Source: Channa argus (taxonomy: Eukaryota). Taken from it: a DNA stretch of 64,000 nucleotides. The position numbers and the translations under genes are program-made. Under the pieces are notes generated by a model. It did no database searches and had not been told where the DNA came from. It worked only from the letters and a program-made list of their open reading frames with translations. This document shows, in pieces, positions 1 through 64,000 of the stretch. How positions within the stretch are numbered: position 1 is the first letter of the stretch; every line of letters begins with the position of its first letter. The stretch covers positions 5,973,544 to 6,037,543 of the forward strand of contig NC_090205.1 of assembly GCF_033026475.1 (NCBI RefSeq), in the 5' to 3' direction.

Positions 1-2523
1 ATCATTTTGGTTCGCTCTCACTGCTCTTATCAGTTTCATTTTCCAACCTGCTCTACCAGAAATAATGTCTTTTTTGAATGAATGAAGTGCTACATTGAAT
101 AAGGGAAACGGGGAGGCTTCTGGAGTCAGGGGTGGATGGAAAAATAAGTGCAGAACTGTTAAACTATAAAATGGAGATTGACTCCAGAGTCCTGTGTGTG
201 GTTGTTTTTAGACAAAAAAAAAAAAAAAAAACTTGGGTTAGAGAATCCATTAAAGCTACAGTACAAGGCTTTTTGGAATTTATTTATTTTGTTAGTTATG
301 CTCGATAAGGTTTGACCTTCTGTGTGTTACTGATGCAAAAGGTTACCTTGTGTGTATCTATGAAACAGCGTCAATATTTGAAACCCTAGGTAGAGGTGCT
401 GCTTCTTTCCAAAATGCGGCATATTGCAACTTTTATCCCGACCCCAATATTTGTCTAACCTTCACCAAAAGTGTGTTTACATGGACTTAAGTAACCGTGT
501 GTCATGTAATCTGGAAAACGGGTTTCTGAAATCAGTGTAGGTCATGAGGGAAACACTGGTTTCCCTATTTCTGTCATTGAACAAAGATTTTTCTGCTGTG
601 TTTGAACATAACCAGGTTTTCTCCAACTGCACATGTGCGTAAACAAAAAGGCTGCAGACAGGAACAGGCAGCTGAGAGAAAGGAGAGATCGTTAACGGGG
701 CGATGCCGCCTCAAAGTCTGGCTAAGGTCCGACAGAAGATTTAACTGACACGAAGTGCCTCGTTCCCCCGTGGATTTTAAAAGTTCACCCCCTGCGCTGT
801 CACTCTGCTGCCACACAAACACACACACACAGGGAAAGATAGAGAAGCGATTTCCATCATTTTTAAGGTTAAAATCTCTAAGCTAAGGCTTCCAGAATAA
901 GTCAGAGGTGGAGGAGAAATCTTGTTACTCTTCTGCTGCATGTACATGCAGATTTTCCATAACCAGACTTGAATTACCAACAGAAAATGTAGCACTTGCA
1001 ATTATGTCCAAGAAACATGCAGACAGGACCAACAACATAGAGTGAACATGACGAGCAAGAGAAATAGTCATTCCTCTGGAGATGGAGACCGAAAGCTGAG
1101 TCAACACTGGGCTTATATTTGATAGAAACATGACTCCAAATGAGGATCCAGCTCAATACCTGCTGCATGTGTTTAACAGTTATTTAGGTTTAGACTCTAA
1201 TTTAAAATAAGAATTTCTACTGTAAACAGCACTAAACAAAGAGCACAGCTGAATGCCATCGGCAGGTGCTTGGCTTTTCTACATTTGCTCACAGATAAGA
1301 CAGTCAGAAACAAGAAATGGGGAAATTGTCCCTTTGGGAAATTGCGCAAAAGTAAAAAAAATAAAAATAAATCTGGGATGTGAAAAGGTAAATAAAAGGA
1401 CAGTAAAAACTAAACATAGTGCATCTGAGTAAACTAAGTGCAACTGGAGCCACACACCAGTCAGAGGTGATGAACCTTTTGTTCTTTCTGAGAAAAAGTC
1501 TCCATATCAGTTCTTTGAGGCCGTGATTGAACTCATGTTGAATCATTTTGAAATGTTTTACAGTGTACTTCATGAGCCCGGAAGAACAATATCAAAGTGC
1601 TTTCACCGACTTTATTCTAACTCCTATTGCTGCTGCTGAAAAGACTGAAAAGACTCTTTGGAGGTACATTCCCACTGGAAACTGGGTTTTAGTCATACTT
1701 TGTTCAATTTGCCTCAGACCTTTGTAAAAGAATTAAAAGGAATCAACTGGAAGAATTTTTCTGTAGTGAGATGTGTAGGTAAAATTTGCTGTAAAATCAA
1801 AGTCACCGACATAATAGCGTCTGCACACAGAGACCCTGGGGATTCACTGCTCCCAGATCAGTTTGTAACACTTTGAGAACGCTGTTAGGGTATTTAGCAT
1901 CATATACTTCACTTTGAAAAGACAACAAACACAGGCGTTGTAACAGTTGTATTTTTATGTATTTGGCAAAGACAATGTGAAGCAATAGTCAATATCCAGA
2001 GTAATCAAAAGTTTAATCCAATTTACAAATAAACAATATGGGTCTTTTTGAGTGTCAAAATGAAAATTAGAAGGTTAAATGTTTTACATTTTTAAAAGCA
2101 AATGCCTCAATAGCTACTGCCATTAAATTTAATAGAATGCTCCATGGTGCTCAGTGCATAAATCTTAATGACTCTTGTGATCTCCTGACCTTTCCTCTAG
2201 TCCTCTAATCCACTGAAAGGCTCTGGCTAAACACATACTGAATGGATTTGCACAAACTTTTAAAGGTGAAGCCCTTGATGACAATTCATAGCAGGTTTTG
2301 CTAAAATCTCCTCTTGTTTGCATGTCTGTCCAGTATGTGTGCTCCAAAGAACTCTCACTCATGCACAGTGAGTATATGGACGTGGGTCTGAGGAATCCGG
2401 TACGTTACAGTTTTCATATTTGCATCATTACTGCACCGAGCAGAGGGAGGCTGGATCCTCACAATCTTACGATTAATGTTTCCAAATAACACCGTGAGCA
2501 TGTTAGCGTGATTGTTTATTTAT

Positions 2524-2610
2524 TTATTTCCTTTCGGCTAATCCCGTGAGTTCAGGGTCGACACAGCGGATCATTCTCCACATGTTGATTTGGCAAAGTT
2601 TTTTTTTTTA
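2524..2610 (-). mobile_element. Inverted 3'-tail fragment of the SINE family, with a T-run (poly-A on the minus strand).
   Basis: cctttcggctaatcccgtgagttcagggtcgacacagcggatcattctccacatgttgatttggcaaagttttttttttt is the reverse complement of the tail at 62990-63025. Confidence 0.55.
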
Positions 2611-5600
2611 TGCCCTTGATGCAATTCCTGACGCAAACACTACTGTGCTAAATTACTCTTAACATTATTGTTGACTCTTAGTCTGTTTATATGACTACAA
2701 AGGTCTTAGCTACTAGAGTTAAAAAAAAGTTTAACATTTTAATACATCATTTAATAATAATAATAGTGATAATAAATTGTATAAGCTGTTGCGGCATAAC
2801 CATGGCAGCAGTTTTTTTCTTGTGGAAATATGTAGGAGGGCTGTTTAAAGGAGGAACACTCTGATGAAGAGGTCGTCAATGGGTGAACATTCTTTTATAT
2901 CTTCCTAAAGCATTTGAAGAGGGAAAGATCAGCAAATGCTCAACACCACTCTGCACCATGCTGGATTTATCTCTTCTGCATCTCATCAGTCTGAGAGCTT
3001 CTGCTTTGAGAACAGGCTGATATCCTGGTTAAAAGAGCAGAACTCCTCTTTGAGCTTTCTGAAAATAACACGTTTCTAATTTGGTATTGTTCAAAACCCA
3101 TTTGCTGAGCATATAATACATTTCGGTATGATGTGTTTCTTTTGACCTCAGACGTCTTTGCTATTTCTAAGCACTGCAGTGTAGTTTGAAATCAGTGAGG
3201 GATTGCTGGCCTATTTGGCCAAGATTGACCTTGGTATTTGATATTAACACCATCATGCTGCCCATATGTGTCTAATAGGGCCCAGTCTGATGATGAATAG
3301 CACTCAGTGTTCACAGAGCTGACCTATAAGGGGTGGGACGCACAAAAAGGGCCAAAAAACAAAGGAAGCCCACTTTTCAGCTCATTTACTGTAGCTTCAG
3401 GGTGATTTACGCAGAACCTGTTCGGTGAGCTTTGTTGCGTTTGTATTTTGACTGTTTGAAATTTTGAGTGTTCCTCCCTTTGTGGTGTAAAAGCAGAGCA
3501 GATGTGTGATAGTAGAAAGGTTTTAATCTGAGGATCTTGTGATCTCAAACAAGATTTGGAATGTAACTTTGTTACGTTCGTTTTAAGCAACACTTTAAGT
3601 GCAGGAATATCACTTCGTAGGAAGCAACAGTACATTTCAGTTTTGAAAAAGCTCATTTGAGAAACACAAAATCACCCAATAACACAAAGAGCTGCACGAT
3701 AACCCAGAAAATTATGCAAAGAATTATACAAATCAAGACAAATGAACAGAGGCGCAAAAAATACCAAAAACAATGACACATTTAAAAAATAGGAGACACG
3801 AAATACATGAAGCGACCTGAGAAGTGAAACGCTCAGTTAAAAGAAAGAAATGACAGCAAAAAAAACTTACAGAAAAAGTCTAAAAAAAAAAGATGCAAAA
3901 TTAGTACAAAAAAATGAACGACAGCGTGACCAAAACCAGAGACCAGATGCCCAAAATCAAATGTAGAATCCCAAAAAGAGCCAAAATGACCAAAAAGAAA
4001 AGGGTGAGGCTTCTGTACCCAGAGGCCTATTTTTTTTTTTACAATCCATCTAACATCAAAAAGGGATTTAAATGCTTCTTCCATCACTGCTCTCAATTTG
4101 CAGCAGGGAGCAGCAGCACAGTAAAGTGCAGAATAAGAGTAAAGATGATGATGACAATGACCATTACCTGTTAGTTTCCTCTCTTGGTTTATTAGAGTAA
4201 GTCAGTGCAAACACAAAGGCAACATGTGAATCGTTGTTCACGGTTATGTATCTATAAACCATGGAACATTATACTTATGATTTTGGAGTCAGTATGATCG
4301 AGTTTCCTCTGTGTACAATAGCTCTCTGGATATTCAAACTTTCGCCCTGCCTTTCAAAGATCCACCCATCCGAAATGTGCTTTAAAGTCTTCACATCTGG
4401 AGGGGCACACTAAGGTTGAACCTCACATGTCCTCAGTTTGCTCTGTGTGAGAATTCTTTGTTTTTCTTTGGAAGGGGAAGGACAGAGCTGTGAGTATCTA
4501 CAGAGGCTTTGGTTTGAAAGAGAGGAAAAAATCAAAGTGCTCTAATGTGTTTTAAGGCGAAATCCAGGCTAAATCGATTCTGCTGAACTGAAACACTGGG
4601 GCGGTTTTTGCCAAACCACCGGGTTATTGTTTAGTGTATGTTTATACAGTTTGATCCATGAAAGAACAAAAAACAACTCAGTGCTGGGCCCTGCTTTCAT
4701 TTCAGCCCGATTTTAAGAGGATAGATGAACTAAATATCTTGTAGCGATCAATGGGTATCGATCAATTCCCTGAAATGCTTTTATTTCAGGCATAGTGTGG
4801 ACCAAATTGAAAAGCAGTGTGTTGATAATGGAGAGAAAGGGGAGAAACAGAATACGGTGCTGTGCTGTCCTCTGGACTGCTCTAAACTCTCAGTGCTGTG
4901 TTGTTTAATGAAACAGGAAACACGAGGGAACAGACTTCTAAGGTTTACTGTGGGGGTTTTTTAAAACGTACAGTTTGATTTCAAGATGCCGCCCTGTCTT
5001 ATTTTGTTGGCTGGGAAACCAACAGCCAGCTTTGTTAAGGTTGCTGAGTACAAAATCAGCGCATCAAGTGCATAACCATCGGCCCACGACATAAATATAA
5101 CAACAAGTAGGTAGAGTTATGACATTAAAAGACTGCTACATTAACAAGGAGGTATTCAGAATGGAAGGTGGAGCAATGTAAATCAATCTAACAGCTGAGA
5201 TATTAGATCAGCAGCGTAACCAGAGGATGGTGCATGGTGAGAGTAGCATGAAATTAGATTTCAGGGAGGCAGCACCAGTGAAAGTGACTGGCTTCAGTCT
5301 GGTAGGAGACAAAAATACAGGGACATCTTTCTGACGTTCTTGCTTCATGAGCTCTAAGGAAACCAAAGATTTCCAAAGTCTGAAGGTCCTACGTTCCGAG
5401 TACAGCTCCAGTGTTTGAACTGAATAGGGTTAAAAACAAAAATGAAAGGGCCAGAAAGAAAAGCCCATTTTAAATGAGGGTAAATGTAAGAAATCAGTCG
5501 GATCACTGAAATACTGTGGATGTGGATCTGAAACAGGCTTTTGTTTTGTCAGTGCATGAGGTGTTGACTTCATCTAGGTCCAACATGAGACTCAGTCATC

Positions 5601-7599
5601 GCTAATACCCCCCCACCCCCCCCCCCCCTCTGCTCTGGTACAGCTTTACTATGCTCATTACGTTCCGCCACGCTCGGCACAGCCCTTCAGGTAGTTGTAC
5701 TGATCTGAAAGAATTCACCAATCCAGCAGAAATTATTACTTTCCTCTCATTGGTTATTAGGCTTTTACTAATATTAAATCTAAAATCTAAAATCTAGACC
5801 AATGATATGCAGGAATAATAAGTTGCAGTAAATCTGTATATGTGTTTAATAAACAAATTATATTAAAGTACTAGGACTCTACTTCCCGAAATAAAAAAAA
5901 TACCTTAAATAAATTTAATCATAAAATATTTTACAAATAAATCCAATTTTGAAAAATATCAATAAAAAGAAAAATACTAGTCAAATATATAGAATCCACC
6001 AAACCAACAATCCTCCAGTGAAAACACACTGTGTAGTGGGGAAGAAAAAAATCCAATATTTCTCTCTGAAATTTGCATTTAATTATATAAAGTAAGGATG
6101 AATCTGGTCAAACTTGAGAATTGTTCAGAATAACAGAAGCAGCTTGTTGATCTCTTTCATGTTGTTCCATGTTAACCATACCATTATTGACAGTTCATAA
6201 ATTAATGGGACGACCTTAACAACATTTATAAGGTGAATTGGTTTCACATCCACAGGCTAAGAAAACAATATCAGGCTCTGTTTATTATATCAGGAGCCAT
6301 TAATTTTCTGCCAGCTTTATATTGAATATGTTATCAGAAGCCTGGCAAGCAAATGGGAGCAAAGACAAAATGAGCCAATTTAATACTGTTTGGCAGGAGG
6401 AGTTAAATTTCACTCTTATCTGCTCACTGTGATTTTGTCTGACTGGGAATCTCTAAAATAAATTTGTTCGACCTCATTCTCCTGAGGTGTTTGCACCTGT
6501 TCCTGACTTTTATCTACAGTGCTTCCATTAGTGCCCCATGATCCAGAACTGCAATGGGTGTTGGATAATTTTCCTTTCTGTTTCAGACAAAGAAGTTCAT
6601 TGTGTGTGAGCGTCTTCTGTTTCCAATTCAAACACTTCTCAGTTATAAACAACGCGTCCCTTTCATTTCATCCTCAGCTGAAGGTCGAGGAACAAATAGT
6701 TTAAGTTGTCCGCAACATGCTGCTCTTTGTTAACTTTTTCCCTTTTATGTGTGCTAAGCTCAGACGCTTTACTTTTAAAGCTAAGTGTTTCAGGGATTAG
6801 CTGTGACTCAAACCGTGTGGGCAGTTTCTTGGACTTTCTTTTCTTAGTTGAATGCTAATTATTGAATTATGCTATTTATTTCGGCTTCCTACATATCCGA
6901 ATGGGGTTGTACACCAAGATAACTGCAGCTACTGTACAACTCAGCAAATGCCAGCAATTAGAAATAGAAAGAAGCACAACGGGCCTTATGAATATTTCTT
7001 GAATTATTAATCACATGTAAAACTCTTATTCAAATACGTTGAATGGAGTAGAGCTGCTGATAACCAGGGCTGTGTTTCAACACCTAATGCAGCAGAATAA
7101 GAATAAGAATCTTTAGTGTGACGCAGAAAAGTGGAAATCCTTTTCTTTTTTTAATTAATTTTGATCTGTGGTTCACTTTGTCTTATTTTGTCTCTGTTTT
7201 TTTGTTGTTGTAGTGTTTTTATTTGTTTTGTGTGTTTATCTGCAGTAATTTCAGTTTACTAATTACAGTGTTTTTTGGTAAACATGTGGGTTTTTGGAGG
7301 CGTGTTTTTTCTTATTTTTCCTTTAATTTTAAAGCATGTTTGCTGATTTTCTCTGCATGATGAAGGACACAAAAACTCAATACATTTCTCCTTCCTTTTC
7401 TGTCGATTATGCCTGCTTCATGTTTGGGGGGGACATTAACTTATTAATGGTAACAGACACAAATGATGGGTTGAAGGTCTGATGCTTTTTGCAGTTTTGT
7501 GGGTGGGCAACGGCAAATTCTCCATCAGGAAGCCAAAGCGTAAAATGACTGCACACCAGTTCACCGCTAGCACTGCATATGTCAAATACGTCTTTTAAA

Positions 7600-7770
7600 T
7601 AAGACAGTGGCAAAAGAAAATGGAATAGTAGGTAACTTTGACTAGAAATGTAGTGCAGTAAAAAGTAGAGATGTTTGCTCTAATGTAGTGGAGTAAAAGT
7701 ACAAAGTAGCCATAATTCAATCTACTTAAGTAAAGTACAGATATGTGGAAAATGTAGTTAAGTACTTAGT
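7600..7770 (+). repeat. MITE-like element with hAT/Tol2-type subterminal motifs (agtaaaagtac / cttaagtaaagtac). Related copies lie at 20090-20200, 21460-21640 and 25720-25900.
   Basis: The AAGTAC / GTACTT half-sites recur (tagtgcagtaaaaagtag, gtagtggagtaaaagtacaaagtag, tacttaagtaaagtacag). The same word family recurs in three parp4-locus introns. Confidence 0.4.
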
Positions 7771-10700
7771 CACTTTCTATCCCTGGTTTCTTGGTCTTTT
7801 GGTTAGTTTTTATCTTTTCTGACAAACTCTTTTTGTATCTGTTCGGTCGCTTTACGTGCGTTTTTGGTGATTGTTTTTCATCTTGATCATTTTGTGCCAA
7901 CAAGAAATTTTAAGACTCGTGTGTTATTAAGGCACCACTGATCTCTTGGGCCTCTACTTAATAGACCCGTTTGAAAGTCCATGGTCCAGTGTTCCTTGCT
8001 GAAATTTTAAAAAGAAACTTTGGTCAAAAATGAATGGAAGCAGATGGCTAACTGATGGCAAACTGTGGAAAACAGTTTAACAGACTGTGGGACAGTGTTA
8101 AAGAAAAAACAGTATAAATGTAGGACAGATGAATTGTATGTTTTACTAAAATGTCCTCCGCATATGAGGAAGACACTGTGAGACAGAGCCACGAGAAAAC
8201 TGTCGATCTGACTTTTGGAAAGTATTTCAAGTTATTCAGTGGCTTAGTTCTGAGAGAAGCAGAAAATGAAGGATGCTATTGAAAGTGAAGCAGTTCCCTT
8301 TTATAATTCCTATTGAGCTCTGTGAAAATTCATTAAAAGACTCACAGCTTCTGCAAAGTCCGGACATATGAACAATGCAGCAGACCCGACTTTGACAAAT
8401 GAAGATCAAACTGTTTTATACACACAAAGTCAAACACTTCTTTCTGATTCTAGGCCGTCAGGTTTCAGCTGTCGTTACATATGCGGCGAATTTGTAGCGA
8501 TTAGTTCACATTATCTATAGCTTGACTGCTAAAAGGGTCGGCTCTCCTTCAGAAGTTGAAAAAAAAGAAATGGATGTCAACAAGAATATTAAACTGAGCA
8601 TGCAGCACTTGTTTCCAGCTGCCACAATGACCTCTTACTTCAATACATAAAAAAGGTTTCTATGCGCACAGCCTCTTCTGTCGCCTTCTCTCTGCAGCAG
8701 AGACAGCACAAACATATGAATGCTGACTTATATAATTATCGTTCTGTGCAAGGCAATGTGCTGCAGGAATGCGGAAAGGAAACCTAAAAGATGGAGTCGA
8801 TGTCTGTATGGATCTGCGAGGAGGCTGCAAATATCCATGGACAAATTGCCCATGGATATTTGCAGCATGTGTTTCTGCTACATGGGCTGCAGGAAAACAG
8901 TAGCTGATGAACACACGCTGATAAGATGAATCATAATGACTTTTGGTAATACCCTGACTTTTTATCCATTGCCACTATGGGGTTGATGAAGTTTAAGTGA
9001 AATGTCTCAACCTCTGTTTAATGATTTGCCTGTGTAGGCACATTCCGTGCAGCACCACTGATGGTTCAGACAAACCTCTTTTGTTATGATTAAGGTGCAG
9101 CAGCAATCAGGGCATTTCTTCCAGTATGTACATCTCTGCTCAAGGTCTTGTGATTGCTGCTGCCAACATTTGCCTTACTACCGATGCAAGATGGCGAACA
9201 TGGTGTTAGCATCATCAGAGGGACCATTGAGCTCAATGTGCCTCACTGCAGTCTCATGGAGCCACTAGCATTTCTGCCGCGTTACAACAAAATGCATGTC
9301 TTTGGACTGTGGGAGGAAACTCACACAAGCATGGGAAGAACATGCAAACTCCACACAGCCCGGGACACGATCACTGGAGTTCAGTGTCTTGTCTGAGGTG
9401 AGAGAAAGACATTTCTGACTTCCCTAAATATACCTAGGGACATGTCTGTACAGGACACATAGCCAGGAGAGACTGGGCGCTGCAGTTGGTAAAGGCCACT
9501 GTCTTACCAACCGGGCTTCAGCCGTCCCATAGGGAAATGTCCATACTAATATTTTGGGAAATCTTTCTAATATTTGAGCAAGGTCCTTCGCATAATCTTT
9601 GGTGTGAATATGTCCAATCTAAGGAGTGATAGGACAGAGCGCCTCCCCAGGACACACCTTTAACACATATTAACAGCAAATTCACTTTGTTGGATAGTAA
9701 ACTGAAAAGAAGCCTAATCAGACGAGCTGGTCTTGTGTTGCTGCCTCAGTCGTGGCGTCTGTTACTACAAAAGTTCAACAGTTTACACTGGGTTTAAAAT
9801 ACCAGGTAATTATTAACAACACCAAATTATAAAAAAAATGTAAAAATTAACTTTTAAATAGGAAGGAATAATTAGAAAATGTAGAGGAATAGATGTTTGA
9901 GGATTCTGGGTAAACTGCACTCGACACAAGCACAGTGAATGCAGGTGTAGTTAATGTGGTTAATTCGGCCTGTGCTGGGAAATAACAGTAGAAAGTTAGA
10001 AAGCTGCTGTTTAAAGCCCGGGACATGAAGGGAGAACAGGGACAGGATTATGGTAGAGGGGGACTGGAGGAAAGCAAACACGGTCTGACTTCAAGTAACT
10101 CTCGTCAACGGATGCTACAGTTCTGATAGCATAACCCTGTAAATGTGTTTGAATAGGCCGTTATTTAGCTAGGCGAGTGTGTGCTTTGGGGTTGTGGAGT
10201 AACTTTGTGTACTTTAGCAGTTATGGTGGTCTGAATGCCAATTAGCCACGTGCTGGGTTTTTAATGGTAATTAGCCATGTGGAGCTGGGGCGGCACAGGT
10301 TCCTCTTCCCTGTTTAAATGAGTGAAGAGAAAATGACATTAGAGTATTTTCTGGTAACTGCAGGGCTAAATTGTTTAATGTGTGTTTAGAAACACATTCA
10401 TATGTTTGTAACAATAAAATCAAAAATCTACTATATGATGATCCAGTTAGTGAAATAAAAAAAATAAAAATGTTTTCATTTTTAGCTTAATAAGCTTAAA
10501 GCTACAAGCTGCTCTGCTATGCTCCACACAGCCCTTCAGGTTTTAGATGGTATCAGATTGCAATGAATAGTCCCGTAGGAATGAGGATGTTTTTTTGCTG
10601 TTGTTGTTGTTGTTGTTGGCCAACCTGGAAGCATCTTCATTGTTTCATTGACAAAAAGCCGATGGAATTTTTCATTGACATTTGGATTTTTGTGGAAAAA

Positions 10701-12939
10701 AAGCTCAGTGACCAACAGACATTTATGAGATACATGTTTTTCAGCAAGATTATATTTACAGATGAACACCACTTTATGATTTCTGCATCTTAAATACAGT
10801 CGGCAGAAGTAAGAAGCGATTACTGGGCTATCAACTAACCACAGCACAGTCACATGACTGCAGTGTCGCCACCACTATGCTTCCAGAACTACTGGTCTGG
10901 TGGCTCAGTGCATCCAGCATTAAAATTCATGCCAAATCAAAATGCGGAACATGTTCCGCTGTGGCGACCCGTGAAGGGACAAGCCGAAAGCTACTGATCG
11001 TTGACATCAACCTTTTCTACAGAATTCTTTTTTCTTACGTTGACCCAATAAAGATAGTGATCATGACTCGTGAACTTAACAACACTGTAGATGTTTCATT
11101 AAGCTGCTTGTTCGCCACTGCTTTTCAAGACACAAGAGGGTGCAAGAGGGTTTTTGCTTGATGGCTTTGATGTCAGAAAATGTCTTCACCTTGTGTTAAC
11201 TATAGACCTTATTTCAAACCCATTTTAAACACCATGTATGACGCTAACTACTTTCCAGGTTTTAGGACATCATAGGGTATTCTAAGAATCAGGCAGGTAT
11301 AATTGACATTTCCTGATGGGGTCTGAGTTTCACACAGAAGTATAGAATAGAAGCATAGAAGTCCTTTTGGAGAGAAACTTCGAAAAAGTTTACGTACTGT
11401 AGCTTTAATTTCCACACTGTATTAGTGCTACTTTTCTGTATTTAGCCATAAAAATGATTTAAACAATGAAATACTTAATTGTCGAAAGGCAATTAAACCC
11501 AACAACAAAGACTAATTTGGCCTGGTCCTTAAAAACCAAAGCAGCATCTCAGTTCTTTTGTACTAAATTTCTTTTAATCGTTTTTCTTTTTGGGGAAATT
11601 AAAAAGGTGAAAAGCCCTGGACGTGCACTGGTATCTTGATGCACATTCATTCATTTGTTGCTGTACCAATGTGTGTGTGTGTGTGTGTGTGTTATATTTG
11701 GGCAGCCGCTGTCACCCACCACTGTGCAGGCCACACCAGGCGTCATAGATTTCCAGTCGTGTGACATTAAACTCAGACTGCTGCTACAGTATTTCCACTC
11801 TGCCCGTCTGTTTTTTCATTCGAGCTTAACTAAGCCACAAGAGGAGCGAGATGAGAGAGGAAAGAGACGGAAGGTGTGGAGGCGACGCTGAGAAAGAGAG
11901 ATGGAGAGAATCCTCGTCTAGCTGATGCGACATGCTGAGTAAATAACATCAGTGGAAGAGAGATGGAGAGGTTGCAGTGAAAACAGAATGTATAAAAAGA
12001 TGAGGCAGTGAGGGATGCATGGGGTGCAAGAAAGGATGGATGAGGGGGGAGGATCTTTGAGGTGCTTTGCTTTTTTTTTTTTTTTTACATGAATAGAATC
12101 AATCAGGAGGACAAATTTGTGGAGTGTGAGGTGATGACTAGTATTCAGGGATATTATGACCGTTTGTGGCTCCCAAAAGCAGGAAGGAGAGCTGTGCACC
12201 ATCCTCACATCAGACATCTATTGTCTCCGAGGGTGAGTGTTTTGGCGCCGACCAGAGGAGCCAGAGCTCCCCCCAGTGGCAGGTTTGGGCACCGCAGTAC
12301 CTTGTCCCGTGCAGTCACTTGTGTAATTGGCAATAGTTTGCTAGAAAACATAGTGGAGCAGAAATAATTTCTCCTTTGGGTTGATTCGTGTTTTTTGTAC
12401 AGCACCTGTACTTATACACACTTATATTCAAAGTATTCAAACATGCTATGGATATATGATAACATTTACATATTTGATGAAAATTAAACAACATAAAGAA
12501 CAGAGTACAATACTTTAGGACAATGATAATCATTCACTGATAGTCATCAGAGGACATAACCCTCCATAACCTCCACTGGTTCTCAGGTTCATTTTATATT
12601 AGACACCTCTACATCATATTTATCTTCATTTTTGCATTTCCACTACACCTTCTTTTAGCAAACTACATTATGGTGGACAGACGTTTAATGCCAGCATTAC
12701 ACATTCATTTTCCGTTATCTTTTTTGTTGTTGTTGTTGTTGTGGTATTCTGTTCTGGTGAGTTGTACATTCGTTGGTGGGTTTGCAGTATAACCATTAGA
12801 TCCTTTAGCGTATGTATGGTTTCGTTTTCTTCATTTTGTCTTTGTTTAACTGTGTGCTCAACTAAACCAAACCCCATTTACAACAAAGGTTTAAGTCAGT
12901 CAAACCACATTTTCTCAATTAGAAGGCAAATGTTTTAAC

Positions 12940-13700
12940 TAAACATTTTCACTGTGAGTCATAGGATCCTTTAGTTTTACTTTTAGTAATTCAGATGAAA
13001 GATCTCTGTTTCTTGCTGATGGTGGCAGTGCCCTGTTCATAAGTAGCCTGATATTGTAGCCTTTTCTATGTCCATAAACACATTCAGACTGGATAGGCAA
13101 ACTGGCAGAATCTCTCATGTAGCCTTGCAAGAACAGGTTGGCCCACTGTTCCACCTCTGATTTGCATCTCTGCTTTTTGCTGATGACGTGCTTCAATTGG
13201 CTCCATCAGACTGTGACCTTCAATATGCACTAAGCAAAACTCTAAATTTAACTGCCTACATTCCACTATGCATCTATGGTCCTGAGGTAGTGACTGAAAG
13301 AATGTGAATGTAAATGTAAGCTGCCAAAACGAGTTCCCTCCGTGGGGCGACTGGGCCGATGGAGTGTGGGGGTTGGACATCCTGAGAACGCGATGATTAA
13401 AGCTGCTCCTCCTTTGAATCAAAAGGAGAAGGTTGTGGTGGTTCAGGCATTTTTGGACTGCATCCTGGGTGTTTTCCACAAGAGGTTTCCAGGCATGTCC
13501 AACTGGTAGGAGACCCCAAGCAGACCCAAAACATGCTGGAGAGATTATATCTCATCTGTCCTGGGATTACCTTGGAACACTGCCATAGGAGCTGGAAAAC
13601 ATTGCTGGGTAGAGAGAAGTCTGTAAATTGTGCTTAATCTCCTTAACCTGCTGCCACGGCGACCCAGCTGAATAAGCAGAGGATAATTGATGGATGGAGG
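12940..13700 (+). mobile_element. Decayed LINE (non-LTR retrotransposon, L2/Rex-like) fragment: reverse-transcriptase C-terminus plus 3' tail.
   Basis: Plus-strand translation gives the hallmark RT motif LLFADDVLQLAPSDCDLQYAL (the FADD box) around 13170-13230. The downstream 3' UTR-like tail is ...ctgctgccacggcgacccagctgaataagcagaggataattgatggatgg, typical of teleost LINE ends. The reading frame is broken by stops. Confidence 0.6.
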
Positions 13701-14773
13701 GACTTTTTTCAGGGGTTTTAAAGAGAAAATAATAGAAGTCCAATTATGATTTTGAAATAGTCTAATCAAAAACCAGGCTAGAGGTACGTTTTGTGTTTAA
13801 TATAATCAGAGAATAAATTCAAGGCTGCCTCATTAGATGATTTTCTCCTACACTTTGAAGCTCCTAAATGACTTGTGTCAGAGGACCCAGGGGGTTGCTG
13901 CGCCAAATTTGCAACATCCAACCTGCAGAGATCATTTCAATTTTGACACATTTCATTGAATAAATCCCACAACGGAAAGTCGTGCAAGTCAAAGACGCAG
14001 GTGGTACCTGCAAATGTAGCCACACGTTGTCAGACAGTTTTTGTTGTGAAATGATTTCTGTTTTATACTGTTTATTGCATGAATGTCAGACAAACAGGCT
14101 GATTCAAGACCATGAAGGGCTTTATAAACTCCAAAATCAATATGAAACCTGACAGGCAACCACTGCAAAGACTTTAAAATGTCTGTAACATAAGCTTCCA
14201 TCTGGTCCCGTGGGGAGAAGAGTTCAGAATCAATTGTAACTGATTTATACGAAGCTCAGTGCATCATGGTACGTGCTACATATACTACAGTGCTGGACAT
14301 TACTGAATGAATACTGTGACAATGTTCGTCAATTCCATCAGTAAATACATCCGGCTACCTGCTGCACAGACTCTGAGGGAGTCATACAGTAACGAGAAAG
14401 CTGAATCATATATCTTTTCTGTCCTTTTGCTGAGAATAAAGCTGACTCACTCACTGTGTCACTCCAAGGCTGCACAAAGACAGTCTGAATGGTCGGGAGA
14501 TCAAAGCCAATGTGCAGTCATCTCTCTCTGAAGCAGCACACCAATTAAACACAAAGTGACAAGGCTCGGATTAGACGCTGTTTACAGCTGCTGGAATCAG
14601 TAAAGAAACCACAGTGCCACGAGATGCCAAGCGAAATGGAGAATGCTAAGGCACAATCACTACACGAAGGGATCTATATGTATGAAAATAGCCACAGGCT
14701 GTCTGAAGCCAGTTTATTTTGGTTGTTTGGATTTATCTAAGAGTAAAATACAATAATTTCACACCTTCCTGCT

Positions 14774-15298
14774 CTAGCCTTCATTTTCTTTTCTGGGGTT
14801 GTGGGTGACTGAGAATATTCTCAGTTTTCTCGGTGATCCTCTCATCTTTCTCCAGCTTTTCAGAAGCTTTGGAGGTTTGTGGTACTTGATGATGCAAGTC
14901 CTGGCAGGCAGAAATGGCAGATGTGAGAATCCCCACTGGGACGCTGTGGGTGTGTGTGTGTGTGCGTGTGTGTGCGTCGGATTCTGGGTTGATTTCATTT
15001 TTTTACTTCGACACTTAGCAATCACCGGGAGAAAGGAAGCTCCAGTTGTAACAATGAACGTGCTTCCTGCTCTTCTCTCTGTCAATCCATCACTGAATTT
15101 CCTTTCCAGTGTAATTCCCATCGTTATTGCCCAATTTGTCATCCAGAAATTTTCTTGGACCCAATTACCTCCAGATCTACAGTAGCTCACACCATCAGTA
15201 TTTGCCAAGCTGGTGGCCAAGTCGTATGGTCCTGCCGAATTAGGACGTGATGATATATGCACCAGCACCAGTTTCGCTGCTGCCACATTGTGTTTCAC
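14774..15298 (-). other. Unassigned 174-codon open reading frame (GTG-initiated in the ORF track) with no recognisable family. It is a possible exon or transposon relic.
   Basis: ORF 14774..15298 (-): ...KHNVAAAKLVLVHISSRPNSAGPYDLATSLANTDGVSYCRSGGNWVQENFWMTNWAITMGITLERKFSDGLTERRAGSTFIVTTGASFLPV.... It runs through a (GT)n tract (the HTHAHTHT segment). The 5' ~85 codons are complex sequence. Confidence 0.15.
14948..14981. repeat. (GT)n/(GTGC) imperfect microsatellite. Other simple repeats: A18 at 214-231, (CA)n at 813-831, C-run at 5603-5628, (TGT)n at 10597-10617 and 12721-12746, (GT)n at 11671-11692, T-run at 12063-12086, (GT)n at 25275-25309, A-run at 35141-35169, (TTA)n at 35675-35703, T-run at 39477-39510, and (CA)n at 42958-42972 and 53211-53232.
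   Basis: Read directly from the sequence. Confidence 0.9.
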
Positions 15299-16853
15299 AG
15301 CTCAGGTAATGCAATTAGCTAATATAATCAGACAAAGTTGGCTGATGACAAGTACTTTGCAGGAATGTAAGGCTCCTGTAGACATGTGAAAACACCACAC
15401 AATGACACACTACTTCTCTGTGAACCTGTAATTTGATTTGAGGGTGATATTGCAGTGGCTTGTGTAATTTCTGAAACCTTTTATATACAATATAGAAATG
15501 TATACTAGAAAGACTGCTGCTCCTCTACATCCAGCACTCTATAAGACTTGACATTCTGTGAGTGTCTGGGAACTGAGGAGAGTGCTTTCATTTTAAAAGC
15601 ATTTTTTCCTATTCTTGCTGGATATAGGGTTTTAACTAAGGCCTCCTTAGTTGTAATTTTCAATTCATAATGTGCTAAATGTTTTGAGTGGGTGACAGGT
15701 CTGGACTGCAGGCAGGTCAGTTTAGCAAGCAGATTCTTTAGTGAGCAATGCTGTAATATGTGCAGAAATAAGTTGCTGAAGAACCTGTTTACACAGTTCA
15801 GCATTAATGGAGCCTTCAAAGTTATGCGGGTTTCGCATCACAGACTTTTGGATTGTGTGCTCATAACAAGACAGATGATTCCTCTTCTCTTCTGCCTGGA
15901 GTGTGCAGCTTCCTTGATTTCCAAAGCCAATTACGAATGTTAAAGGTTTTCTACTTCGACTCACTCCATTTTAAATCACTTTGGGCTCAGAGGAGGCAGC
16001 AGCATTTCTGGATCTTGTGTGCAAAGTTGTTTCTTTGCATGGTAGAATTTTCACATGCATTTGTGGATACAGCTATAAACCACGTTCAGCAGATCAAAAA
16101 AAACAGTCCCGTTTCTCAGACAAAAAAATTATATTCCCTTTAGACAAGGTAGCAAGCTTTTTGGAAATTAGATTAACATCCAGTCAGAATTAAAAATATT
16201 TGACTAAAAGCCTTTTCCTTACCTTCCAGTGTTGTTTGTTTTTTTGTTTCTTACAACAAGTAAGGAGACAGAGATAAATACGAAGCTATAGGCAGCAGGT
16301 GATTAGCATAGAATAGCATAAACAGGGAAAACACCTAAGCCAACCCTGATAAAATCCACCAGCACCTCAGCTGAAGCTCCCGTATTGCTCACAAATAAAC
16401 ACATAAATTCTAATTTGTTCAGTCTGTACACAACTAATCCTGCAAGAACATTCAAAAAATAAAGATCCCTGCACATAACTTGCTGCACAATTGAAACTTG
16501 TAAGTATAATATGTTGTCTCTTGGCTCAGTCTTCATATGTGACAGAAATTAAAGAGGTGTGTATCTTATTATTCATTAACTGTCATGAAAAGCAAAAACA
16601 GGTGTATCCTTTGTCCTACACTACTAAACTATTCTTTCAAACTACTTTTAATATAGAAATAATTAGTATTTAAACAATAGATCATGTAATGTACTGGATC
16701 CAAACCTAGAGAACAAACCTCAATACTTTTGAAAACGAGGCCCAAAGACTCTACTTCATCTAATTTCACACAATAGCTGACATGACAGTGAAGCATCTTG
16801 CAGCAGTGAGCAGGTTGTAATAACTAATCAGCAGATAATTATCATGTGCACAG

Positions 16854-16854
<1 letters not shown>

Positions 16855-16919
<65 letters not shown>

Positions 16920-16922
16920 TTT
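16855..16922. repeat. Compound microsatellite (CT)12 (TA)15 T16.
   Basis: Read directly from the sequence. Confidence 0.95.
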
Positions 16923-18599
16923 TGCAGAAATATGAATGCAGAAATAATTCCAGCTCACACAAGAATAGATTGCCTTAATTTATTAATAGTTGTACATGAT
17001 TACAAAGATGATGTGAAACGCCTGATTACAGATCTGTGTTAATGTGTTCTTCGCTCACAGGTTTGTAATCATGGAACTATTAATGTAGGAAGATGATCCA
17101 GACATCCCTGCTGCATCTACACACACTGCTAACCAGCTCTCAGCTTGTAGCTGTTGATGTTTAATAATAAATACCAGCGATTCATCTTCAGCACCAGATA
17201 ATCAAGCTTGTACCAAACAGGAATGGCTGCAAATCAGTAACATTGCTTAGAATCATGCCAACGTTGGGATCATTTTATAGTCCCATACAGATGATTTTCT
17301 GCTCTTTGTTAATCATGAGCTGAACAGTTACAAGGACGTAGACTTGAGCAATCGAGCATTATCAACATAAGTAGCAGGATTTATGCAGAGTGCAGAGCTG
17401 TTCTAAGTATTTTTGGAGGAAATTTATCCTAAAGATAAGACTGGGGATATTCTATGTTGTTCCTGCCTTGGATCTGATCTCACAAAGTGACCATAGGCAA
17501 CAAGGAATTGATCCAGAAACTATTAAAAAGGCATCAGTGAGCCAGAGCCATACACTGGGTGACACGTACCTCCATTACCAAGAGCATGAGCACTCCTTTG
17601 AGTCAATTCTAAATACACTGTCCCAGTGCTACAGACGGTAAATAGTGGGGGGGCTGAGCTGTGAGTATACTGGCATGAATAAAATGGGAGTGTGCAAGTA
17701 CTGATGTGCATGGATGGTGTAAAGAGAAGCTGTGCAGAGGAGCTCTTCGTGTCCATTTCCTTTCTGTGGCCTGGGGAGAGAAGCTGTGGAGGTGTTGAGT
17801 GGTCTTGGCTTCGAGGGCTCTCAGATCCGAGTTTTGTGAAGTGTTTCATCATAATCTGCTTTCACATCAGCTGTTTTGTCATCAATAGTTTATTTGCTGG
17901 AAACACTCCAATGTCACAGTGCTGTTTACAGTATGTACTGTAGTAGTGCATCTGTCTGTTCCCTGTCATCTCCCCTTCAGAGTAAAAAAAGTACGTCTGG
18001 CTCAATACCACCTGCTGTTATGGTGCATGGACGTGGGGACACAAATATAACAAGCTTTTATCTGTTGGTCACGAAACGACTTGTTACGTGTCCAATGTGT
18101 TTCGACCTGTAGCCTTCATCAGGGTCTGTTGAAAGCACAGAGGACAAAGACATTTAAATAGAATTGTGTGTAAAATTAAAAAATAAAATAAAACAACCAA
18201 TCATATACAAACTTAAATATGATAGCCAGTGAGAAACATATACATTGACATGTCATTGACACATTAACCTCGGATATATTTCATGTGTAAATATCCAGTC
18301 TTTTCTCTGCCACACGTCCCTACACCTTTTTCCACTTCGCTAATTATGAGTGATTACTTTTACTAGTATCATAGTTCATTCTTACCCAGCTTTCATCCCT
18401 TGCCATTGTCTTGAGCCTCTCAGCTTATCTCTGCCTGATCAGTAATTGCCTGGACTCTGTTTAAGCCAGTTTGCTCTTTTTCTGATTAAAAGAATATGTA
18501 CTCAGTGTAAAGTCTACACTGAAATGTCAGCCCCTACTCACATGGTTAATCCCACAGTTTAAGCAATACACCTATGATATTAGAGAAAACAGAGCAAAT

Positions 18600-18790
18600 G
18601 GTAAATGGTCTGCACTTATACACTTATACAGCGCTTTTCCACCTTATCAGTACTCAAAGTGCTTTACAGTTGCTTCACATTCACTCATTCCATAAATCGG
18701 CGGAGCCCCCATGCCAGACGCTCGCTTGACCCACCAGGAGCAACAGTTCAGTGTATGGATAACAGGAGCTGGAGATTGAACAGTGAATTT
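18600..18790 (+). repeat. Copy of a widespread teleost interspersed repeat (ggtaaatggtctgcacttatacagcgcttttc...actcaaagtgctttacag...cattcactcattc...ggcggagcccccatgccagacgctcgcttgacccaccaggagcaac).
   Basis: The highly characteristic motif series is known from many percomorph genomes. No coding capacity is present. Confidence 0.5.
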
Positions 18791-19796
18791 AAAGATATGT
18801 ATAACTCTGTAAAGATATAATAGAGCTCTGTAAAGATAAATACATTTATTTACAAGGAGAGTACTAATGCAGAGTGCATAGAGACACTGTGAAAGCTTCA
18901 CACAGCCCCGTATACTAAAGGAAACATGCAAATACTCCCATGTGACTGTACCGACAGTGAGTCCACTGTTAAAAGCTCCAAGGTGCTGCAGCACAAGCCA
19001 AGCATTTGTTGGTTGGTGTAACCACCTGCTCTGTTGTTGCAAAATCCTATAAAAAGATGTGTGAGTGCTATTTGTGTGGTGTGTTAGTTTTATCTCTGCT
19101 CTGTTCTCACCCAGAAAATGAAACCATCGGCGTTCCAGCCTGTACTCACTTATTGTTGAGCAAGGATGAATGTTTTTAAGCGTTTGCTTATTTTGGTGTT
19201 TGTTTGTTTGTTTTTTATTTTTTACAGAGGTTGTTATACAGTACGATGTCTACAGATGCAGAACCCGAGGTACAGTATGTGAAAAACCCCAGTAAAAGCA
19301 GCTTAAGTTTTCATCCAGAGGAGGGCAGCATGCTTTAAACACAGGAGTCTATGTGGATAAGTGGAACTGGTGTTTGTTCCAGGAACATTCCCTCACACGC
19401 ACTGTCAAGTGACTGACAGAGAAACTGCTTTAGCTCTTCTAACGTTTTTCAGTGTAAAAGCCTGAGAGGGTCAACACAATATCTAATGAAGTAGCCCGCT
19501 TTCAAAACAACCAAAGAGCTGCATTTCAGTGCTTTAATGAGTTGCCCTGTCCAGATTAGTCCAGACAAAATTTCAAACTTTAAAAAGAAAATTTAGAATT
19601 AGTAATGCGGTCAATGTTCTTTGTTAATTAAAGTGGAATAAAAAGAGCAGATGGTAAACGGAGAGCTGGTTTTAACCACAAAATGTACTGACAGATGGTT
19701 AATTCATAATTACACACCAGCATTTCTTATTTGAATATATATTTTTAAGGACCTACAAAGCTGCAGAAAGAAACTAGTAACTCTATGCATCTGTTC

Positions 19797-20020
19797 AATA
19801 TCCATCCATTCTCTATAACCTCTTATCTTGTTCAGGGTCATGAGGGGCTGGAGCCTCCGTGGAGAGGTCCCCAGTCTATCTCGTGAGAGACATACACAGA
19901 CAGACAACCACTCACACTCACATTCGAACCAATGAACGTCACATGCATGTTTTTGGACAGTGGGAGGAAACCGGAGTATCCACACAGGCACAGGGAGAAC
20001 ATGCAAACTCCACACAGAAA
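19797..20020 (+). repeat. Teleost dispersed repeat (atccatccattctctataacctcttatcttgttcagggtc...gggaggaaaccggagtatccacacaggcacagggagaacatgcaaactccacacag). Partial copies lie at 9296-9400 and 51075-51112.
   Basis: Three copies share the gggagaacatgcaaactccacacag core. The longest carries the typical 5' head. Confidence 0.5.
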
Positions 20021-20289
20021 AGCTGGCACATAAATACACAACTAAAGCTGTAAATCATGTGTAGCACAGCAAAGTAGGCTACAATATTCTGTGTATTGTA
20101 GTTGAGTGAAAGTTAGACTAAATGGAAATACTTTATTGAAGTACCCTTAAAACTTTACCCAAGTACAGCACTTAGCTAAATGTATTTAATAAGCATCTCT
20201 GTCTCTCAGGTGTGGAAATAAGCACTTGATGCTAGATCTCTTTAAATCTTGAAACATTTTCCAACTGGTTCAAAGAAAACGACTTTTAT

Positions 20290-20510
20290 TTTGAAGCCAG
20301 ACCGGAAGACACAAGGTTGCTGTCGTAACGCAGGTAGCTTGCGGCGGTACTGTTAGCTTGTCGCTGCGTCGGACGGCTGTGCTTTCTGACAGCTGTGTGT
20401 GTCCCATCTGCAAGTTCCCTGTCCAGTAAGTGTGTTTGAATATTTGTCAAATAGGACGGAAGTGTCATGAAACTGTGACATTAACGCTCGCTCTCGACGT
20501 TTCCTGTCAG
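20290..20510 (+). promoter_or_regulatory. parp4: CpG-rich promoter and non-coding first exon of parp4. The splice donor gtaagt lies at 20511 and the intron is ~285 bp.
   Basis: This is the only CpG-dense stretch in the window (cgtaacgcagg, gcggcggtac, gtcgctgcgtcggacgg, cgctcgctctcgacg). It ends at cctgtcag|gtaagt. The first coding exon follows an acceptor cctacag at 20794. The upstream boundary was not determined. Confidence 0.5.
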
Positions 20511-20794
20511 GTAAGTTACCTGCTAGCTAAGATTGTATTTACGGGCAACACGGGACTTTCCCTGCACGTAGAAACACTTTAATTGACAACCGTCATAGTG
20601 TTCGTGAAGGAAACTTTTCGCTGGTGTTGCTGCCTTGATTTTGTCGCAGCGCCGTTTGGGGTTTGTTTCCGCGTTAGATTCCCAGCAGTTTACAGTGAGG
20701 TGTGTCACTGTACATAACACACCCACAGGACAAGAGAGCGCAGCCGCTGTGTTAGCTCATAATAACTTTAGTGGTTGTGTCCCGGTCCCTACAG

Positions 20795-20922
20795 CCATGG
20801 CTGTCTTCGAGAAGTGCGCCGTGCTTTTGGAGCTGAAAGGTTTGCCCTTCAAAGAGAAGAAGAAGTTGAAGTCGGCGATAACAGAGAATGGAGGCAGCCT
20901 TTCCTTTGTGGTCAATAAACAG
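20795..20922 (+). CDS. parp4: parp4 exon 2 (start codon at 20797). It encodes the start of the BRCT domain: MAVFEKCAVLLELKGLPFKEKKKLKSAITENGGSLSFVVNKQ.
   Basis: Kozak-like gccATGg. The peptide aligns with the vertebrate PARP4 N-terminus (human ...LKVKYLPQQQKKKLQTDIKENGGKFSFSLNPQ). The donor is cag|gtcagt. It is in frame with the ORF-track entry 20635..20985. Confidence 0.85.
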
Positions 20923-21055
20923 GTCAGTGCTTGTGATCCTGCTCAGTCACACTGCGTGTTGTCTGCAGGCTACTTCCTTACATGACTTCCTCCCAGTCCA
21001 TTTGCTGTCTGCTGAATATTGTAGCCAAACGACAAAGTTCGACTGTTTCCCACAG

Positions 21056-21266
21056 TGCTCGCTGATAGTGACCGGTGATGTGTCCAACCTGAGCGCCAGC
21101 AGGCTGCGCAGCATCCACAAGCACCAGACTCCTGTGGTGGGAGTGGGTTATGTCTTCGCTTGTCTGGACAGAGGAGTTCTTCTGCCCGTGGATGAATACA
21201 AGCTGGAAATGTCCTCCCCCTTCGGGTCATCACTTACTTCAGTTCCCGTCTTCTCACCGACTCAAG
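21056..21266 (+). CDS. parp4: parp4 exon 3 (BRCT): CSLIVTGDVSNLSASRLRSIHKHQTPVVGVGYVFACLDRGVLLPVDEYKLEMSSPFGSSLTSVPVFSPTQ.
   Basis: Acceptor cccacag|tgc, donor caag|gtcctc. The peptide matches human CTHIILDNADVLSQYQLNSIQKNHVHIANPDFIWKSIREKRLLDV. It lies inside ORF 20888..21409. Confidence 0.8.
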
Positions 21267-22951
21267 GTCCTCTCTCACTTTATCATCTCAATAGGTGGAA
21301 ATTGTATCCAAAAAAGGGGTTGATGGTAAATTCCAAGCAGATTTTGCTAAGAAAAATTCGACGCACTGCTTTTGTATTTTTTTTCGGTTTATGTGGATGT
21401 GAGTCATAATGTTAATGAGAAAATTATATTCAGCTTCCATTTATCAAGGTCATATGCTTTAGTTGAAAATAGTTGAGTAGATTTGCTCAAGCAGGACATT
21501 TAAGTACGATTTTAGTGTTTGGAGAATTTCTGTTTTACTTTTACATTTATGAGTTGCAGTAAATAGGTGTAGTTGCAGTACTTCTGAGATTGAAACAAAG
21601 CCAATAAAATATTGTAAATAAATACATTCTGACATATTTATAATGAAAAGTAAATAAAAAAAATATAAATAAAAAGTAAAAAATGTGTTACCCCTTTTGG
21701 ACATAAAATCTTTACTTAACTCTAAATTAGTCCTACCTTTTTCCAGCTGCAATGAAATGATGTAAACATTAGTACATATCCAATGATATCATGAACACTA
21801 TTCTGAAAATAAGTCACTTTGCATAATGAGTAACTCTTTGCACTATGAAGTTACAAAATGGAACTTAAGCCAGTGCAAGCAAGAGACATAAATCCTCTCT
21901 GCTTTACCCAGTCCTCCCTCTTTCTACTCTGTTGTGCTCTGCTACAGCCCTTGAAATGTGTTAGTCATTATCAAAGTATATTAAGTAAATAAGAATACTT
22001 CAGAACGCCGTCATCAGAATTAATGGTGTATCAATAAGGAATTCATAATTGAAATTCTTTGATTGGTTAGAAGGTTACAGTCTGATATCATAGGAGCCAT
22101 CAATAAAACCTAGAATAGAATTTTTGGACCATTTGTCTAGTAAAATCTTAATCCCCAAAAAGTGACATACTGTAGCTTTAAGTATATTTTGCTGCTAATA
22201 CTTTGTACCTTCACTTTATAGACATGTAGAATGCAAGACTTTAACCGCCTATTTCAACACTTATACTTGATTAAATGTGTATGAAACGTTTATGGAAAGG
22301 ATTGCTACTAGAAATGTAACATTTCACATTTGTGGTGGTGCGAAAACATAAAGAAATGATGTTAATCAAAAATATAAAACTGAAAATAAGTAATTGCATA
22401 AAGATGTGCCCCTTTCGAAGTAACTGGGGGAGGCCTAATGAATTGGACAGCTTTTCCCTATTAATTACTTTCACGTTTCTTGTTTGGAGTAATTCTGATA
22501 TTTCCGAATACATAATATGTATCTGTTTACATATCTAACTAAGACCCATTAGAAACATGTTGGAATTAAATTCAAATTGTTTTGAAGTGTACAACATTCA
22601 TTAGTTGGTTCAGTCAGAGGTATATTTGCAGCCTCAGCATGTGACAGGCCTTAAGTAGAATCTGTACTCCACCCAGTTGCAGCACAATGACTCATTATGG
22701 TTTTATTTGCACTGATCATTCAAACATGTCAGAGCTTCTATAGCTGTCAATGCTGGCTCAATACGTCCACGTTGATGTATGGACATTCCTTAGGTTCCAG
22801 ATAAGCTAATTCCAGCCTGCAGCAGCGTTGTGCAATGAGTGTGTACACAGGCTAAGTCTGTCAATTTAAATGCATTTAAACGCTCTTGTGATCCATCTGA
22901 CATGAGATTATGTGAGTAGTAAATATGTTTGTTCTGTCTTGTACATTTTAG

Positions 22952-23081
22952 TGTCTAAAATACCAACAAAGAAAGCAGTTGTTGAATCACCCAAAGACCA
23001 GGCCAAGCCTGTGGACTCTGTCAGACTGACTCGAATGGTAGAGGCTCAAGAGAGGAGTGGAAATGTCTTGGATAAATTCAG
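22952..23081 (+). CDS. parp4: parp4 exon 4: VSKIPTKKAVVESPKDQAKPVDSVRLTRMVEAQERSGNVLDKF.
   Basis: Acceptor ttttag|tg, donor ttcag|gtgtgg. The phase is continuous with exon 3 (1 nt carried over). It lies inside ORF 22912..23103. Confidence 0.7.
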
Positions 23082-23598
23082 GTGTGGAAGACGATCATGC
23101 TGAACATGCATATTAATATGTAACATTAACATTGGGGACTAAATAGCATACAGTTAAATCATATTAATTGATTGTGGTTAAAGGTTCAGGCATGTTTTTC
23201 TTTTCTCTCTTTAAGCAGTCCCTGCTCCTTCATTTATAGACTTAAGACTATAGAACTAAAGTAGTTTCCACACACCCACAGGCAGAGTGTTCTTTGGCAT
23301 CTGAAGGTGCAGTCCACCATATTAATCATTTTGTAATCATTTTGATCACATTTCATAAGGAATTTAAAGCATTAGGAATTTAAATCTCAGTGTTATTCTG
23401 CTGACAATGCAGTTGAACCTCACACACCTTTAACCACTGCTCACATTTATTTGTCAGATGGGGGTAGACACACACCACAAGAGCGTAAAGGCTAAGTTTA
23501 GTTTTCAAACACCTCTACAGAAACATGTTTTCCCAATAACATGTATAGTTTGGAATATTATTGATCTTTGCATTTTTGTCAATTGTTAAATTTCACAG

Positions 23599-23677
23599 AA
23601 TTTACACGGAAAGTGATTCTGATCTTCCAACATATCCAGATAATTTTCAAGTGGCCAAGTATTCTGTCTTTAATAAG
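23599..23677 (+). CDS. parp4: parp4 exon 5: (R)IYTESDSDLPTYPDNFQVAKYSVFNK.
   Basis: Acceptor tttcacag|a, donor aag|gtaaag. It matches human PHLPQDFEVAKYNTLEK. The phase closes to 0. Confidence 0.7.
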
Positions 23678-23766
23678 GTAAAGCTGAAATTAACTTTTTA
23701 GCTTTTTCATATTGCAATACAATAGTGCTAGAATTACTATTATTAATCATGTGCACTTTTCTTCAG

Positions 23767-23871
23767 ATAAACAGCAACACTTGGTGTGTGCTGGAACTGC
23801 AGAGTGTCAAAACAGAGAATGGACGTCAGTACCGCGTGGTCCGCTACTGGAACAATGATATTGTAGCCAAG
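23767..23871 (+). CDS. parp4: parp4 exon 6: INSNTWCVLELQSVKTENGRQYRVVRYWNNDIVAK.
   Basis: Acceptor ttcttcag|ata, donor aag|gtgtga. It matches the human EAVVVELQCSRDSRD region. Length 105 nt, phase 0. Confidence 0.65.
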
Positions 23872-24362
23872 GTGTGAAGTCTTGTGTACATTATTGCTTG
23901 TACTGCATGTCAATACACAGGTAACATTTCTTTGGCTTATAAGCAAGTTGGCAATAACTCTTGTCAATATGATAATAAAAACAAACTGCAGTTGACATTA
24001 AATGGTTTTCTGTCAAAATTTTGTGTTTAGTTGCTGTGCTTGTAAATTTACTGATTACGTTGCCCATCTGTTATTTGGTCTGTGGCTTCAAGAACTGTCA
24101 AATTAAACATCTGTTCCTACAGTTCTTCTGCAGAGACTTTTGTAAGCTATTGTTTTTCCTTTTAATCTTAAAGCATACTCCCTAGTGTACTGTGCCATTT
24201 GAAAACAAAAAGTTGCAGCAGTGTTATAGTTAAAGCCTTATTTATCAGTTTAGCATTTTTCTGCATTTCAGCCGTTACAAGGACAGTCAAGTTCTCGAGG
24301 CAGACTAATTCCTTTTTAGCCCCACCAGTAATCTACATTTGGGACTGTGCTTATGCCAACAG

Positions 24363-24521
24363 AAGGCAGCAGTGAGGGACATGCTGGTGTTTCCGCCCAC
24401 ATCGGAAGATGCTCTGGAGGTGTACCTGGCCCTGAGAGAGACCCTGCAGAATACTGGTCTGCAGCTGCAGAGCGACATCCCTCTACAGGCCCGGGATCTT
24501 GGCTCCAGCCCCCTGCAGCAG
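24363..24521 (+). CDS. parp4: parp4 exon 7: KAAVRDMLVFPPTSEDALEVYLALRETLQNTGLQLQSDIPLQARDLGSSPLQQ.
   Basis: Acceptor ccaacag|aag, donor cagcag|gtctga. It is in frame with ORF 24339..24527 and matches human FAIKKTSEDASEYFENYIEELKKQGF...QLASEQLQ. Confidence 0.8.
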
Positions 24522-25006
24522 GTCTGACATTCCCAGGCTGCACAAAACTTGGACAGTTTACACATTATGCAGTTGTATTCAAACCAAGAAAAGCTGCTGT
24601 GATTCATAAAAACTGGAATTGCCTGCTTTAATTCAAGGCATTCTGGGTATTGTGATAGTCCTCTACCATCATCATACATATATCATCCCATATTCCCATA
24701 AATATATATAGTGATACATATGTAATAAATCCAGAGAAAAATAAAATAGTTCACCAGCTTTAAAATGGTTTTTCTTTAACACTTGAACTAAAATGTGTGG
24801 GAGGTGGTTCTTAACACTACCTAGTAAGGTTTTACACCATCTCCACACATTTATTTTTCTGACTTTACAAAGATGTTTCTGATGTTCATCAATAGTTTCT
24901 TAATTGTTAGGTTTTAACTAGACTTGTGTTGTTATGACATCTGAAGCCTCTGCAGGAGCCATTGTGTAGCTCATCTTTTGATTGACATCCTCTGTTATAC
25001 TGGCAG

Positions 25007-25144
25007 CTGCTGCTAGAAGAGAAGCTGAATACAGGAAGCTTATCGCAGGACGTGGGTGTATTTGTGGAGCTGCTATGGACAGAGGCCCTCGGCTGCCTTG
25101 GCAGCATCCTCAGAGTTTCGATTGACAAACTGAGCCTCAATGAT
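25007..25144 (+). CDS. parp4: parp4 exon 8: LLLEEKLNTGSLSQDVGVFVELLWTEALGCLGSILRVSIDKLSLND.
   Basis: Acceptor ctggcag|ctg, donor aatgat|gtaagg. It matches human ALLLEEVMNSSTLSQEVSDLVEMIWAEALGHLEHMLLKPVNRISLND. Confidence 0.85.
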
Positions 25145-25310
25145 GTAAGGTCTTTTGTGTGGATTCTTCAGTAAATATCTGTCCCAGACTACTGAAACCA
25201 TTTGTCCCAGCAGCCTGTTGTTTATTTCAGCTCAGAGAAAAACTCTCATCACAGAGCTTATTAGAGTTGTGTGTGTGTGTGTGTGTATGTGTGTGTGTGT
25301 GTATTTGTAG

Positions 25311-25478
25311 GTAAGCAGGGCAGAGGGTTTGTTGCTTCAGGCTCAGAGGAAACTAAGCGAGGCAAATCACACTGAGGCAACATCTCTCCTGGAAGAAGTT
25401 TACACCCTACTGCCACACCGAGCACCCCAGTTACCTCCCAATGCCAAGCTCATCTCTCAGAAACTGGATCTCTGTCAG
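25311..25478 (+). CDS. parp4: parp4 exon 9: VSRAEGLLLQAQRKLSEANHTEATSLLEEVYTLLPHRAPQLPPNAKLISQKLDLCQ.
   Basis: Acceptor tttgtag|gta, preceded by a (gt)n microsatellite; donor tgtcag|gtaaca. It is in frame with ORF 25329..25544 and matches human VSKAEGILLLVKAALKNGETAEQLQKMMTEFYRLIPHKG...KADLCQ. Confidence 0.85.
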
Positions 25479-26195
25479 GTAACAGAGAACATACACACAT
25501 GCTCTAAAATGTGCAATGTTATGCATTTATATTACAGTTTATAACACACTGTACATGTACAAGACTAGTATAGAGTTGCTCTGTACTAATTAATGGAAAA
25601 AAAAGACAGATATCGCTGTTACCTTGGCAACATGGTATGGAACAAAACAGCAGCTGCTAGAGGCAAAGCTGATCGTTACCACTTTATGTACTCATAATCC
25701 TTTTAATCAGTATAATACTCATCATTTATTAGTTGGTTGTATTTTCATAAAGCTGTAAAATAAATGTAATGGAGTAAAAGTCTATGCTTTACCGCTGAAT
25801 GAGTGAGGAAAAGGGACATAAAATGGAAAAACTCCCGTACAGTTCAGTAAAGTAGCAGAATTTCTAAAGTATAGCACTTAGTACTTATCACCTCTGCATG
25901 CTGATGTAGGCAGGAGAATGTCTGTTAATCAGTGTTGATAAATACTGAATGATAAGTCCAATAAAACACACTGCAGGTTAAAAACTTAGAGTAGATATGA
26001 TTCAAATCTGATATTGTTACACTACCACCACATTGTTTAATGTGATTTTGACTTGTATTAATTTCAGTCCAAAGAAAATGCATGAATATATTTTTTGAAC
26101 TCTCAAGGCTTTCAAATACATACATGCATACATCTGTACACATATACCTTGAGCATATCTAGGCTTAACATGAACATTATCATTTCTGTGTCAAG

Positions 26196-26347
26196 TTACT
26201 CAGAGATGTCCTGAATGTGAGTGAAATGACTCTGAGAAGTCCTATGCCGTCCTGTCTGGGGAAGTACCGTGCTCTGAGATGCAGCATTGAGACAGTTCCT
26301 TCCAGCAGCTCTGAGTTTCGAGCTGTGACTGCTCTGCTGCAGAACAG
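26196..26347 (+). CDS. parp4: parp4 exon 10: LLRDVLNVSEMTLRSPMPSCLGKYRALRCSIETVPSSSSEFRAVTALLQN.
   Basis: Acceptor tgtcaag|tta, donor aacag|gtagtt. It matches human LIRDMVNVCETNLSKPNPPSLAKYRALRCKIEHVEQNTEEFLRVRKEVLQNH. Confidence 0.85.
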
Positions 26348-26923
26348 GTAGTTTGCTGTGTTAAGATGCACGACACCTGTTGCAATTGTATTTATTGTCA
26401 CAAACCCACCAGAAAATACCTTCTGTCATAAAGTGAGTGTCATTGTTCAAGTCGAGAACAGCTTCTTGCTGTTCTATGCTTCCAACTTGCAGCTTTTTAA
26501 TGTAGTTTACATTCACTGCTTTTCTTTACTCTGCATGTCCACCAACCACTACAGATTTGTTAAGGTCTATGATTCACACATTTTACACATACAAGAGTCA
26601 AGTAAGAGTCAAGAGGCAAGAGTCAAGTAAATATCAAATAGGATAGTAGTTTAAAAACATAGTATACGAGTTCTCAAGATGTAGAAAATACAGATTTTTT
26701 AATATTAAACATACCATTCAAAATAAGTGGAAAATGGAGAAACCTTAAATGGATGGGAGTTATTGAAGTAAACCTCTTTGTGCCTTTAGTGCTTTAAAAC
26801 AGCCCACAACTTTAAAATACCGTTTAATGAGTATTTCATGTTTATTCTATTCGTATTCCATTCTCTTCTTTACATTCAGATACAAATACATATTTTTGGA
26901 TGTGTGTGTGACATGCTTTGCAG

Positions 26924-27055
26924 CAAAGTCCAGATCCAGCAGGTTCTGCGTGTCAGCAGAGGAGTGGAGCTTCAGATGTTCAAGAGTGAGCTTGGCAACA
27001 TTAAGCCTCTCCTCCATTCCTCCGGCCCCAGCAACTTTGTAGGAATCCTGTCTCG
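26924..27055 (+). CDS. parp4: parp4 exon 11 (start of the PARP catalytic domain; contains the HSS motif, which is H-G-S in human): SKVQIQQVLRVSRGVELQMFKSELGNIKPLLHSSGPSNFVGILS(R).
   Basis: Acceptor ctttgcag|c, donor tctcg|gtaaga. It is in frame with ORF 26838..27059 and matches human SKSPVDVLQIFRVGRVNETTEFLSKLGNVRPLLHGSPVQNIVGILCRG. Confidence 0.85.
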
Positions 27056-27084
27056 GTAAGACACACACACATTGTGTTGTTTTT

Positions 27085-27941
27085 CCTGGGGTCTTGCAGT
27101 ACATCCAGAAAATATTCCCAGCACTTATATGTCTCCACATTTTGTTATGTCACAGCCTTAATCCAAAATAGATTAAATTCTATATTTTCCTCAAAGTTCT
27201 ACAAACAACACCCCATAATGACAACGGGAAAAAGTTTGTTTAAAATCTTTGCAAATTTATGAATAATAAAATGAAAAAAATCACATGTATATCGGTATGA
27301 CATTCAAATTGAGCTCTGGTTGCATCCTGTTTCCACTGATAATCCTTCAGATGTTTCTACTCCTTGACTGGAGTCCACATGTGTGACATTCAGTTGATTG
27401 GACATGAGTTGGAAAAGCATACACGTGTCTATATAAAGGTCCCACACTTAACAGTGCATGTCAGAGCACAAACTAAGCCATGACGTACAAGGAATTGTCT
27501 GTAGACCTCAGAGAAAGGATTGTATCGAGGCACAGATCTGGGGAAAGGGCCCAATGAGCACAGTGGCCTCCATCATCTGTAAATGGAAAAAGTTTGGAAC
27601 CACCAGGACTCTTCCTAGAGCTGGCCGGCAAAACTGAGCGATCGAGAGAAGGGTCTTAGTCAGGGAGGTGACCAAGAACACGATGGTCTCTCTGAAAGAG
27701 CTCCAGCCTTTCTCTGTGGAGAGAGGAGAACATTCCAGAAGAACAACCATCTCTGCAGCACTTCACCAATCAGGCCTGTATGGTAAAGTGGCCAGACAGA
27801 AACGATTCCTTAGTAAAAGGCACATGACAGCTCATCCGAAGGACTCTCAGACCGTGAGAAACACAATTTTAAATACCCAAAAGGCTATAAGACAACAAAA
27901 TGGGGGGGAAAGTGCTGTGAATATGTTCCGGATGCACTGTA
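27085..27941 (+). mobile_element. Internally deleted, non-autonomous Tc1-like (Tc1/mariner) DNA transposon of ~0.86 kb, in the parp4 intron between exons 11 and 12.
   Basis: The 5' end tacatccagaaaatattcccagcac and the 3' end gtgctgtgaatatgttccggatgcactgta are inverted copies of the fish Tc1 terminal repeat (tacagtgcattcggaaagtattcag). It has the typical Tc1 subterminal motifs ccacattttgttatgtcacagccttaatccaaaatagattaaatt and ccccataatgacaa. A frameshifted transposase N-terminus (KELSVDLRERIVSRHRSGE ... VTKNTMVSLKELQ...RRTTISAALHQSGLYGKVARQKRFLSKRHM) overlaps ORF 27668..28027. The DDE catalytic core is missing. Confidence 0.8.
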
Positions 27942-28522
27942 TCCTTAATGAATGTCCTAACCCAAAACTCTACTATAGATCAAACATATATTATAAAACA
28001 CATCTTAATGAGATTTTATGGTTTTAATGTCACTGCCTGTCGCAACCCACAATCGATTACTAACCACAAATTATGAGAAAATTAACTTTTGAGTGACATA
28101 GGAAATCACAAATGAATATCTAAAGCTAGACTGGCCATAATAGGGGAATGCTAAACAATAGGATTATCAGATATTGTTTGGGTTTGTTTCTATATCTAGT
28201 CGACTACTGGGGCTATTGACTCTGTTTCATTAGATGCAGTTTTCCCAACATGATCCTTCAAGGTTTATGAATAAATAAAGCTCAAATTTGCAAGCAGTGA
28301 CCCTCAGGAGCTTTTTGTAGCCTGGACTGAAAGACACTGTAGTGACAGTTTGATAGTTCACTTCCTTAATAATTCATGTGGTGCTTCTTTCTAAATGTAT
28401 CCATTATTTAAGTCTATTAATATTTTGCATAATAGTTTGCATATGTGATGTGGCGATGCTGACAAACTGACTAAGGTTCTAATCAATAAGTAAAAAAATG
28501 TTGTTATCCATTCTGTCTTCAG

Positions 28523-28621
28523 TGGCCTGCTGTTGCCCCGTGTTGGAGTGGAGCACCATGGGATAGAACGAACCGATGTTGGTAATCTGGGCAGTGGAAT
28601 CTACTTTAGTGATGCTGTTAG
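28523..28621 (+). CDS. parp4: parp4 exon 12 (catalytic): (R)GLLLPRVGVEHHGIERTDVGNLGSGIYFSDAV.
   Basis: Acceptor gtcttcag|t, donor gttag|gttagt. It matches human GLLLPKVVEDRGVQRTDVGNLGSGIYFSDSL. Confidence 0.85.
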
Positions 28622-28940
28622 GTTAGTAGATATTGTCCTTAACTTGAGGTAAACAATTTTTTTTTTTTTTTGTACTGAAAGGAAAAAAACAAAAATCAAG
28701 AATCATGTCTTCACTACAATTTTTGTACACACATCAATATTTACTTCAAACTGTGACCTATCAGCACAGAGCAGGGGAATACGAACTGAAGAGGGCATAG
28801 CATAAATGTGTGTATATGAGAAAGTTGGATTCTGACTTTGGTTATATGCACATAACTCGTTCTATGTCTATGAAACATCAGGTTAGTTACATCACTTAAC
28901 CATGGCAACAACAGTGTCATTGTTTATCTTCCATCCTCAG

Positions 28941-29124
28941 CACCAGTTTGAAATACTCCAGGCCCAGTGAGACAGACGGCTCTCGGCTTCTGTTGGTGTG
29001 TGATGTGGCGCTTGGACGCTGCTGGGATGTCCACAACAGAGACGTCACACTGACTCAGGCTCCTGAGGGACACCACAGTGTGCACGGTGTCCGTCGCACC
29101 CCGAAGGTTCAGTCTGAGTTTGAG
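28941..29124 (+). CDS. parp4: parp4 exon 13 (catalytic): STSLKYSRPSETDGSRLLLVCDVALGRCWDVHNRDVTLTQAPEGHHSVHGVRRTPKVQSEFE.
   Basis: Acceptor tcctcag|c, donor tttgag|gtatgt. It is in frame with ORF 28948..29205 and matches human STSIKYSHPGETDGTRLLLICDVALGKCMDLHEKDFSLTEAPPGYDSVHGVSQTASVTTDFE. Confidence 0.9.
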
Positions 29125-29563
29125 GTATGTGTGTGTGTATGTAGATACTGCTGTTACTTAGTCATTTCTAATATGGAGTGTCTGCACTTTATTGTGACAT
29201 TGTAAGGTGGTCAAATGGATTTATATTTTAAAAAACATGATGTCAACCACCTGAAAGCAAAAAGAGCTCATATATTTGTTGTATCAAAAGTCAACAATCT
29301 GCACTGCACTGTTTAGTTAGGTTTTTGGTAGCATGCTGAAGTGTGCAGTGATCCAAAAATATTTTTCCTTGTCTGTAAAGACAAGTATACATGTGATACA
29401 AGTAAGTATCTTTTCAAGGCAAGAAAAGTTATCCCCACTATATTATCATGTTTTTGAAATGGAGGTATACTGTCAAACCTAATGTGGTTATATTTGACCT
29501 AATATTTTTACAAATGTAATGCTCTTAACATCTGTGGCTATGTCTGCTGTGCTTGTGCGTCAG

Positions 29564-29705
29564 GATGATGAATATGTGGTCTACAGTCCTGATCAGGTGC
29601 AACTGAAATATGTGGTTCAATTCAGCCTTGAGGGAGAACAACTGATGGAGTTCAGTCCTGCCATCGACACCTTAGCTGAGCTGTGTCTGCCCTCCTCTGA
29701 CCAAG
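29564..29705 (+). CDS. parp4: parp4 exon 14 (catalytic, contains the catalytic Glu in DDEYVVY): DDEYVVYSPDQVQLKYVVQFSLEGEQLMEFSPAIDTLAELCLPSSDQ.
   Basis: Acceptor gcgtcag|gat, donor accaag|gtgaac. It is in frame with ORF 29519..29782 and matches human DDEFVVYKTNQVKMKYIIKFSMPGDQIKDFHPSDHTELEEY. Confidence 0.85.
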
Positions 29706-30122
29706 GTGAACACCCAACATCTACAAAATATTTCTCCTTAGGTGCTTTTTTTGTTTGCTTTTTGATTAGAGGACAAATTTGACTTGGTAAGGGGACATGG
29801 ACACTAATTATATTTGTTTTGTTATTAAAAGAATCAAGATTTGTCTAGCTGTGAAATTAATGGCCTTTGAAAGCATAAATGTGTCAAACTTAGTCCATTA
29901 TATTTGACTTAAAACTAGGCAAAATCCCTTATGTGCACTTTTTTTATTATTTACGTATTTGTGTATAAAGCTACAGACCAAAACCTCTGTGCAACAAAGA
30001 CATTTTCAGTCATGCCGGAATGAATGATCTGAGTGTTATTTTAGCTGGAAAACATTTAGGGGACCTCTGGGACCTGTGTAAGGTTGTAAAAGAATTGGTA
30101 ATACACGCTCAGAATATGGAAA

Positions 30123-30130
<8 letters not shown>

Positions 30131-30189
<59 letters not shown>

Positions 30190-30196
30190 TTTTAAT
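30131..30196. repeat. (TA)20 followed by a T22 tract, in the parp4 intron.
   Basis: Read directly from the sequence. Confidence 0.95.
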
Positions 30197-30275
30197 TTTT
30201 TTTAAATCTACATTCTTTTTGTACAGTTGTAAATTTAGTTGTCCTGTGTTTGTCTCTTTATCTGTGTGTGTGTAG

Positions 30276-30418
30276 AGCTCAGTGCAGAGGATGACGGAAT
30301 TGAAAGCATTAAAAACCCACTGGATGATGTGAAGGCTGGACTGTTGGACAGCTCTGGTCAGCAGCTGCCCCTGCAGTCAGTGCACGTGAGGTGCAAACTG
30401 GTGGATCTGCTCTCTCAG
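30276..30418 (+). CDS. parp4: parp4 exon 15 (start of the VIT domain): ELSAEDDGIESIKNPLDDVKAGLLDSSGQQLPLQSVHVRCKLVDLLSQ.
   Basis: Acceptor gtgtgtag|ag, donor tctcag|gtgagc. It is in frame with ORF 30239..30475 and matches human KAGLQDASGNLVPLEDVHIKGRIIDTVAQ. Confidence 0.85.
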
Positions 30419-30603
30419 GTGAGCAAAGGGATTAGTTCAGTGCTTTTCTTTGTATTTTTTTCTGCAGAACCATGAGCTGATGGTTGACCTGAACTAGTGG
30501 CTGCACAATTTTACTGACTGCCACTTGCTCTCAAATACATTATTGACAGTATTTCTTACATTTCTTCTGAAAATCTGTCTCCTTTTTTTAAAAAACATTT
30601 TAG

Positions 30604-30735
30604 GTGGTCATATTTCAGAAATACACCAACATGAGCTCTGTGCCCATTGAGGCAAAATATGTCTTCCCATTAGATGATTCTGCAGCAGTGTGTGGATTTG
30701 AAGCTTTCATTAATGGGAAACATGTGGTGGGACAG
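30604..30735 (+). CDS. parp4: parp4 exon 16 (VIT): VVIFQKYTNMSSVPIEAKYVFPLDDSAAVCGFEAFINGKHVVGQ.
   Basis: Acceptor ttttag|gtg, donor gacag|gtaacg. It is a near-identical match to human VIVFQTYTNKSHVPIEAKYIFPLDDKAAVCGFEAFINGKHIVGE. Confidence 0.9.
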
Positions 30736-30863
30736 GTAACGAAAAGTACATTTATTTTGAGTGGTTCCTAGATTTTGAGGCGCCATTCATCTAACCACAC
30801 CATTAAAGAAATACACTGAGCAAATCCTATTTAACCTTGTTTTTGTGTCCTTTTTGCTTTCAG

Positions 30864-30950
30864 GTGAAGGAAAAAGAAACCGCTCGCAGGGAGTACAAGC
30901 AAGCTATTGAGAAAGGTCATGGGGCATACCTTATGGATCAAGACGCCCCT
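30864..30950 (+). CDS. parp4: parp4 exon 17 (VIT): VKEKETARREYKQAIEKGHGAYLMDQDAP.
   Basis: Acceptor ctttcag|gtg, donor cccct|gtatgt. It is in frame with ORF 30837..31055 and matches human IKEKEEAQQEYLEAVTQGHGAYLMSQDAP. Confidence 0.9.
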
Positions 30951-31121
30951 GTATGTCCAGGTCTTAACGCACATCACCATGCAGATTCCAGCTTTCAAAT
31001 CCAGCATTTTCTAATCATGGCATTTTCGCACCCTTTCATTCATGTTGAGAATTAATTGACTGAAAAAAGTGTAGTTCTGCATTAATGGTTTTTTTGTTTT
31101 GTTTTTTCGTGCTCCCTGCAG

Positions 31122-31286
31122 GACGTGTTCACCATCAGCGTTGGCAATCTGCCCCCCGGCGCAACTGTTCTCATTAAAGTTACCTTTGTGTCGGAGCTGA
31201 TTGTCAGGGATGGAAGTATCCTCTTCTCCCTGCCTGGGAGTGTGGCTCCATGGCAGGAGAGTGCAGCCCTCAACCAAACCACACAG
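31122..31286 (+). CDS. parp4: parp4 exon 18 (VIT): DVFTISVGNLPPGATVLIKVTFVSELIVRDGSILFSLPGSVAPWQESAALNQTTQ.
   Basis: Acceptor ccctgcag|gac, donor acacag|gtaaga. It matches human DVFTVSVGNLPPKAKVLIKITYITELSILGTVGVFFMPATVAPWQQDKALNENLQ. Confidence 0.9.
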
Positions 31287-31696
31287 GTAAGAGGTTTCTG
31301 AGTGGGGTGTGGGGTGACCACATTCATCGGGTGACCAGTTGTCAGATAATGTATATATTCAAGTGCAGACAGATTTTAAACGGCCAGAAATTTGAACAGG
31401 CCTCATTGGCAGAAACCGTTAACTAAAGGAAAACGTGGGTCCATTCACTGGGTTTTCTGCAAACATGAATAACAGAACTGTGTAGGAGATGCTTATTTAA
31501 AACCTTGTGCCCAAAATCCAAGATGCCCCCCTCAATGACTGATGTGCTTGAATTCTATTTAGTGTTTAAAAAGGGAGCAAGAATATATATAAATCAGCAT
31601 CTCTCATGTTATAGTACTTAAGAGGCTCTGTGTTGAAAGAAAAATTACTTTTACTATTTTCATCAGTACTTTTTATGCGTTTCCATCTGTCAATAG

Positions 31697-31743
31697 GTCA
31701 CAGTGGAGAAGGTGTGTGTGACAGACGAGGCCGCAAGTACGAG
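31697..31743 (+). CDS. parp4: parp4 exon 19 (47 nt): VTVEKVCVTDEAAST.
   Basis: Acceptor caatag|gtc, donor acgag|gtgagc. It matches human DTVEKICIKEIGTK. The phase-2 exit is completed by exon 20. Confidence 0.75.
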
Positions 31744-32018
31744 GTGAGCAATATTATGTGTTTGGAACATTTTGTGAAATGTATGTTAAACGTAGCCTAG
31801 TTTTTAATCCGGGAAATCCTTGTGTCATTAAACCTGACTCTTGTTTTTAGTGTTTGCTGTTCAGGTACAGAATGGGTCTGACATTTGTGTTTGTAAAAAC
31901 TTCTGAATAGAAAATTTGTGTTGGCCTTCTAGTGGTTCCCTTTGTGGTCTTCCTTATTTATTTTGTAATACACAGCAGAATGTGTGTAATGAGAGGCTGT
32001 GTTTTATGTTTTCCTCAG

Positions 32019-32100
32019 GGATTTTACCCTGGATATGTCAGTTGAGATGCCCTATGAGATCTCGAGCTTGAAATGCATCACTCACAATGTCAAAATCAAG
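32019..32100 (+). CDS. parp4: parp4 exon 20: (R)DFTLDMSVEMPYEISSLKCITHNVKIK.
   Basis: Acceptor tcctcag|g, donor atcaag|gtaatt. It matches human QSFSLTMSIEMPYVIEFI...HELKQK. Confidence 0.8.
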
Positions 32101-32685
32101 GTAATTGGCGGTTTTGCACTTTTCTTAATCCTGTGCATTGATCAGGTCTAATTGGGATCTTACACAGGTCTGGGAAGTCTAGAAAAGTGTGGCAAATTAA
32201 TTTTGTTTTTGCATTGACACTAGTTGAGTTTGAGTTGAATCTAGCAAAAGGTTTAACATATTCTACCTAAATATGCTGATTACTTTTTTTTTTTTCTTTA
32301 CATTCAAAATTAATTTCTAGAAATTCTTGGAGATTTGTTTGAAGCTGTACCACTTTGCACAGCCTGCATACATTTAAAATAAATCTTTTTTGACAAACTA
32401 ATGTGAGGTTGTCTACACAACACATTTAATCACATTTAGTTAATCACATAGTTGCTGTATAAATTGTCTTTCTCTAATCAGAGAATTTGTTATAGTTAAT
32501 GATTCGTCATACCTGTATTTTTATGTCAAATGGCTGAATATCTGCTTATTACAGTGTCAATATTCTTGCTTTACTCAAGTTTAACTGTTTGAAAAATGTG
32601 TCATCTTTAGTCTCAGTTATGACATCTTTGGGTACCAATTTGTCATTATTTATCATTAATCCATATTTTGTTTGTGATCCAATAG

Positions 32686-32823
32686 AAAACTGACTGTAAG
32701 GCAGTGGTGAGTGTACTGCCAGGAGAGGTCATGGGGTCAGAAGGTTTCCAGCTGTCGGTCACACTCTCTGAGGTTCACCTGCCCAGGATGTGGGTGGAGA
32801 AACACCCTGACAAAGACAGTCAG
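32686..32823 (+). CDS. parp4: parp4 exon 21: KTDCKAVVSVLPGEVMGSEGFQLSVTLSEVHLPRMWVEKHPDKDSQ.
   Basis: Acceptor ccaatag|aaa, donor gtcag|gtctgc. It is in frame with ORF 32704..32901 and matches human RTDCKAVISTMEGSSLDSSGFSLHIGLSAAYLPRMWVEKHPEKESE. Confidence 0.9.
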
Positions 32824-32901
32824 GTCTGCCTATTTGCCTTTTTAGTTTTGTCTCAGTTTGTTACTTTTTTAAATTGTAATTTCTCTCTCTCTCTCCAATA
32901 G

Positions 32902-33091
32902 GCCTGCATGTTGGTTTTCTATCCAGACTTTGACATCAATTGCAGTTCAGCATATGATGAAGTTGTCCTGTTGCTGGATACGTCAGAGTCCATGAAGGGA
33001 GAGTCTCTCCATACAGCCCAGAGAATCGCCCTGCAAGTCCTTAAGAGCCTCAACCAAAACCTTCGAGTCAATGTCATTTTGTTTGGCACAG
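32902..33091 (+). CDS. parp4: parp4 exon 22 (start of the vWA domain with the MIDAS motif D-x-S-x-S, here DTSES): ACMLVFYPDFDINCSSAYDEVVLLLDTSESMKGESLHTAQRIALQVLKSLNQNLRVNVILFGT.
   Basis: Acceptor ccaatag|gcc, donor gcacag|gtcagt. It is in frame with ORF 32908..33117 and matches human ACMLVFQPDLDVDL...EVIICLDCSSSMEGVTFLQAKQIALHALSLVGEKQKVNIIQFGTG. Confidence 0.9.
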
Positions 33092-33539
33092 GTCAGTTTT
33101 ATTCTTTTGAGGTTTGATGTATAGTGATGGTAGAAAGTACATGTTAAAGGAGATGATATAGTAAAACTTTACACCACCTGTAACTATTAAAGGACATAAC
33201 AATTAACGATAAAAGAAAACATATATATAATACAATATATCACATTTGACCATATTCAATATCAATAGACCATTTTGAAATCCATAAAACTAAATCGGTG
33301 GTTTTGGTAATACAGTGATAAAGGTATAAACTGAGAGATTTATCTTACATGAGCTAAATAAAAAAAATAAATAAATAAAAATGCCCCTTAACAAACCAAA
33401 TTCTGTTTATATCTTAAACCATTTCAGTTTCTCAGACTTTGACCTTACCAAATATTTTACAAAAGTAACTTCTGTATATACACTGCATATACACTGTATC
33501 AGTCAGTAATATTTTCCTAACATGAATTGTGTTTGTCAG

Positions 33540-33610
33540 ATCACACAGAAGCTTTCCTAACAGCACAGCCGCTTGTTGAAGCTCGTCAGGCAGCAGAGCG
33601 ATTCGTGAAG
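33540..33610 (+). CDS. parp4: parp4 exon 23 (vWA): (G)DHTEAFLTAQPLVEARQAAERFVK.
   Basis: Acceptor tgtcag|at, donor gtgaag|gtgagt. The phase is continuous with exon 22. Confidence 0.7.
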
Positions 33611-33889
33611 GTGAGTTGTGAAACTATAGCTATAAGGATTAATAAACAATGATGCTCCAAAGCTCTGGCATTAAACAAGTATATATTGTTTTATAAACTT
33701 TATTTTTGAATATGGTTATTTCCAGTGATTAATGTCATTACCTACTAATGTACTATTATAACATACTAAATATGAAACTGCACAGCATCTTAAACTTCTT
33801 ACCCTGTTCTGACTTTGGATAATGCATTATCTAAGATTCCCTACTTTATTTTTTTTTTTGGTTTTGCCTTCAACCTACACACACAATAA

Positions 33890-33941
33890 ATAGGTGTGTG
33901 TGTTTATATATATATCTATATATATCTATATATAGATATAT

Positions 33942-33976
<35 letters not shown>

Positions 33977-33995
33977 TAGATATAGATATATTTAT
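33890..33995. repeat. (TATA)/(GATA)n compound microsatellite.
   Basis: Read directly from the sequence (tatatatatctatatatatctatatatagatatatatagatagatagatagatag...). Confidence 0.95.
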
Positions 33996-34249
33996 AGAGA
34001 GAGAGAGAATTTTAGGGTACCTGTTCTCATTTTGTTGAAGGTCGTTCAAGGACCTTCAACAAAATGAGAACAGGTACCCTAAAATACCCTAAATTCCAAC
34101 TTTGCGAGTGTGCAAAGATCGTGAGCTCTTGGTGATAGTGACACCAGATTAACCAACTAGTTCACTGACAAGTGAAGTGGTTTAAACCAAATGATCTAAA
34201 TGCAACATATAACATTCTGCTCTTAAAACTCTCCTCTCCTTGTTGTCAG

Positions 34250-34437
34250 CTCCTCTCTCCAGTAGGAGGCAGCACTGAGCTGTGGCGACCCCTGCGGGCT
34301 CTCAGCCTGTTGCCTCCGACAAACGGCATTAGGAACCTGGTGCTGCTGTCTGACGGCCACATCCAGAACCCAGACCTCACCCTGCAGCTGCTCAGAGACA
34401 ATGCTCAGCATAGCCGCCTCTTCACCTGTGGACTCAG
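34250..34437 (+). CDS. parp4: parp4 exon 24 (vWA): LLSPVGGSTELWRPLRALSLLPPTNGIRNLVLLSDGHIQNPDLTLQLLRDNAQHSRLFTCGL.
   Basis: Acceptor gttgtcag|ctc, donor actcag|gtctgt. It is in frame with ORF 34172..34666 and matches human TPTMGNTDFWKTLRYLSLLYPARGSRNILLVSDGHLQDESLTLQLVKRSRPHTRLFACGI. Confidence 0.9.
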
Positions 34438-34685
34438 GTCTGTAACGGGAAAGGGGTGTTGGAAAACATGGAGGTGTGGGGATATTCAATTGATACCAGT
34501 CTTAATACTCAGTGACAGTCAGAAAAGATTTAAACTATACAAATGGATAAACACCGAGCTCAGATGTCTTTATGTAAAAAAGGTTTATGTATGTATCTTT
34601 AGTCTACAGTGCAGCAGTGGCTGTGGTGCTCTGCACACTGACCTGTTTTCGATACAGACATTTTAAAGATGTGTCATAATTTCAG

Positions 34686-34785
34686 CGCAACGGCCAATCG
34701 GCACATGCTGAGGGCTCTGGCCCAGGCAGGGGGTGGAGCCTACGAATTCTTTGACACAAAAACCAAACACAACTGGACAGAAAAG
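34686..34785 (+). CDS. parp4: parp4 exon 25 (vWA): (S)ATANRHMLRALAQAGGGAYEFFDTKTKHNWTEK.
   Basis: Acceptor ttcag|c, donor aaaag|gtaaga. It matches human GSTANRHVLRILSQCGAGVFEYFNAKSKHSWRKQ. Confidence 0.9.
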
Positions 34786-35668
34786 GTAAGATGACAACCC
34801 AAAATTTACTGTGTCCTGTTGTCCAAGGGACACAATATTTGGGGATCTGCAACAATAAAGAAAGTAAGCACATTTACTTTTTAATGGTTAAACTACAGCA
34901 CGAAAATATCAAGATTTGTGTTCTGAAATCATGGCATATAAATTCTTCAAGACACCACCGAGATTGGCGAATAGGAAAATAAACTTGTGTAGCAGCTTCT
35001 TCTCTCTGAGTGATTGAGGGCAGAGCTCAGCTAAGTCTCCCTGTCTGCAGCAGAGAGGGAGTTTCATAACATGCAGCTGCCAGCTAATCAATCCTAATAT
35101 CAGATTCTACTCTAGCTGGTATAACCATTTGTTATGCTCTTGATTTCTAATAAAAAAAAAAAAAAAAAAGAGCTTAACGGGACAATATCTTTAGATTATT
35201 TGAAAAAATAATTGATAGATTAATCGACAAAAAAATAATCATCGTGCAGATCTACAGATTTGACACTGATATTTTCAAATTGTTCAGGTATTCATGTTAT
35301 GTTATATGTCCAATCATTAATGGAGCCTAGTTATTTGACACGATTATCTCCAAAGTGTTCATTTGTACAGTTTTAATAATAGTCAGTGCATTAACACAAT
35401 GATGGTGGTCTCACACCCCCCGTTATAGATCACTGTATTATACAATCTTATACATTTATCTGAATTCCTGTTGTACTGATAGCAGTTACGTATTTTGGCC
35501 ACTTGGGAGCAGTGGAAACAAGTTGTTAATAATTTTTGATACACTGATTTTACAACCTCCATCAAGGACTGAACGCAGTATTGTAAATTGCCATTTTATT
35601 AAAAACACTCAATGCATGAATATTTATATTTTCTCTTTATGACTGCTTATTTGGTGTAATTAATGTTG

Positions 35669-35703
<35 letters not shown>

Positions 35704-35853
35704 GCTGCTGTAAATATGCATTTGTCAATGTGGAGATGCATTTCACACAAGCGGCTCCATCCCAAGGAATATTCTGGCAATAATCATCCAGCAGGACTCA
35801 CATTTTGCCATAGAGTTAAATAACTTGTGTTAATGTGTCTGTGGTAATGGCAG

Positions 35854-36024
35854 GTAGCGTGTCAGGTGAAGCGCATGACATCTCCTGGTTGCAATTCAGT
35901 GTCAGTGAAGTGGCAGCAGTTCAATCCAAGAGCCCCAGTTCCTGTGCAAGCCCCCAAGCAGATCCATGCTTTGTTCAACGACTGTCACACTTTGGTTTAT
36001 GGGTTTGTGCCACACTGTACTCAG
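35854..36024 (+). CDS. parp4: parp4 exon 26: VACQVKRMTSPGCNSVSVKWQQFNPRAPVPVQAPKQIHALFNDCHTLVYGFVPHCTQ.
   Basis: Acceptor ggcag|gta, donor ctcag|gtatgc. The frame is anchored on ORF 35866..36054. It matches human RLCSPSCHSVSVKWQQLNPDAPEALQAPAQVPSLFRNDRLLVYGFIPHCTQ. Confidence 0.9.
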
Positions 36025-36506
36025 GTATGCAGTTTGTATACAGTATATGCCTAAAAACTATAAATGCAGCTCAGTTGTTAACTCAATAAAACATTAGAAA
36101 GTACTTAAAAATGCAGTTTTGCAATTGGCCTGTAACTTCATACAGGCCACTCTCCTTGGAAACCTGGGGGGTCAAGAGCTTAAAACCATGGTGTCAACCA
36201 GCGAGCTTCAGAAGACCAGGGGAACAGTAAGAACACACTCTCACACTCACCGGCCCCAATAGTAACAGTAACTACATGTGTTTTAACACTAGCTGAACCT
36301 GAAATCAGAAGGGAAACTTGTCTGACACATAAACACATTAACTATTTTACCCTGCAGAGAACTGAGATTACCTGCACTTACGTAACCAGGTTACAATCAG
36401 CATAACACAGTTCATGTATACTCTAATATAATAAATGCAACTTTATAATGATTGTCTTTATAATGAGAATGGTGAGATGGCGTTATATCTGTTTTTGTGT
36501 CTTCAG

Positions 36507-36587
36507 TTTCTTCACAAACTCACAGCGAGGGCCTTAATTAGGGACTACGAAGATGGAAACCTGGATGCCGATGAAGCTGAACATGAG
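36507..36587 (+). CDS. parp4: parp4 exon 27: FLHKLTARALIRDYEDGNLDADEAEHE.
   Basis: Acceptor tcttcag|ttt, donor catgag|gtgtgt. It is in frame with ORF 36435..36626 and matches human IHKLAARALIRDYEDGILHENETSHE. Confidence 0.9.
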
Positions 36588-36675
36588 GTGTGTTTGCGTG
36601 AGACCAAAAGTGACACAGCTTGGTAAAACGTCCCCTCTGAGCTCCACCTGTTGACGTGGGTTTTTGCTTTTCCAG

Positions 36676-36771
36676 GGAAAGAAAGCAGAGTTGAAGTCCT
36701 TCATTGTGGAGTTAAGCAAAGAATACTCCATTCTGTCTCAGTTCACCAGCTTTGTGGCCATCGAGGAAAGG
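36676..36771 (+). CDS. parp4: parp4 exon 28: GKKAELKSFIVELSKEYSILSQFTSFVAIEER.
   Basis: Acceptor ttttccag|gga, donor gaaagg|gttcgt. It is in frame with ORF 36664..36927 and matches human MKKQTLKSLIIKLSKENSLITQFTSFVAVEKR. Confidence 0.85.
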
Positions 36772-36927
36772 GTTCGTGCAATTTTCAGCCTGTTTTCACA
36801 TGTGGACTGTTTATGGTTTTCACTTCTAGTAGCCCGTCCATTCACTGATGAAGCTACACATCCTGGAAGTTTTTTCATATGTGCTTTGAAGCTTCCAAAT
36901 CAACCTAACTTATCTCCGTTGTTTTAG

Positions 36928-37110
36928 GACTCAGAAATAACAGAGCAGGGCGTCACAGACATCCCCAAGTTAATCGCAGAGGAAGATGTGGACTTCCTCC
37001 CCTACATCCGCTGGGTTTCTCCTCAGCAAAGTGAAGAGGAGGAGTCGGAGTCGGAGGAGGAGTTGGAGGAGGAATCAGCTTGTTGTTATTATACGGCGGA
37101 TTGTTATATT
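36928..37110 (+). CDS. parp4: parp4 exon 29: DSEITEQGVTDIPKLIAEEDVDFLPYIRWVSPQQSEEEESESEEELEEESACCYYTADCYI (acidic tract).
   Basis: Acceptor ttttag|gac, donor tatatt|gtaagt. The first half matches human DENESPFPDIPKVSELIAKEDVDFLPYMSWQGE. The second half is lineage-specific acidic low complexity. The donor position is less certain. Confidence 0.6.
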
Positions 37111-37424
37111 GTAAGTCGTTTAAATTGAGGGGAAGCAAATTTCCATATTGGGATTTACTAATTTGCCTCACTGTTTTGTGTATATTTATAATAAGGATCG
37201 AGAATTACACTTGCTGTATAGGTGAATGGTTAGTCCGTACACTCATAAACGGCAAGCTGCACGTTTGGCATTTTTCGAGGTGCCACAAATGCATGTTTTA
37301 GATATATGTATTTTTAGTGCACGCTGCTCTATTCATGTGTAAGGGTATGTTAATGTACATTGGGAAAGAATTTTGTGTGTCAGATAACGTTTCCTAAAGT
37401 TTGCTGCTTCCTTATTTCTCATAG

Positions 37425-38524
37425 GACTTGTTTGAGACATTTGACGAACTCCCTGAAGGCCGATACCAGTCAAACCTTTTAGACGAGCTAGAAGATGAAG
37501 ATGAAGTATATGTTGATAAAGATAATGATGATGAATGGTCCGAGGAAAAGAGATTCTCTGAAGCAGTGGAAAACAGCTCGGATGAGGCCACAATTTCTCC
37601 ACAGTCCTTGCACCACATGGATGTTCTCTGTGTTCCTCCTCCCCCTCGCAGTTTTATTCCTACCACTTTTATACCATGTCTACCTCAATCTTCTGCAGTT
37701 GGTGGTTCAGTTAATCGTGTTTATTGTAGTCTGTCTCCAGCTCCTCCTGATTCAACCCCTCTTTCTCCTCCTTCTGTTTCCCATCTTTGTGGCCAATTTT
37801 CTCCTCATGCTTCTGTGGCTGCTCTACATTCTGCTGATTTTAGCCGTGCTCCTTCTTCTCCTGCCCAAAGTTTTGCTCTTTTTGGTTCAGCTGCTCCTGT
37901 TCTATGTGGTCTACCTCCTGCTCCTATTGTCTCAGCCGCTCCTTGTCCTCCTTCTGGCAGATTTGCTTTTAGCCAAATTTCTTCTCATGATTCTGTGCAT
38001 CCTCTGCGTTCTGCTTTTAGACCTCCTTTTCCTGCCCAAGGTTCTCCTTTTATTGGTTCAGCTGCTCCTGCTTCTTCTGCCCCACCTGCAGCTCCTCTTA
38101 TCGTAGCCCCTTCTTTCCCTTCTGTCCAATTTTCTGCTGATAGTAGCTTATCTCCACCTGTTCCATGTGCTTTATCTTCTGATGCTCTTCCCCCTCCTCC
38201 TTCTGCCCAAAGTTCTGTTGTTTTTGGTTCAGCTCCTACTCCAGTATACGCACGTCGCTTAAAACGCTCTTCACTTCAAGCCTGTGAGTCATTGGAGATA
38301 CCGGGGATTGCAGACAAGATCAACCTAGAAGATGATTTGCAAAGATCAGAAAAAAATCGTGTGGCAGAAGCTCAAGAAGAAACCACTAGATTTACTAGAT
38401 CTGCAAGAAGACTAAATTTACGGGAGAAATCATATGCTGCACCGCTTCGAGCTCGACTCGCTAAAAAGCCGTTTAGAGCTCATGATGAACATGCATCTCA
38501 AACTGATATAAAGGAGCCGCGCAG
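37425..38524 (+). CDS. parp4: parp4 exon 30: a 1.1-kb Ser/Pro/Ala-rich low-complexity exon (DLFETFDELPEGRYQSNLLDELEDEDE...PPPPRSF...FGSAAP repeats...DIKEPR). It corresponds to the disordered C-terminal region of PARP4.
   Basis: It lies inside the 366-codon ORF 37428..38528. The acceptor is ctcatag|gac and the donor is gcgcag|gtgagt (phase 2). Human PARP4 has an equivalent large P/S-rich exon. The internal sequence is repetitive (S..A..FGSAAP...P). Confidence 0.7.
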
Positions 38525-38996
38525 GTGAGTCCCCCCTCAAAAAACATTGTTTTGAATGTTCCGTGTGCAGTATTTACAGCATGCATGTTTGAAAGGAGGA
38601 TAAATTCAGTGCGGTGCCTCACTTTATTTTGAAAGGGCATATGCTGTTTGTCAGCATATTTAATGCACATTTGATGCACATCATCAGAAATTAATTAAAG
38701 TTAATGCTAATTAATTTATCAGGGGGATGCAAATGTTTGTACTTTTGTAATTATCATTATTTTACTACTTTTTACTTTTTTAATACTCCTGGATCTTTTT
38801 TTTCTTTTTTTTTATCTAATGATGAAGGAACATTTGTATTAGCTGATGGTGCATTGCCACTTCAAAATAATGGGTTGTAAGCTTTTTTATCCAACTGTAA
38901 GTCTGTAAGTCTAAGTCTTTTGTTCCTGGATATGCAGATGTTATAAGTCTCACTCTATTGTCTATATTCATTGAGTGTCCTGCTGTGATTGTGTAG

Positions 38997-39069
38997 TTTA
39001 AGGAAAAAACTACCTGACCCTGAAGCGCTGAAGCTCCAATGGACAAACATTTTTCAGATGCAGGACTCA
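38997..39069 (+). CDS. parp4: parp4 exon 31 (73 nt), found by frame logic: (S)LRKKLPDPEALKLQWTNIFQMQDS.
   Basis: It is needed to join the phase-2 end of exon 30 to the phase-0 start of exon 32. The acceptor is gtgtag|t and the donor is actca|gtaaga. WTNIFQMQDS followed by EGYWELTTELG aligns with human WTELLSLQTEDGFWKLTPELG. Confidence 0.65.
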
Positions 39070-39785
39070 GTAAGAGATTTTACATTTTTATTGCATCAGC
39101 TTGAATGTTGTTTCTGAACAGATGAAACATTTCATTCATATAGATAAAGATAGATCTATAGATATAGATATCGACAGATAGATGGATAGATGTGTAACAA
39201 ATTATATCTGATAAGATTAATTTAGCAGCAAGTTCCAGCACTACAGCATAACTGCATTTAATCTCAACTTTAGTTGAATTCCGTCTTACAGGTAAACAGA
39301 TGTATTTGTTGTTGGGGTTGTCAATCACACGGAGTTTAATTTACAGTGAACTACAGTTACTTTGATACACATTGAATATAATTGATGGGTTGTTGATGCA
39401 GTGTTAACAGTGGCCTTGCTTCATTTATAGTTTGGGTACATACACTTACTATTGTTGTCACCTCCACAGAAAAAAAAATCCCACAGTGCTTTTTTTTTTT
39501 TTTTTTTTTCCCACAACTCAAGTAGTGTATGTGTATTGGTCCAATAGGTGAAAGCTTTGGAATTAGGGGATCAATTTCATTAAAATTAAGTTTATTATAT
39601 GATTATAAAAATAGAAAACTTTGTGTGTTATTGACTTGGATTTGCATAGTAACAACATGTACACGTACGTGTGCTTGATTATAACGGTGCTTTGCTTATG
39701 CTAACAATCTATAGAGTACTGAACGCTTGCTATTATAGTTGTTCTTGCCACATTACAAAAGACCTGTGCTAATTGTGTTTTGCAG

Positions 39786-39888
39786 GAAGGCTACTGGGAG
39801 TTAACCACAGAACTGGGTGAATTAATAAATGTTGATCTGGATACATTTGCCAATGTGTTCCTGAAAAACAAGGGCATCAATTCTCTAG
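39786..39888 (+). CDS. parp4: parp4 exon 32 (MVP-interaction region): EGYWELTTELGELINVDLDTFANVFLKNKGINSL.
   Basis: Acceptor ttttgcag|gaa, donor tctag|gtgagg. It matches human DGFWKLTPELGLILNLNTNGLHSFLKQKGIQSLG. Confidence 0.85.
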
Positions 39889-41257
39889 GTGAGGACTCTT
39901 AAAACCTTTTTCAAGCCTTCACAGTGAAAATATATCACATTTTATTTACATTGTTGTAAATGTAACTAAAATTTCATATATTGCCAAAATGCTGGTGGGT
40001 GTGAATACTTTTTTGGATGTTTTTAGGGATAAAGAAAAATAGTAAAAAAGTTAGAGATGAGCCTTATCACATCGTAAATATCATCAGTCATCCTTCCCCA
40101 TGATAAAACATTTGTCATTGACTTTATAGTTATAGTATAATGTGATTTGTTTCCATATGTACCAATAATGTGGGCATCACACAAATGCCTGCAAACGGAA
40201 CAAGTAGTTGCAGTCACATTAGTTCCAGCAAAGAATTAAACTTCTTTTATTTCAGAATAGTTTGTCAGTGTATTTAGGTAAACAATAATAACATGCATTT
40301 TATAATCAATATGAATAAAATGGATTTTTTCCCAATCGCTCAGCCCGAGGAAAGATGTTCTATTTTGACTTGATTTCACTTAAGTGTCTGTGCCTCCATT
40401 AAAATATGACTTTAGCCGTTACATTATTCATATTTTTAACAATCAATGAATTGTCTCTCATCTCATTTTGTGTCAGTCAGTGTCTGTAAGTTTGCAGTTG
40501 AGCTTAGCTCGTTATTTTATTATTTAAAAAGAATTAAAAACACATCACCATTGTCCTGGGTAACAGGTGTTTTCATTTCCAAATGCTTGGCTGAGACTTT
40601 AAAAAAAAAATATAAAACTTTCAAAAATTGTTTGAGTTCCACTGTACAGAGTTATTGTGATTCAGAGCATTTATTAAAAATGTCTCTACCAAGCATTTTG
40701 GAATAAAATGTGACCCTGTGAGCTGTGTTTAGGGTTTATAAGTGTAGTTTTGGGGTAACAGTAATCCAGAGCACAGACGAAGAAAATAATCCAGGACACA
40801 GACTGGTGGCCTTTATAAGTGAACACACAGTTTACAGGTGGCTTTGGTGCCTGAATTGATATTGTTGAAAATATGATTTATGTATTGATTGATCAGATGA
40901 TCCCTCCTGTAATAAAACACAAGTGAGTCACACAGTTGCACTGGGCGACATTTTTTCCTTAAAAAGAATTTGGCAGGTGTCTTAATGGTTTGTATGCTTG
41001 GGTGTTTACAAAAGTTTACATCTCCTTTTTTGAAATGTCAAATAATATTTGTTGCAGTCTAAACATCGGCACCCAACTGTGTGTGCACACATCAAAGTGT
41101 ACAAGCAGTTATAAAGGTATCAAGGCAAAACGTTTTTTATTGCTTACTTCTGCACTGGTGGAGCTGTGAAATGGTGATATCACATTTGTCTCAGCCAAGG
41201 TTTAATCTTCCCGCCTCCCTGCCATTAATAAAACATGCAAGTGTATGTGTGGTGCAG

Positions 41258-41387
41258 GTGTCACGGCACGTGCAGCGATCCTGAGGTTGGTGGCAACTCT
41301 TCTGGTTCTGCAGCTGATGAGAGTGAAGAAGCTGGAAGAAGGCAAACTGCTCCGGACCCTCTTCAGTTTGGACGACTCTCAGCCCAG
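41258..41387 (+). CDS. parp4: parp4 exon 33: (G)VTARAAILRLVATLLVLQLMRVKKLEEGKLLRTLFSLDDSQP.
   Basis: Acceptor ggtgcag|gt, donor cccag|gtctgt. It is in frame with ORF 41245..41439 and matches human VKGRECLLDLIATMLVLQFIRTRLEKEGIVFKSLMKMDDPSISR. Confidence 0.85.
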
Positions 41388-41805
41388 GTCTGTGCACCAC
41401 CAGACACAACAGCATACAGAAAGTAACATAAATGACTAAGTATTGTACATTTCAATCATAAAACTAGTTTAAATATGCGGGGGTGACGTCTAATGTTAAT
41501 AAAGTGCACTCCCCTCTAAAAGCATTGGAACAGTGAGGCCAATTGGTTTATTTTCTGCTGTAGACTGAAATCAATTGGGTTTGACATTTGGAGGGGTCCT
41601 AAACGTAGCCAGGGCTACTTTACACAATTGTTACAATTCGAATTAGCCAAGTAAAGCTGTTAAAAATGCATTATTACATTATTTATCCAGAATTATAGCA
41701 GAAAGGCTTGAAATGTCAGTAGAACATGATCTGTAAGGTAAACACATGACCTTATGAAGTGTGGAGTATTTTCCTCTTTTGGTAACAACTGACATCCTCT
41801 ACCAG

Positions 41806-42013
41806 GCCTGAGCGGTGGGAGGATGTGAAAAGGGCCGTGGACTGGGTTTCCTGGGCTGACCGGCAGTACCCGAGCGCCTACAGCCGGCTGGAGTTTGGAT
41901 TGAGCTGGGAGTCCTCCACCCGTCAGCTGCTGGGCTTTGACAGCCTCCCTCCCTTCTCTCCCCTCAGGGATCTGAACCTGCAGAAAACCACAAGTCCTGT
42001 GATGGTGTACTGA
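41806..42013 (+). CDS. parp4: parp4 terminal coding exon, with stop TGA at 42011-42013: (R)PERWEDVKRAVDWVSWADRQYPSAYSRLEFGLSWESSTRQLLGFDSLPPFSPLRDLNLQKTTSPVMVY*.
   Basis: Acceptor ctaccag|g. It is in frame with ORF 41825..42013 and matches human IPWAFEAIKQASEWVRRTEGQYPSICPRLELGNDWDSATKQLLGLQPISTVSPLHRVLHYSQG*. Confidence 0.9.
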
Positions 42014-42590
42014 GCAGGCTGACGTCAGCGAGGGATTGTGACGAGTGTTTTAGATTTGCATGCATTTTATAGCATTTTTTAACTTTTAAGAGGTCTATGA
42101 AAATCCTAACACATGACAAACAAATGTTACCTTCCCAAAAACTGCTGTTAAAATATTATATTTTAATATTTTTTCATATTTTGGGTTTTTTTAACCTTTT
42201 ATAGCCCATTGTGTTTACATACCTCCATGGGTTTTTCAGTAACAACAACATTAACAATTAAGTATTTATGTGTGAAGCAGCTACACGGCAAAGATGCTCT
42301 AGGGCAAAATCTAGTTTGGTTAATTACAGATACGTAGAAAAACAGTTCAAACTCCTATAATGAATGAAAATGCAAAGCAGGTGAGTTTATTACAAAAAGT
42401 GCCTAGTGATTGACAGTTAATACATAAACCAAAACAAACCAACAAATGTAAAAGTACATTACTCACAATACACAGGGATGTCAGCCTTGGTTTTTGTAGC
42501 CAGTATCTATCAGTCACACCTGACTTTCATAAACTAGAGTCCAGGTGGAGGTACTGTACTCAGTAATATTATTTTGAATGTTGAGATTAA

Positions 42591-42596
42591 AATAAA
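42591..42596 (+). terminator. parp4: Candidate polyadenylation signal AATAAA for parp4, ~580 nt past the stop codon.
   Basis: This is the first canonical aataaa in the 3' flank (gattaaaataaacattttgctgagc). No transcript evidence is available. Confidence 0.25.
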
Positions 42597-44202
42597 CATT
42601 TTGCTGAGCTGACAATCCAGTTTCCAGTAATACCCCTGCGACCCGAACCTGTCTTAAACACAACAACTCCACAAGACCAGCACTGTGAGGATTTTTCTAT
42701 TATTGTTATAAAAAATTCTGAGTTTTTAATCATAATATTAAACAGTCTTCACAACTAAAACACTTTTCACTTTGCACCTTTTGAGCGGCAGTGGTAAAAA
42801 TAACCGCTCATTTTATGCCCCAAAATTAAAGAGAACTAGAGCAAGAAGACATTTATCATTACAGTATGTGAATTACTGAAGTCTCCAGTAACTCACTGTT
42901 ACATTAAACACCCAGATTGTCATTGATGTGAAAGCTTTCCTACTGTCAGCTGCTCACACACACACACAAAATCAGTGACCTGGTTTCTCAAGTGCATGTA
43001 AATATAGAGAAAGGTGGTAATGCAATGAATCAGGTACAAAACTGCCTTTCACTGCAGCATTATAGACTGTAAGTTCATACAGAAGATGATGCACTCAGCT
43101 TCTGGCTGTGTACGTCAAATAAGATATAACCAGCTCAGGAAATGGTTGGTCTTTTAGTTTTAGTTTTATCTTATGTTAGTTTATCTTTTCTGGAACTGGC
43201 TGAAAGAAACTGTTTTACAGAAAGAAGAAACGCTTAACCACCTTTAAATATAGTGTATGTGCTTTGACGACATTTCATGAGTTTTGGAAATTTGAACAAA
43301 ATAGTATGTTGTTTGCATTTTTGCTTCTTCTTATTCTTTGGATTTTACACAAATGAGCACCTTCTTCAATAATACTTTTGAATAACTTCATATGTTAATG
43401 TTTGGCAACTGCTGGAGTACTGTGACCAACTGGAGACCAGAGGTTTGTTCATTTTAAGAAAGAAGTTACAGAGTTGGTGAAAATCTGCTAAATGTAATTA
43501 TTAGTTAGTTGGTGTTATTAGATGATCTTTGGAATGGTCGATATTTTTGGTGTGTGATCACAAACCAAATCAAACTTTCCTAAAATGTTAAAGTGCCTTA
43601 ATCCTTATTGTGTTTATTATCATCTTTGATTGTTAAGAAAACTTTTTTCCCCTTTTAGCTGCACTTTTATGCTGTTTTTATTAAACCTGTCAATAAAAAC
43701 TCAATAACTGATCAATGTGGTTACAGTATGTCCCTTGGCTCAGTAAGTTGACAATGAGTTTAATTTGAAGAAATGTTAAAGATATTAGATACAAAAAACA
43801 CAATTCACCAAGTGCATGTGTCAACAAAGATGCAAGTTAATAATTAACATGGTTTAGATGTGCTAGGATCTATTGAAAGCAAAAGAGGCCAACGTGCAAT
43901 TGAAATCTGAAGTTCTACTTTATATAATAATCATATTAGTTTAAGTAAAAAACTGATATTTAAAAAACATTTTAGACATTAGTTTCAGATGTGACTGCCT
44001 TTACACAGATGCAGTGTTTTAAAACTTCGGTTCAGTGCCAGATTATTATCTTGCAAACAGTTTTTGCCACCTCTAAAACTCATGACTTCCTCAGAAGTTG
44101 AAAAGGGGAAATTAAAAGCGTTGGGAGATGAATCGCTCACATATGCTGTAGTTTGAGCTGTAGAGCTGAGCCTTTAGGAAATACGTGGCATTTTTGGATG
44201 TG

Positions 44203-44272
44203 ATGGAGGAAATTTATGTGAATGTCGAACCTCAAAAACATCTGGCCCCGAGACCTTCAACAGATGAGACGG
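44203..44272 (+). CDS. C-type lectin copy A, exon 1 (cytoplasmic tail): MEEIYVNVEPQKHLAPRPSTDET(G).
   Basis: The ATG is at 44203 and the donor is acgg|gtgagt. It is paralogous to 54514-54584 in copy B. It is followed (after the transposon-bearing intron) by a signal-anchor exon. The domain order is that of type II CLEC4-like receptors. Confidence 0.55.
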
Positions 44273-44277
44273 GTGAG

Positions 44278-46831
44278 TCAATATCACCAGAGAGTGCCTT
44301 TCAACCCTCACAATACTCAAATATTTACATTTTAATTTACCATTCACTTTATGTCATGTCATAAATAGTAGACATTCAAGTATATAAGAAATATATTATC
44401 TGAGCTCCCACACTCCCCCATTTTTCAGAGCATATAAATATAAATACATAAAAGATTTTACATAAAACGTGTTTTTAAAGAAACATAATTTGCACATGTA
44501 TTTTATTCTTATTTGGAGAATAAAATTATATTTGGACACAGTTTTTTGTTTGCATGTTATTGCCCCCACACCTAGCTATTGAACAAACTGGATTATATAG
44601 GTATGATTGAATTATTATTTTAAATATTATTTTAAAATATCAAGATGACAGGGTGGATAAGCACACAACGGGGTGGACACATAAAGCACAACACAAAAAG
44701 CATGAGAAAATATGTCAATGGAACAATTATTCAACTTAAAAAAAGAAATGCAAAAATTAAATTCTCAATCACATTCATATAACCAAACATTTAGAACGGC
44801 CTGCTGTGGGGTCATGTCGTCGACTTGGAGAAATGGAGAAGAAGGCCAGAGGTGACTGGTCTTCAGCAGTGTAAAGTGCCCCTGTATGGAGAGTTGTCTG
44901 TTGGTGCGATCCTCCAACGTGGACTGCTTGAATTTCTTGGCTGTATTTGCACAAGTAATTTTCACTATAATCAATATGCAGCATGCACTCATCTGATTTT
45001 AGGGTCTCCCTGATTTTTCTGTAGGCTGTGTATTGCCATCTATATATTACGACTGTGGAGGACATTTGCCATGAGTTGTGTATTCTCATGTGTTTTGCAC
45101 AATCACGTGTTGCGGTCAGCCTCTGTGGGTGTAACAACTTATAATGGCCTAAGCCGGCAAAACATGCTGTATGACAGTTGGCCCTGCTGCTCAGATGTGT
45201 CTGTGAGTCATCTTTTTGCATATTTTTATTTTGTCGTGTGATTATTTGTTAGCAGCCTGGTTTCATACGGCTGACATCATCACGGAGAGAAAAAGACCTC
45301 ACTTCCCTCTTAATCTCCAGAGCTGCACCACTTTCTTTTTTCTTCACGGTTGCACAAAGATCCACACTGAGGGTTACATTTCTTTTTTTGGAGTAGCCAA
45401 ACGCCACTTTGTGTGTACTTCTCAAGTTTGTACTTTTTAAAATACTCCCAGAAGTCACCCTGGCAATCAGTTGTCTTTCTCTCTCAGTTTTTGCGTTTCT
45501 GTATTTTTGCCTGATGTTCTCAACCAGGGTGGTGTGAAATAGCAGGGCTCTCGTAATAGATGCCCTAACTTTTTGGGCTCTTACCAATTCCCTGACTTTT
45601 GAGTGAGGAGACACCGAAGGTTCTTGTCGCTTCATCCTCTGGTACCTCTTTTTGTATTTTTCCACTATTGTCCTGGCTTTAGCTCTGGCAGCTGTCTTTG
45701 CCTCCTTCCATTTTTTCCTTTGTGAACATTTTCCTCTCTGTGTGAGGTCATTAATAGCTTTCTTCTTGCTTGTATCTCTATCTTTTCTCCATCTCTCCCT
45801 TTCTTTCTTAAAGTATGCCTCTCTTTGTTCAGGGTTTGCATCCCGGCGTTTTGTGTATTGCCGTGCACTTTCTGCCGCACTCAGAGGCATGTCCTGAGAA
45901 CAGCAATGACTTTATGTTTTTTTAAATTACAAAACGTTATCTACAGCAGATGTTTTCTATAAAATGTAATATAAAATTTTTTATAAATTACAATATTAAC
46001 TTCAAATGAATGCTATGTCCACCCTGTCATATGTATGTCCACCCTATCGAGTCGAAGGGACCGACAGGGTGGACATTTTGGAACAACGATAGGGTGGACA
46101 TTTTGAGCTTCAATTAGCATATTATCTTACAACAAACTGTGACTATTTAAATAGTTAGTCTGGTTGTTGAAGAGAATTTGGTATATTTAAACTTACATAT
46201 TAAACTTAAATATTGTATTTTACTCACTTCTAGTGTATTTTATGCCGACAGGGTGGACATGTTAAGCTTTGGCAAAACAAGTAAGCGAACTCATATGAAT
46301 AAAATTTGTCATTTGGAAAGTCAGCAGCTCATTCACCTCAGCAGTAGAAATCCTGCCACTAAAGAGATAAAAAATCTGTTGTCCTGATGTCACTAATGGA
46401 GACAGACTTTTCTTAAAGGGGCAGATTCCGCAATACGACAGGGTGGACAACCATTCAAGGGACATGGACAACGCTATTTTTTTATTAAATAAAAATATTG
46501 TTTTTATTACAAAATGATCAATACACTAAATTTGAGTAATATCTTATTTAACAAAATATTAATAGGAAAACATTTTATTTTATTTTTATGATTTTATTCT
46601 CATTCAAATTTAATGAGCGGTGCCTGGGACATAGCAAAATAACACACATCCTTTTATACAAAACAAAAAAATATCTTGAAAATGTATCTAAAGAGCCAAG
46701 TAATGCTTCTGTTATGAATAAGAAACTTACCCTAATACAACACACCCTGTCATAGTCATTTGTATGTTAAGTTATCATGGCAAATGACTTATTTATGTTC
46801 AGGACACCAAAAGGCACAGTGATATTGATTT
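44278..46831 (-). mobile_element. ~2.56-kb DNA-transposon insertion with 10-bp terminal inverted repeats TCAATATCAC, in intron 1 of lectin copy A. It carries a frameshifted transposase-like gene on the minus strand and internal GGGTGGACA repeats.
   Basis: The left end is gag|TCAATATCACcag and the right end is cacaGTGATATTGA|tttg. Both flanks (gatgagacggg ... tttgtttgtttg) are contiguous in the paralogous copy B at ~54580-54600, which therefore acts as an empty site. Minus-strand ORFs 45249..45890 (213 aa, K/R-rich) and 44775..45221 (148 aa, ...HIDYSENYLCKYSQEIQAVHVGGSHQQTTLHTGALY...) are in different frames. There are six or more copies of gtccaccctgtc / gacagggtggac in both orientations at 46017-46450, and one at 44651. 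Confidence 0.65.
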
Positions 46832-46934
46832 GTTTGTTTGGTCAAACAGATGCTCACTGACTGTGCTTTGCCTGAATTTATATCATCAGCTTTCACTGTG
46901 GTATAACTGACTGGATTCATTGGTCTTTGCACAG

Positions 46935-47033
46935 GTTCAAGGAGCTCACAGAGGAGATTTTATGGAGCTCTTCTCTTTTTGGGGCTGTTGAGTGGTTTTC
47001 TTCTCGCTTTTCTCATCAGCCTCGGTGTCCACT
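46935..47033 (+). CDS. C-type lectin copy A, transmembrane (signal-anchor) exon: (G)SRSSQRRFYGALLFLGLLSGFLLAFLISLGVH.
   Basis: Acceptor tttgcacag|gtt, donor ccact|gtgagt. Only one frame gives a ~23-residue hydrophobic helix after basic RR residues. It is conserved in copy B (54692-54790). Confidence 0.6.
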
Positions 47034-47282
47034 GTGAGTTTAGATTTCAGTAGTATTATTAAGTATTATTTTTGCTCTGAAACATTTTTATTTAGGTATT
47101 TTTTGTCTAAGGTAAAAGTGCAGTCGTAGCTTTAGTTTTACTAAAGTTTGGGCGTTTAGACATTTCACATTTTGCATATAGTTGGAACAGATGTTGGAAA
47201 CCTAGAGCAAAACTACAACATATTTTCAATGTATTATGCTTTAGCTATTAGGACTCTAGATGTTTACCTTTTTTCGTTTTAG

Positions 47283-47488
47283 AAACATGTATCCTAAATG
47301 TATTTCAGACCGTGATTCATCACATCGTTTAGCTGCAGAGCTCTCTGCTGTTAAAGCCAATCTGACTGAGCGTTTTCAGGTCAGTGATGGTCAACTTTCC
47401 TTGATGACTGCAGAGAGAGACCAGCTGAATGCCAGCCTCATTGCAATGACTGGAGAGAGGAACAGGCTTCAGAGTTTGTCCAAACAGA
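47283..47488 (+). CDS. C-type lectin copy A, neck (coiled-coil stalk) exon: NMYPKCISDRDSSHRLAAELSAVKANLTERFQVSDGQLSLMTAERDQLNASLIAMTGERNRLQSLSKQ.
   Basis: It lies in ORF 47260..47616. The acceptor is cgttttag|a and the donor is acaga|gtgagtg. The heptad-like pattern matches CD209/CD23-type necks. The phase between the TM exon and this exon does not close directly (see findings). Confidence 0.65.
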
Positions 47489-47735
47489 GTGAGTGCTTTC
47501 CAGTACGTTGGTCTTGTTCCAATAACTTAATTTTGTTTGATTGTGTATTGATTTTTGTATCGTCTCCAATGAGAAACTGCAGTCCTAACAGAGTTTCCCT
47601 TCAGTTTTGGGATTGAGAAAGTTCACATTCTGCATGTAGCTGGAATAGATTTTGGAACCCAAATGAGAACTAGAACATATTTTCAATGCATTATACTTTA
47701 GCTATTATTACTATGAATGTTTACTTTGACTGCAG

Positions 47736-47780
47736 AGAGAGACCAGCTGAATGCCAGGCTTACGAGTTTGTCCAATCAAA
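47736..47780 (+). CDS. C-type lectin copy A, extra 45-nt in-frame neck mini-exon: (K)RDQLNARLTSLSNQ. It arose from a partial duplication of the neck exon and is absent from copy B.
   Basis: It has the acceptor tgactgcag|agagag and the donor tcaaa|gtgagtg, the same donor context as the parent exon. Its 45-nt length preserves phase 1, so inclusion or skipping both keep the frame. The upstream intron segment (ttcaatgcattatactttagctattattactatgaatgtttac) is duplicated with it. Confidence 0.4.
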
Positions 47781-48284
47781 GTGAGTGCCTTTAGTAAAAT
47801 CCTGCAAAATCCTATCATTGATGGACACATGTTCCTTCAATGATAGTTTATCATCCAGCCAGATAGCCAAATACAAGTATGATGATACTTTTTCAATAGT
47901 ATCTCCTCCTTTACTTTGTATTCCTGGATAGTTGATGTCAGCCAAGTGAGCTCTGGTGAAGCTCATATGTCTGGTCTTTTTAACATTAAGGACCAACTTT
48001 ACTTTAGTCAGAGATGACTGGAGCTGTCCAAACCAGACTCATTAACAGCCTAGAGCAGAGAGGGAGTGATTGAGTAAATGACTGTGTGTCATCTGCATAA
48101 AGGCGGATTTTTGCCTTTATAGTAATTTTGACATGTTCTAGATCAGAGCTAATTGGATTCATTGGGCATTGCATAACAAGGGCACTTACATCATGCACGG
48201 AAAATGAACTGGAAGCATATTGTAGCCTCTCAAATAGAAGCTCTGGCCGCTTCTTGAAGTTCTCTCCTTGGAAATATCTTACAG

Positions 48285-48427
48285 AGAAAACATGTCCTAC
48301 AGGATGGAGGAAGTTTAGTTGTTCCTGTTACCTCCTCTCCAGTCTGTCTGGTTCCTGGGAAAGAGGCAGAGAGGACTGCAGAGTCAAAGGAGCAGATCTG
48401 CTGGTTATAGAGAGTGATGAGGAGCAG
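48285..48427 (+). CDS. C-type lectin copy A, carbohydrate-recognition domain (CRD) exon 1: (K)KTCPTGWRKFSCSCYLLSSLSGSWERGREDCRVKGADLLVIESDEEQ.
   Basis: It is in frame with ORF 48128..48451. The acceptor is tcttacag|ag and the donor is gagcag|gtt. It has the canonical CTLD start C-P-x-x-W-x-x-F...CY-x-S and the conserved WxxAxxxC...A.L motif. The part of the ORF upstream of the acceptor is intronic. Confidence 0.75.
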
Positions 48428-48545
48428 GTTTTTGTTCAAGATTTTTATTAGACTTCTCAGATCGATCCAGTTGATTTTTGGGCTCATATTTCTTATTGTG
48501 ATGTGTCAGACTAAAGTATGATGCAAGTTTCTCTATGTTGAACAG

Positions 48546-48649
48546 ACCTTTGTTTTAGGATTAACTCAGCAACCAGCTTGGATTGGTTTGAATGATAAAG
48601 AAGTGGAGGGGACCTGGAAATGGGTAGATGGTACTTCACTGATTAAGAC
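48546..48649 (+). CDS. C-type lectin copy A, CRD exon 2: TFVLGLTQQPAWIGLNDKEVEGTWKWVDGTSLIK.
   Basis: Acceptor gttgaacag|acc, donor aagac|gtaaga. It carries the WIGL-D...EG-W-W-DG motif that defines the CTLD. Confidence 0.75.
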
Positions 48650-48821
48650 GTAAGACTTCACTTTGATTGAAAACTGTCATTACTGTTAAAATATAGTAAT
48701 AATAGAATTCATTTGTTTTTAATTGAATTTAAATGATCTGATACGGAGGGTAGTTAGACTAAACCATACAGTCACCTTTTTTTGTTGGTACATTATATCT
48801 TTTTGCTCACCGCCCTGCTAG

Positions 48822-48972
48822 GTACTGGAAGAAAGATCAGCCTGATAATGGTGGTGGAAGCCCGCTGTGGGGCGAAGAGGACTGTGCACATATCAGAAAT
48901 GAAGAAAACAACCTCTGGAATGATCTGTCATGTACAGCTTCTCTGCGTTGGATCTGTGAAAAACTACTATAA
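48822..48972 (+). CDS. C-type lectin copy A, CRD exon 3 with stop codon: (T)YWKKDQPDNGGGSPLWGEEDCAHIRNEENNLWNDLSCTASLRWICEKLL*.
   Basis: The acceptor is ctgctag|g. It has QPD (Gal/GalNAc-type) rather than EPN, and WND and the last disulfide Cys. It matches the ASGPR/MGL pattern QPDN...EDCAHF...WNDDVC...WVCE. The stop codon TAA is at 48970-48972. Confidence 0.8.
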
Positions 48973-50499
48973 GACCGTTGTGTGATTAGATCGTATATTT
49001 GTAAATGTTTTGACAGTGTCATTTATATAAATGCAGAACTTTTTAGTGACATTCTTCTACCTTTGTAAAAAAATATGTCTGCATGTGTTTGTCGACGTCT
49101 ATATTAACATGTACAGACGTGGATAAAGTTGTATTTAATGCAAAACGCATTAAAAAGAGTAACTTACATTTTTTCTGTAATATGTTGAAAATGACAAAAG
49201 TGATTAAATAAAAAGTAAAAACCAGACTTTGCCAAATAAGTGACAGTTTTTCTCCAATTTAAAGAAGCTAAATAACTGGGTACATAGTTAAAAAGGTTGG
49301 TTTGTTTTAGTTGCACAACCCTAACATACTCTGCCCCTCCACACTTCCTCTTACAGTATCACAGCTCCTTTCTCAGCACCCTGTCATATGCTTTCTCAAA
49401 ATCTACGAAGTTGCAATTCAGCTCCCTTTGACCTTCTCTGTACTTTTCTATCAGCATTACTTGAAAAAGAATAACCCAAAATCTTTTCACTGAAATATGT
49501 TGAAACTGACAGAAGTAATGAAAACAAAAAGTACAAATCTGACTTTGCTTTTAGGCTAAATAACTGGTTACATGGTTAAAAATATGTGAAGCTGAATTAG
49601 TTTGATTTAGTTTAAATATTCTGTTGAATCAGAAAAAAAAAACAACAAAGTCTCATTTTACTTCTTTTCCTTTATATTATGAGTTTCAGGTTGTTTTAAG
49701 AAAAAAATGGATTTTAAACTACTCTGAATCCCAGCAGCTAAATACCTGCATACAATGTGAAAATGCTCATATCGATCACAAAAATACTCAAACCGATCAG
49801 TGATTCTTCCGGTGTTTTTACGTTCAGCTACTGAAGAATCATTGGAAAATGTACAATTATACAAATATCAGATTAATTATCCACATCAATGTTTTTCCCC
49901 AGAGGAGGAATGACTTTTCCCTGTACAGTGTGTTATAAAATATGTGGCTCACTGTGAACTTTATGTTCACATAAAGTGTTGAGTGCACTGTATGTAAACA
50001 GTGACAACTACTTAATCAGAATCTAATTATCACTTTTCAAACTCATGGGCAAGAAAGACGGTGTTACTAATGTTACTTCCTCTTTTCTCAGTAAGCTGGC
50101 TTTTTGTTTTTGTTGTGAAGTGCGAAGCAGACGTACAAGATGCTTATAGTCCAGTGTTGTAAAATGAACTATTTGGTCAGATTCCATGGGACTAGTGATA
50201 CACAGTAATATCTATCTATGGAACCAAATGAAAAAAAACGGTTAATCAAGCTTCAAGCCTACAAGACATAAAGGCCTGGATGTCCCAGAATGTTTTGCTT
50301 CTAAACTCAGACAAAACTGAAGTCATAGTATTTGGGGCTAAAAATCTCAGAAATGTCATGTCCAACCCTTAGTGGACTTAACAACACAACATTGGTGACA
50401 TGCGATTGTCGTTGGAGACACCAAAGCTTCTGTTTGACAGAAAACAATTTGTTGGTACCTGGTAGATACTTTACTGATATATTGTCTGTACAAAGGAAT

Positions 50500-50660
50500 T
50501 AAATTAAATTTTTGTTCACAGATCCATCGCAGAGAATCTTCACAGGGCAGGTCATTCCATGCAGTGTGAGTTCTCATTTGTACACAGTCCTCTCTACCGG
50601 CCCATTGTTGTCCACCATCATTATCAGGCTGGTCCTATGTCCAGTACCTAACAGTTTATT
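50500..50660 (-). pseudogene. Minus-strand CRD exon-3-like sequence with an in-frame TAG: YWT*DQPDNDGGQQWAGREDCVQMRTHTAWNDLPCEDSLRWICEQKFNLI.
   Basis: It is the reverse complement of 50519-50660. QPD, EDC, WND and WICE are all present, but the codon pair equivalent to K-K reads aca tag. It overlaps ORF 50356..50577 (-). Confidence 0.5.
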
Positions 50661-51175
50661 GAACAAAACAAAAATGCGTTCCATAAAAAGAATTTCTCAG
50701 TGGCACCTGATAGTCTCTAGATTAATGTCTGATACATCACATCTGCAGCAGAAATAGAACAGCCAGAGCCAAACACATATCTGGCTGTTTCAGCTTAACC
50801 TGTGCTTTTATCATGAATTTCTCTTTCATGCTTTTATTTTGATACCCTGGCACTTCCTGTTTCTCACCATGTCCTCTGTGTTTTTCAGATCCTGCACTTC
50901 CTCTAGTGCATGCCCCGTCTGTCTTCGTCGCCCACAACTTCGAACCATGGTACCAGTAACAGCTGACTTTACAGATTGTCATAAATGCAACTTATGCTTG
51001 TGCTAACATAAGGATTGCAATCAGTCTTCTTCAGATCTGCCTGAGCTTTTTACGCGTAACCATGGTACCCAGACAAGACCTACCCAAGAACTGGGAGAAC
51101 ATGCAAACTCCAGATGTTACTGTATCTAAATAATTTCTTGCTAAACATTTACCATTTATGCTATTTTCTCAAAGA

Positions 51176-51305
51176 TCCAATGCAGAGTCTTTTCACAGGC
51201 CATTCAGCTCTGCAAGCTCAGTTACAATATGTGCATAGTCCTCTTCACCAATCATCTCATCTTTACCACCATTGTCAGTCTGGTTCTCCTTACAGTACCT
51301 AACCA
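51176..51305 (-). pseudogene. Second, more degenerate minus-strand copy of CRD exon 3: YCKENQTDNGGKDEMIGEEDYAHIVTELAELNGL*.
   Basis: It is the reverse complement of 51176-51305. It aligns to 50519-50660 at the DNA level. QPD has become QTD, the Cys has become Tyr, and there is a premature stop. It is a decayed tandem duplicate. Confidence 0.45.
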
Positions 51306-52822
51306 TAAGAACAACAGGACAATCGTGGTAAATATTAGATATGAATACAGTTTCTCTGTGTCACCTGACAGTCTGTAGATTGATGACTGGTTTACCAAGT
51401 GTTATTTTCAGTCAGAAGGACTGAAAATAATGACTGTAATGACTGTATTCTACAGTCAGTACCAAACACACAGGTTGTTTGTCAACCTGATGTGTGTCAT
51501 CTCCTGCATGTGGAGAGGGTCCCTGTGTCTTGATCAAGCCTGTGTGTCTCTTTTCCATATGATGCTGTATACCTCAGAGTCCTGCAACCTTAAAGACATG
51601 TTCTGATGTCTCTGCTGTAGTAGCAGGTATTTTAGGTGGAGACATCAGAGTAGCAGTCTGTAGTGGACCTTCTCAGTTCTGTTGCTGCATTATTGAGATG
51701 GTGTTTTTGACCCACTTCGGTGCAAAGCTCAGGTGACACTATCCCTGTTACTCTACAAGGGCTCAGGAGCTGAGACAACATCATTCAGCTTAAGAGAAGG
51801 AAGTAGATTGTTTGTTGCTCTTGGTTCTTCGAGTCCCCCTCGACCCTGAAACAGGAGCTGGATTGTTGGTATTAATTCTGATTGTGTTTACATACACTTC
51901 AATAACCGGGGCACTCAGAGAAATCAGGTTATTGAAGAACAGTTTACATGGACTTTAGGAACCTGGTTACTGTAAACACAAAACACAAACAAACCCCGAT
52001 TTCTCCTCCACCAAAGAAATCTGCGGGGGAAAGTGACTTATTTAGACATCTACAAGGACTTTTTTGTGTTAGTTACATTTCTGACGGACCTTAGTCAGAC
52101 TTTTTTGTAGAGTAACTAGGTTTGAGCTTCACTCCACCTCGCTCATTTGTAAAATGCTAAAAAGTGGGCATGGGGCTATAAAGGAGAAAAAGAGGGTCTC
52201 AGAGGGCGGTGGGCAGCAGATCTGCAAGAGGGAGTTGGTCAGTGTGACATGACCGGAGAAAAATGGAGAATGATTCAAAATCACAGGGCAGCTAAAGTAC
52301 ACAGGGCTCTTTTAATGTGAAGGACATTTTCCATCCAGAATCCACTACAGCAGGAACAGCCCGGTGTGGCAGGTTACATTTCACCCTACCCCTGCCCCCA
52401 GAGGGGTCTCTAGCCTGTGAATGACACCAATACAGCCCCAGTGATCAGATCAGACCAAAAGCCAAATTGAGTAGCATGGTTGAGGGCAGTAGAGGGCATT
52501 TCCTGTGCAAATTTAAAGCACATAATATAGGATTCAAATACTTTGCCCTAAAATTCCAAGATTTGGACCTGAATAAATTGACAACATTAAATACCCATAT
52601 ACATGGATTTTGAGCTGAAGAAGGTGTTTGGGGGTTTAGTTACTCTTTACCAAGTTTTGTTTTCTCCTTGAATAAGATTTTTGCTGCTTTGTCCCTCACT
52701 TGTAAATGACTAAATGTAAATGTACCAAAATTGACACTACTCAATAGCTTCTTAAAATGAAAATGTCCTTATTTAACCAGTCCTCACATTTACAGTCACA
52801 AAAGTTAAGTAAACCACTGCAC

Positions 52823-53015
52823 CTGCTCTTTGGCACCGTCTATGACCACCAGATCTGCACCTCTGCATCTGCAGTCTTCTCTGTCTTTTGTCCAAGAACC
52901 AGACTCACTGGTGAGAATATAGCAGGAAAAGCTGAACATTGTCCATCCTGCAGGACAAGTTTCTTCTGTAATAAAAAACAACAGACATTTAATGTACTGA
53001 GCAAACCTAAGCATT
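52823..53015 (-). pseudogene. Orphan C-type-lectin CRD exon 1 on the minus strand (...ETCPAGWTMFSFSCYILTSESGSWTKDREDCRCRGADLVVIDGAKEQ). It has no detectable TM or neck exons, so it is probably a gene relic.
   Basis: It is in frame with ORF 52805..53014 (-) and has the donor cag|gtgcag at its low-coordinate end. Its expected 5' exons would fall inside the copy-B duplication unit, which carries the B gene on the opposite strand. A truncated copy of this exon recurs at 60060-60160. Confidence 0.5.
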
Positions 53016-54513
53016 TAATTCAAAATCGGATTATTGAGTTCACACTTATTTTAGTTTTCTGGCATCAAGGAAATACCATGTGCCTTGTCTCTTACTGCTC
53101 ACACTCACTCTCTCCGTTCAACCTGTCCATCCTGTCCTGGTCTTCAGTCACTTTTAAGAGGCTGGCATTCAGCTGGTCCTTCTCTGCAGTCAAGAAGACA
53201 GTTTGCTCACACACACACACACACACACACAAAATCAGTGACCTGGTTTCTCAAGTGCATGTAAATATAGAGAAAGGTGGTAATGCAATGAATTAACATC
53301 GCTTCAGGTACAAAACTGCCTTTCACTGCAGCATTATAGACTTTAAGTTCATAAAGAAGATGATGCACTGCAGCTTCTGGCTGTGTACGTCAAATAAGAT
53401 ATGACCAGCACAGGAAAGGGTTGGTGTCTTATTTTTAGTTTTATCTTATGTTAGTATCTTTTCTAGAACTGGCTGAAAGAAACTGTTTTACAGAAAGAAG
53501 AAACGCTTAACCACATTTAATGAGTTTTGGAAATTTGAACAAAATACTATTTTGTTTGCGTTTTTGCTTCTTCTTATTCTTTGGTTTTTTACACAAATGA
53601 GCACCTTCTTCAATAATACTTTTGAATAACTTCATATGTTAATGTTTGGCAACAACTGCTGTGACCAACTGGAGACCAGAGGTTTGTTCATTTTAAGAAA
53701 GAAGTTACAGAGTTGGTGAAAATCTGCTAAATGTAATTATTAGTTAGTTGGTGTTATTAGATGATCTTTAGAATGGTCGATATTTTTGGTGTGTGATCAA
53801 AAACCAAATCAAACTTTCCTAAAATTTTCAAGTGCCTTAATCCTTATTGTGTTTATTATCATCTTTGATTGTTAAGAAAACTTTTTGATGCTTAGCTTTT
53901 CTTCTGCCAAGCAGCTGTGCAGCAGCTACTGCTTCGAGGAGAATTTCCCCTTTTAGCTGCACTTTTATGCTGTTTTTATAAAACCTGTCAATAAAAACTC
54001 AATAACTGATCAATGTGGTTACAGTATGTCCCTCGGCTCAGTAAGTTGATGTCTCTTTATTTGACGATCAATCAAATTTGAAAAAATGTGATAGATATTA
54101 CATGCAAAAAAAACACAATTCACTATGTTCATGTGTCAACAAAGATGCAAGTTAATAACATGGTTTAGATGTTTTAGGATGTATGGAAAGCAAAAGAGGC
54201 AAACATGCAATTGAAATCGGAAGTTCTACTTTATGTAATAATCATATTAGTTTAAGTTAAAAAACTGATATTTAAAAAACATTTTAGACATTTGTTTCAG
54301 ATGTGACTCCCTTTACACTGATGCAGTGTTTTAAAACTTAAGTTCAGTGCCAGATTATTATCTTGCAAACAATTTTTGACACCTCTGAAATTTATGACTT
54401 CCTCAGAAGTTTAAAAAGGGAAACTGTAAGCATTGGGAGATTAATCACTCGCATATGCTGCAGTGTGAGCTGCAGAACTGAGTCTTTCACAAATTCGTGG
54501 CATCCTTGGATGT

Positions 54514-54584
54514 GATGGCGGAAATTTGTATGAATGTCGAACCTCAAAACCATTTGGAACAGAGACCTTCAACAGATGAGACGG
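54514..54584 (+). CDS. C-type lectin copy B, exon 1 (cytoplasmic tail): MAEICMNVEPQNHLEQRPSTDET(G). The tyrosine of copy A is replaced by Cys.
   Basis: It is paralogous to 44203-44272 and has the donor acgg|gtttgt. The intron to the TM exon is only ~105 bp because copy B lacks the transposon. Confidence 0.45.
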
Positions 54585-54691
54585 GTTTGTTTGTTTGCTC
54601 AGACAGATGCTCACTGACTGTGCTTTGCCTGAATTTATATCATCAGCTTTCGTTGTGGTATAACTGACTGGATTCATTGGTATTTGCACAG

Positions 54692-54790
54692 GTTCAAGGA
54701 GCTCACAGAGGAGATTTTATGGAGCTCTTCTCTTTTGGGCGCTGTTGAGTCCTTTTCTTGTGGCTTTTCTCATCCGCCTCAGTGTGCACT
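54692..54790 (+). CDS. C-type lectin copy B, TM exon: (G)SRSSQRRFYGALLFWALLSPFLVAFLIRLSVH.
   Basis: It has the same acceptor and donor as copy A and the same frame. Confidence 0.55.
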
Positions 54791-55189
54791 GTGAGTCTAC
54801 ATTTTAGAAGTATAATTATTTTAGTATTATTTTTGCTCTGAAGCATTGTTTTAGGTATATTTTTACTCTTTAATCTAATACCTATTTTCCCAAATGTATG
54901 TTGCTATAAATATACATTTTCCCACCTAGGATAATGGTTGAGGATCAGGAGCATTAACATTTTAATTTTATTATTATTTAGACTGTTTGAGCTCAGGTAC
55001 AGGTTGTGAGGTCAACAACATAAAACCGCAGCCGTAGCAGAGTTTCAATAAACTTTTGGGGTTGAGAAAATTCACATTTTGCATATAGTTGGAACAGATG
55101 TTGGAACCTTAGAGCAAAACTAGAACATATTTTCAATGCAATATACTTTAGCTATTATTACTATGAATGTGTACCTTTTTCTGTTTTAG

Positions 55190-55395
55190 AAACATGTATC
55201 CTAAATGTATTTCCAACCGTGATTCATCACATCGTTTAGCTGCAGAGCTCTCTGCTGTTAAAGCCAAACTGACTGAACGTTTGCAGGCCAGTGATGGTCA
55301 ACTTTCCTTGATGAGTGCAGAGAGAGACCAGCTGAATGCCAGGCTCATCGCAATGACTGAAGAGCGGAACAGGCTTCAGACTTTGTCCAATCAAA
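55190..55395 (+). CDS. C-type lectin copy B, neck exon: NMYPKCISNRDSSHRLAAELSAVKAKLTERLQASDGQLSLMSAERDQLNARLIAMTEERNRLQTLSNQ.
   Basis: It is in frame with ORF 55167..55409. Acceptor ctgttttag|a, donor tcaaa|gtgagtg. Confidence 0.65.
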
Positions 55396-56162
55396 GTGAG
55401 TGTTTTTAGTAAAATCCTAACAGGGAGTTTCTTCAGCAGATGAGACACATGTTCTGTCAATGATAGTTTGTCATCCAGCCAAATAGCTAAACACTTGTAT
55501 GATGATGATGATACTTTTCCAACAGTATCTCCTCCTTTAGTTTGTATTCCTGAATGGTTGATGTCAGCCAAGTGAGCTCTAATGAAGGTCATATGTTTGG
55601 TCTTTTTAACAACCAGACCAAGTTTAATTCTGTCAGTGATGACTGAAGCTCATTAATAGCCTAGAGCAGAGAGGGAGTGATTGAGTAAATGACCTTGTGT
55701 CATCTGCATAAAGACGGATTTTTGCACTGTTCAGGTTTCTCCCAGTGTCATTTAAAAAAAATAAGATAGCAACCAAATAGAAACTTGAGGGATCCCATTA
55801 CAAATTGTCATAAAACCTGACTAATGTCCATCTACAACAACACATCCTACCTGTAAGATAATTTCTAAACCACTGAACGGGCAGATTCGACATGCCAATA
55901 TGTTTGAGTCTGATACTGACCTGTCAAATAGCCTTTAGTCATGAAATAATCCAGGTGTTACACAACCTTTTCCAATATAGTTAAGGCTGATTGATAATAG
56001 TCATTTTGTCATGTTGTAGATCAGAGCTAATTGGATTCATTGGGCATTGCATAACAAGTACACTTACATCATGCACAGAAAATGAACTGGAAACATATTA
56101 TAACCTCTGAAATAGAAGATCTGGCCTCTTCTTGAAGTTCTCTCCTTGGACATATCTTGCAG

Positions 56163-56305
56163 AGAAAACATGTCCTACAGGATGGAGGAAGTTTAGTTGT
56201 TCCTGTTACCTCCTCTCCAGTCTGTCTGGTTCCTGGGAAAGAGGCAGAGAGGACTGCAGAGTCAAAGGAGCAGATCTGGTGGTTATAGAGAGTGATGAAG
56301 AGCAG
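56163..56305 (+). CDS. C-type lectin copy B, CRD exon 1: (K)KTCPTGWRKFSCSCYLLSSLSGSWERGREDCRVKGADLVVIESDEEQ.
   Basis: It is in frame with ORF 56132..56392. Acceptor tcttgcag|ag, donor gagcag|gtaaga. It is 98% identical to copy A. Confidence 0.75.
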
Positions 56306-56415
56306 GTAAGATTTTTATTAGACTTTTGCTTTACCCAAGTTAAAACAATATCCTCAGATAGATCCAGTCGCTCATATTTCTATGCAGTATGATGAAGGTT
56401 TCTCTATGTTGAACA

Positions 56416-56520
56416 GACCTTTGTTTTAGGATTAACTCAGCAACCAGCTTGGATTGGTTTGAATGATAAAGAAGTGGAGGGGACCTGGAAATGGGTAGAT
56501 GGTACTTCACTGATTAAGAC
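56416..56520 (+). CDS. C-type lectin copy B, CRD exon 2: TFVLGLTQQPAWIGLNDKEVEGTWKWVDGTSLIK.
   Basis: It is identical to copy A exon 2, with the same splice sites. Confidence 0.75.
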
Positions 56521-56692
56521 GTAAGACTTCACTTTGATTGAAAACTGTCATTACTGTTAAAATATAGTAATAATAGAATTCATTTGTTTTTAATTGAATT
56601 TAAATGATCTGATACGGAGGGTAGTTAGACTAAACCATACAGTCACCTTTTTTTGTTGGTACATTATATCTTTTTGCTCACCGCCCTGCTAG

Positions 56693-56843
56693 GTACTGGA
56701 AGAAAGATCAGCCTGATAATGGTGGTGGAAGCTCACGGTGGGGTGAAGAGGACTGTGCACATATCAGAAATGAAGAAAACACCCGTTGGAATGATCTGTC
56801 ATGTACAGCTTCTCTGCGTTGGATCTGTGAAACATTAGCATAA
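56693..56843 (+). CDS. C-type lectin copy B, CRD exon 3 with stop codon: (T)YWKKDQPDNGGGSSRWGEEDCAHIRNEENTRWNDLSCTASLRWICETLA*.
   Basis: QPD...WND is retained. The C-terminal tail differs (ETLA* versus EKLL* in copy A). The stop codon TAA is at ~56841-56843. Confidence 0.75.
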
Positions 56844-58539
56844 GACCTTTGTGTGATTAGATCGTATATTTGTAAATGTTTTGACAGTGTCATTTATATA
56901 AATGCAGAAGTTTTTAGTGACATTCTTCTATGTTTGTAAAAAAATATGTCTGCATGTGTTTGCGGACGTCTATATTAACATGTACAGACGTGGATAAAAT
57001 CGTTTTGGACACATTTTTTTTCTCAAATATGTTAAAATTGTCAAAAGTAATGCAATAAAATAAGTAAAAATCTGACTTTGCTGTTGATTTTTGAGTCAAT
57101 AAAATATTTTAAATATTACAACAAAGATGAAAACCAAATATCTGACAGCTTTTCTCCAATTTAAAGAGGCTAAATAACTGGTTACATGGTTAAAAACATG
57201 TGAACAGCTGAATTAGTTTAATTTAATTTAATTTAGTTTGATTTAGTTTAAATATTCTGTTGAATCAGAAATAAAAAGCAAAGTCTCACTTTACTTCTTT
57301 TCCTTTATATTATGAGTTTCAGGTTGTTTTAAGGAAAACAGTGGGTTTTAAACTACTCTGAATCCCAGCAGCTAAATACCTGCATACAATGTGAAAATGC
57401 TCATATTGATCACAAAAATACTCAAACCGATCAGTGATTCTTCTGGTGTTTTTACTTTCAGCTACCGAAGAATCATTGGAAAATGTACAATTATACAAAT
57501 ATCAGATTAATTATCCACATCAATGTTTTTCCCCAGAGGAGGAATGAATTTTCCCTGTACAGTGTGTTATAAAATATGTGGCTCACTGTGAACTTTATGT
57601 TCACATAAAGTGTTGAGTGCACTGTATGTGAACAGTGACAACTACTTAATCAGAATCTAATTATCACTTTTCACACTCAAGTAAAGACAAGAAAGAAGGT
57701 GTTACTAATGTCATTTCCTCTCTTCTCAGTAAGCTTGCTTTTTATTTTTCTTACGAAGAGTGACGCAGAGTTGCAAGATGCACATAGTCCAGTGTTGTAA
57801 AATGAACTATTTGGTCAGATTCCATGGGACTAGTTTAAGAGTGTTTGCCTGTGATTTGTGAATGAAAAATAGTTTGTAGCGTTTCTCAGGCTTTTCTCAG
57901 TTGTCCTCTGTGTTTAAGGCAACGTTGCACGCCCCGTCTGTCTTCGTCGCCCACAACCTTGCTCCCCCTCACCTGCACCTCGTCAGCTGCTTCCCCTTTG
58001 GCATTTACCCCTCTCCACCTCCACTTGTGTGGATTAGACCCTGCATGCAGGGCCGTGGTCTTTGTGTTTCAGCCTGGTAGTGGAGGCAGCAAACCCACTA
58101 AAACGGAGACTTGTGTCCTGAGTGAGTGCAGACTGCGAGGCCCTGGCTGGGCTTCTAGGGAGTTGTCACAGTACAAGTCTCAGATACACATTATATACAC
58201 GGATATTTGGATTTAAACAAAGTTAAGCACATTTCTGCCTTACTTCAAACTCAGTGGAGATCCATCAGTCCACTTCCAAGTTCCCTCTATATCTCCGTCA
58301 CTCAAACCAATCCATGAATCCATCTTGGCAAATCCAGACAGGAATCTCTGTTTAATAAAAATAAGAGAAATCCACAATATTTATATTCTAGTTTTATCCA
58401 CATACATGCATCTTATGGCAAAGGTACATTAACAGATGACTCAAACAAAAAAAAGTGCATAAGAATCTCATAACAAGTTGATAATAGAACAGAACTTTTT
58501 TGTCATCACTGAGGACATAAATGTTACAATGGAATTTAA

Positions 58540-58710
58540 TGAGCGTGAGCAGTGGGCAGCCACAGGCTGTGGCAATGAAGCTATAGCTGAGTGTCCCACT
58601 GAAGGAGACACCTGGTGAATGGGCTGTAATTTGATCCTGCAGACCTCTCCAATCAGCCTGATGCTCTATCCACTGAGCCACAAAAACCACTACAAGCCCC
58701 AAAGTTGAAA
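58540..58710 (-). mobile_element. tRNA-derived SINE of a second family, on the minus strand.
   Basis: The minus strand reads gtggctcagtggatagagcatcaggctgattggagaggtctgcaggatcaaattacagcc... (tRNA A-box and B-box). It lies inside the spurious ORF 58394..58714 (-). Confidence 0.5.
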
Positions 58711-59220
58711 TCATTCCACTTATGGAAAAGATTTAGAAAACACTCAGGTGCATAAATCATGATTCCAATGTAACTCGAGTCCAAGTCATGTGGCTCAAGC
58801 TGCTGCCTATGACTTTTACTGTTGCTGCATTATTGAGATGGTGTTTTTGACCCACTTCGGTGCAAAGCTCAGGTGACACTATCCCTGTTACTCTACAAGG
58901 GCTCAGGAGCTGAGACAACATCATTCAGCTTAAGAGAAGGAAGTAGATTGTTTGTTGCTCTTGGTTCTTCGAGTCCCCCTCGACCCTGAAACAGGAGCTG
59001 GATTGTTGGTATTAATTCTGATTGTGTTTACATACACTTCAATAACCGGGGCACTCAGAGAAATCAGGTTATTGAGGAACAGTTTACATGGACTTTAGGA
59101 ACCTGGTTACTGTAAACACAAAACACAAACAAACCCCGATTTCTCCTCCACCACAGACTTAAATTGGAAGCCTGCTACACAGTTTTTAACTGTGTGATGG
59201 AAAATGCTGCTTTCTGACTT

Positions 59221-59332
<112 letters not shown>

Positions 59333-61715
59333 TTTAAAAATCAGCGGGGGAAAGTGACTTATTTAGACATCTACAAGGACTTTTTTGTGTTAGTTACATT
59401 TCTGACGGACCTTAGTCAGACTTTTTTGTAGAGTAACTAGGTTTGAGCTTCACTCCACCTCGCTCATTTGTAAAATGCTAAAAAGTGGGCATGGGGCTAT
59501 AAAGGAGAAAAAGAGGGTCTCAGAGGGCGGTGGGCAGCAGATCTGCAAGAGGGAGTTGGTCAGTGTGACATGACCAGAGAAAAATGGAGAATGATTCAAA
59601 ATCACAGGGCAGCTAAAGTACACAGGGCTCTTTTAATGTGAAGGACATTTTCCATCCAGAATCCACTACAGCAGGAACAGCCTGGTGTGGCAGGTTACAT
59701 TTCACCCTACCCCTGCCCCCAGAGGGGTCTCTAGCCTGTGAATGACACCAATACAGCCCCAGTGACCAGATCAGACCAAAAGCCAAACTGAGTAGCATGG
59801 TTGAGGGCAGTAGAGGGCATTTCCTGTGCAAATTTAAAGCACATAATATAGGATTCAAATACTTTGCCCTAAAATGTCAAGATTTGGACCTGAATAAATT
59901 GACAACATTAAATACCCATAAACATGGATTTTGAGCTGAACAAGGTGTTTGGGGGTTTAGTTACTCTTTACCAAAATTGACACTAGTCAATAGCTTCTTA
60001 AAATGAAAATGTCCTTATTTAACCAGTCCTCACATTTACAGTCACAAAAGTTAAGTAAACCACTGCACCTGCTCTTTGGCACCGTCTATGACCACCAGAT
60101 CTGCACCTCTGCATCTGCAGTCTTCTCTGTCTTTTGTCCAAGAACCAGACTCACAGTGTTTTAGTTCTTTGGAACAAGGGCTTTACAGTATGTCTCTGAT
60201 TTCTTACAAGTTGAAAGCAGGAAGACATTTAACCACCAACAGGCTTTTCCATATGGATAATAGCACTACAGGTTCTGTTAACACCAGCTTGAAAGATCCT
60301 GAATCAATCCTTTAAAATATTACTGTCTTCTGTCATAGTGGTGACATTCTGATCTTGTTTGATGTCTTATTTACTTTTGATTTAATTTTCAGATTGTGAA
60401 ACTGTGATAATTGATTCAGCTTTTAAGTTACTTTTCAAACAGAATCTGGTCAGAAGCTTAAATACGTCCTTTAAACATGTTATTAAAGAGAATAATCATT
60501 AGCTGCACCCCTAAACTAAACCCAACATGCTGGTCTGGCAAACTACAGAAGAAGACGATGACGACCACGGACCTTGAGCGGAGAGCTCTGGAACAGCAAG
60601 CATCCATCAGTGAGTGTTACGTGTTAGGGTGTTAGGACTCACTTTAACCAGGTGGAGAGGCCCAAACGAAGAGAACACCCCCACCAACCTGTCCTGGAAA
60701 ATACATACAGGTACCATTGTACCATTAAACATGTCAAATATCAGCTGATAAAATGTGGGAAAGTGTTTGTCTGCATTTGAATCATGTTCCAACACAGAAA
60801 TAAATGCACAGTAAATGCTCACTACTGATGGACCTCGATACTGGAGGTAAATATGTTCAGGGTTTCAAGGGTTTTAGTGCTTAGTTTTTATAATAAAGGT
60901 GTTTGAGAATCTGCAAATACTGCCGGAAATCTAAACTTTGCATGTTGTAGAGCCCCACAATGATTAATTTTTTTCATTTATACATGAATGATGCTGGTAC
61001 GGAATCAAAAAAGTTTAAATTAAGTGGAAAGGAGAAATTCAAAAGGGGAAAAAGTATTAATAATTAATTATTAATAATAGAACATGCATCTATGAACAGT
61101 GTTATTATTCCAAATCCCTTCCAATGTGACTGTAACCCTGTTAAAGAAGGAACCCTGGCATACTGTTAAACGTTTAATAAGTATAAAAATATTAATATTA
61201 TTCTAGAGAGTGTGGGTTATATAAACCCTGAAACTGTTTAAATCAACTCTGAAAGGAAGAGACTCTTAAAGAAACGATTCTGGTTAAGGAAATAAAGCCA
61301 AAACAAATCTAAAGCGCAGTTTTTTTGTGCATGAATTTATGGAATAAACTACAGAATGATATAGAAATTTGTATGACTCACTAGATTTAAGAAAATGGGA
61401 CAGAAACTGGCAGTTGTGTTAAGAGCTACTTTTTGTAAGTGAAATCGTACTTTGAACTTTTTGTAAGAGTAGTGCTATTTATGGTATCATGTACAGATAC
61501 TAATATTAGTTTGATTGCAAACTTTTTTATTCGAGAGTAACTAGTTACTATTTCATCAAACAAAAGGCTGATCTGAAAGTTTTTTATTTTAAAAAAATGT
61601 TGCTTGTTTACTACGGTGCTCAGTGATACACTACCAATGATTGAATTCACAGTGACATCTGACCTGAGAACATTTTGGAATGAGATTTTCTAAACTGGAT
61701 ATGTGTAGTTTTTTT

Positions 61716-61830
61716 GGGTGACCGTGGCTCAGTTGGTAGAGTGCCACCTTCTGACCATAGGGTTAAAACTTACAGTGTCTGTCCCTGGGCAAGACAATGA
61801 ACCCCAAACAGCCCATCTGTATGGAAGTAG
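61716..61830 (+). mobile_element. 5'-partial copy of the same tRNA-derived SINE family.
   Basis: gtgaccgtggctcagttggtagagtgccacc...gtctgtccctgggcaagacaatgaaccccaaacagcccat parallels 62735-62860. Confidence 0.55.
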
Positions 61831-62734
61831 AACAGTAGCAAAATTATTTATATGTGTACAGGGATTTGTGTGTCTGTGCTGGGATTTGTGTCTGTACACA
61901 ATTCTGTAACTGTGAATAGTATTTGTGTGTATGTTAAATAATGTGCAGATGTATTCACTCAAATAACTAACTGTAAATGGCCAATAATTAGAGAAAACAA
62001 TTAGGTTATAAGCAAAAGTGCTGGAAAGCCTCACAATTGTGATTTTATCGGTGGAATTTTGCTACTGTTCTTCCGTCTGCAAGATGAGTGTGCGCGTAAA
62101 CCAATTAGTGTGTTTTGAAAGTTTTGTTTGCCCTCAGCTCGGGCTCCCAGGCTCAGCCTTACAGCCAGAGTACGGTTCAGGTCACAGTTTGCCTTACAGT
62201 CCGCGCTCAGGCTTAGTGAAGAACACATGAAGCTCCGAGGCCGGTCAGTAAAGCCAGTGCTGGACGGAGGACAGAGGACACATAATACATGTAATATGAT
62301 TAATTTGGCTTTCTAGCCATTGCTGCATAGAGTAACAGTACTGCAATACACAACTATACATATCCATTATATTTTCATAGTATTTGTATGTGATAGGCAC
62401 AGATACAAATACACCAATGTTAACCTTTCTGCATTTCAAAACTGGTTTACTGACTGTAGCTCCTCTATTCCACCTGGGAAACAGCCTTTTTACAGGTACA
62501 GGTGTATGAAGGCAGATGGATAAACTTGCCAAGTAGCTTCTGAGCTACATGGCACAGACAGTCCATGCATGAAGGTCTTGGGCCCCAAAGTTTAAATATC
62601 AAGGCTAAAATGTATCATAACTGGTGAAATGATCTGTGGTCTACTAAAACTGAAAGTATCATCACTAGTAAAATTTATAGCTACAGTCCACTGTTCATAT
62701 GTGAATCCAAACCTTCAATCTAGAAAGGTAAGGG

Positions 62735-63025
62735 GGGAGGCTGTAGCTCAGTTGGTAAAAGGCAGTCGTCCACAGACCACAGGGTCAGTGTTCAATCCCC
62801 AGCCCCGGCTATATATCAAAGTGTCTCTGGGCAAGACACTGAACTCCTAACAGCCCAGTCCCCTCCCCAGCTGTGCAGTGCCAGTCCAAGCCCGGTAGTA
62901 ATTTGGTGGATGTTGTGTCAGGAAGGGTTTCTGGAATAAAAACTGGGCCAAATCAACATGCTGACAATGATCCGCTCTGGTGACCCTGAACTCACGGGAT
63001 AAGCCGAAAGGACAATAAAAAAAAA
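62735..63025 (+). mobile_element. Full-length tRNA-derived SINE (~290 bp) with a poly(A) tail.
   Basis: The tRNA-like head is ggctgtagctcagttggtaaaaggcag...gggtcagtgttcaatcccc, with A-box and B-box-like sequences but no intact cloverleaf. The body is gtgtctctgggcaagacactgaactcctaacagccc. The conserved tail is ccaaatcaacatgctgacaatgatccgctctggtgaccctgaactcacgggataagccgaaagg followed by A11. A partial copy lies at 61716-61830, and an inverted tail copy at 2524-2610. Confidence 0.7.
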
Positions 63026-64000
63026 AAATATCTAGACAGGTAAGATTAACCTCAGAGCTGTGGGTGTGGACCAATTTTACCTACTAGTCTGGCCTTATTA
63101 AAGCTTTACTCATGAAAAGGTATAATTTCTTGTTTAGTAGAGTCTTTATTACAATGTGACTACTGGAGCACATGATGCTGGAGCTCTTCAGTGAATGTTG
63201 CCTTTGTGTTTCACAGGTCTATTTGCTTGCACTTTGAGTCCCAGAACTTGTTCACCTGTTCACGCTGGCAACACGTACGAGCATCTGAGGTAAATTTACT
63301 ACACACTTTGTGAAAAAGGTCCTCACTGAACTCTCGATCACCATCTATTTAACATATTTTAAAGAGTCTGGAGAGGCATCTGGGATCAGTGCTTTGGGTG
63401 CTCCTTTGATATCACACAAAACTATTCAAACATGTTATTTCCCATTTTGTTTATTCACTTTATTAGGCTACACTTTTCTTGAAATGATATTTAACAGAAT
63501 TTGGTGAAGAGATGTCCTGATTCAACAGTGTTTAACTATAAATTGTCATGAAAATTGTCATCACGCCATACAGTGATATATATATATAAACTGTGGAAGA
63601 ATTTGAGGTAAGATTTCCATGTTGGATAGCTGTCATAGATAATCAGTTTTGCCACACGCCTAAGGATCAGAGTGAGACCTCAGAGACAGCTCTGTTTAGC
63701 AACAGCGAACAACACCCACTGTCTGGAAAAGCTCTTGATTCCAGAAAGAATAAGATTCAGGGAAATCAAATGCACATTAAGAAATACTGTTTGACAGTAG
63801 AACTACTGTAATTAACGACTCCAAAATATGCATTTTATGTACTTTTGTTTCTAATCTTAGTGATGACTTGACTAAATTTATGTTTCTGTCTGAGTCTGAC
63901 CCCGTGTTTTAAGTGTACACGCTTTCTTCTCTACTCATGTACTAAAATTTCAGCAGTGGGTGCTACTGTATGTACAATGTAAATGCTAATTGAAATAGAT

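Follow-up and report, generated by a model that had tools for sequence, protein, structure and literature searches.

An intron of the PARP4 gene of Channa argus contains a 77-bp palindrome that consists of two perfect 35-bp arms, separated by a 7-nt spacer and directly abutting a compound microsatellite. This palindrome is real and lies far beyond chance expectation. The explanation we prefer, with about an even chance of being right, is that a one-step template-switch mutation (TSM) duplicated approximately 35-37 bp of intron sequence in inverted orientation, recently, in one lineage and at this single locus. Positions are given throughout in the window, by which we mean the whole 64-kb stretch of DNA that was analysed.

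Structure and setting of the palindrome

The plus strand of the window carries the VIT/VWA part of the teleost PARP4 gene. Concatenated exon translations match percomorph PARP4, with best identities of 75-87 % in a protein collection that does not include the source species. An earlier note on this DNA had placed the hairpin in a PARP4 intron, and the splice junctions (AAG/GTGAGT at 33610/33611 and TGTCAG/CTC at 34249/34250) confirm this location, as do the flanking exons, both of the VWA region. The upstream exon ends with ...AERFVK. The elements of the locus are as follows.

33540-33610, plus strand: upstream PARP4 exon, encoding DHTEAFLTAQPLVEARQAAERFVK, VWA region
33611-34249, plus strand: host PARP4 intron, 639 nt, phase 0, GT...AG
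~33895-34008: compound microsatellite, (TG)n-(TA)n/(TATC)-(GATA)8-(GATATA)-(GA)6
34009-34043: left arm, ATTTTAGGGTACCTGTTCTCATTTTGTTGAAGGTC, complementary to the right arm at 35/35 positions
34044-34050: spacer or hairpin loop, GTTCAAG, 7 nt, asymmetric
34051-34085: right arm, GACCTTCAACAAAATGAGAACAGGTACCCTAAAAT, exact reverse complement of the left arm
34085-34093: extra direct copy of TACCCTAAA, whose source copy lies at 34075-34083 in the right arm, one A between them
34250-34437, plus strand: downstream PARP4 exon, encoding LLSPVGGSTELW...RLFTCGL, VWA region

The whole palindrome thus spans 34009-34085 and is centred on 34047. Its distance is 399 nt to the 5' splice site and 164 nt to the 3' splice site, beyond the region in which branch points usually lie. 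Further downstream in PARP4, an exon-like ORF (37428-38528) encodes 366 aa, rich in Ser, Pro and Ala and with an acidic N-terminus. No homologue of this ORF was found in the 5.8-billion-protein collection, despite 8000 candidates sharing short words with it; it presumably represents a fast-evolving, low-complexity part of PARP4.

The hairpin had originally been described as a perfect 34-bp stem with a 7-nt loop. Its perfection and its loop hold, while the stem proved to be one pair longer. With the base composition of the window and loops of 0-12 nt, perfect stems of at least 35 bp are expected 4e-15 times per 64-kb window and 4e-11 times per 0.7-Gb genome, and the longest stems in 40 Markov-1 random windows measured 9-13 bp; the palindrome is therefore well beyond what chance produces. 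Folding, which had been proposed as a check, yields a strong hairpin: the free energy of the 111-nt region is -62 kcal/mol for RNA folding (z = -12.6) and -40.1 kcal/mol for DNA folding (z = -14.0), and in both cases 0/200 shuffles were as good.

The microsatellite ends at about 34008 and the left arm starts at 34009. TRF reports the tract in two rows (33905-33996 and 33938-34006), and (AG)6 occupies 33996-34007. Adjacency to a (GATA)n tract at 33890-33995 had been noticed before; the adjacency stands, whereas the tract is not pure GATA, being composed of TG, TA, GATA and GA units. Since the 64-kb window holds only 13 microsatellite tracts, together 590 nt, their abutment by chance would be of the order of 1e-3. 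Tracts of this kind are established replication impediments.

Other PARP4 introns contain long (TA)n tracts, (TA)20 at 30131-30171 and another at 16877-16928. Being self-complementary, such tracts account for most of the other "perfect hairpins" of the window. A second perfect hairpin that is not of microsatellite origin occurs at 8824-8866 in apparently non-coding sequence. It has a 17-bp stem (GCTGCAAATATCCATGG / CCATGGATATTTGCAGC) and a 9-nt loop (ACAAATTGC), and stems of this kind are expected 1.1e-4 times per window. As RNA, 8800-8890 folds at -37 kcal/mol (z = -3.6), with no Rfam match at the gathering score. This hairpin might have arisen by another template switch, or it might be small and functional.

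All three TTAGGG/CCCTAA words at the locus derive from one 9-mer, present as TTTAGGGTA in the left arm, as TACCCTAAA in the right arm and once more as the added direct copy. That three telomere-like words occur here follows from the palindrome and the local 9-nt direct copy, which repeat the same 9-mer. The words reported by the earlier note are thus present, and the meaning suggested by them is not borne out: the window contains 9 TTAGGG (14.9 expected) and 9 CCCTAA (11.9 expected), and no tandem dimer of either word in its 64 kb. An interstitial telomeric sequence was rejected on these grounds, there being no tandem array and single hexamers at or below expectation.

The two direct 9-mers do not form a clean tandem duplication, as the period is 10 and just 19 bases are periodic. 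Deletion of the 9 nt (or an equivalent rotation) gives a perfect 37-bp palindrome, in which 34007-34043 pair with 34051-34084 plus 34094-34096. Among 684 single-deletion variants, seven lengthen the arms, and five of these seven are the 9-nt deletion. Because its removal restores the 37-bp palindrome, the extra 9-mer looks like a small templated insertion into the palindrome or made together with it. The two pairs gained on deletion could be of chance origin (1/16).

Copies of the arms and orthologous introns

We wondered if sequences related to the arms occur elsewhere. A 28-mer of the arm, scanned across the 64-kb window with up to 3 mismatches, retrieved the two arms only, and blastn-short (word size 7) against the window and approximately 59 kb of PARP4 loci from other fish gave matches of at most 11 nt. 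MITE-like inverted repeats are scarce across the window overall. Exact scanning for arm 22-mers yielded no match in viral contigs, JGI metagenome contigs and 185,579 prokaryote genomes. A gapped 12+12 palindromic pattern matched twice in metagenome contigs, both times in unrelated prokaryotic terminator-like hairpins (L006, L007). Full-text search of the literature with six arm substrings returned 0 papers. Since the protein collection holds arbitrary ORFs from fish contigs (P0020, for example), every open frame of the arms was translated and the resulting peptides were searched against it; none of its 5.8 billion proteins shared three 5-residue words with them. These negative searches, which apart from the 64-kb window concern sequences beyond the source genome, argue against a widespread, conserved family and leave room for one confined to the source species.

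Within the window, a 14-mer of the upstream exon (33573-33586, TTGTTGAAGCTCGT) is identical at 13/14 positions with the junction of left arm and loop (34032-34045, TTGTTGAAGGTCGT). With a blastn-short E value of 1.6 in the window, this match is most likely due to chance.

The same intron, delimited by both flanking exons, was taken from six other teleosts: an ENA contig (L001), Dissostichus mawsoni (L005), Austrofundulus limnaeus (L008), Plectropomus leopardus (L009), a Logan contig (L010) and Goodea atripinnis (L011). Nucleotide identity of the exons is 75-89 %. The introns range from 217 nt (Austrofundulus limnaeus) to 1436 nt (ENA contig) and cannot be aligned to the window, except for about 50 nt at the 3' end in the ENA contig; in comparison with three orthologues, the 3' half of the intron displays no similarity upstream of ~34199. 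In none of the six orthologous introns does a complex perfect stem exceed 10 bp, none contains a GATA/GA microsatellite, and none contains arm-like sequence, since local scores of 9-12 stay below the 95th percentile (13) of a random null whose median is 10. Comparison of orthologous introns had been proposed together with the original observation and, carried out here on distant teleosts, it found the hairpin absent from all six. Since both features are missing from these introns, palindrome and microsatellite are specific to the lineage of the window relative to the six teleosts compared.

The Goodea atripinnis locus carries a (GT)n tract (7445-7478). Contigs L001 (ENA ERZ13706729 NODE_57318, 3786 bp), L002-L004 and L010 (Logan) contain PARP4 VWA exons at 75-88 % identity with the window. 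Although filed as metagenome or run assemblies, they represent fish nuclear host DNA, and the "proteins" deposited from them, such as P0020, are partly intron read-through.

The 70 arm sites without a single difference set an upper limit to the age of the palindrome. If neutral rates of 1e-8 to 3e-9 per site per year are assumed, formation or last homogenisation took place no more than ~4-14 Myr ago (95 % bound).

Possible origins of the palindrome

In TSMs, the nascent strand briefly copies the complementary strand or itself and then returns (PMC10710096). Documented events comprise 28-83 nt and need no pre-existing similarity (PMC10710096; bioRxiv 10.1101/2021.04.15.439925). More than 6,000 primate hairpins stem from TSMs, and TSM-derived miRNA genes are enriched in introns (PMC10710096; bioRxiv 10.1101/2021.04.15.439925). 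Arms that are identical at 35/35 positions and lie 7 nt apart are the product expected from a single short template switch. At the PARP4 locus, the nascent strand would have stalled at the structure-prone compound microsatellite and left its template, folded back or jumped to the opposite strand, copied approximately 35 nt as reverse complement and finally rejoined the original template. In a concrete version, a fork making the bottom strand leftwards would copy 34085 to 34044 and stall at the (GA)n/(GATA)n/(TA)n tract; its 3' end would snap back and copy its own 35-37 nt, giving rise to the left arm, and synthesis would resume at the microsatellite edge. In the mirror version the right arm would be the copy, and break repair with templated synthesis may lead to an identical product. 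The direct copy of 9 nt that adjoins the right arm on its outer side might come from a second slip in the same event or from a later templated insertion. The geometry, the perfect match of the arms, the abutting microsatellite, the lack of a target-site duplication and of further copies in the sequences searched, and the absence from the orthologous introns of distant relatives are direct observations, and from them we infer the template-switch mechanism, the identity of the copied arm and neutrality; the palindrome is probably a neutral, functionless scar of an intronic mutation. Within PARP4 pre-mRNA it can fold into a hairpin, and as DNA it can adopt a cruciform or hairpin structure. Against the template switch, the loop has no microhomology that would obviously prime the snap-back, the simplest four-point model does not account cleanly for the extra 9-mer, and a TA dinucleotide placed symmetrically at 34013/34080 would also suit a Tc1/mariner-type insertion.

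The palindrome resembles TSM hairpins of the Loytynoja & Goldman model (Monttinen, Frilander & Loytynoja 2023, PMC10710096) in that a short reverse-complement copy, tens of bases long, lies few bases from its source, pairs perfectly at birth, is intronic and without target-site duplication (TSD), and may be accompanied by direct repeats. Published TSMs are defined by an inferred ancestor that lacks the inverted copy, whereas the introns available here are too diverged for alignment near the palindrome and show only that it is absent. What sets the PARP4 locus apart is that the palindrome sits tightly against the edge of a microsatellite and has an additional direct copy of 9 nt. Quasi-palindrome correction and snap-back synthesis at short inverted repeats (PMC7999016) likewise generate perfect inverted repeats with short spacer by intrastrand fold-back of a nascent or resected 3' end, which copies its own strand. 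Such systems usually begin with an imperfect palindrome or yield large palindromic duplications, in contrast to the small, contained 77 bp found here. Polymerase-theta-mediated end joining inserts short direct and inverted copies of flanks, with templated inserts typically shorter than 35 nt. The inverted arm as well as the direct copy of 9 nt could be explained in this way.

The alternative with most to be said for it is a palindromic mini-MITE of MADE1 type, that is, two terminal inverted repeats (TIRs) joined by few bases and inserted at TA by a Tc1/mariner-family transposase; we regard it as unlikely. To look for the mark of an insertion, all left boundaries at 34000-34029 were combined with all right boundaries at 34065-34099 and tested for direct flanking repeats of 2-11 nt. 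As the arms carry no substitution, any TSD should still be intact, and no genuine one was found: the scan yielded self-complementary GGTACC/GTAC (34016/34073), TA and short chance matches. The GTAC, GGTACC and TA matches are trivial, because any palindrome gives self-complementary substrings. TSDs typical of piggyBac (TTAA), hAT (8 bp) and Mutator/Merlin (8-10 bp) are absent, as are those of 3 bp, and PIF/Harbinger was rejected on geometry, TTA...TAA being inverted rather than direct. The sole surviving insertion reading is a Tc1/mariner-type element at 34015-34079 with TIR GGGTACCTGTTC... and with TA symmetrically on both sides (34013-34014 and 34080-34081). This layout requires four additional flanking pairs (ATTT/AAAT) to be complementary by chance (1/256, perhaps 1/16 in AT-only flanks), and the inferred terminus GGGTACC... 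is unlike the CAG/YAGG in which Tc1/mariner elements usually end. The mini-MITE also lacks a TSD of any other length and requires a separate event for the 9-mer direct copy, and no related sequence turned up in the window, in loci of other fish, in public DNA collections or among the ORFs of the protein collection. On the other side, teleost genomes are rich in DNA transposons, and for a family of a few thousand copies a single copy in 64 kb tells nothing. Inverted repeats with hardly any internal sequence and a total of 77 bp are as expected of a MITE, for which the size limit is ~600 bp. The arms of MADE1 and of the palindrome are presumably alike in their first five bases (TTAGG) only. The architecture is nevertheless the same as in human MADE1, which has 7,850 annotated copies (PMC1784062) and measures 80 bp (two 37-bp TIRs and 6 bp), as compared with 77 bp (2 x 35 + 7) here, and both elements form stable hairpins when transcribed (MADE1 / hsa-mir-548; Piriyapongsa & Jordan 2007, PMC1784062). 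MADE1 has TA TSDs and a known autonomous parent, Hsmar1, whereas neither a second copy nor an unambiguous TSD or parent was found for the PARP4 palindrome. The suggestion of the earlier note that the arms are a pair of MITE termini thus receives no support from the TSD scan or from copy searches beyond the source genome. A TSM is favoured over a mini-MITE because there is no genuine TSD, the palindrome abuts a microsatellite, a 9-mer is added where the arm ends and the searches turned up no further copy.

Irrespective of which of the two origins applies, the hairpin might be transcribed as part of the PARP4 intron and cut by Drosha/Dicer, thus serving as the precursor of a miRNA or endo-siRNA. 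It lies on the sense strand of a transcribed intron and folds at -62 kcal/mol, its 35-bp stem has the preferred pri-miRNA length (Fang & Bartel, as relayed in PMC10710096), and hairpins born from TSMs as well as from MADE1 have become miRNAs (PMC10710096, PMC1784062). Rfam gave no match at the gathering score across the whole window. The best sub-threshold match of the hairpin, mir-1468, reaches 47 bits of the 95 required and is similar on both strands; since such matches occur on both strands and scatter over unrelated miRNA families from plants and animals, they are of the generic kind that long perfect hairpins attract. Moreover, the 7-nt loop is below the preferred length of at least 10 nt (criteria in PMC10710096), direct reading of the sequence reveals neither basal UG nor apical UGU, the closest downstream CNNC lies out of register at 34097-34100, and six teleosts do not share the hairpin. 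The precursor proposed in the earlier note has no support and is very improbable. An assembly or sequencing artefact, such as a chimeric fold-back read or mis-polishing beside the microsatellite, has very little chance. The adjoining low-complexity tract is of the kind where assemblers and polishers err, and palindromes are named as problem sequences for sequencing in PMC4057610. Against it, the 77-bp unit fits in one short read, and known fold-back artefacts are kilobase-scale and adapter-centred, while spacer and arms are complex and non-adapter here. The slimmest chance of all is that of a transposon excision footprint (hAT-type hairpin intermediate with long P-nucleotides) or an interstitial telomeric remnant. 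The two direct 9-mers one base apart (34075-34093) resemble a TSD-footprint-TSD scar, and TTAGGG/CCCTAA words are present. P-nucleotide palindromes, however, are spacer-free and centred on the broken end; here, the asymmetric 7-nt spacer and the centre at 34047, 37 nt from the 9-mer junction at 34084, do not fit the foldback scar that had been suggested, and the hexamers are at or below chance and never tandem. A LINE/SINE 3' tail (stem-loop and simple repeat, minus strand) was rejected, as nothing upstream is like a retroposon body and the stems of such tails are ~8-10 bp. We therefore return to the template switch: the earlier idea of a recently formed palindrome is the one favoured by perfect arms, TA as the only possible TSD, lack of a second copy in the sequences searched and absence from six teleosts.

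Meaning of the locus

Approximately 180,000 near-perfect palindromes longer than 40 bp, mostly intronic and intergenic, are present in the human genome (PMC7999016), and in view of this number a 77-bp intronic palindrome is unremarkable in itself. One-step template switching and palindromic MITEs are both already well-described sources of palindromes. Among perfect palindromes with short spacer, those of greater length and perfection are more structure-prone. As to annotation, the locus should not be called telomeric, and a miRNA or MITE label should await genome-wide and small-RNA evidence.

It is highly improbable that the palindrome is a newborn intronic hairpin-RNA gene at its zero-mutation stage, born from a TSM or a MITE, co-transcribed with PARP4 and already processed into small RNAs or heavily ADAR-edited. 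If it were, it would offer a natural snapshot of de novo birth of a miRNA or endo-siRNA in a teleost. A perfect 35-bp duplex in pre-mRNA would be a plausible ADAR substrate, and editing of the PARP4 palindrome would have no coding consequence.

A modest value of the locus lies in a clean, unmutated perfect hairpin born beside a microsatellite. Given population or sister-species data, it might reveal which of the two arms was copied from the other and whether fork stalling at microsatellites triggers template switches.

Follow-up and report, generated by a model that had tools for sequence, protein, structure and literature searches.

The stretch of DNA analysed here, a window of 64,000 nucleotides from Channa argus (NCBI RefSeq assembly GCF_033026475.1, contig NC_090205.1, positions 5,973,544 to 6,037,543 of the forward strand), very probably carries a C. 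argus lineage-specific tandem pair of type II receptor genes of group II (ASGR/MGL/DC-SIGN-like), of which gene A bears a tail tyrosine at residue 5, presumably for uptake and signalling, and gene B lacks it. Both genes follow the end of parp4, near position 42013, in head-to-tail order, A before B. After C. striata had split off, a unit of about 10 kb, comprising a + strand gene and antisense relics, was duplicated; the copies have since diverged, and gene conversion continues to move short tracts between them. In the original prediction, a type II C-type lectin receptor gene of the QPD type had been duplicated in tandem immediately 3' of parp4, and this core reading is borne out.

The upstream neighbour and the two duplication units, whose limits were taken from a blastn self-comparison and the boundary sequences, are as follows.

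28900 to 42013, + strand: 3' part of parp4, the upstream neighbour, with PARP catalytic, VIT, vWA and MVP-interaction exons
42955 to 52908, + strand: duplication unit 1; left edge a (CA)n microsatellite, right edge inside an antisense CTLD exon
53218 to 60154, + strand: duplication unit 2

Pfam PARP, VIT and VWA matches fall on the parp4 open reading frames 28900-29202, 30604-30768 and 32902-33114, while 35875-42013 is occupied by a called gene that contains PF26156 (PARP4_MVP-ID), in agreement with the predicted position of parp4 directly upstream of the lectin pair; parp4 and the pair are on the same strand. The direct repeats 42955-50196 and 53218-57834 share 82-93% nucleotide identity, and each unit holds six coding exons on the + strand with GT-AG borders and matching phases, which confirms the tandem head-to-tail arrangement. 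The unit ends formerly placed at about 50.2 and 57.8 kb have to be moved outward, since the homology reaches 52908 and 60154. Both units also contain antisense lectin-domain pseudogene fragments:

50491 to 50667, - strand: CRD-exon-3-like fragment with DQPDNDGGQQWAGREDC...WND...WICE (Pfam Lectin_C, 1e-6)
51159 to 51435, - strand: degenerate CRD-exon-3-like fragment with QTD and EEDY, without WND
52808 to 53232, - strand: CRD-exon-1-like and neck-like fragments, without accompanying CRD exon 2, tail or TM exons
58219 to 58377, - strand: CRD-exon-2-like fragment that reads WIGLSDGDIEGTWKWTDG and lies in the tail part of unit 2
60054 to 60182, - strand: CRD-exon-1-like fragment, cut off at the duplication boundary

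The idea that a working lectin gene lies in antisense orientation between the copies was rejected, because no antisense tail or TM exons were found with 120 homologues at relaxed thresholds and the CRD exon set is incomplete in each unit (CRD exon 2 is missing from unit 1, CRD exon 3 from unit 2).

The chance that unit 2 arose in assembly, through a haplotype left uncollapsed or a duplicate joined wrongly, is negligible, and no point in support of such an artefact was found. A different assembly, GCA_004786185.1 (CM015721.1:5906787-5931556), is colinear with window positions 34203-58972 at 99.935% identity, has no gaps and contains both units. The copies themselves differ by about 6% in exons and by 10-18% in non-coding DNA (introns and flanks), are set apart by many indels including a 2.55 kb insertion, and correspond to separate RefSeq proteins. 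The same structure in the second assembly and the 6-18% divergence rule out an assembly duplication, and the duplication is genuine.

Gene A and the features found in its introns are laid out as follows.

44203 to 48972, + strand: gene A coding region, 248 aa, six coding exons
44203 to 44272, + strand: tail exon, MEEIYVNVEP
46935 to 47033, + strand: TM exon
47309 to 47488, + strand: neck exon
48285 to 48427, 48546 to 48649 and 48822 to 48972, + strand: CRD exons, with QPD and WND
44279 to 46828, no strand assigned: A-specific 2.55 kb block in intron 1, transposon-like, with a perfect 10-nt inverted repeat (TCAATATCAC / GTGATATTGA) at its ends
47736 to 47780, + strand: possible neck mini-exon, 45 nt and in frame, a partial copy of the neck exon with AG/GT intact

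The spliced model is 100% identical to KAF3694509.1 / XP_067371554.1, which is named 'CLEC10A/MMGL' in GenBank; the mini-exon is unused in the annotated proteins. The alignment of A with B breaks at 44274/46829 around the 2.55 kb block, for which there is no second copy within the window and no convincing target-site duplication; the block may have entered A by insertion or may have been deleted from B. In the AF2 model of A (pLDDT 83), residues 1-30 are disordered, residues 34-114 form a helix and the CRD has a pLDDT above 90.

Gene B has the following exons and an altered splice site.

54515 to 56843, + strand: gene B coding region, 240 aa, six coding exons
54515 to 54584, + strand: tail exon, MAEICMNVEP
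54692 to 54790, + strand: TM exon, with Arg52
55240 to 55395, + strand: neck exon
56163 to 56305, 56417 to 56520 and 56693 to 56843, + strand: CRD exons
55210 to 55239, + strand: intron-2 acceptor region, where tttcag|AC of A reads tttccaAC

Its spliced model is 100% identical to XP_067371556.1, named 'CD209 antigen-like protein C' in RefSeq. The CAG to CCA change forces the use of a cryptic acceptor 24 nt downstream (cgtttag|CT, the sole one in frame), by which eight codons (YRDSSHRL) are removed. The intron-1 donor is weak, GG|gtttgt instead of gtgagt, because the 2.55 kb block of A is absent here. As the proteins assembled from both coding sequences match Pfam Lectin_C (PF00059; E 5e-21 and 76 bits for A, E 7e-22 and 78.6 bits for B, against a cut-off of 22.6) as well as annotated Channa argus lectins, their predicted membership in the C-type lectin family holds.

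Despite the overall divergence of the copies, none of the six exons contains an indel between A and B, where about nine gap openings would be expected in 747 nt; all 43 gap openings lie outside exons, about 12 per kb of non-coding DNA, in aligned stretches that total about 4.2 kb and include about 3.5 kb of non-coding sequence. The dN/dS ratio between the copies is 0.42 in the CRD, about 1.1 (1.14) in the tail plus TM and 0.65 overall, and the CRD value together with the indel-free exons indicates coding constraint on both copies. The CRDs had been described as about 98% identical; the measured values are lower, 385/398 nt (96.7%) and 122/128 aa (95.3%). Four of the five CRD-core substitutions flank the sugar site (SPLW/SSRW and NNLWND/NTRWND). 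Part of the CRD identity is due to recent gene conversion, for which the tracts are:

48520 to 48850, + strand: 100% identical to about 56391-56721 in B, covering CRD exon 2 and intron 5 and reaching into CRD exon 3; gene-conversion tract
51679 to 52908, no strand assigned: 99% identical to 58819-60154, where the remainder of the unit shows 82-93%; second probable conversion tract

The first of these, 330 bp long, was found by sliding identity. In the other assembly B differs inside it at 56427, 56428, 56430 and 56530, and the tract is a recent conversion that differs between the two assemblies. By its identity level the second block is probably another conversion tract; a dispersed transposon was rejected for it, as there is no further copy in the window and the block contains part of an antisense exon.

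Both proteins show the type II layout, with no signal peptide, a tail, one signal-anchor TM (RR followed by a 24-residue hydrophobic stretch), a helical neck and a single C-terminal CRD. As modelled, a short disordered tail is followed by a signal-anchor helix that is predicted to run into the helical neck and by one Ca2+-type CRD with QPD/WND. In both copies the tail, TM and neck have separate exons and the CRD is spread over three, and such a six-exon layout is typical of group II receptors. Finer placement is less clear-cut in the databases, where the homologues bear conflicting names (CLEC10A, CD209-like C/D/E, CLEC4E-like, ASGR1-like). In the tree, A and B group with XP_067373478 in a clade confined to C. 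argus, Channa lectin genes form species-specific clades, and the Channa chromosome that carries A and B has several further paralogues; an exact-protein look-up found no genomic context on record for B and XP_067373478.

The tails differ as predicted, MEEIYVNVEP in A and MAEICMNVEP in B. Tyr5, which in A stands in a YxxPhi context (Y5-V-N-V), and Asn7 of the M-E-E-I-Y-x-N-V start are at least 90% conserved among 82 relatives, the tyrosine being present in 106/119 homologues, and B (Y5C) is an exception. Because these residues are conserved across the family, the tyrosine is not peculiar to A, and the event that needs explanation is its loss in B. In ASGR1 (YQDL) and CLEC10A (YENF), Tyr5 is needed for internalisation and signalling as an endocytic/hemITAM motif, and YENF of CLEC10A has itself been described as a hemITAM (PMC7404283). 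The A-type Tyr5 occupies the same position, which is the best mammalian analogy and lends support to the predicted internalisation motif. YVNV had also been called the classical Grb2-SH2 consensus; pYxN is a Grb2 SH2 motif (PMC6435016), and the sequence of A, with its conserved Asn7, would be compatible with it. An ITIM reading of the A tail was rejected, position -2 being Glu. The kinase Syk prefers Leu or Ile at +3, and the residue at this position in A is Val. A literature search on the motif string, teleost hemITAM lectins and Channa lectins returned nothing specific to the lectin family described here.

Among known systems, ASGR1/ASGR2 and CLEC10A (MGL) share with the fish genes the type II topology, helical neck, single C-terminal CRD, QPD/WND, the Glu and His of EDCAH, a 10-residue loop between QPD and EDC, and a tyrosine at residue 5 in a YxxPhi context. 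They differ in that the fish genes have no Trp at QPD+2, carry the Gly-rich stretch before the aromatic residue rather than after it, and have a much shorter neck (about 60 residues); given the species-specific clades and inconsistent names of the fish genes, we would not claim 1:1 orthology. A further likeness is to the teleost CD209-like, CLEC4E-like and DC-SIGN-like group II expansions, where the same architecture, an M-E-E-I-Y-x-N-V start and a QPDNGGGDPxWGEEDC loop recur in hundreds of percomorph homologues, and in which B is among the few members without Tyr5. CLEC9A (MHEEEIYTSL, to be compared with MEEIYVNV), CLEC-2 and Dectin-1 similarly have acidic residues and then a single YxxPhi hemITAM near the N-terminus, but their group V domains have no Ca2+/sugar sites, and they carry Leu at +3 instead of the Val or Ile found here, where Asn is invariant at +2. 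The characterised fish DC-SIGN, that of largemouth bass (PMC11084180), has EPN/WYD, in contrast to QPD/WND in A and B. Paired receptors such as DCIR/DCAR, and Mincle with FcRgamma, likewise comprise adjacent related genes, one with a tail tyrosine motif and the other without it and with a TM arginine near the exoplasmic end; they differ from A and B in that the motif of A is not an ITIM, the CRDs are QPD rather than EPN, and the TM Arg is not conserved in a B-type subfamily.

By analogy with ASGR1 and CLEC10A, the neck of A would oligomerise and its CRD would bind a galactose-type sugar (3-/4-OH equatorial/axial) via Ca2+ site 2, while the family-wide E-E-I-Y5-x-N7-V motif would direct clathrin/AP-2 uptake and, when phosphorylated, SH2 signalling of a hemITAM-like or Grb2-type (pYxN) kind. 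B, whose CRD is intact, would by itself be impaired in both endocytosis and signalling because Tyr5 is lost.

The sugar specificity is one point on which another explanation has to be weighed. The predicted strings QPDNGGG, EDCAHI, WND and WICE are present in both copies, the Cys, WIGL and WND/WIC residues do not vary across the 82 aligned sequences, as expected of a long-form CTLD fold, and in B none of the six Cys or the Ca2+ ligands has been lost, nor have QPD and WND. The loop reads QPDNGGGS..WGEEDC in A and B alike. QPD/WND and the Ca2+ site 2 Glu align with QPD...EDC...WND of the Gal-binding MBP-A mutants, and the 10-residue loop from QPD to EDC aligns without gaps with their ASGR-type QPDDWYGHGLGGGEDC, although its composition differs, with GGG first. 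The His after EDCA corresponds to a feature linked to GalNAc preference (His257 of ASGR1, His286 of CLEC10A; PMC7404283). The Gal/GalNAc configuration proposed at the outset is therefore matched in QPD, WND, Glu, His and loop length; it is not matched in the galactose-stacking Trp at QPD+2, since the two residues after QPD are Asn (+1) and Gly (+2), both here and in 93/94 relatives, and for this reason galactose specificity is not assured. The CRDs might instead be mannose-type, bind mixed sugars or have non-carbohydrate ligands, which we regard as somewhat unlikely. Besides the missing Trp, this would fit the closeness of the Mincle, SRCL and DC-SIGN folds, just behind those of the ASGR1 and CLEC10A CRDs, as well as a fish DC-SIGN-like CRD with EPN that is inhibited by both mannose and galactose, which suggests that motif rules are loose in teleosts (PMC11084180). 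On the other hand, apart from the conserved residues and the exact ASGR loop length, the nearest solved folds of the predicted model are those of the Gal/GalNAc receptors ASGR1 and CLEC10A (TM 0.90-0.91, 38-41% identity), and the aromatic residue at QPD+8, a Trp here and conserved as an aromatic in 87/94 relatives (family consensus QPD-N-G-G-G-D-P-x-W-G-E-EDC), could take over the stacking.

The fate of B is the other such point. It is unlikely that B is a decaying duplicate heading towards a pseudogene, in which Y5C, the TM and the splice changes are neutral degeneration, even though Y5C abolishes a tyrosine that about 90% of relatives retain, the intron-1 donor and intron-2 acceptor have deteriorated with a loss of eight residues, dN/dS is raised in the tail plus TM and overall, and the gene is uncalled in the older GenBank annotation of GCA_004786185.1. 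Against decay stand an open 240-codon frame, the intact CRD residues, the lack of exon indels, the low dN/dS of the CRD, and a RefSeq protein-coding model with exactly the same junctions, including the shifted one of intron 2. With a dN/dS of about 1.1 in its tail and TM, B may still be losing function rather than specialising. ASGR2 (UniProt P07307) has Phe5 and pairs with ASGR1, which has Tyr5. B as a specialised partner, either a Tyr-less subunit that hetero-oligomerises with A via the neck, as in ASGR2, or an 'activating' counterpart coupled through R52 to an FcRgamma/DAP12-type adaptor, as in Mincle and DCAR, is quite unlikely in our estimate. Mincle does couple to FcRgamma via a TM arginine (PMC11624271) and offers a precedent, and B has not only lost Tyr5 but also acquired Arg52, which stands four residues inside the exoplasmic end of its TM helix. 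The substitutions flanking the sugar site also recall paired receptors with shifted ligand preference, and TM charges occur in four of about 10 genuine Tyr-less homologues compared with seven of about 107 Tyr-bearing ones, but this weak link amounts to about two independent events, the cichlid sequences being one lineage and the counts being uncorrected for phylogeny. Several Tyr-bearing relatives carry a TM charge too, an Arg at so short a distance from the membrane edge needs no partner, as it can snorkel, and adaptor pairing is drawn by analogy with other receptors. To the same low degree we would entertain A and B as a young teleost paired receptor set in the ASGR/MGL-like QPD lineage, with Tyr5 in A and its replacement by a TM Arg plus four changed residues near the sugar site in B, acting via an FcRgamma/DAP12-type adaptor or an A/B hetero-oligomer; gene conversion would then keep the rest of the CRDs matched.

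The lineage-specific tandem pair is an ordinary duplicate within a large teleost family, the loss of the tail tyrosine in B being its one mildly unusual trait: both genes are already annotated in RefSeq, and teleost genomes routinely show tandem, species-specific expansion of group II lectin receptors. Its modest interest lies in the unstudied N-terminal E-E-I-Y-x-N-V motif shared across the percomorph family, which is position-equivalent to the Tyr5 signal of ASGR1 and CLEC10A. With nearly identical CRDs, A and B provide a natural Tyr-plus/Tyr-minus comparison that is convenient for tests of this motif in fish. Moreover, as conversion between A and B differs between the two assemblies, RNA-seq and association studies of snakehead immunity should heed it when reads are assigned to the paralogues.

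Self-comparison of the 40-64 kb part of the window revealed colinear direct repeats (42955-50196 and 53218-57834, 82-93% identity), each of which contains a six-exon gene, here called A and B, that we modelled from plus-strand frames and splice signals. The duplicated lectin gene of the original prediction was thus confirmed.

Exons of the two lectin genes
44203-44272, 46935-47033, 47309-47488, 48285-48427, 48546-48649, 48822-48972, plus strand: gene A, 248 aa
54515-54584, 54692-54790, 55240-55395, 56163-56305, 56417-56520, 56693-56843, plus strand: gene B, 240 aa

Every string named in that prediction (QPDNGGG, EDCAHI, WND, WICE and the tails EEIYVNVEP and AEICMNVEP) was found, and its core interpretation of the locus is supported. 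Both proteins score well over the threshold of Pfam Lectin_C, and their best matches are annotated C. argus lectin receptors: the A model is 100% identical to KAF3694509.1 / XP_067371554.1, and the B model to XP_067371556.1, 'CD209 antigen-like protein C'. RefSeq already contains the two genes, and a 196-aa isoform of A in which exon 1 of the three-exon C-type lectin domain (CRD) is skipped is annotated too. The placement downstream of parp4 was likewise borne out, as the end of a called gene that carries the PARP4 MVP-interaction domain falls at ~42013 of the window, and further parp4 domains lie upstream.

ORFs at 28.9, 30.6 and 32.9 kb: parp4 PARP catalytic, VIT and vWA domains (profile matches)

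GCA_004786185.1, an older and separate assembly, includes both units: its segment CM015721.1:5906787-5931556 matches 34203-58972 of the window with 99.935% identity and zero gaps. Furthermore, the exons of A and B are 94.4% identical and their introns, which differ by many indels, 75-94%, except for one identical intron (intron 5); this divergence is too large for uncollapsed haplotypes. An assembly duplication is therefore ruled out.

The units start where predicted (42.9 and 53.2 kb), but instead of ending at 50.2 and 57.8 kb they reach 52908 and 60154. Their left edges lie on (CA)n/(TG)n microsatellites (42945-42968 and 53195-53235), which may have mediated unequal exchange, and their right edges lie within an antisense lectin exon. 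The tails of both units (50491-53232 and 58219-60182) contain minus-strand C-type lectin fragments.

Repeat units and antisense lectin pieces
42955-52908: repeat unit 1, carrying A
53218-60154: repeat unit 2, carrying B
52808-53232, minus strand: neck-like and CRD-exon-1-like pieces, unit 1
51159-51435, minus strand: degenerate CRD-exon-3-like piece, unit 1
50491-50667, minus strand: good CRD-exon-3-like piece, unit 1
60054-60182, minus strand: truncated CRD-exon-1-like piece, unit 2
58219-58377, minus strand: CRD-exon-2-like piece, unit 2

The two antisense sets are mutually complementary and each incomplete, CRD exon 2 being absent from that of unit 1 and CRD exon 3 from that of unit 2, and an antisense exon for the tail or the transmembrane segment (TM) is detectable in neither unit. 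A third, antisense lectin gene is thereby ruled out, and the fragments are relics of a former tail-to-tail neighbour. A 93-bp segment also occurs at opposite ends of the window in inverted orientation (62935-63027 and 2515-2606, 86% identity); it probably represents a dispersed repeat with no connection to the lectin genes.

The CRD exons of A and B are identical at 385/398 nt (96.7%) and 122/128 aa (95.3%), so that the high similarity originally noted holds, though its figure of ~98% was slightly too high; the full proteins share 222 of 248 residues with B read in the frame of A. Read in this way (the actual intron-2 acceptor of B lies 24 nt downstream), all six exons are equal in length. All 43 gap openings in the ~4.2 kb of aligned segments (~3.5 kb non-coding) fall outside exons; at the aligned-segment rate ~9 indels would be expected in the 747 coding bases, and none was observed. 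Both copies have thus been under coding constraint over most of the period since they were duplicated. The dN/dS values (CRD 0.42, neck 0.58, tail plus TM 1.14) are based on few sites, and none is significant. Four CRD substitutions adjoin the sugar site, namely P213S and L214R (QPDNGGGS-PL/SR-WGEEDC), and N229T and L230R immediately before WND; SSRW and NTRW are common to B and a third close paralogue, XP_067373478.

Identity between the copies is uneven. A 330-bp tract (48520-48850) covering CRD exon 2, intron 5 in full and the beginning of CRD exon 3 is 100% identical, whereas the adjoining intron 4 is only ~75% identical. Inside this tract, B of GCA_004786185.1 differs from the window at 56427, 56428, 56430 and 56530 and reads FVSE in place of FVLG, relatives showing Ser. 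The two assemblies show 16 differences, six of them concentrated in and around CRD exon 2 of B (56364-56530), where B is less A-like in GCA_004786185.1 than in the window. The tract, broken in the other assembly with the relatives' Ser state, is thus the product of gene conversion of B by A, the extent of which is not the same in the two assemblies. Probably a second conversion tract is the ~99% identical block 51679-52908 / 58819-60154, which is broken up in unit 2 by a 180-bp (TG)n-containing insertion (59190-59337) and has no further copy within the window.

Intron 1 measures 107 nt in B vs 2662 nt in A. The gap corresponds to a 2.55 kb block present in A intron 1 only (44279-46828), with a perfect 10-nt inverted repeat at its ends (TCAATATCAC / GTGATATTGA) and numerous ATGTCCACCCTGTC inverted repeats in its interior. 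The block resembles a transposon, although neither a target-site duplication nor, within the window, a second copy was found. The intron-1 donor is GG/gtttgt in B and GG/gtgagt in A, and the intron-2 acceptor tttcag of A has become tttcca in B, whose sole in-frame acceptor lies downstream, with the loss of YRDSSHRL; these unusual junctions are exactly those of the RefSeq B protein. Within A, part of the neck exon is also duplicated in frame over 45 nt, with intact AG and GT signals (47736-47780; KRDQLNARLTSLSNQ). This partial copy could serve A as an alternative neck-repeat exon; longer-necked relatives exist, and no annotated isoform uses it.

The AlphaFold2 model of A (82-sequence alignment; mean pLDDT 83) comprises a disordered tail (1-30), a single long helix of TM plus neck (34-114) and a confidently folded CRD. 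In a Foldseek search of the PDB, the CRDs of ASGR1 and CLEC10A ranked best (TM 0.90-0.91, 38-41% identity), with Mincle, SRCL, ASGR2 and DC-SIGN marginally behind; sequence comparison puts pufferfish Mincle (9kpl), CLEC10A, Mincle, ASGR2 and DC-SIGN among the best single-domain PDB matches. The predicted Gal/GalNAc configuration holds in part. A and B share with the ASGR type QPD, WND, the Glu of EDC and the His of EDCAH; over the second half of the CRD, the alignment to Gal-binding MBP-A mutants carrying the ASGR loop (QPDDWYGHGLGGGEDC) is gap-free, and the loop hence has the same length of 10 residues. On the other hand, the ASGR type has at QPD+2 a Trp, which stacks on galactose, while A and B have Gly. 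The loop consensus in 94 relatives is QPD-N-G-G-G-D-P-x-W-G-E-EDC, and the aromatic residue at +8 (87/94) may replace the stacking Trp.

The tails differ as originally described, but Tyr5 is not a speciality of A: 106/119 homologues begin M-[ED]-[ED]-I-Y, 97 have Y-x-N, and Y5 and N7 each reach 90% conservation or more across the 82 aligned sequences. B (Y5C) is one of ~10 genuine exceptions to a family-wide feature. The Tyr occupies the same position in ASGR1 (YQDL) and CLEC10A (YENF), whose internalisation and signalling need Tyr5, in a motif called endocytic and hemITAM (PMC7404283). The Y-V-N-V of A fits by sequence both readings originally proposed, as YxxPhi and as a Grb2 SH2 site by the pYxN rule (PMC6435016); an ITIM is ruled out, position -2 being Glu.

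B has also acquired S52R in the TM helix, four residues short of its exoplasmic end, together with L39W, G40A, G44P, L47V and G54S. As Mincle couples to FcRgamma via a TM arginine (PMC11624271), a minority reading is that B, with Tyr5 lost and an arginine gained, might be a paired receptor with A or its ASGR1/ASGR2-like partner. TM charge occurs in 4 of the ~10 Tyr-less homologues vs 7 of ~107 Tyr-bearing ones, but the Tyr-less cases stem from about two independent events, the only lineage besides B to combine both changes being a cichlid subgroup. The four members of this subgroup (P0007, P0015, P0019, P0111) have long necks, start with MEEISA.AES (Tyr to Ser), and in three of the four carry Arg in the TM helix (LLLTRFV).

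A neighbour-joining tree groups A and B with XP_067373478 in a clade confined to C. argus, whose sister is a C. striata trio, so the duplication is lineage-specific or was homogenised in this lineage. Further paralogues map to the same chromosome, including one ~0.7 Mb off, so that the family is spread along the chromosome arm.

CM015721.1:6620209-6642611, ~0.7 Mb downstream: P0045, 'CD209 antigen-like protein C / DC-SIGN-related protein 2', 247 aa, MEEIYANVE

Percomorph homologues number in the hundreds, under inconsistent automatic names. A and B are an ordinary, already annotated, lineage-specific tandem duplicate within a large teleost receptor family, whose pattern is typical of the birth-and-death evolution of immune lectins. 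The value of the locus lies in the Tyr5-x-Asn7 motif, which is shared across the family and lost in B, in the rearrangement of the QPD loop, in the inter-assembly difference in gene conversion and in the antisense relics.

Follow-up and report, generated by a model that had tools for sequence, protein, structure and literature searches.

A probable decayed Sola2 transposon in intron 1 of one of two paralogous C-type lectin genes of Channa argus

The window analysed here, a 64-kb stretch of DNA from Channa argus (northern snakehead), contains two paralogous units that are type II membrane C-type lectin genes, and intron 1 of one of them, copy A, holds about 2.55 kb of DNA that copy B does not have. 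Very probably this insert is one old copy, with an internal deletion, of a cut-and-paste DNA transposon of the Sola2 superfamily. We regard it as an element because it is present in one lectin copy and absent from the other, and because intact relatives show the same arrangement of TIRs, motif arrays and transposase. It adds a copy, or a family, to a kind already known, and the case is one of an ordinary intronic transposon insertion. Its main value is for annotation, together with a modestly interesting motif array that is conserved in fish Sola2 elements.

In both lectin genes a short cytoplasmic tail is encoded by exon 1 and a transmembrane segment by exon 2, followed by a coiled-coil neck. 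The features that define the insertion site are given below, in positions of the window.

44203-44272, plus strand: exon 1 of lectin copy A, MEEIYVNVEPQKHLAPRPSTDET plus the first base of a Gly codon.
From 46935: exon 2 of lectin copy A, encoding the transmembrane segment.
54575-54597, plus strand: unoccupied site in lectin copy B, with the junction between 54586 and 54587 and the donor GTTTGT.
48293, 48579 and 48916 in copy A; 56171, 56450 and 56787 in copy B: the CTLD motifs CPTGW, WIGLNDKEVEGTWKWVDG and WNDLSCTASLRWICE, respectively.

Self-BLAST aligned positions 43646-44274 of copy A with 53944-54586 of copy B, and 46829-47104 with 54586-54864. When the flanks in copy A were joined without the insert, a single HSP of 927 columns to copy B was obtained, with 88.35% identity (a divergence of about 11.6% between the copies). 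The insert comprises 2,555 extra bases at 44275-46828, with an ambiguity of 1 nt; its bounds may equally be written as 44274-46828 or 44275-46829, since one T can be assigned to either junction. Copy B is contiguous at this point, and GATGAGACGGGTTTGTTTGTTTG has there its single occurrence, at 54575-54597. These alignments agree with the earlier note on this DNA, which had proposed a transposon in intron 1 of copy A and a preserved empty site in copy B, although the end coordinate that it gave, 46831, overshoots by 2-3 nt. With splice sites read from the sequence, intron 1 extends over 44273-46934 (2,662 bp) in copy A and 54585-54691 (107 bp) in copy B, in keeping with the enlargement from about 105 bp to about 2.66 kb that had been estimated, and the insert accounts for this 25-fold size difference between the paralogous introns.

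The extra DNA begins immediately 3' of the donor GT, two bases into intron 1 of copy A, and the element is oriented antisense to the lectin gene. As the terminal GAGT of the element comes right after the intronic GT (44273-74) and occupies positions +3 to +6, the donor of copy A reads GTGAGT and stays consensus-like, the corresponding sequence in copy B being GTTTGT. The exons carrying the CTLD motifs of copy A look intact, and an Rfam search of 43500-47500 gave no match. For the lectin gene, the sequence suggests nothing beyond a tolerated antisense intronic insertion.

Within the insert, the following features were recognised.

44275-46828, minus strand: probable decayed non-autonomous Sola2 DNA transposon of 2,554-2,555 bp, with its 5' end at 46828 and its 3' end at 44275.
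44275-44301, minus strand: 3' TIR, reading GAGTCAATATCAC-CAGAGA-GTGCCTTT on the plus strand, with GAG belonging to the terminus.
46810-46828, minus strand: 5' TIR, reading AAAGGCAC-A-GTGATATTGA on the plus strand, without the terminal 3 nt and 5 internal nt of the other arm.
46016-46449, no strand assigned: 5' subterminal array of six (C/T)GA(C/T)AGGGTGGACA motifs, at 382-, 572-, 731-, 756-, 782+ and 802+ nt from the 5' end (signs give orientation).
44647-44679, no strand assigned: 3' subterminal pair GACAGGGTGGATA and ACGGGGTGGACA, at 382 and 402 nt from the 3' end.
44775-45890, minus strand: transposase pseudogene, corresponding by tblastn and protein alignment to residues 6-358 and 462-539 of the 818-aa relative P0038.
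45249-45251, minus strand: in-frame TAA that divides the remnant into the two ORFs of the earlier note.
45041-45042, minus strand: breakpoint of a 287-bp internal deletion relative to contig L016, which is 87-95% identical.

The ends of the insert coincide with a 10-bp inverted repeat, TCAATATCAC at 44278-87 and GTGATATTGA at 46819-28. An inverted repeat of at least 10 bp within 4 nt of both ends was found in 0 of 20,000 random window position pairs 2,555 bp apart, so the proposal of about 2.56 kb bounded by 10-bp inverted repeats is borne out. If one indel is allowed, the repeat reaches 18 matched bases (TCAATATCAC-CAGAGA-GTGCCTTT versus TCAATATCAC-T-GTGCCTTT). Comparison with the termini of the Parambassis and Sarotherodon relatives shows that the GAG at 44275-77, included in GAGTCAATATCAC, is the true end of the element, and the other end is the one that has lost its last three bases. 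The Channa 3' terminus is similar to GAGTCATTCCAC and GACTCATTCCAC of Sarotherodon and to GGGCCATTCCACC...GTGCCATTT of Parambassis.

No recognisable 4-bp TSD flanks the element in copy A, where the junctions read GACGGGT followed by GAGTCAAT and ATATTGA followed by TTTGTTTG, in comparison to GACGGGT followed by TTGTTTG in copy B. In short form, GGGT precedes the GAG of one end and TTTG follows the TTGA of the other, and a single T is common to both junctions. We infer that the original insertion generated a 4-bp TSD, GGGT, and that 6 bp were subsequently lost at the 46828 junction, namely CTC of the element and GGG of the right TSD copy, so that the shared T was left; the full-length Channa termini would then be GAGTCAATATCAC...GTGATATTGACTC. 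This is the most economical reading, as one 6-bp deletion would explain at once why the TIR tip and the TSD are missing, the alternative being an aberrant integration. Small deletions clearly occurred at the 5' TIR arm, since five internal bases are missing there too.

Intact relatives were found in other fish. In Parambassis ranga, P0038 is encoded at five places of the assembly, but three of these are repeated assemblies of one locus, so that three loci are independent. They have in common a 4,694-bp segment with more than 99.7% identity, which shows the mobility of the family in this species. The segment ends in GGGCCATTCCACCAAATCGGTGCCATTT... and its imperfect complement (TIRs of 28 nt, 86%), and it is flanked by AGAA/AGAA, TTAT/TTAT and AATA/ATTA, the third with a mismatch, which indicates a 4-bp TSD. 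The full-length fish element is about 4.6-4.7 kb long and has TIRs of about 28 bp, some 380 bp of AT-rich terminal sequence, a bidirectional array of ACAGG-core repeats and one gene with one small intron, encoding a transposase of about 820 aa. The Sarotherodon galilaeus copy (L018) has TIRs and ends in GACTCATTCCACGAAAATGG and GAGTCATTCCACGAGAATGG; a clean TSD was looked for at this locus and none was found. No TIRs were detectable at a Cololabis locus (L017), and the P0044 contigs are one transcript-like contig from many samples, without element ends. Self-BLAST and tblastn revealed no second copy of the element within the 64-kb Channa window. The near-identity of the Parambassis copies suggests a Sola2 element that was active recently and might be used for functional work.

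The transposase remnant of the Channa element is decayed. Its minus-strand ORFs, 45890-45249 and 45221-44775, had been described as lying in different frames; they are in fact in the same frame, with a single TAA between them. It is the homologous reading that shifts frame, between about 45225 and 45043, a region in which homology is found in another frame only and two further stops occur, and it re-enters the original frame after the 287-bp deletion. In blastn, positions 45672-45042 of the window correspond to 313-971 of L016, and 45041-44803 to 1259-1497. Homology to L016 stops at about 44802-44803, where the ORF is truncated at its 3' end, and there is no ORF sequence past residue ~539. Only the first catalytic Asp is retained (in HIDYSENY), the SDG and HGK..D motifs (FFSDGPATQYKQ and FEASHGKGAPDGVGG) being gone. 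With a stop, a frameshift, an internal deletion, a 3' truncation and the loss of two of the three catalytic residues, the element is dead and non-autonomous. With 100% identity, the longer minus-strand ORF corresponds to the GenBank entry 'hypothetical protein Q8A73_009651 [Channa argus]' (P0001). This entry is a chimeric gene model, annotated with a splice from 50948-50868 to 45893, and its end is a transposon pseudogene. Exact-protein look-ups of a 213-aa ORF, of P0001 and of P0041 returned no record.

Besides the TIRs, the element is characterized by repeats near its ends. All seven occurrences of the motif GGGTGGACA in the window, where 0.29 would be expected, fall within the insert. Six of them, with both orientations represented, are at 46016-46449 and the seventh is at 44671; a degenerate GGGTGGATA is present at 44651. 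A 33-nt inverted repeat made of these motifs (44647-44679 and 46016-46048, 76% complementary) flanks the ORF. Elements of three species were searched with the core A[CT][AG]GG[GA]N[TG]G[AG], which describes ACAGG-core repeats (also written GTAACAGGACTGAG), and 7-9 matches per element were obtained versus 0.2-0.4 in shuffled sequences; the Channa element has 8 versus 0.24. Counted from the 5' end, the motifs lie at 382-, 573-, 729-, 744- and 790+ nt in Parambassis and at 392-, 738-, 753- and 798+ nt in Sarotherodon, and a second cluster is found 200-580 nt from the 3' end of the elements (at 382 and 402 nt in Channa). Thus, the repeats at 46017-46450 that had been regarded as subterminal are genuine, as they occupy the same positions as the arrays of two other fish, and their conservation is consistent with the suggested role as transposase-binding sites.

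These 13-15-mers keep their layout across Channa, Parambassis and Sarotherodon in spite of drift in their sequence, and the non-coding DNA is otherwise unalignable between these species. Such a fixed arrangement (about 382, 572, 730, 750 and 785-800 nt, with orientation kept) might reflect an architecturally constrained region for transpososome assembly or regulation, co-evolving with the DNA-binding domain of the transposase; judged from sequence comparison, we hold this as a tentative idea, with the balance slightly against it. No description of a positionally fixed motif array for Sola2 was found in the literature searched, which did not include Bao et al. 2009, the reference for the Sola superfamily.

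The protein encoded by these elements is not recognised by Pfam. A Pfam search, which had been recommended as a check, was run on both remnant ORFs and on four full-length relatives and gave no significant match, and the superfamily was recognised through comparison with Sola2 proteins. A first search for homologues retrieved 25 proteins and a profile built from them 1,321, none with a Pfam domain. The homologues come from many teleosts, sturgeon, chiton, clam and starfish, are mostly 550-900 aa long and are mostly named 'uncharacterized'. A search of PDB sequences with the family profile yielded only noise. An AlphaFold2 model was obtained for the full-length relative P0038 from a 46-sequence alignment (mean pLDDT 81.7). 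Its core, at residues of about 477-623, is modelled as beta-beta-beta-alpha-beta-alpha-beta-alpha, an RNase H fold of the integrase/mariner type. The model predicts a DDD triad on this RNase H-like fold, composed of the invariant D483 on beta1, the near-invariant D566 after beta4 and the invariant D608 at the start of the long helix alpha4. D483 and D566 are 83 residues apart and the next D-to-D distance is 42 residues, too short to accommodate an insertion domain. In the fish family the triad motifs are DFSENY, FFSDG and HGKGAPDG, and the predicted order of the transposase is a K/R-rich helical N-terminus, a Cys-rich region, the DDD core with its RNase H fold and a Tudor/BAH-like C-terminus.

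The earlier note could not place this protein in a named superfamily; hmmsearch, hhalign and BLASTP all assign it to Sola2. When the family profile was compared by hmmsearch with RNase H cores, using the Sola1, Sola2 and Sola3 reference cores of the supplement of Majorek et al. (PMC3985635), Sola2-1_HM of Hydra scored 93 bits (E 3e-30) and the Sola2 protein of S. purpuratus 57 bits, versus 1 bit for Sola3-1_HM and -1.5 bits for Sola1-1_AP. With hhalign, a profile of two amoebozoan Sola2 transposases (DFa-2 and PPa-1, from the supplement of PMC3627910) and the homologue P0133 was matched over 173 columns that include all three motifs (probability 94.5%, E 7.5e-8). The remnant in the window itself (44775-45050) matched the Sola2-1_HM core in BLASTP with an E value of 9e-7. 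A homologue search with Sola2_DFa-2 returned three proteins only, among them P0133, and the inclusion of the latter sharpened the profile comparison. The lack of a Pfam match is shared with established families, as Sola, Zator, Kolobok, Academ, Dada and KDZ are all without a Pfam model (PMC5751038). More than 1,300 clusters of 'uncharacterized' animal proteins, some of them named 'Enolase', are Sola2 transposases that Pfam does not see.

It is likely that the insertion is later than the lectin duplication, with a transposase-mediated integration that would have taken place in copy A after the two copies arose. The transposon could instead have been in intron 1 before the duplication and have been lost from copy B by transposase-mediated excision or by a precise deletion, the site in copy B being a revertant. 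Elements of the cut-and-paste type can in principle be excised, the divergence of about 11.6% between the copies leaves ample time for such an event, and copy A has no intact TSD from which the original target could be established. However, elements with DDE/DDD transposases usually leave footprints when they excise, and copy B shows neither a footprint nor a TSD remnant and is exactly colinear with the flanks of copy A. This course of events would need a footprint-free loss in copy B in addition to the junction deletion in copy A, one event more, and we consider it improbable. No other paralogous exon 1 or intron 1 that could be used as an outgroup was found within the window. As a pair of occupied and empty sites, the two introns could provide a dated marker for the lectin duplication.

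The lack of a canonical TSD in copy A would also fit a history with no transposition at all, in which the 2.55 kb were ancestral intron sequence removed from copy B by an ordinary deletion. Against this, the ends of the segment coincide with an inverted repeat that random position pairs did not reproduce, its left terminus agrees with those found in related elements of other fish, and the arrangement of its interior is like that of the intact, mobile Sola2 elements which sit at unrelated Parambassis loci. As the segment missing from copy B is exactly one transposon, of a family whose mobility is evident in Parambassis, a plain deletion was rejected as very unlikely indeed. The inverted repeat that flanks the ORF, together with outer arms of about 370 bp that are AT-rich and non-coding, could also be seen as a sign of two nested elements, with an ORF-bearing element of 1.4-1.8 kb within GGGTGGACA repeats (about 44647-46048 or 46460) inside a MITE of about 730 bp with outer TCAATATCAC repeats. 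In Parambassis and Sarotherodon, however, the TIRs, the spacer of about 380 bp and the array occur at matching distances as one unit, and the Parambassis element moves whole, which makes such a nested pair hardly credible. The matching layout in intact relatives indicates that the whole 2,555 bp are one element, and a single Sola2 insertion after the duplication is the reading that we retain.

Several other groups of elements resemble the one described here in part. Retroviral integrases and Tc1/mariner transposases are structural neighbours of the modelled core, with a sequence identity of 7-13% and no rve or DDE_3 match in Pfam. Tc1/mariner elements generate a 2-bp TA TSD, unlike the 4 bp of the Parambassis relatives, and their termini also differ. 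Academ/AcademX was considered on account of the 3-4-bp TSD of AcademX, whose large protein carries an XPG nuclease and a Cys8 finger and has its first and second catalytic D 138-192 residues apart (PMC7165386); it was rejected, as the present family has no XPG domain and a D483-D566 spacing of 83 residues. With hAT the element has in common the cut-and-paste type, short TIRs and subterminal repeats. The termini had been compared with the CAG ends of hAT elements, but CAG is internal here and not terminal. There is no TSD of 5-8 bp (no 8-bp duplication in particular), neither the remnant nor the full-length relatives have a hAT domain in Pfam, and the predicted core has no room for an insertion domain; hAT was therefore rejected.

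Sola elements have DDD transposases and 4-bp TSDs (PMC10741241). Sola1 and Sola3 are like the fish family in their RNase H-fold DDD core and in these TSDs, but the profile scores set them apart, so that it is a member of neither. Sola2 corresponds to the RNase H-like family E.12 of Majorek et al. 2014 (PMC3985635), and its transposases are described as having about 888 aa and AT-rich 4-bp TSDs (PMC3627910). With Sola2-1_HM the fish proteins share the core motifs DF(A/S)ENY...EIQS.H, (F/L)F(S/T)DG..QYK and WNFF..SHG; with Sola2 in general they share the predicted DDD core without an insertion domain, the TIRs, the absence of a Pfam model and, in the Parambassis relatives, AT-rich 4-bp TSDs. The fish transposase is slightly shorter, about 820 aa versus 888 aa for Sola2_DFa-2. 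Unlike these, the copy in the window is a dead remnant in which a single catalytic residue is left, one TIR is shortened and a clean TSD is absent. The fish Sola2 lineage may further be set apart by its conserved K/R-rich helical N-terminus, its Tudor/BAH-like C-terminal domain and its ACAGG array with conserved positions.

The GenBank entry that runs into the decayed Sola2 transposon in intron 1 of lectin copy A, 'hypothetical protein Q8A73_009651' (P0001), is a chimeric gene model, in which two minus-strand segments are spliced together:
50948-50868, minus strand: 27-aa exon of Q8A73_009651
45893-45252, minus strand: part of Q8A73_009651 within the decayed Sola2 ORF
The model ends at the premature stop of the transposon. 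Probably, this chimera either arose as an artefact of annotation or represents a transcript that terminates in the TE.

A trace of another transposable element, of LINE type, is found in a downstream intron of lectin copies A and B alike:
47755-48198, minus strand: LINE-like reverse-transcriptase C-terminal fragment, copy A (ORF ...KKTRHMSFTR...YLYLAIWLDDKLSLKEHV)
55370-55725: LINE-like reverse-transcriptase fragment, copy B counterpart
As this fragment is common to both copies, with ~82% identity between them, it is older than the lectin duplication. Additional C-type lectin domain exons, recognized by motif, were observed beyond these two genes:
50559, minus strand: WNDLPCEDSLRWICEQ
52957, minus strand: CPAGW
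58314, minus strand: WIGLSDGDIEGTWKWTDG
Thus, at least four lectin genes are clustered in the window, in mixed orientation.

Among database homologues of the Sola2 transposase, P0020 and P0025 from Dissostichus eleginoides are labelled 'Enolase' by their source annotation; either the name is probably wrong or the gene models are fusions. Another homologue, P0044, is a single 698-aa Sola2 transposase assembled on ~2.4-kb contigs in 20 separate runs from a single sequencing project (contigs L001-L010 from Logan, SRR265965xx runs). Since the contig size is common to many runs, these contigs look transcript-like, and the transposase may thus be expressed in its source species.

A 4,694-bp Sola2 element is present at three independent loci in the genome of Parambassis ranga (L012:6733-11426, plus L011 and L013). 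The three copies share more than 99.7% identity and all code for the same intact 818-aa transposase, which makes this element a candidate for recent activity in a vertebrate. Motif positions were compared among the Channa element (44275-46828, reverse complement), L012:6734-11425 and a Sarotherodon galilaeus locus (L018:3068-7643). The distances of the ACAGG-core motifs from the 5' end are nearly equal in the three fish (~382, 572, 730, 750 and 790); the motif sequence itself varies from species to species, and the non-coding DNA of the three elements is unalignable apart from these positions.

Follow-up and report, generated by a model that had tools for sequence, protein, structure and literature searches.

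A snakehead C-type lectin gene carries, in the intron downstream of its neck exon, a 45-nt segment with splice-like borders and an open reading frame. The question is whether this segment is spliced into the receptor as a small additional exon or is what remains of an exon that was lost. The window analysed here, a stretch of 64,000 nt from Channa argus within which all positions are numbered, holds a cluster of CD209/CLEC10A-like C-type lectin genes that bear introns, at a GC content of ~36-43%. A tblastn search of the window located copy A and copy B (54515-56837) on the plus strand and two decayed copies on the minus strand. The segment lies in copy A (44203-48972, plus strand), whose six-exon manual model translates into a type II C-type lectin of 248 aa. 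The exons of this model are listed below.

44203..44272, plus strand: exon 1, start codon and cytoplasmic tail, ending in phase 1 (manual model; spliced translation equal to protein P0001)
46935..47033, plus strand: exon 2, transmembrane anchor (translation agrees with P0001)
47309..47488, plus strand: neck exon in use, 180 nt, phase 1/1, donor AGA/gtgagtg (in P0001 and in isoform P0005)
48285..48427, plus strand: exon 4, the first of three exons for the C-type lectin domain; its acceptor pairs with donor 47488 (Pfam Lectin_C match)
48546..48649, plus strand: exon 5, second lectin domain exon (manual model)
48822..48972, plus strand: exon 6, third lectin domain exon, with QPD, WND and the stop codon (manual model)

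The product of copy A (P0001; KAF3694509.1 and XP_067371554.1, Channa argus, 248 aa) is annotated as CD209 antigen-like protein D or CLEC10A-like. As read from the translation, it consists of an N-terminal cytoplasmic tail, a single hydrophobic anchor (FYGALLFLGLLSGFLLAFLISLGV), a heptad-rich neck with Leu or Met spaced every seven residues, and a lectin domain. This C-terminal C-type lectin domain matches Pfam PF00059 Lectin_C with 76 bits (cut-off 22.6; residues 155-261). The translation contains the predicted Ca-dependent sugar-binding motifs QPD (KKDQPDNGG) and WND (NLWNDLSC), and QPD suggests a galactose-type specificity, which we presume from the motif. By its predicted domain, topology and motifs, copy A is a type II transmembrane C-type lectin receptor of the CD209/CLEC10A/ASGR-like kind. 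RefSeq also models an isoform X2 of copy A (P0005, XP_067371555.1, 196 aa), which joins donor 47488 to ~48559 at an acceptor internal to exon 5 (ttttag/GATTAAC). This isoform skips the first lectin domain exon, and its product has an incomplete sugar-binding domain. Intron 1 of copy A (44273-46934) is 2662 nt long, and its last 106 nt alone match the whole intron 1 of copy B (54586-54691, 106 nt), so that copy A holds an insertion of ~2.55 kb; the first introns of C. striata lectin genes are short too.

Copies A and B differ in several places. At ~55214-55240, the cag that serves copy A as neck-exon acceptor is replaced by cca in copy B; the neck of the copy B protein (P0003, 240 aa) begins 24 nt later, at tttag/CTGCAG, and is 8 aa shorter. 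Intron 3 of copy B includes ~270 nt (55728-55994) that are missing from copy A, and the rest of the two introns is 82-92% identical. In intron 5, the tract 48661-48810 of copy A is identical to 56532-56681 of copy B at 150 of 150 positions, and the lectin domain regions (48267-48960 and 56145-56831) are 95-100% identical, against 81-83% in intron 2. These alignments indicate recent gene conversion between the two copies in their 3' halves. The minus-strand lectin copy that lies between them (53205-50512) has an in-frame stop in its last lectin domain exon (YWT, stop, DQPDN) and a (GT)n run in place of the 5' part of its neck exon, and is probably a pseudogene. The second partial copy on the minus strand (60176-58252) contains a (TG)53 microsatellite at 59224-59329.

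A second, damaged neck-exon unit in intron 3

Self-BLAST and local alignments revealed that intron 3 of copy A holds a second, damaged copy of a 459-bp unit, in which the 180-nt neck exon is flanked by the end of intron 2 and the beginning of intron 3. The two units, the segment in question and the corresponding region of copy B are as follows.

47115..47573, plus strand: unit 1, the neck exon preceded by 194 nt of intron 2 tail and followed by 85 nt of intron 3 (d1) (local alignments; 47115 corresponds to 47574)
47574..~47797, plus strand: unit 2, decayed, with 154 nt of intron 2 tail, two exon remnants and the donor region (alignments; identical in a second assembly)
47736..47780, plus strand: 45-nt candidate mini-exon or pseudoexon, peptide KRDQLNARLTSLSNQ (absent from every annotated product)
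55023..55418, plus strand: copy B comparator, with one neck exon (55240-55395), the end of intron 2 before it and the donor region after it (protein P0003, XP_067371556.1)

Unit 2 is recognizable by three blocks of homology. The first (47574-47727) matches the intron 2 tail at 47115-47270 with an identity of 77-80% and contains a 116-nt core with E=4e-24; the second (47727-47760) matches exon positions 47405-47438 at 33 of 34 nt (E=1e-10); and the third (47755-47791) matches the exon end and donor at 47463-47499 with 86% identity (E=9e-7). The blocks are collinear, on the same strand and in the same gene, with a period of 459 bp, as in a tandem exon duplication, and they bear out the preliminary description in deriving the segment from a duplicated neck exon together with the intron ahead of it. 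That description had placed a repeat of ~100 bp at 47680-47790 and assumed one internal deletion. The homology is real, but it begins 106 nt earlier, at 47574, and extends to ~47797, and two deletions are found instead of one. The larger one, of ~135 nt, corresponds to 47271-47404 of unit 1 and took the original acceptor together with most of the 105 nt of parent exon upstream of the new acceptor. The smaller one, of exactly 30 nt, corresponds to 47439-47468 and lies between CAG(C/G)CT microhomologies. An assembly artefact was ruled out as the source of the repeat, since unit 2 is identical in a second assembly (GCA_004786185.1, locus L002), which is colinear with the window and differs by 16 SNPs in 24.8 kb, none of them within 47574-47800. 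Copy B, as the same description had said, has no counterpart of the mini-exon, and no second unit follows its neck exon.

Splice signals and use of the 45-nt segment

The segment at 47736-47780 reads ctgcag/AGAG...TCAAA/gtgagtg, contains no stop and has a phase 1 intron on either side. Its acceptor was recruited from the former codons ACT GCA G, and its donor AAA/gtgagtg is letter for letter the working donor of copy B. Transcript models that include or skip it translate into 263 and 248 aa without stops, the inserted peptide being KRDQLNARLTSLSNQ. The acceptor and donor boundaries, the preserved phase and the two in-frame forms were thus correctly described at the outset; the insert, which had been called a heptad, is two heptads and one residue long (15 aa). 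In a heuristic scoring of splice-site quality, the pyrimidine tract of the acceptor has 10 of 16 matching positions, against 9-12 of 16 in the real acceptors of the gene, and no AG occurs within 30 nt upstream. A scan for yUnAy branch points was non-discriminating, as the real exons of the gene likewise have no well-placed matches. The predicted splice signals of the segment therefore look as good as those that the gene uses. The same intron contains 14 in-phase open AG...GT segments of 30-120 nt, the candidate included, so an open frame with AG/GT flanks alone weighs little. Judging from these comparisons, the distinctive feature of the segment is its homology to the neck exon and not its frame.

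The segment differs from the parent exon at four positions (8.9%) and from copy B at three (6.7%). This is about half the divergence of the flanking intron (21% against the parent side, 12% against copy B), although 45 nt give no statistical power. Half the intron divergence is what would be expected if the relic lineage alone were free to change, and there is therefore no indication of purifying selection; the values fit a relic that may be diverging at about the neutral rate. A supposed derived change common to the relic and copy B ('NAR') was dropped from the comparison, as it is made by the junction of the 30-nt deletion (CAG/GCT).

Two independent annotations, GenBank KAF3694509.1 and RefSeq XP_067371554.1, agree residue for residue with the form that skips the segment, and RefSeq isoform X2 is also without it. 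The existence of isoform X2 implies that other junctions leaving donor 47488 were visible to the RefSeq pipeline, but none of these leads into 47736. The protein cluster of P0001 has one member, and the exact 263-aa inclusion form was not found in a collection of 15 billion proteins. This collection contained no transcript-derived contigs for the skip form or the inclusion form, and the absence of inclusion thus holds at the level of annotation, not of reads. When the 66-aa peptide spanning neck, mini-exon and CRD was searched against a protein database of 5.8 billion clusters, two unrelated candidates were returned and P0001 itself was missed; with a query this short the search has little sensitivity, and its outcome does not count as a negative. 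Of the features expected of a cassette exon, the segment has a usable AG/GT pair and, with weak weight, a length that is a multiple of three with an open host frame, and neither the GenBank and RefSeq products nor the protein collection gave transcript or protein evidence of inclusion. The view that an extra exon is in use here, which the preliminary description had taken, thus runs against the skipping in all annotated products and the missing 263-aa form. We consider it probable that the segment is a pseudoexon, the unused remnant of a second neck exon that decayed by deletions. That transcripts pass over it is most likely, to judge from the annotation.

A real cassette exon, regulated or confined to a minor share of the transcripts, would lengthen the neck by 15 residues, in a receptor of 263 aa, and would be predicted to alter the length and register of the coiled coil and the spacing of the sugar-binding domains. 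We regard this explanation as unlikely. The competent-looking splice signals, the donor shared with a functional exon of copy B and the open frame in phase 1/1 all speak for it, but 13 other segments of the same intron are also open and in phase. The GA-rich 5' end and the heptad-like L-x3-L-x2-L peptide, akin to the neck repeats of the family, also speak for it; however, 15 aa do not make a whole number of heptads, three of the four changes from the parent exon alter the amino acid, and the divergence fits neutrality. Other teleosts make alternative use of duplicated neck exons, but the segment appears in no annotated product, although RefSeq models two isoforms of copy A. It seems quite improbable to us that the relic has been reborn as an exon from a decayed duplicate, that is, as a low-abundance or infection-induced cassette exon which adds the 15-residue KRDQLNARLTSLSNQ to the neck. 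If it were spliced in, the likeness of its peptide to the 14-aa units of other necks could hint at the origin of that short repeat unit, through the same 10-codon deletion in a neck.

Should inclusion be true, copy A would offer a natural experiment with isoforms of a pathogen-recognition lectin whose stalks differ by 15 residues, and the effects of neck length and heptad register on oligomerisation and ligand reach could be tested in fish. If the segment is a relic only, it matters little, as another case of exon duplication and decay in a fast-evolving immune lectin cluster under gene conversion. It then serves as a caution that in-frame segments with splice-site flanks are not evidence of exons.

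Origin and age of the two-unit layout

In a 123-124-nt core of the duplicated intron tail, units 1 and 2 are 78.9% identical (~21% divergence). The same core of copy B is closer to either of them (86.3% identity with unit 1 and 87.8% with unit 2; divergence 12-14%), and each unit is 75-78% identical to C. striata (divergence 22-25%). These identities suggest that the duplication long predates the present similarity of copies A and B and is of about the same age as the divergence of C. argus and C. striata. One C. striata gene has two complete neck exons that are both translated (P0004, Q5P01_013936, 304 aa; locus L001). They are full and in phase, with unit 1 at ~10785-10965 and unit 2 at 11056-11226, ~90 nt apart. 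The intron after unit 1 of copy A aligns with the intron after unit 1 of this gene over 55 columns, and with the intron after its own unit 2 over 17 nt only. The intron after unit 2 of copy A aligns with those after the neck exon of copy B (score 99) and after unit 2 of the C. striata gene (score 65). Another C. striata gene (P0006, L003), a neighbour of PARP4 in a position syntenic with copy A, contains a single neck exon, and the relic is absent from it. As to which of the two is the ortholog of copy A, the synteny with PARP4 favours P0006, and the two-unit architecture and the content of intron 3 favour P0004.

The most economical explanation of these alignments would be that the ancestral gene had a pair of neck exons, of which the second remained intact in one C. 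striata gene and was reduced by deletions in C. argus copy A. Contrary to the initial idea of a partial duplication, the whole 459-bp unit was probably doubled in an old event, and ~135 and 30 nt were lost from it afterwards. The inference that the duplication is common to C. striata is weakened by gene conversion, as the exon sequences in the cluster are mosaic.

It has also to be considered whether the second unit is a young partial duplication specific to copy A, formed together with its deletions in a single step and unconnected with the C. striata gene that has two neck exons. The duplication junctions would agree with this, since unit 2 of C. argus begins 194 nt upstream of the acceptor position, after 85 nt of intron, and unit 2 of C. 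striata begins ~35 nt upstream of the acceptor, after ~55 nt of intron; so would the lone neck exon of the syntenic C. striata gene and the lack of a second unit in copy B. A recent origin is nevertheless improbable, because the divergence between units 1 and 2 exceeds that of either from copy B and nearly equals that from C. striata. Moreover, a simple local tandem duplication predicts matching downstream introns, whereas the two introns of copy A are homologous for 17 nt only and each has its match at the equivalent unit of the C. striata gene with two neck exons. A possibility that we hold more seriously, while still doubting it, is that the layout arose not by tandem duplication in place but as a hybrid junction left by unequal crossing-over of two diverged neighbouring paralogues. 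In that case the 5' half would derive from a lineage with a 'd1-type' intron, and unit 2 onward from a lineage resembling copy B. The downstream introns of the two units are of two types, each common to different paralogues; unit 2 and everything 3' of it are closer to copy B than to unit 1 (87.8% against 78.9%), with a shared donor AATCAAA/gtgagtg; and the A/B-identical tract in intron 5 testifies to active exchange in the cluster. Gene conversion after an ordinary tandem duplication could, however, yield the same pattern, and the two histories are inseparable with three or four short segments. Unequal crossing-over between paralogues would be an equally good source of the two-unit layout, and it bears on the origin story alone, leaving the status of the relic unchanged.

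We infer the following order of events for an ancestral two-neck-exon gene that decayed in C. argus. The 459-bp unit would have come to stand twice in tandem, through tandem duplication or through unequal crossing-over between neighbouring paralogues, at about the time of the split between C. argus and C. striata. In the lineage of C. argus copy A, a deletion of ~135 nt may then have removed the acceptor of unit 2, together with the greater part of the exon ahead of an internal CAG, and a slippage deletion of 30 nt may have removed ten further codons. The internal CAG (codons ACT GCA G/AG) would thereby have come to abut the intron and to look like an acceptor, the original donor surviving, and the remaining 45 nt would have kept phase 1/1 by chance. 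The spliceosome would normally join donor 47488 to acceptor 48285 and give the 248-aa receptor, while the relic presumably drifts neutrally in intron 3.

Neck length in related lectins and comparison with known systems

The preliminary description had stated that neck length varies in this family, and a comparison across paralogues and species supports this and uncovered duplications of the whole neck exon. Fish lectin necks vary in two modes, namely by whole neck-exon duplication and by expansion of a 42-nt (14-aa) repeat within the neck exon. Translated proteins with two neck exons occur in C. striata, Etheostoma, Sebastes, Melanotaenia and Sparus, and cassette-like use of the duplicated exons is annotated in Etheostoma (isoforms of 279 and 241 aa) and Sparus (390 and 365 aa). 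In the Channa paralogues P0115, P0124, P0126 and P0129, the neck consists of a 14-aa (42-nt) unit, ERDQLNxRLSSxxx, repeated 5-11 times in one exon, and the copy number of this unit varies by paralogue and species. In C. striata, such in-exon 42-nt arrays are present at 12583-13173 of locus L004 and at 4655-5035 of locus L005. Locus L004 also appears to have two near-identical gene starts (1501 and 11739), which suggests that the locus was recently duplicated in place or that two gene models were merged. The 14-aa unit is similar to the relic peptide KRDQLNARLTSLSNQ. We rejected the idea that the 14-aa repeats are separate 42-nt mini-exons, as the repeats of L004 and L005 lie inside one continuous neck exon; they thus give no support to a mini-exon mechanism. 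A literature search on snakehead and teleost CD209 neck exons found nothing relevant.

Among known systems, the stalk of CD23 (FCER2) is similar to the candidate in that a type II C-type lectin stalk is built of small duplicated in-phase exons. In CD23, each 21-aa repeat has its own 63-nt exon, and these exons are constitutive and conserved, whereas the 45-nt unit of copy A is unannotated and its 15 aa break the heptad count. Human CD209 (DC-SIGN) and CLEC4M (DC-SIGNR) share with the Channa genes a variable neck length in a type II C-type lectin. Their repeats are 69-bp (23-aa) units within one exon, not separate exons, and the repeat number affects tetramer stability and reach. The relic is not an in-exon neck VNTR of the DC-SIGN/DC-SIGNR type, since 247 nt of intron lie between it and the parent exon; the Channa analogue of the human repeats is the 42-nt in-exon arrays of P0115, P0124, P0126 and P0129. 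Genetic variants of DC-SIGNR are the subject of PMC2752805.

The whole neck-exon duplications of teleosts (C. striata P0004, Etheostoma cragini X2/X3, Sebastes, Melanotaenia and Sparus) concern the same family and the same exon in the same phase 1/1. There the duplicate lengthens the coiled-coil neck, and the flanks of the C. striata gene match copy A unit by unit. The second exon of these genes is complete (~50-57 aa) and translated in annotated proteins, whereas copy A keeps 45 nt that no annotation includes. Copies produced by tandem exon duplication have been searched for systematically in human, fly and worm genes, and unannotated human exon copies have been tested for expression with GTEx RNA-seq (Ivanov & Pervouchine 2022, PMC9013439). 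Like the vertebrate remnants of tandem exon duplication and intronic pseudoexons, the copy A relic is an adjacent copy of exon and intron on the same strand, with splice-like boundaries, outside the annotated mRNA. It differs from them in being internally deleted and in having an acceptor that is new, made from coding sequence and not inherited. The relic belongs to the well-known class of tandem exon duplications with decay.
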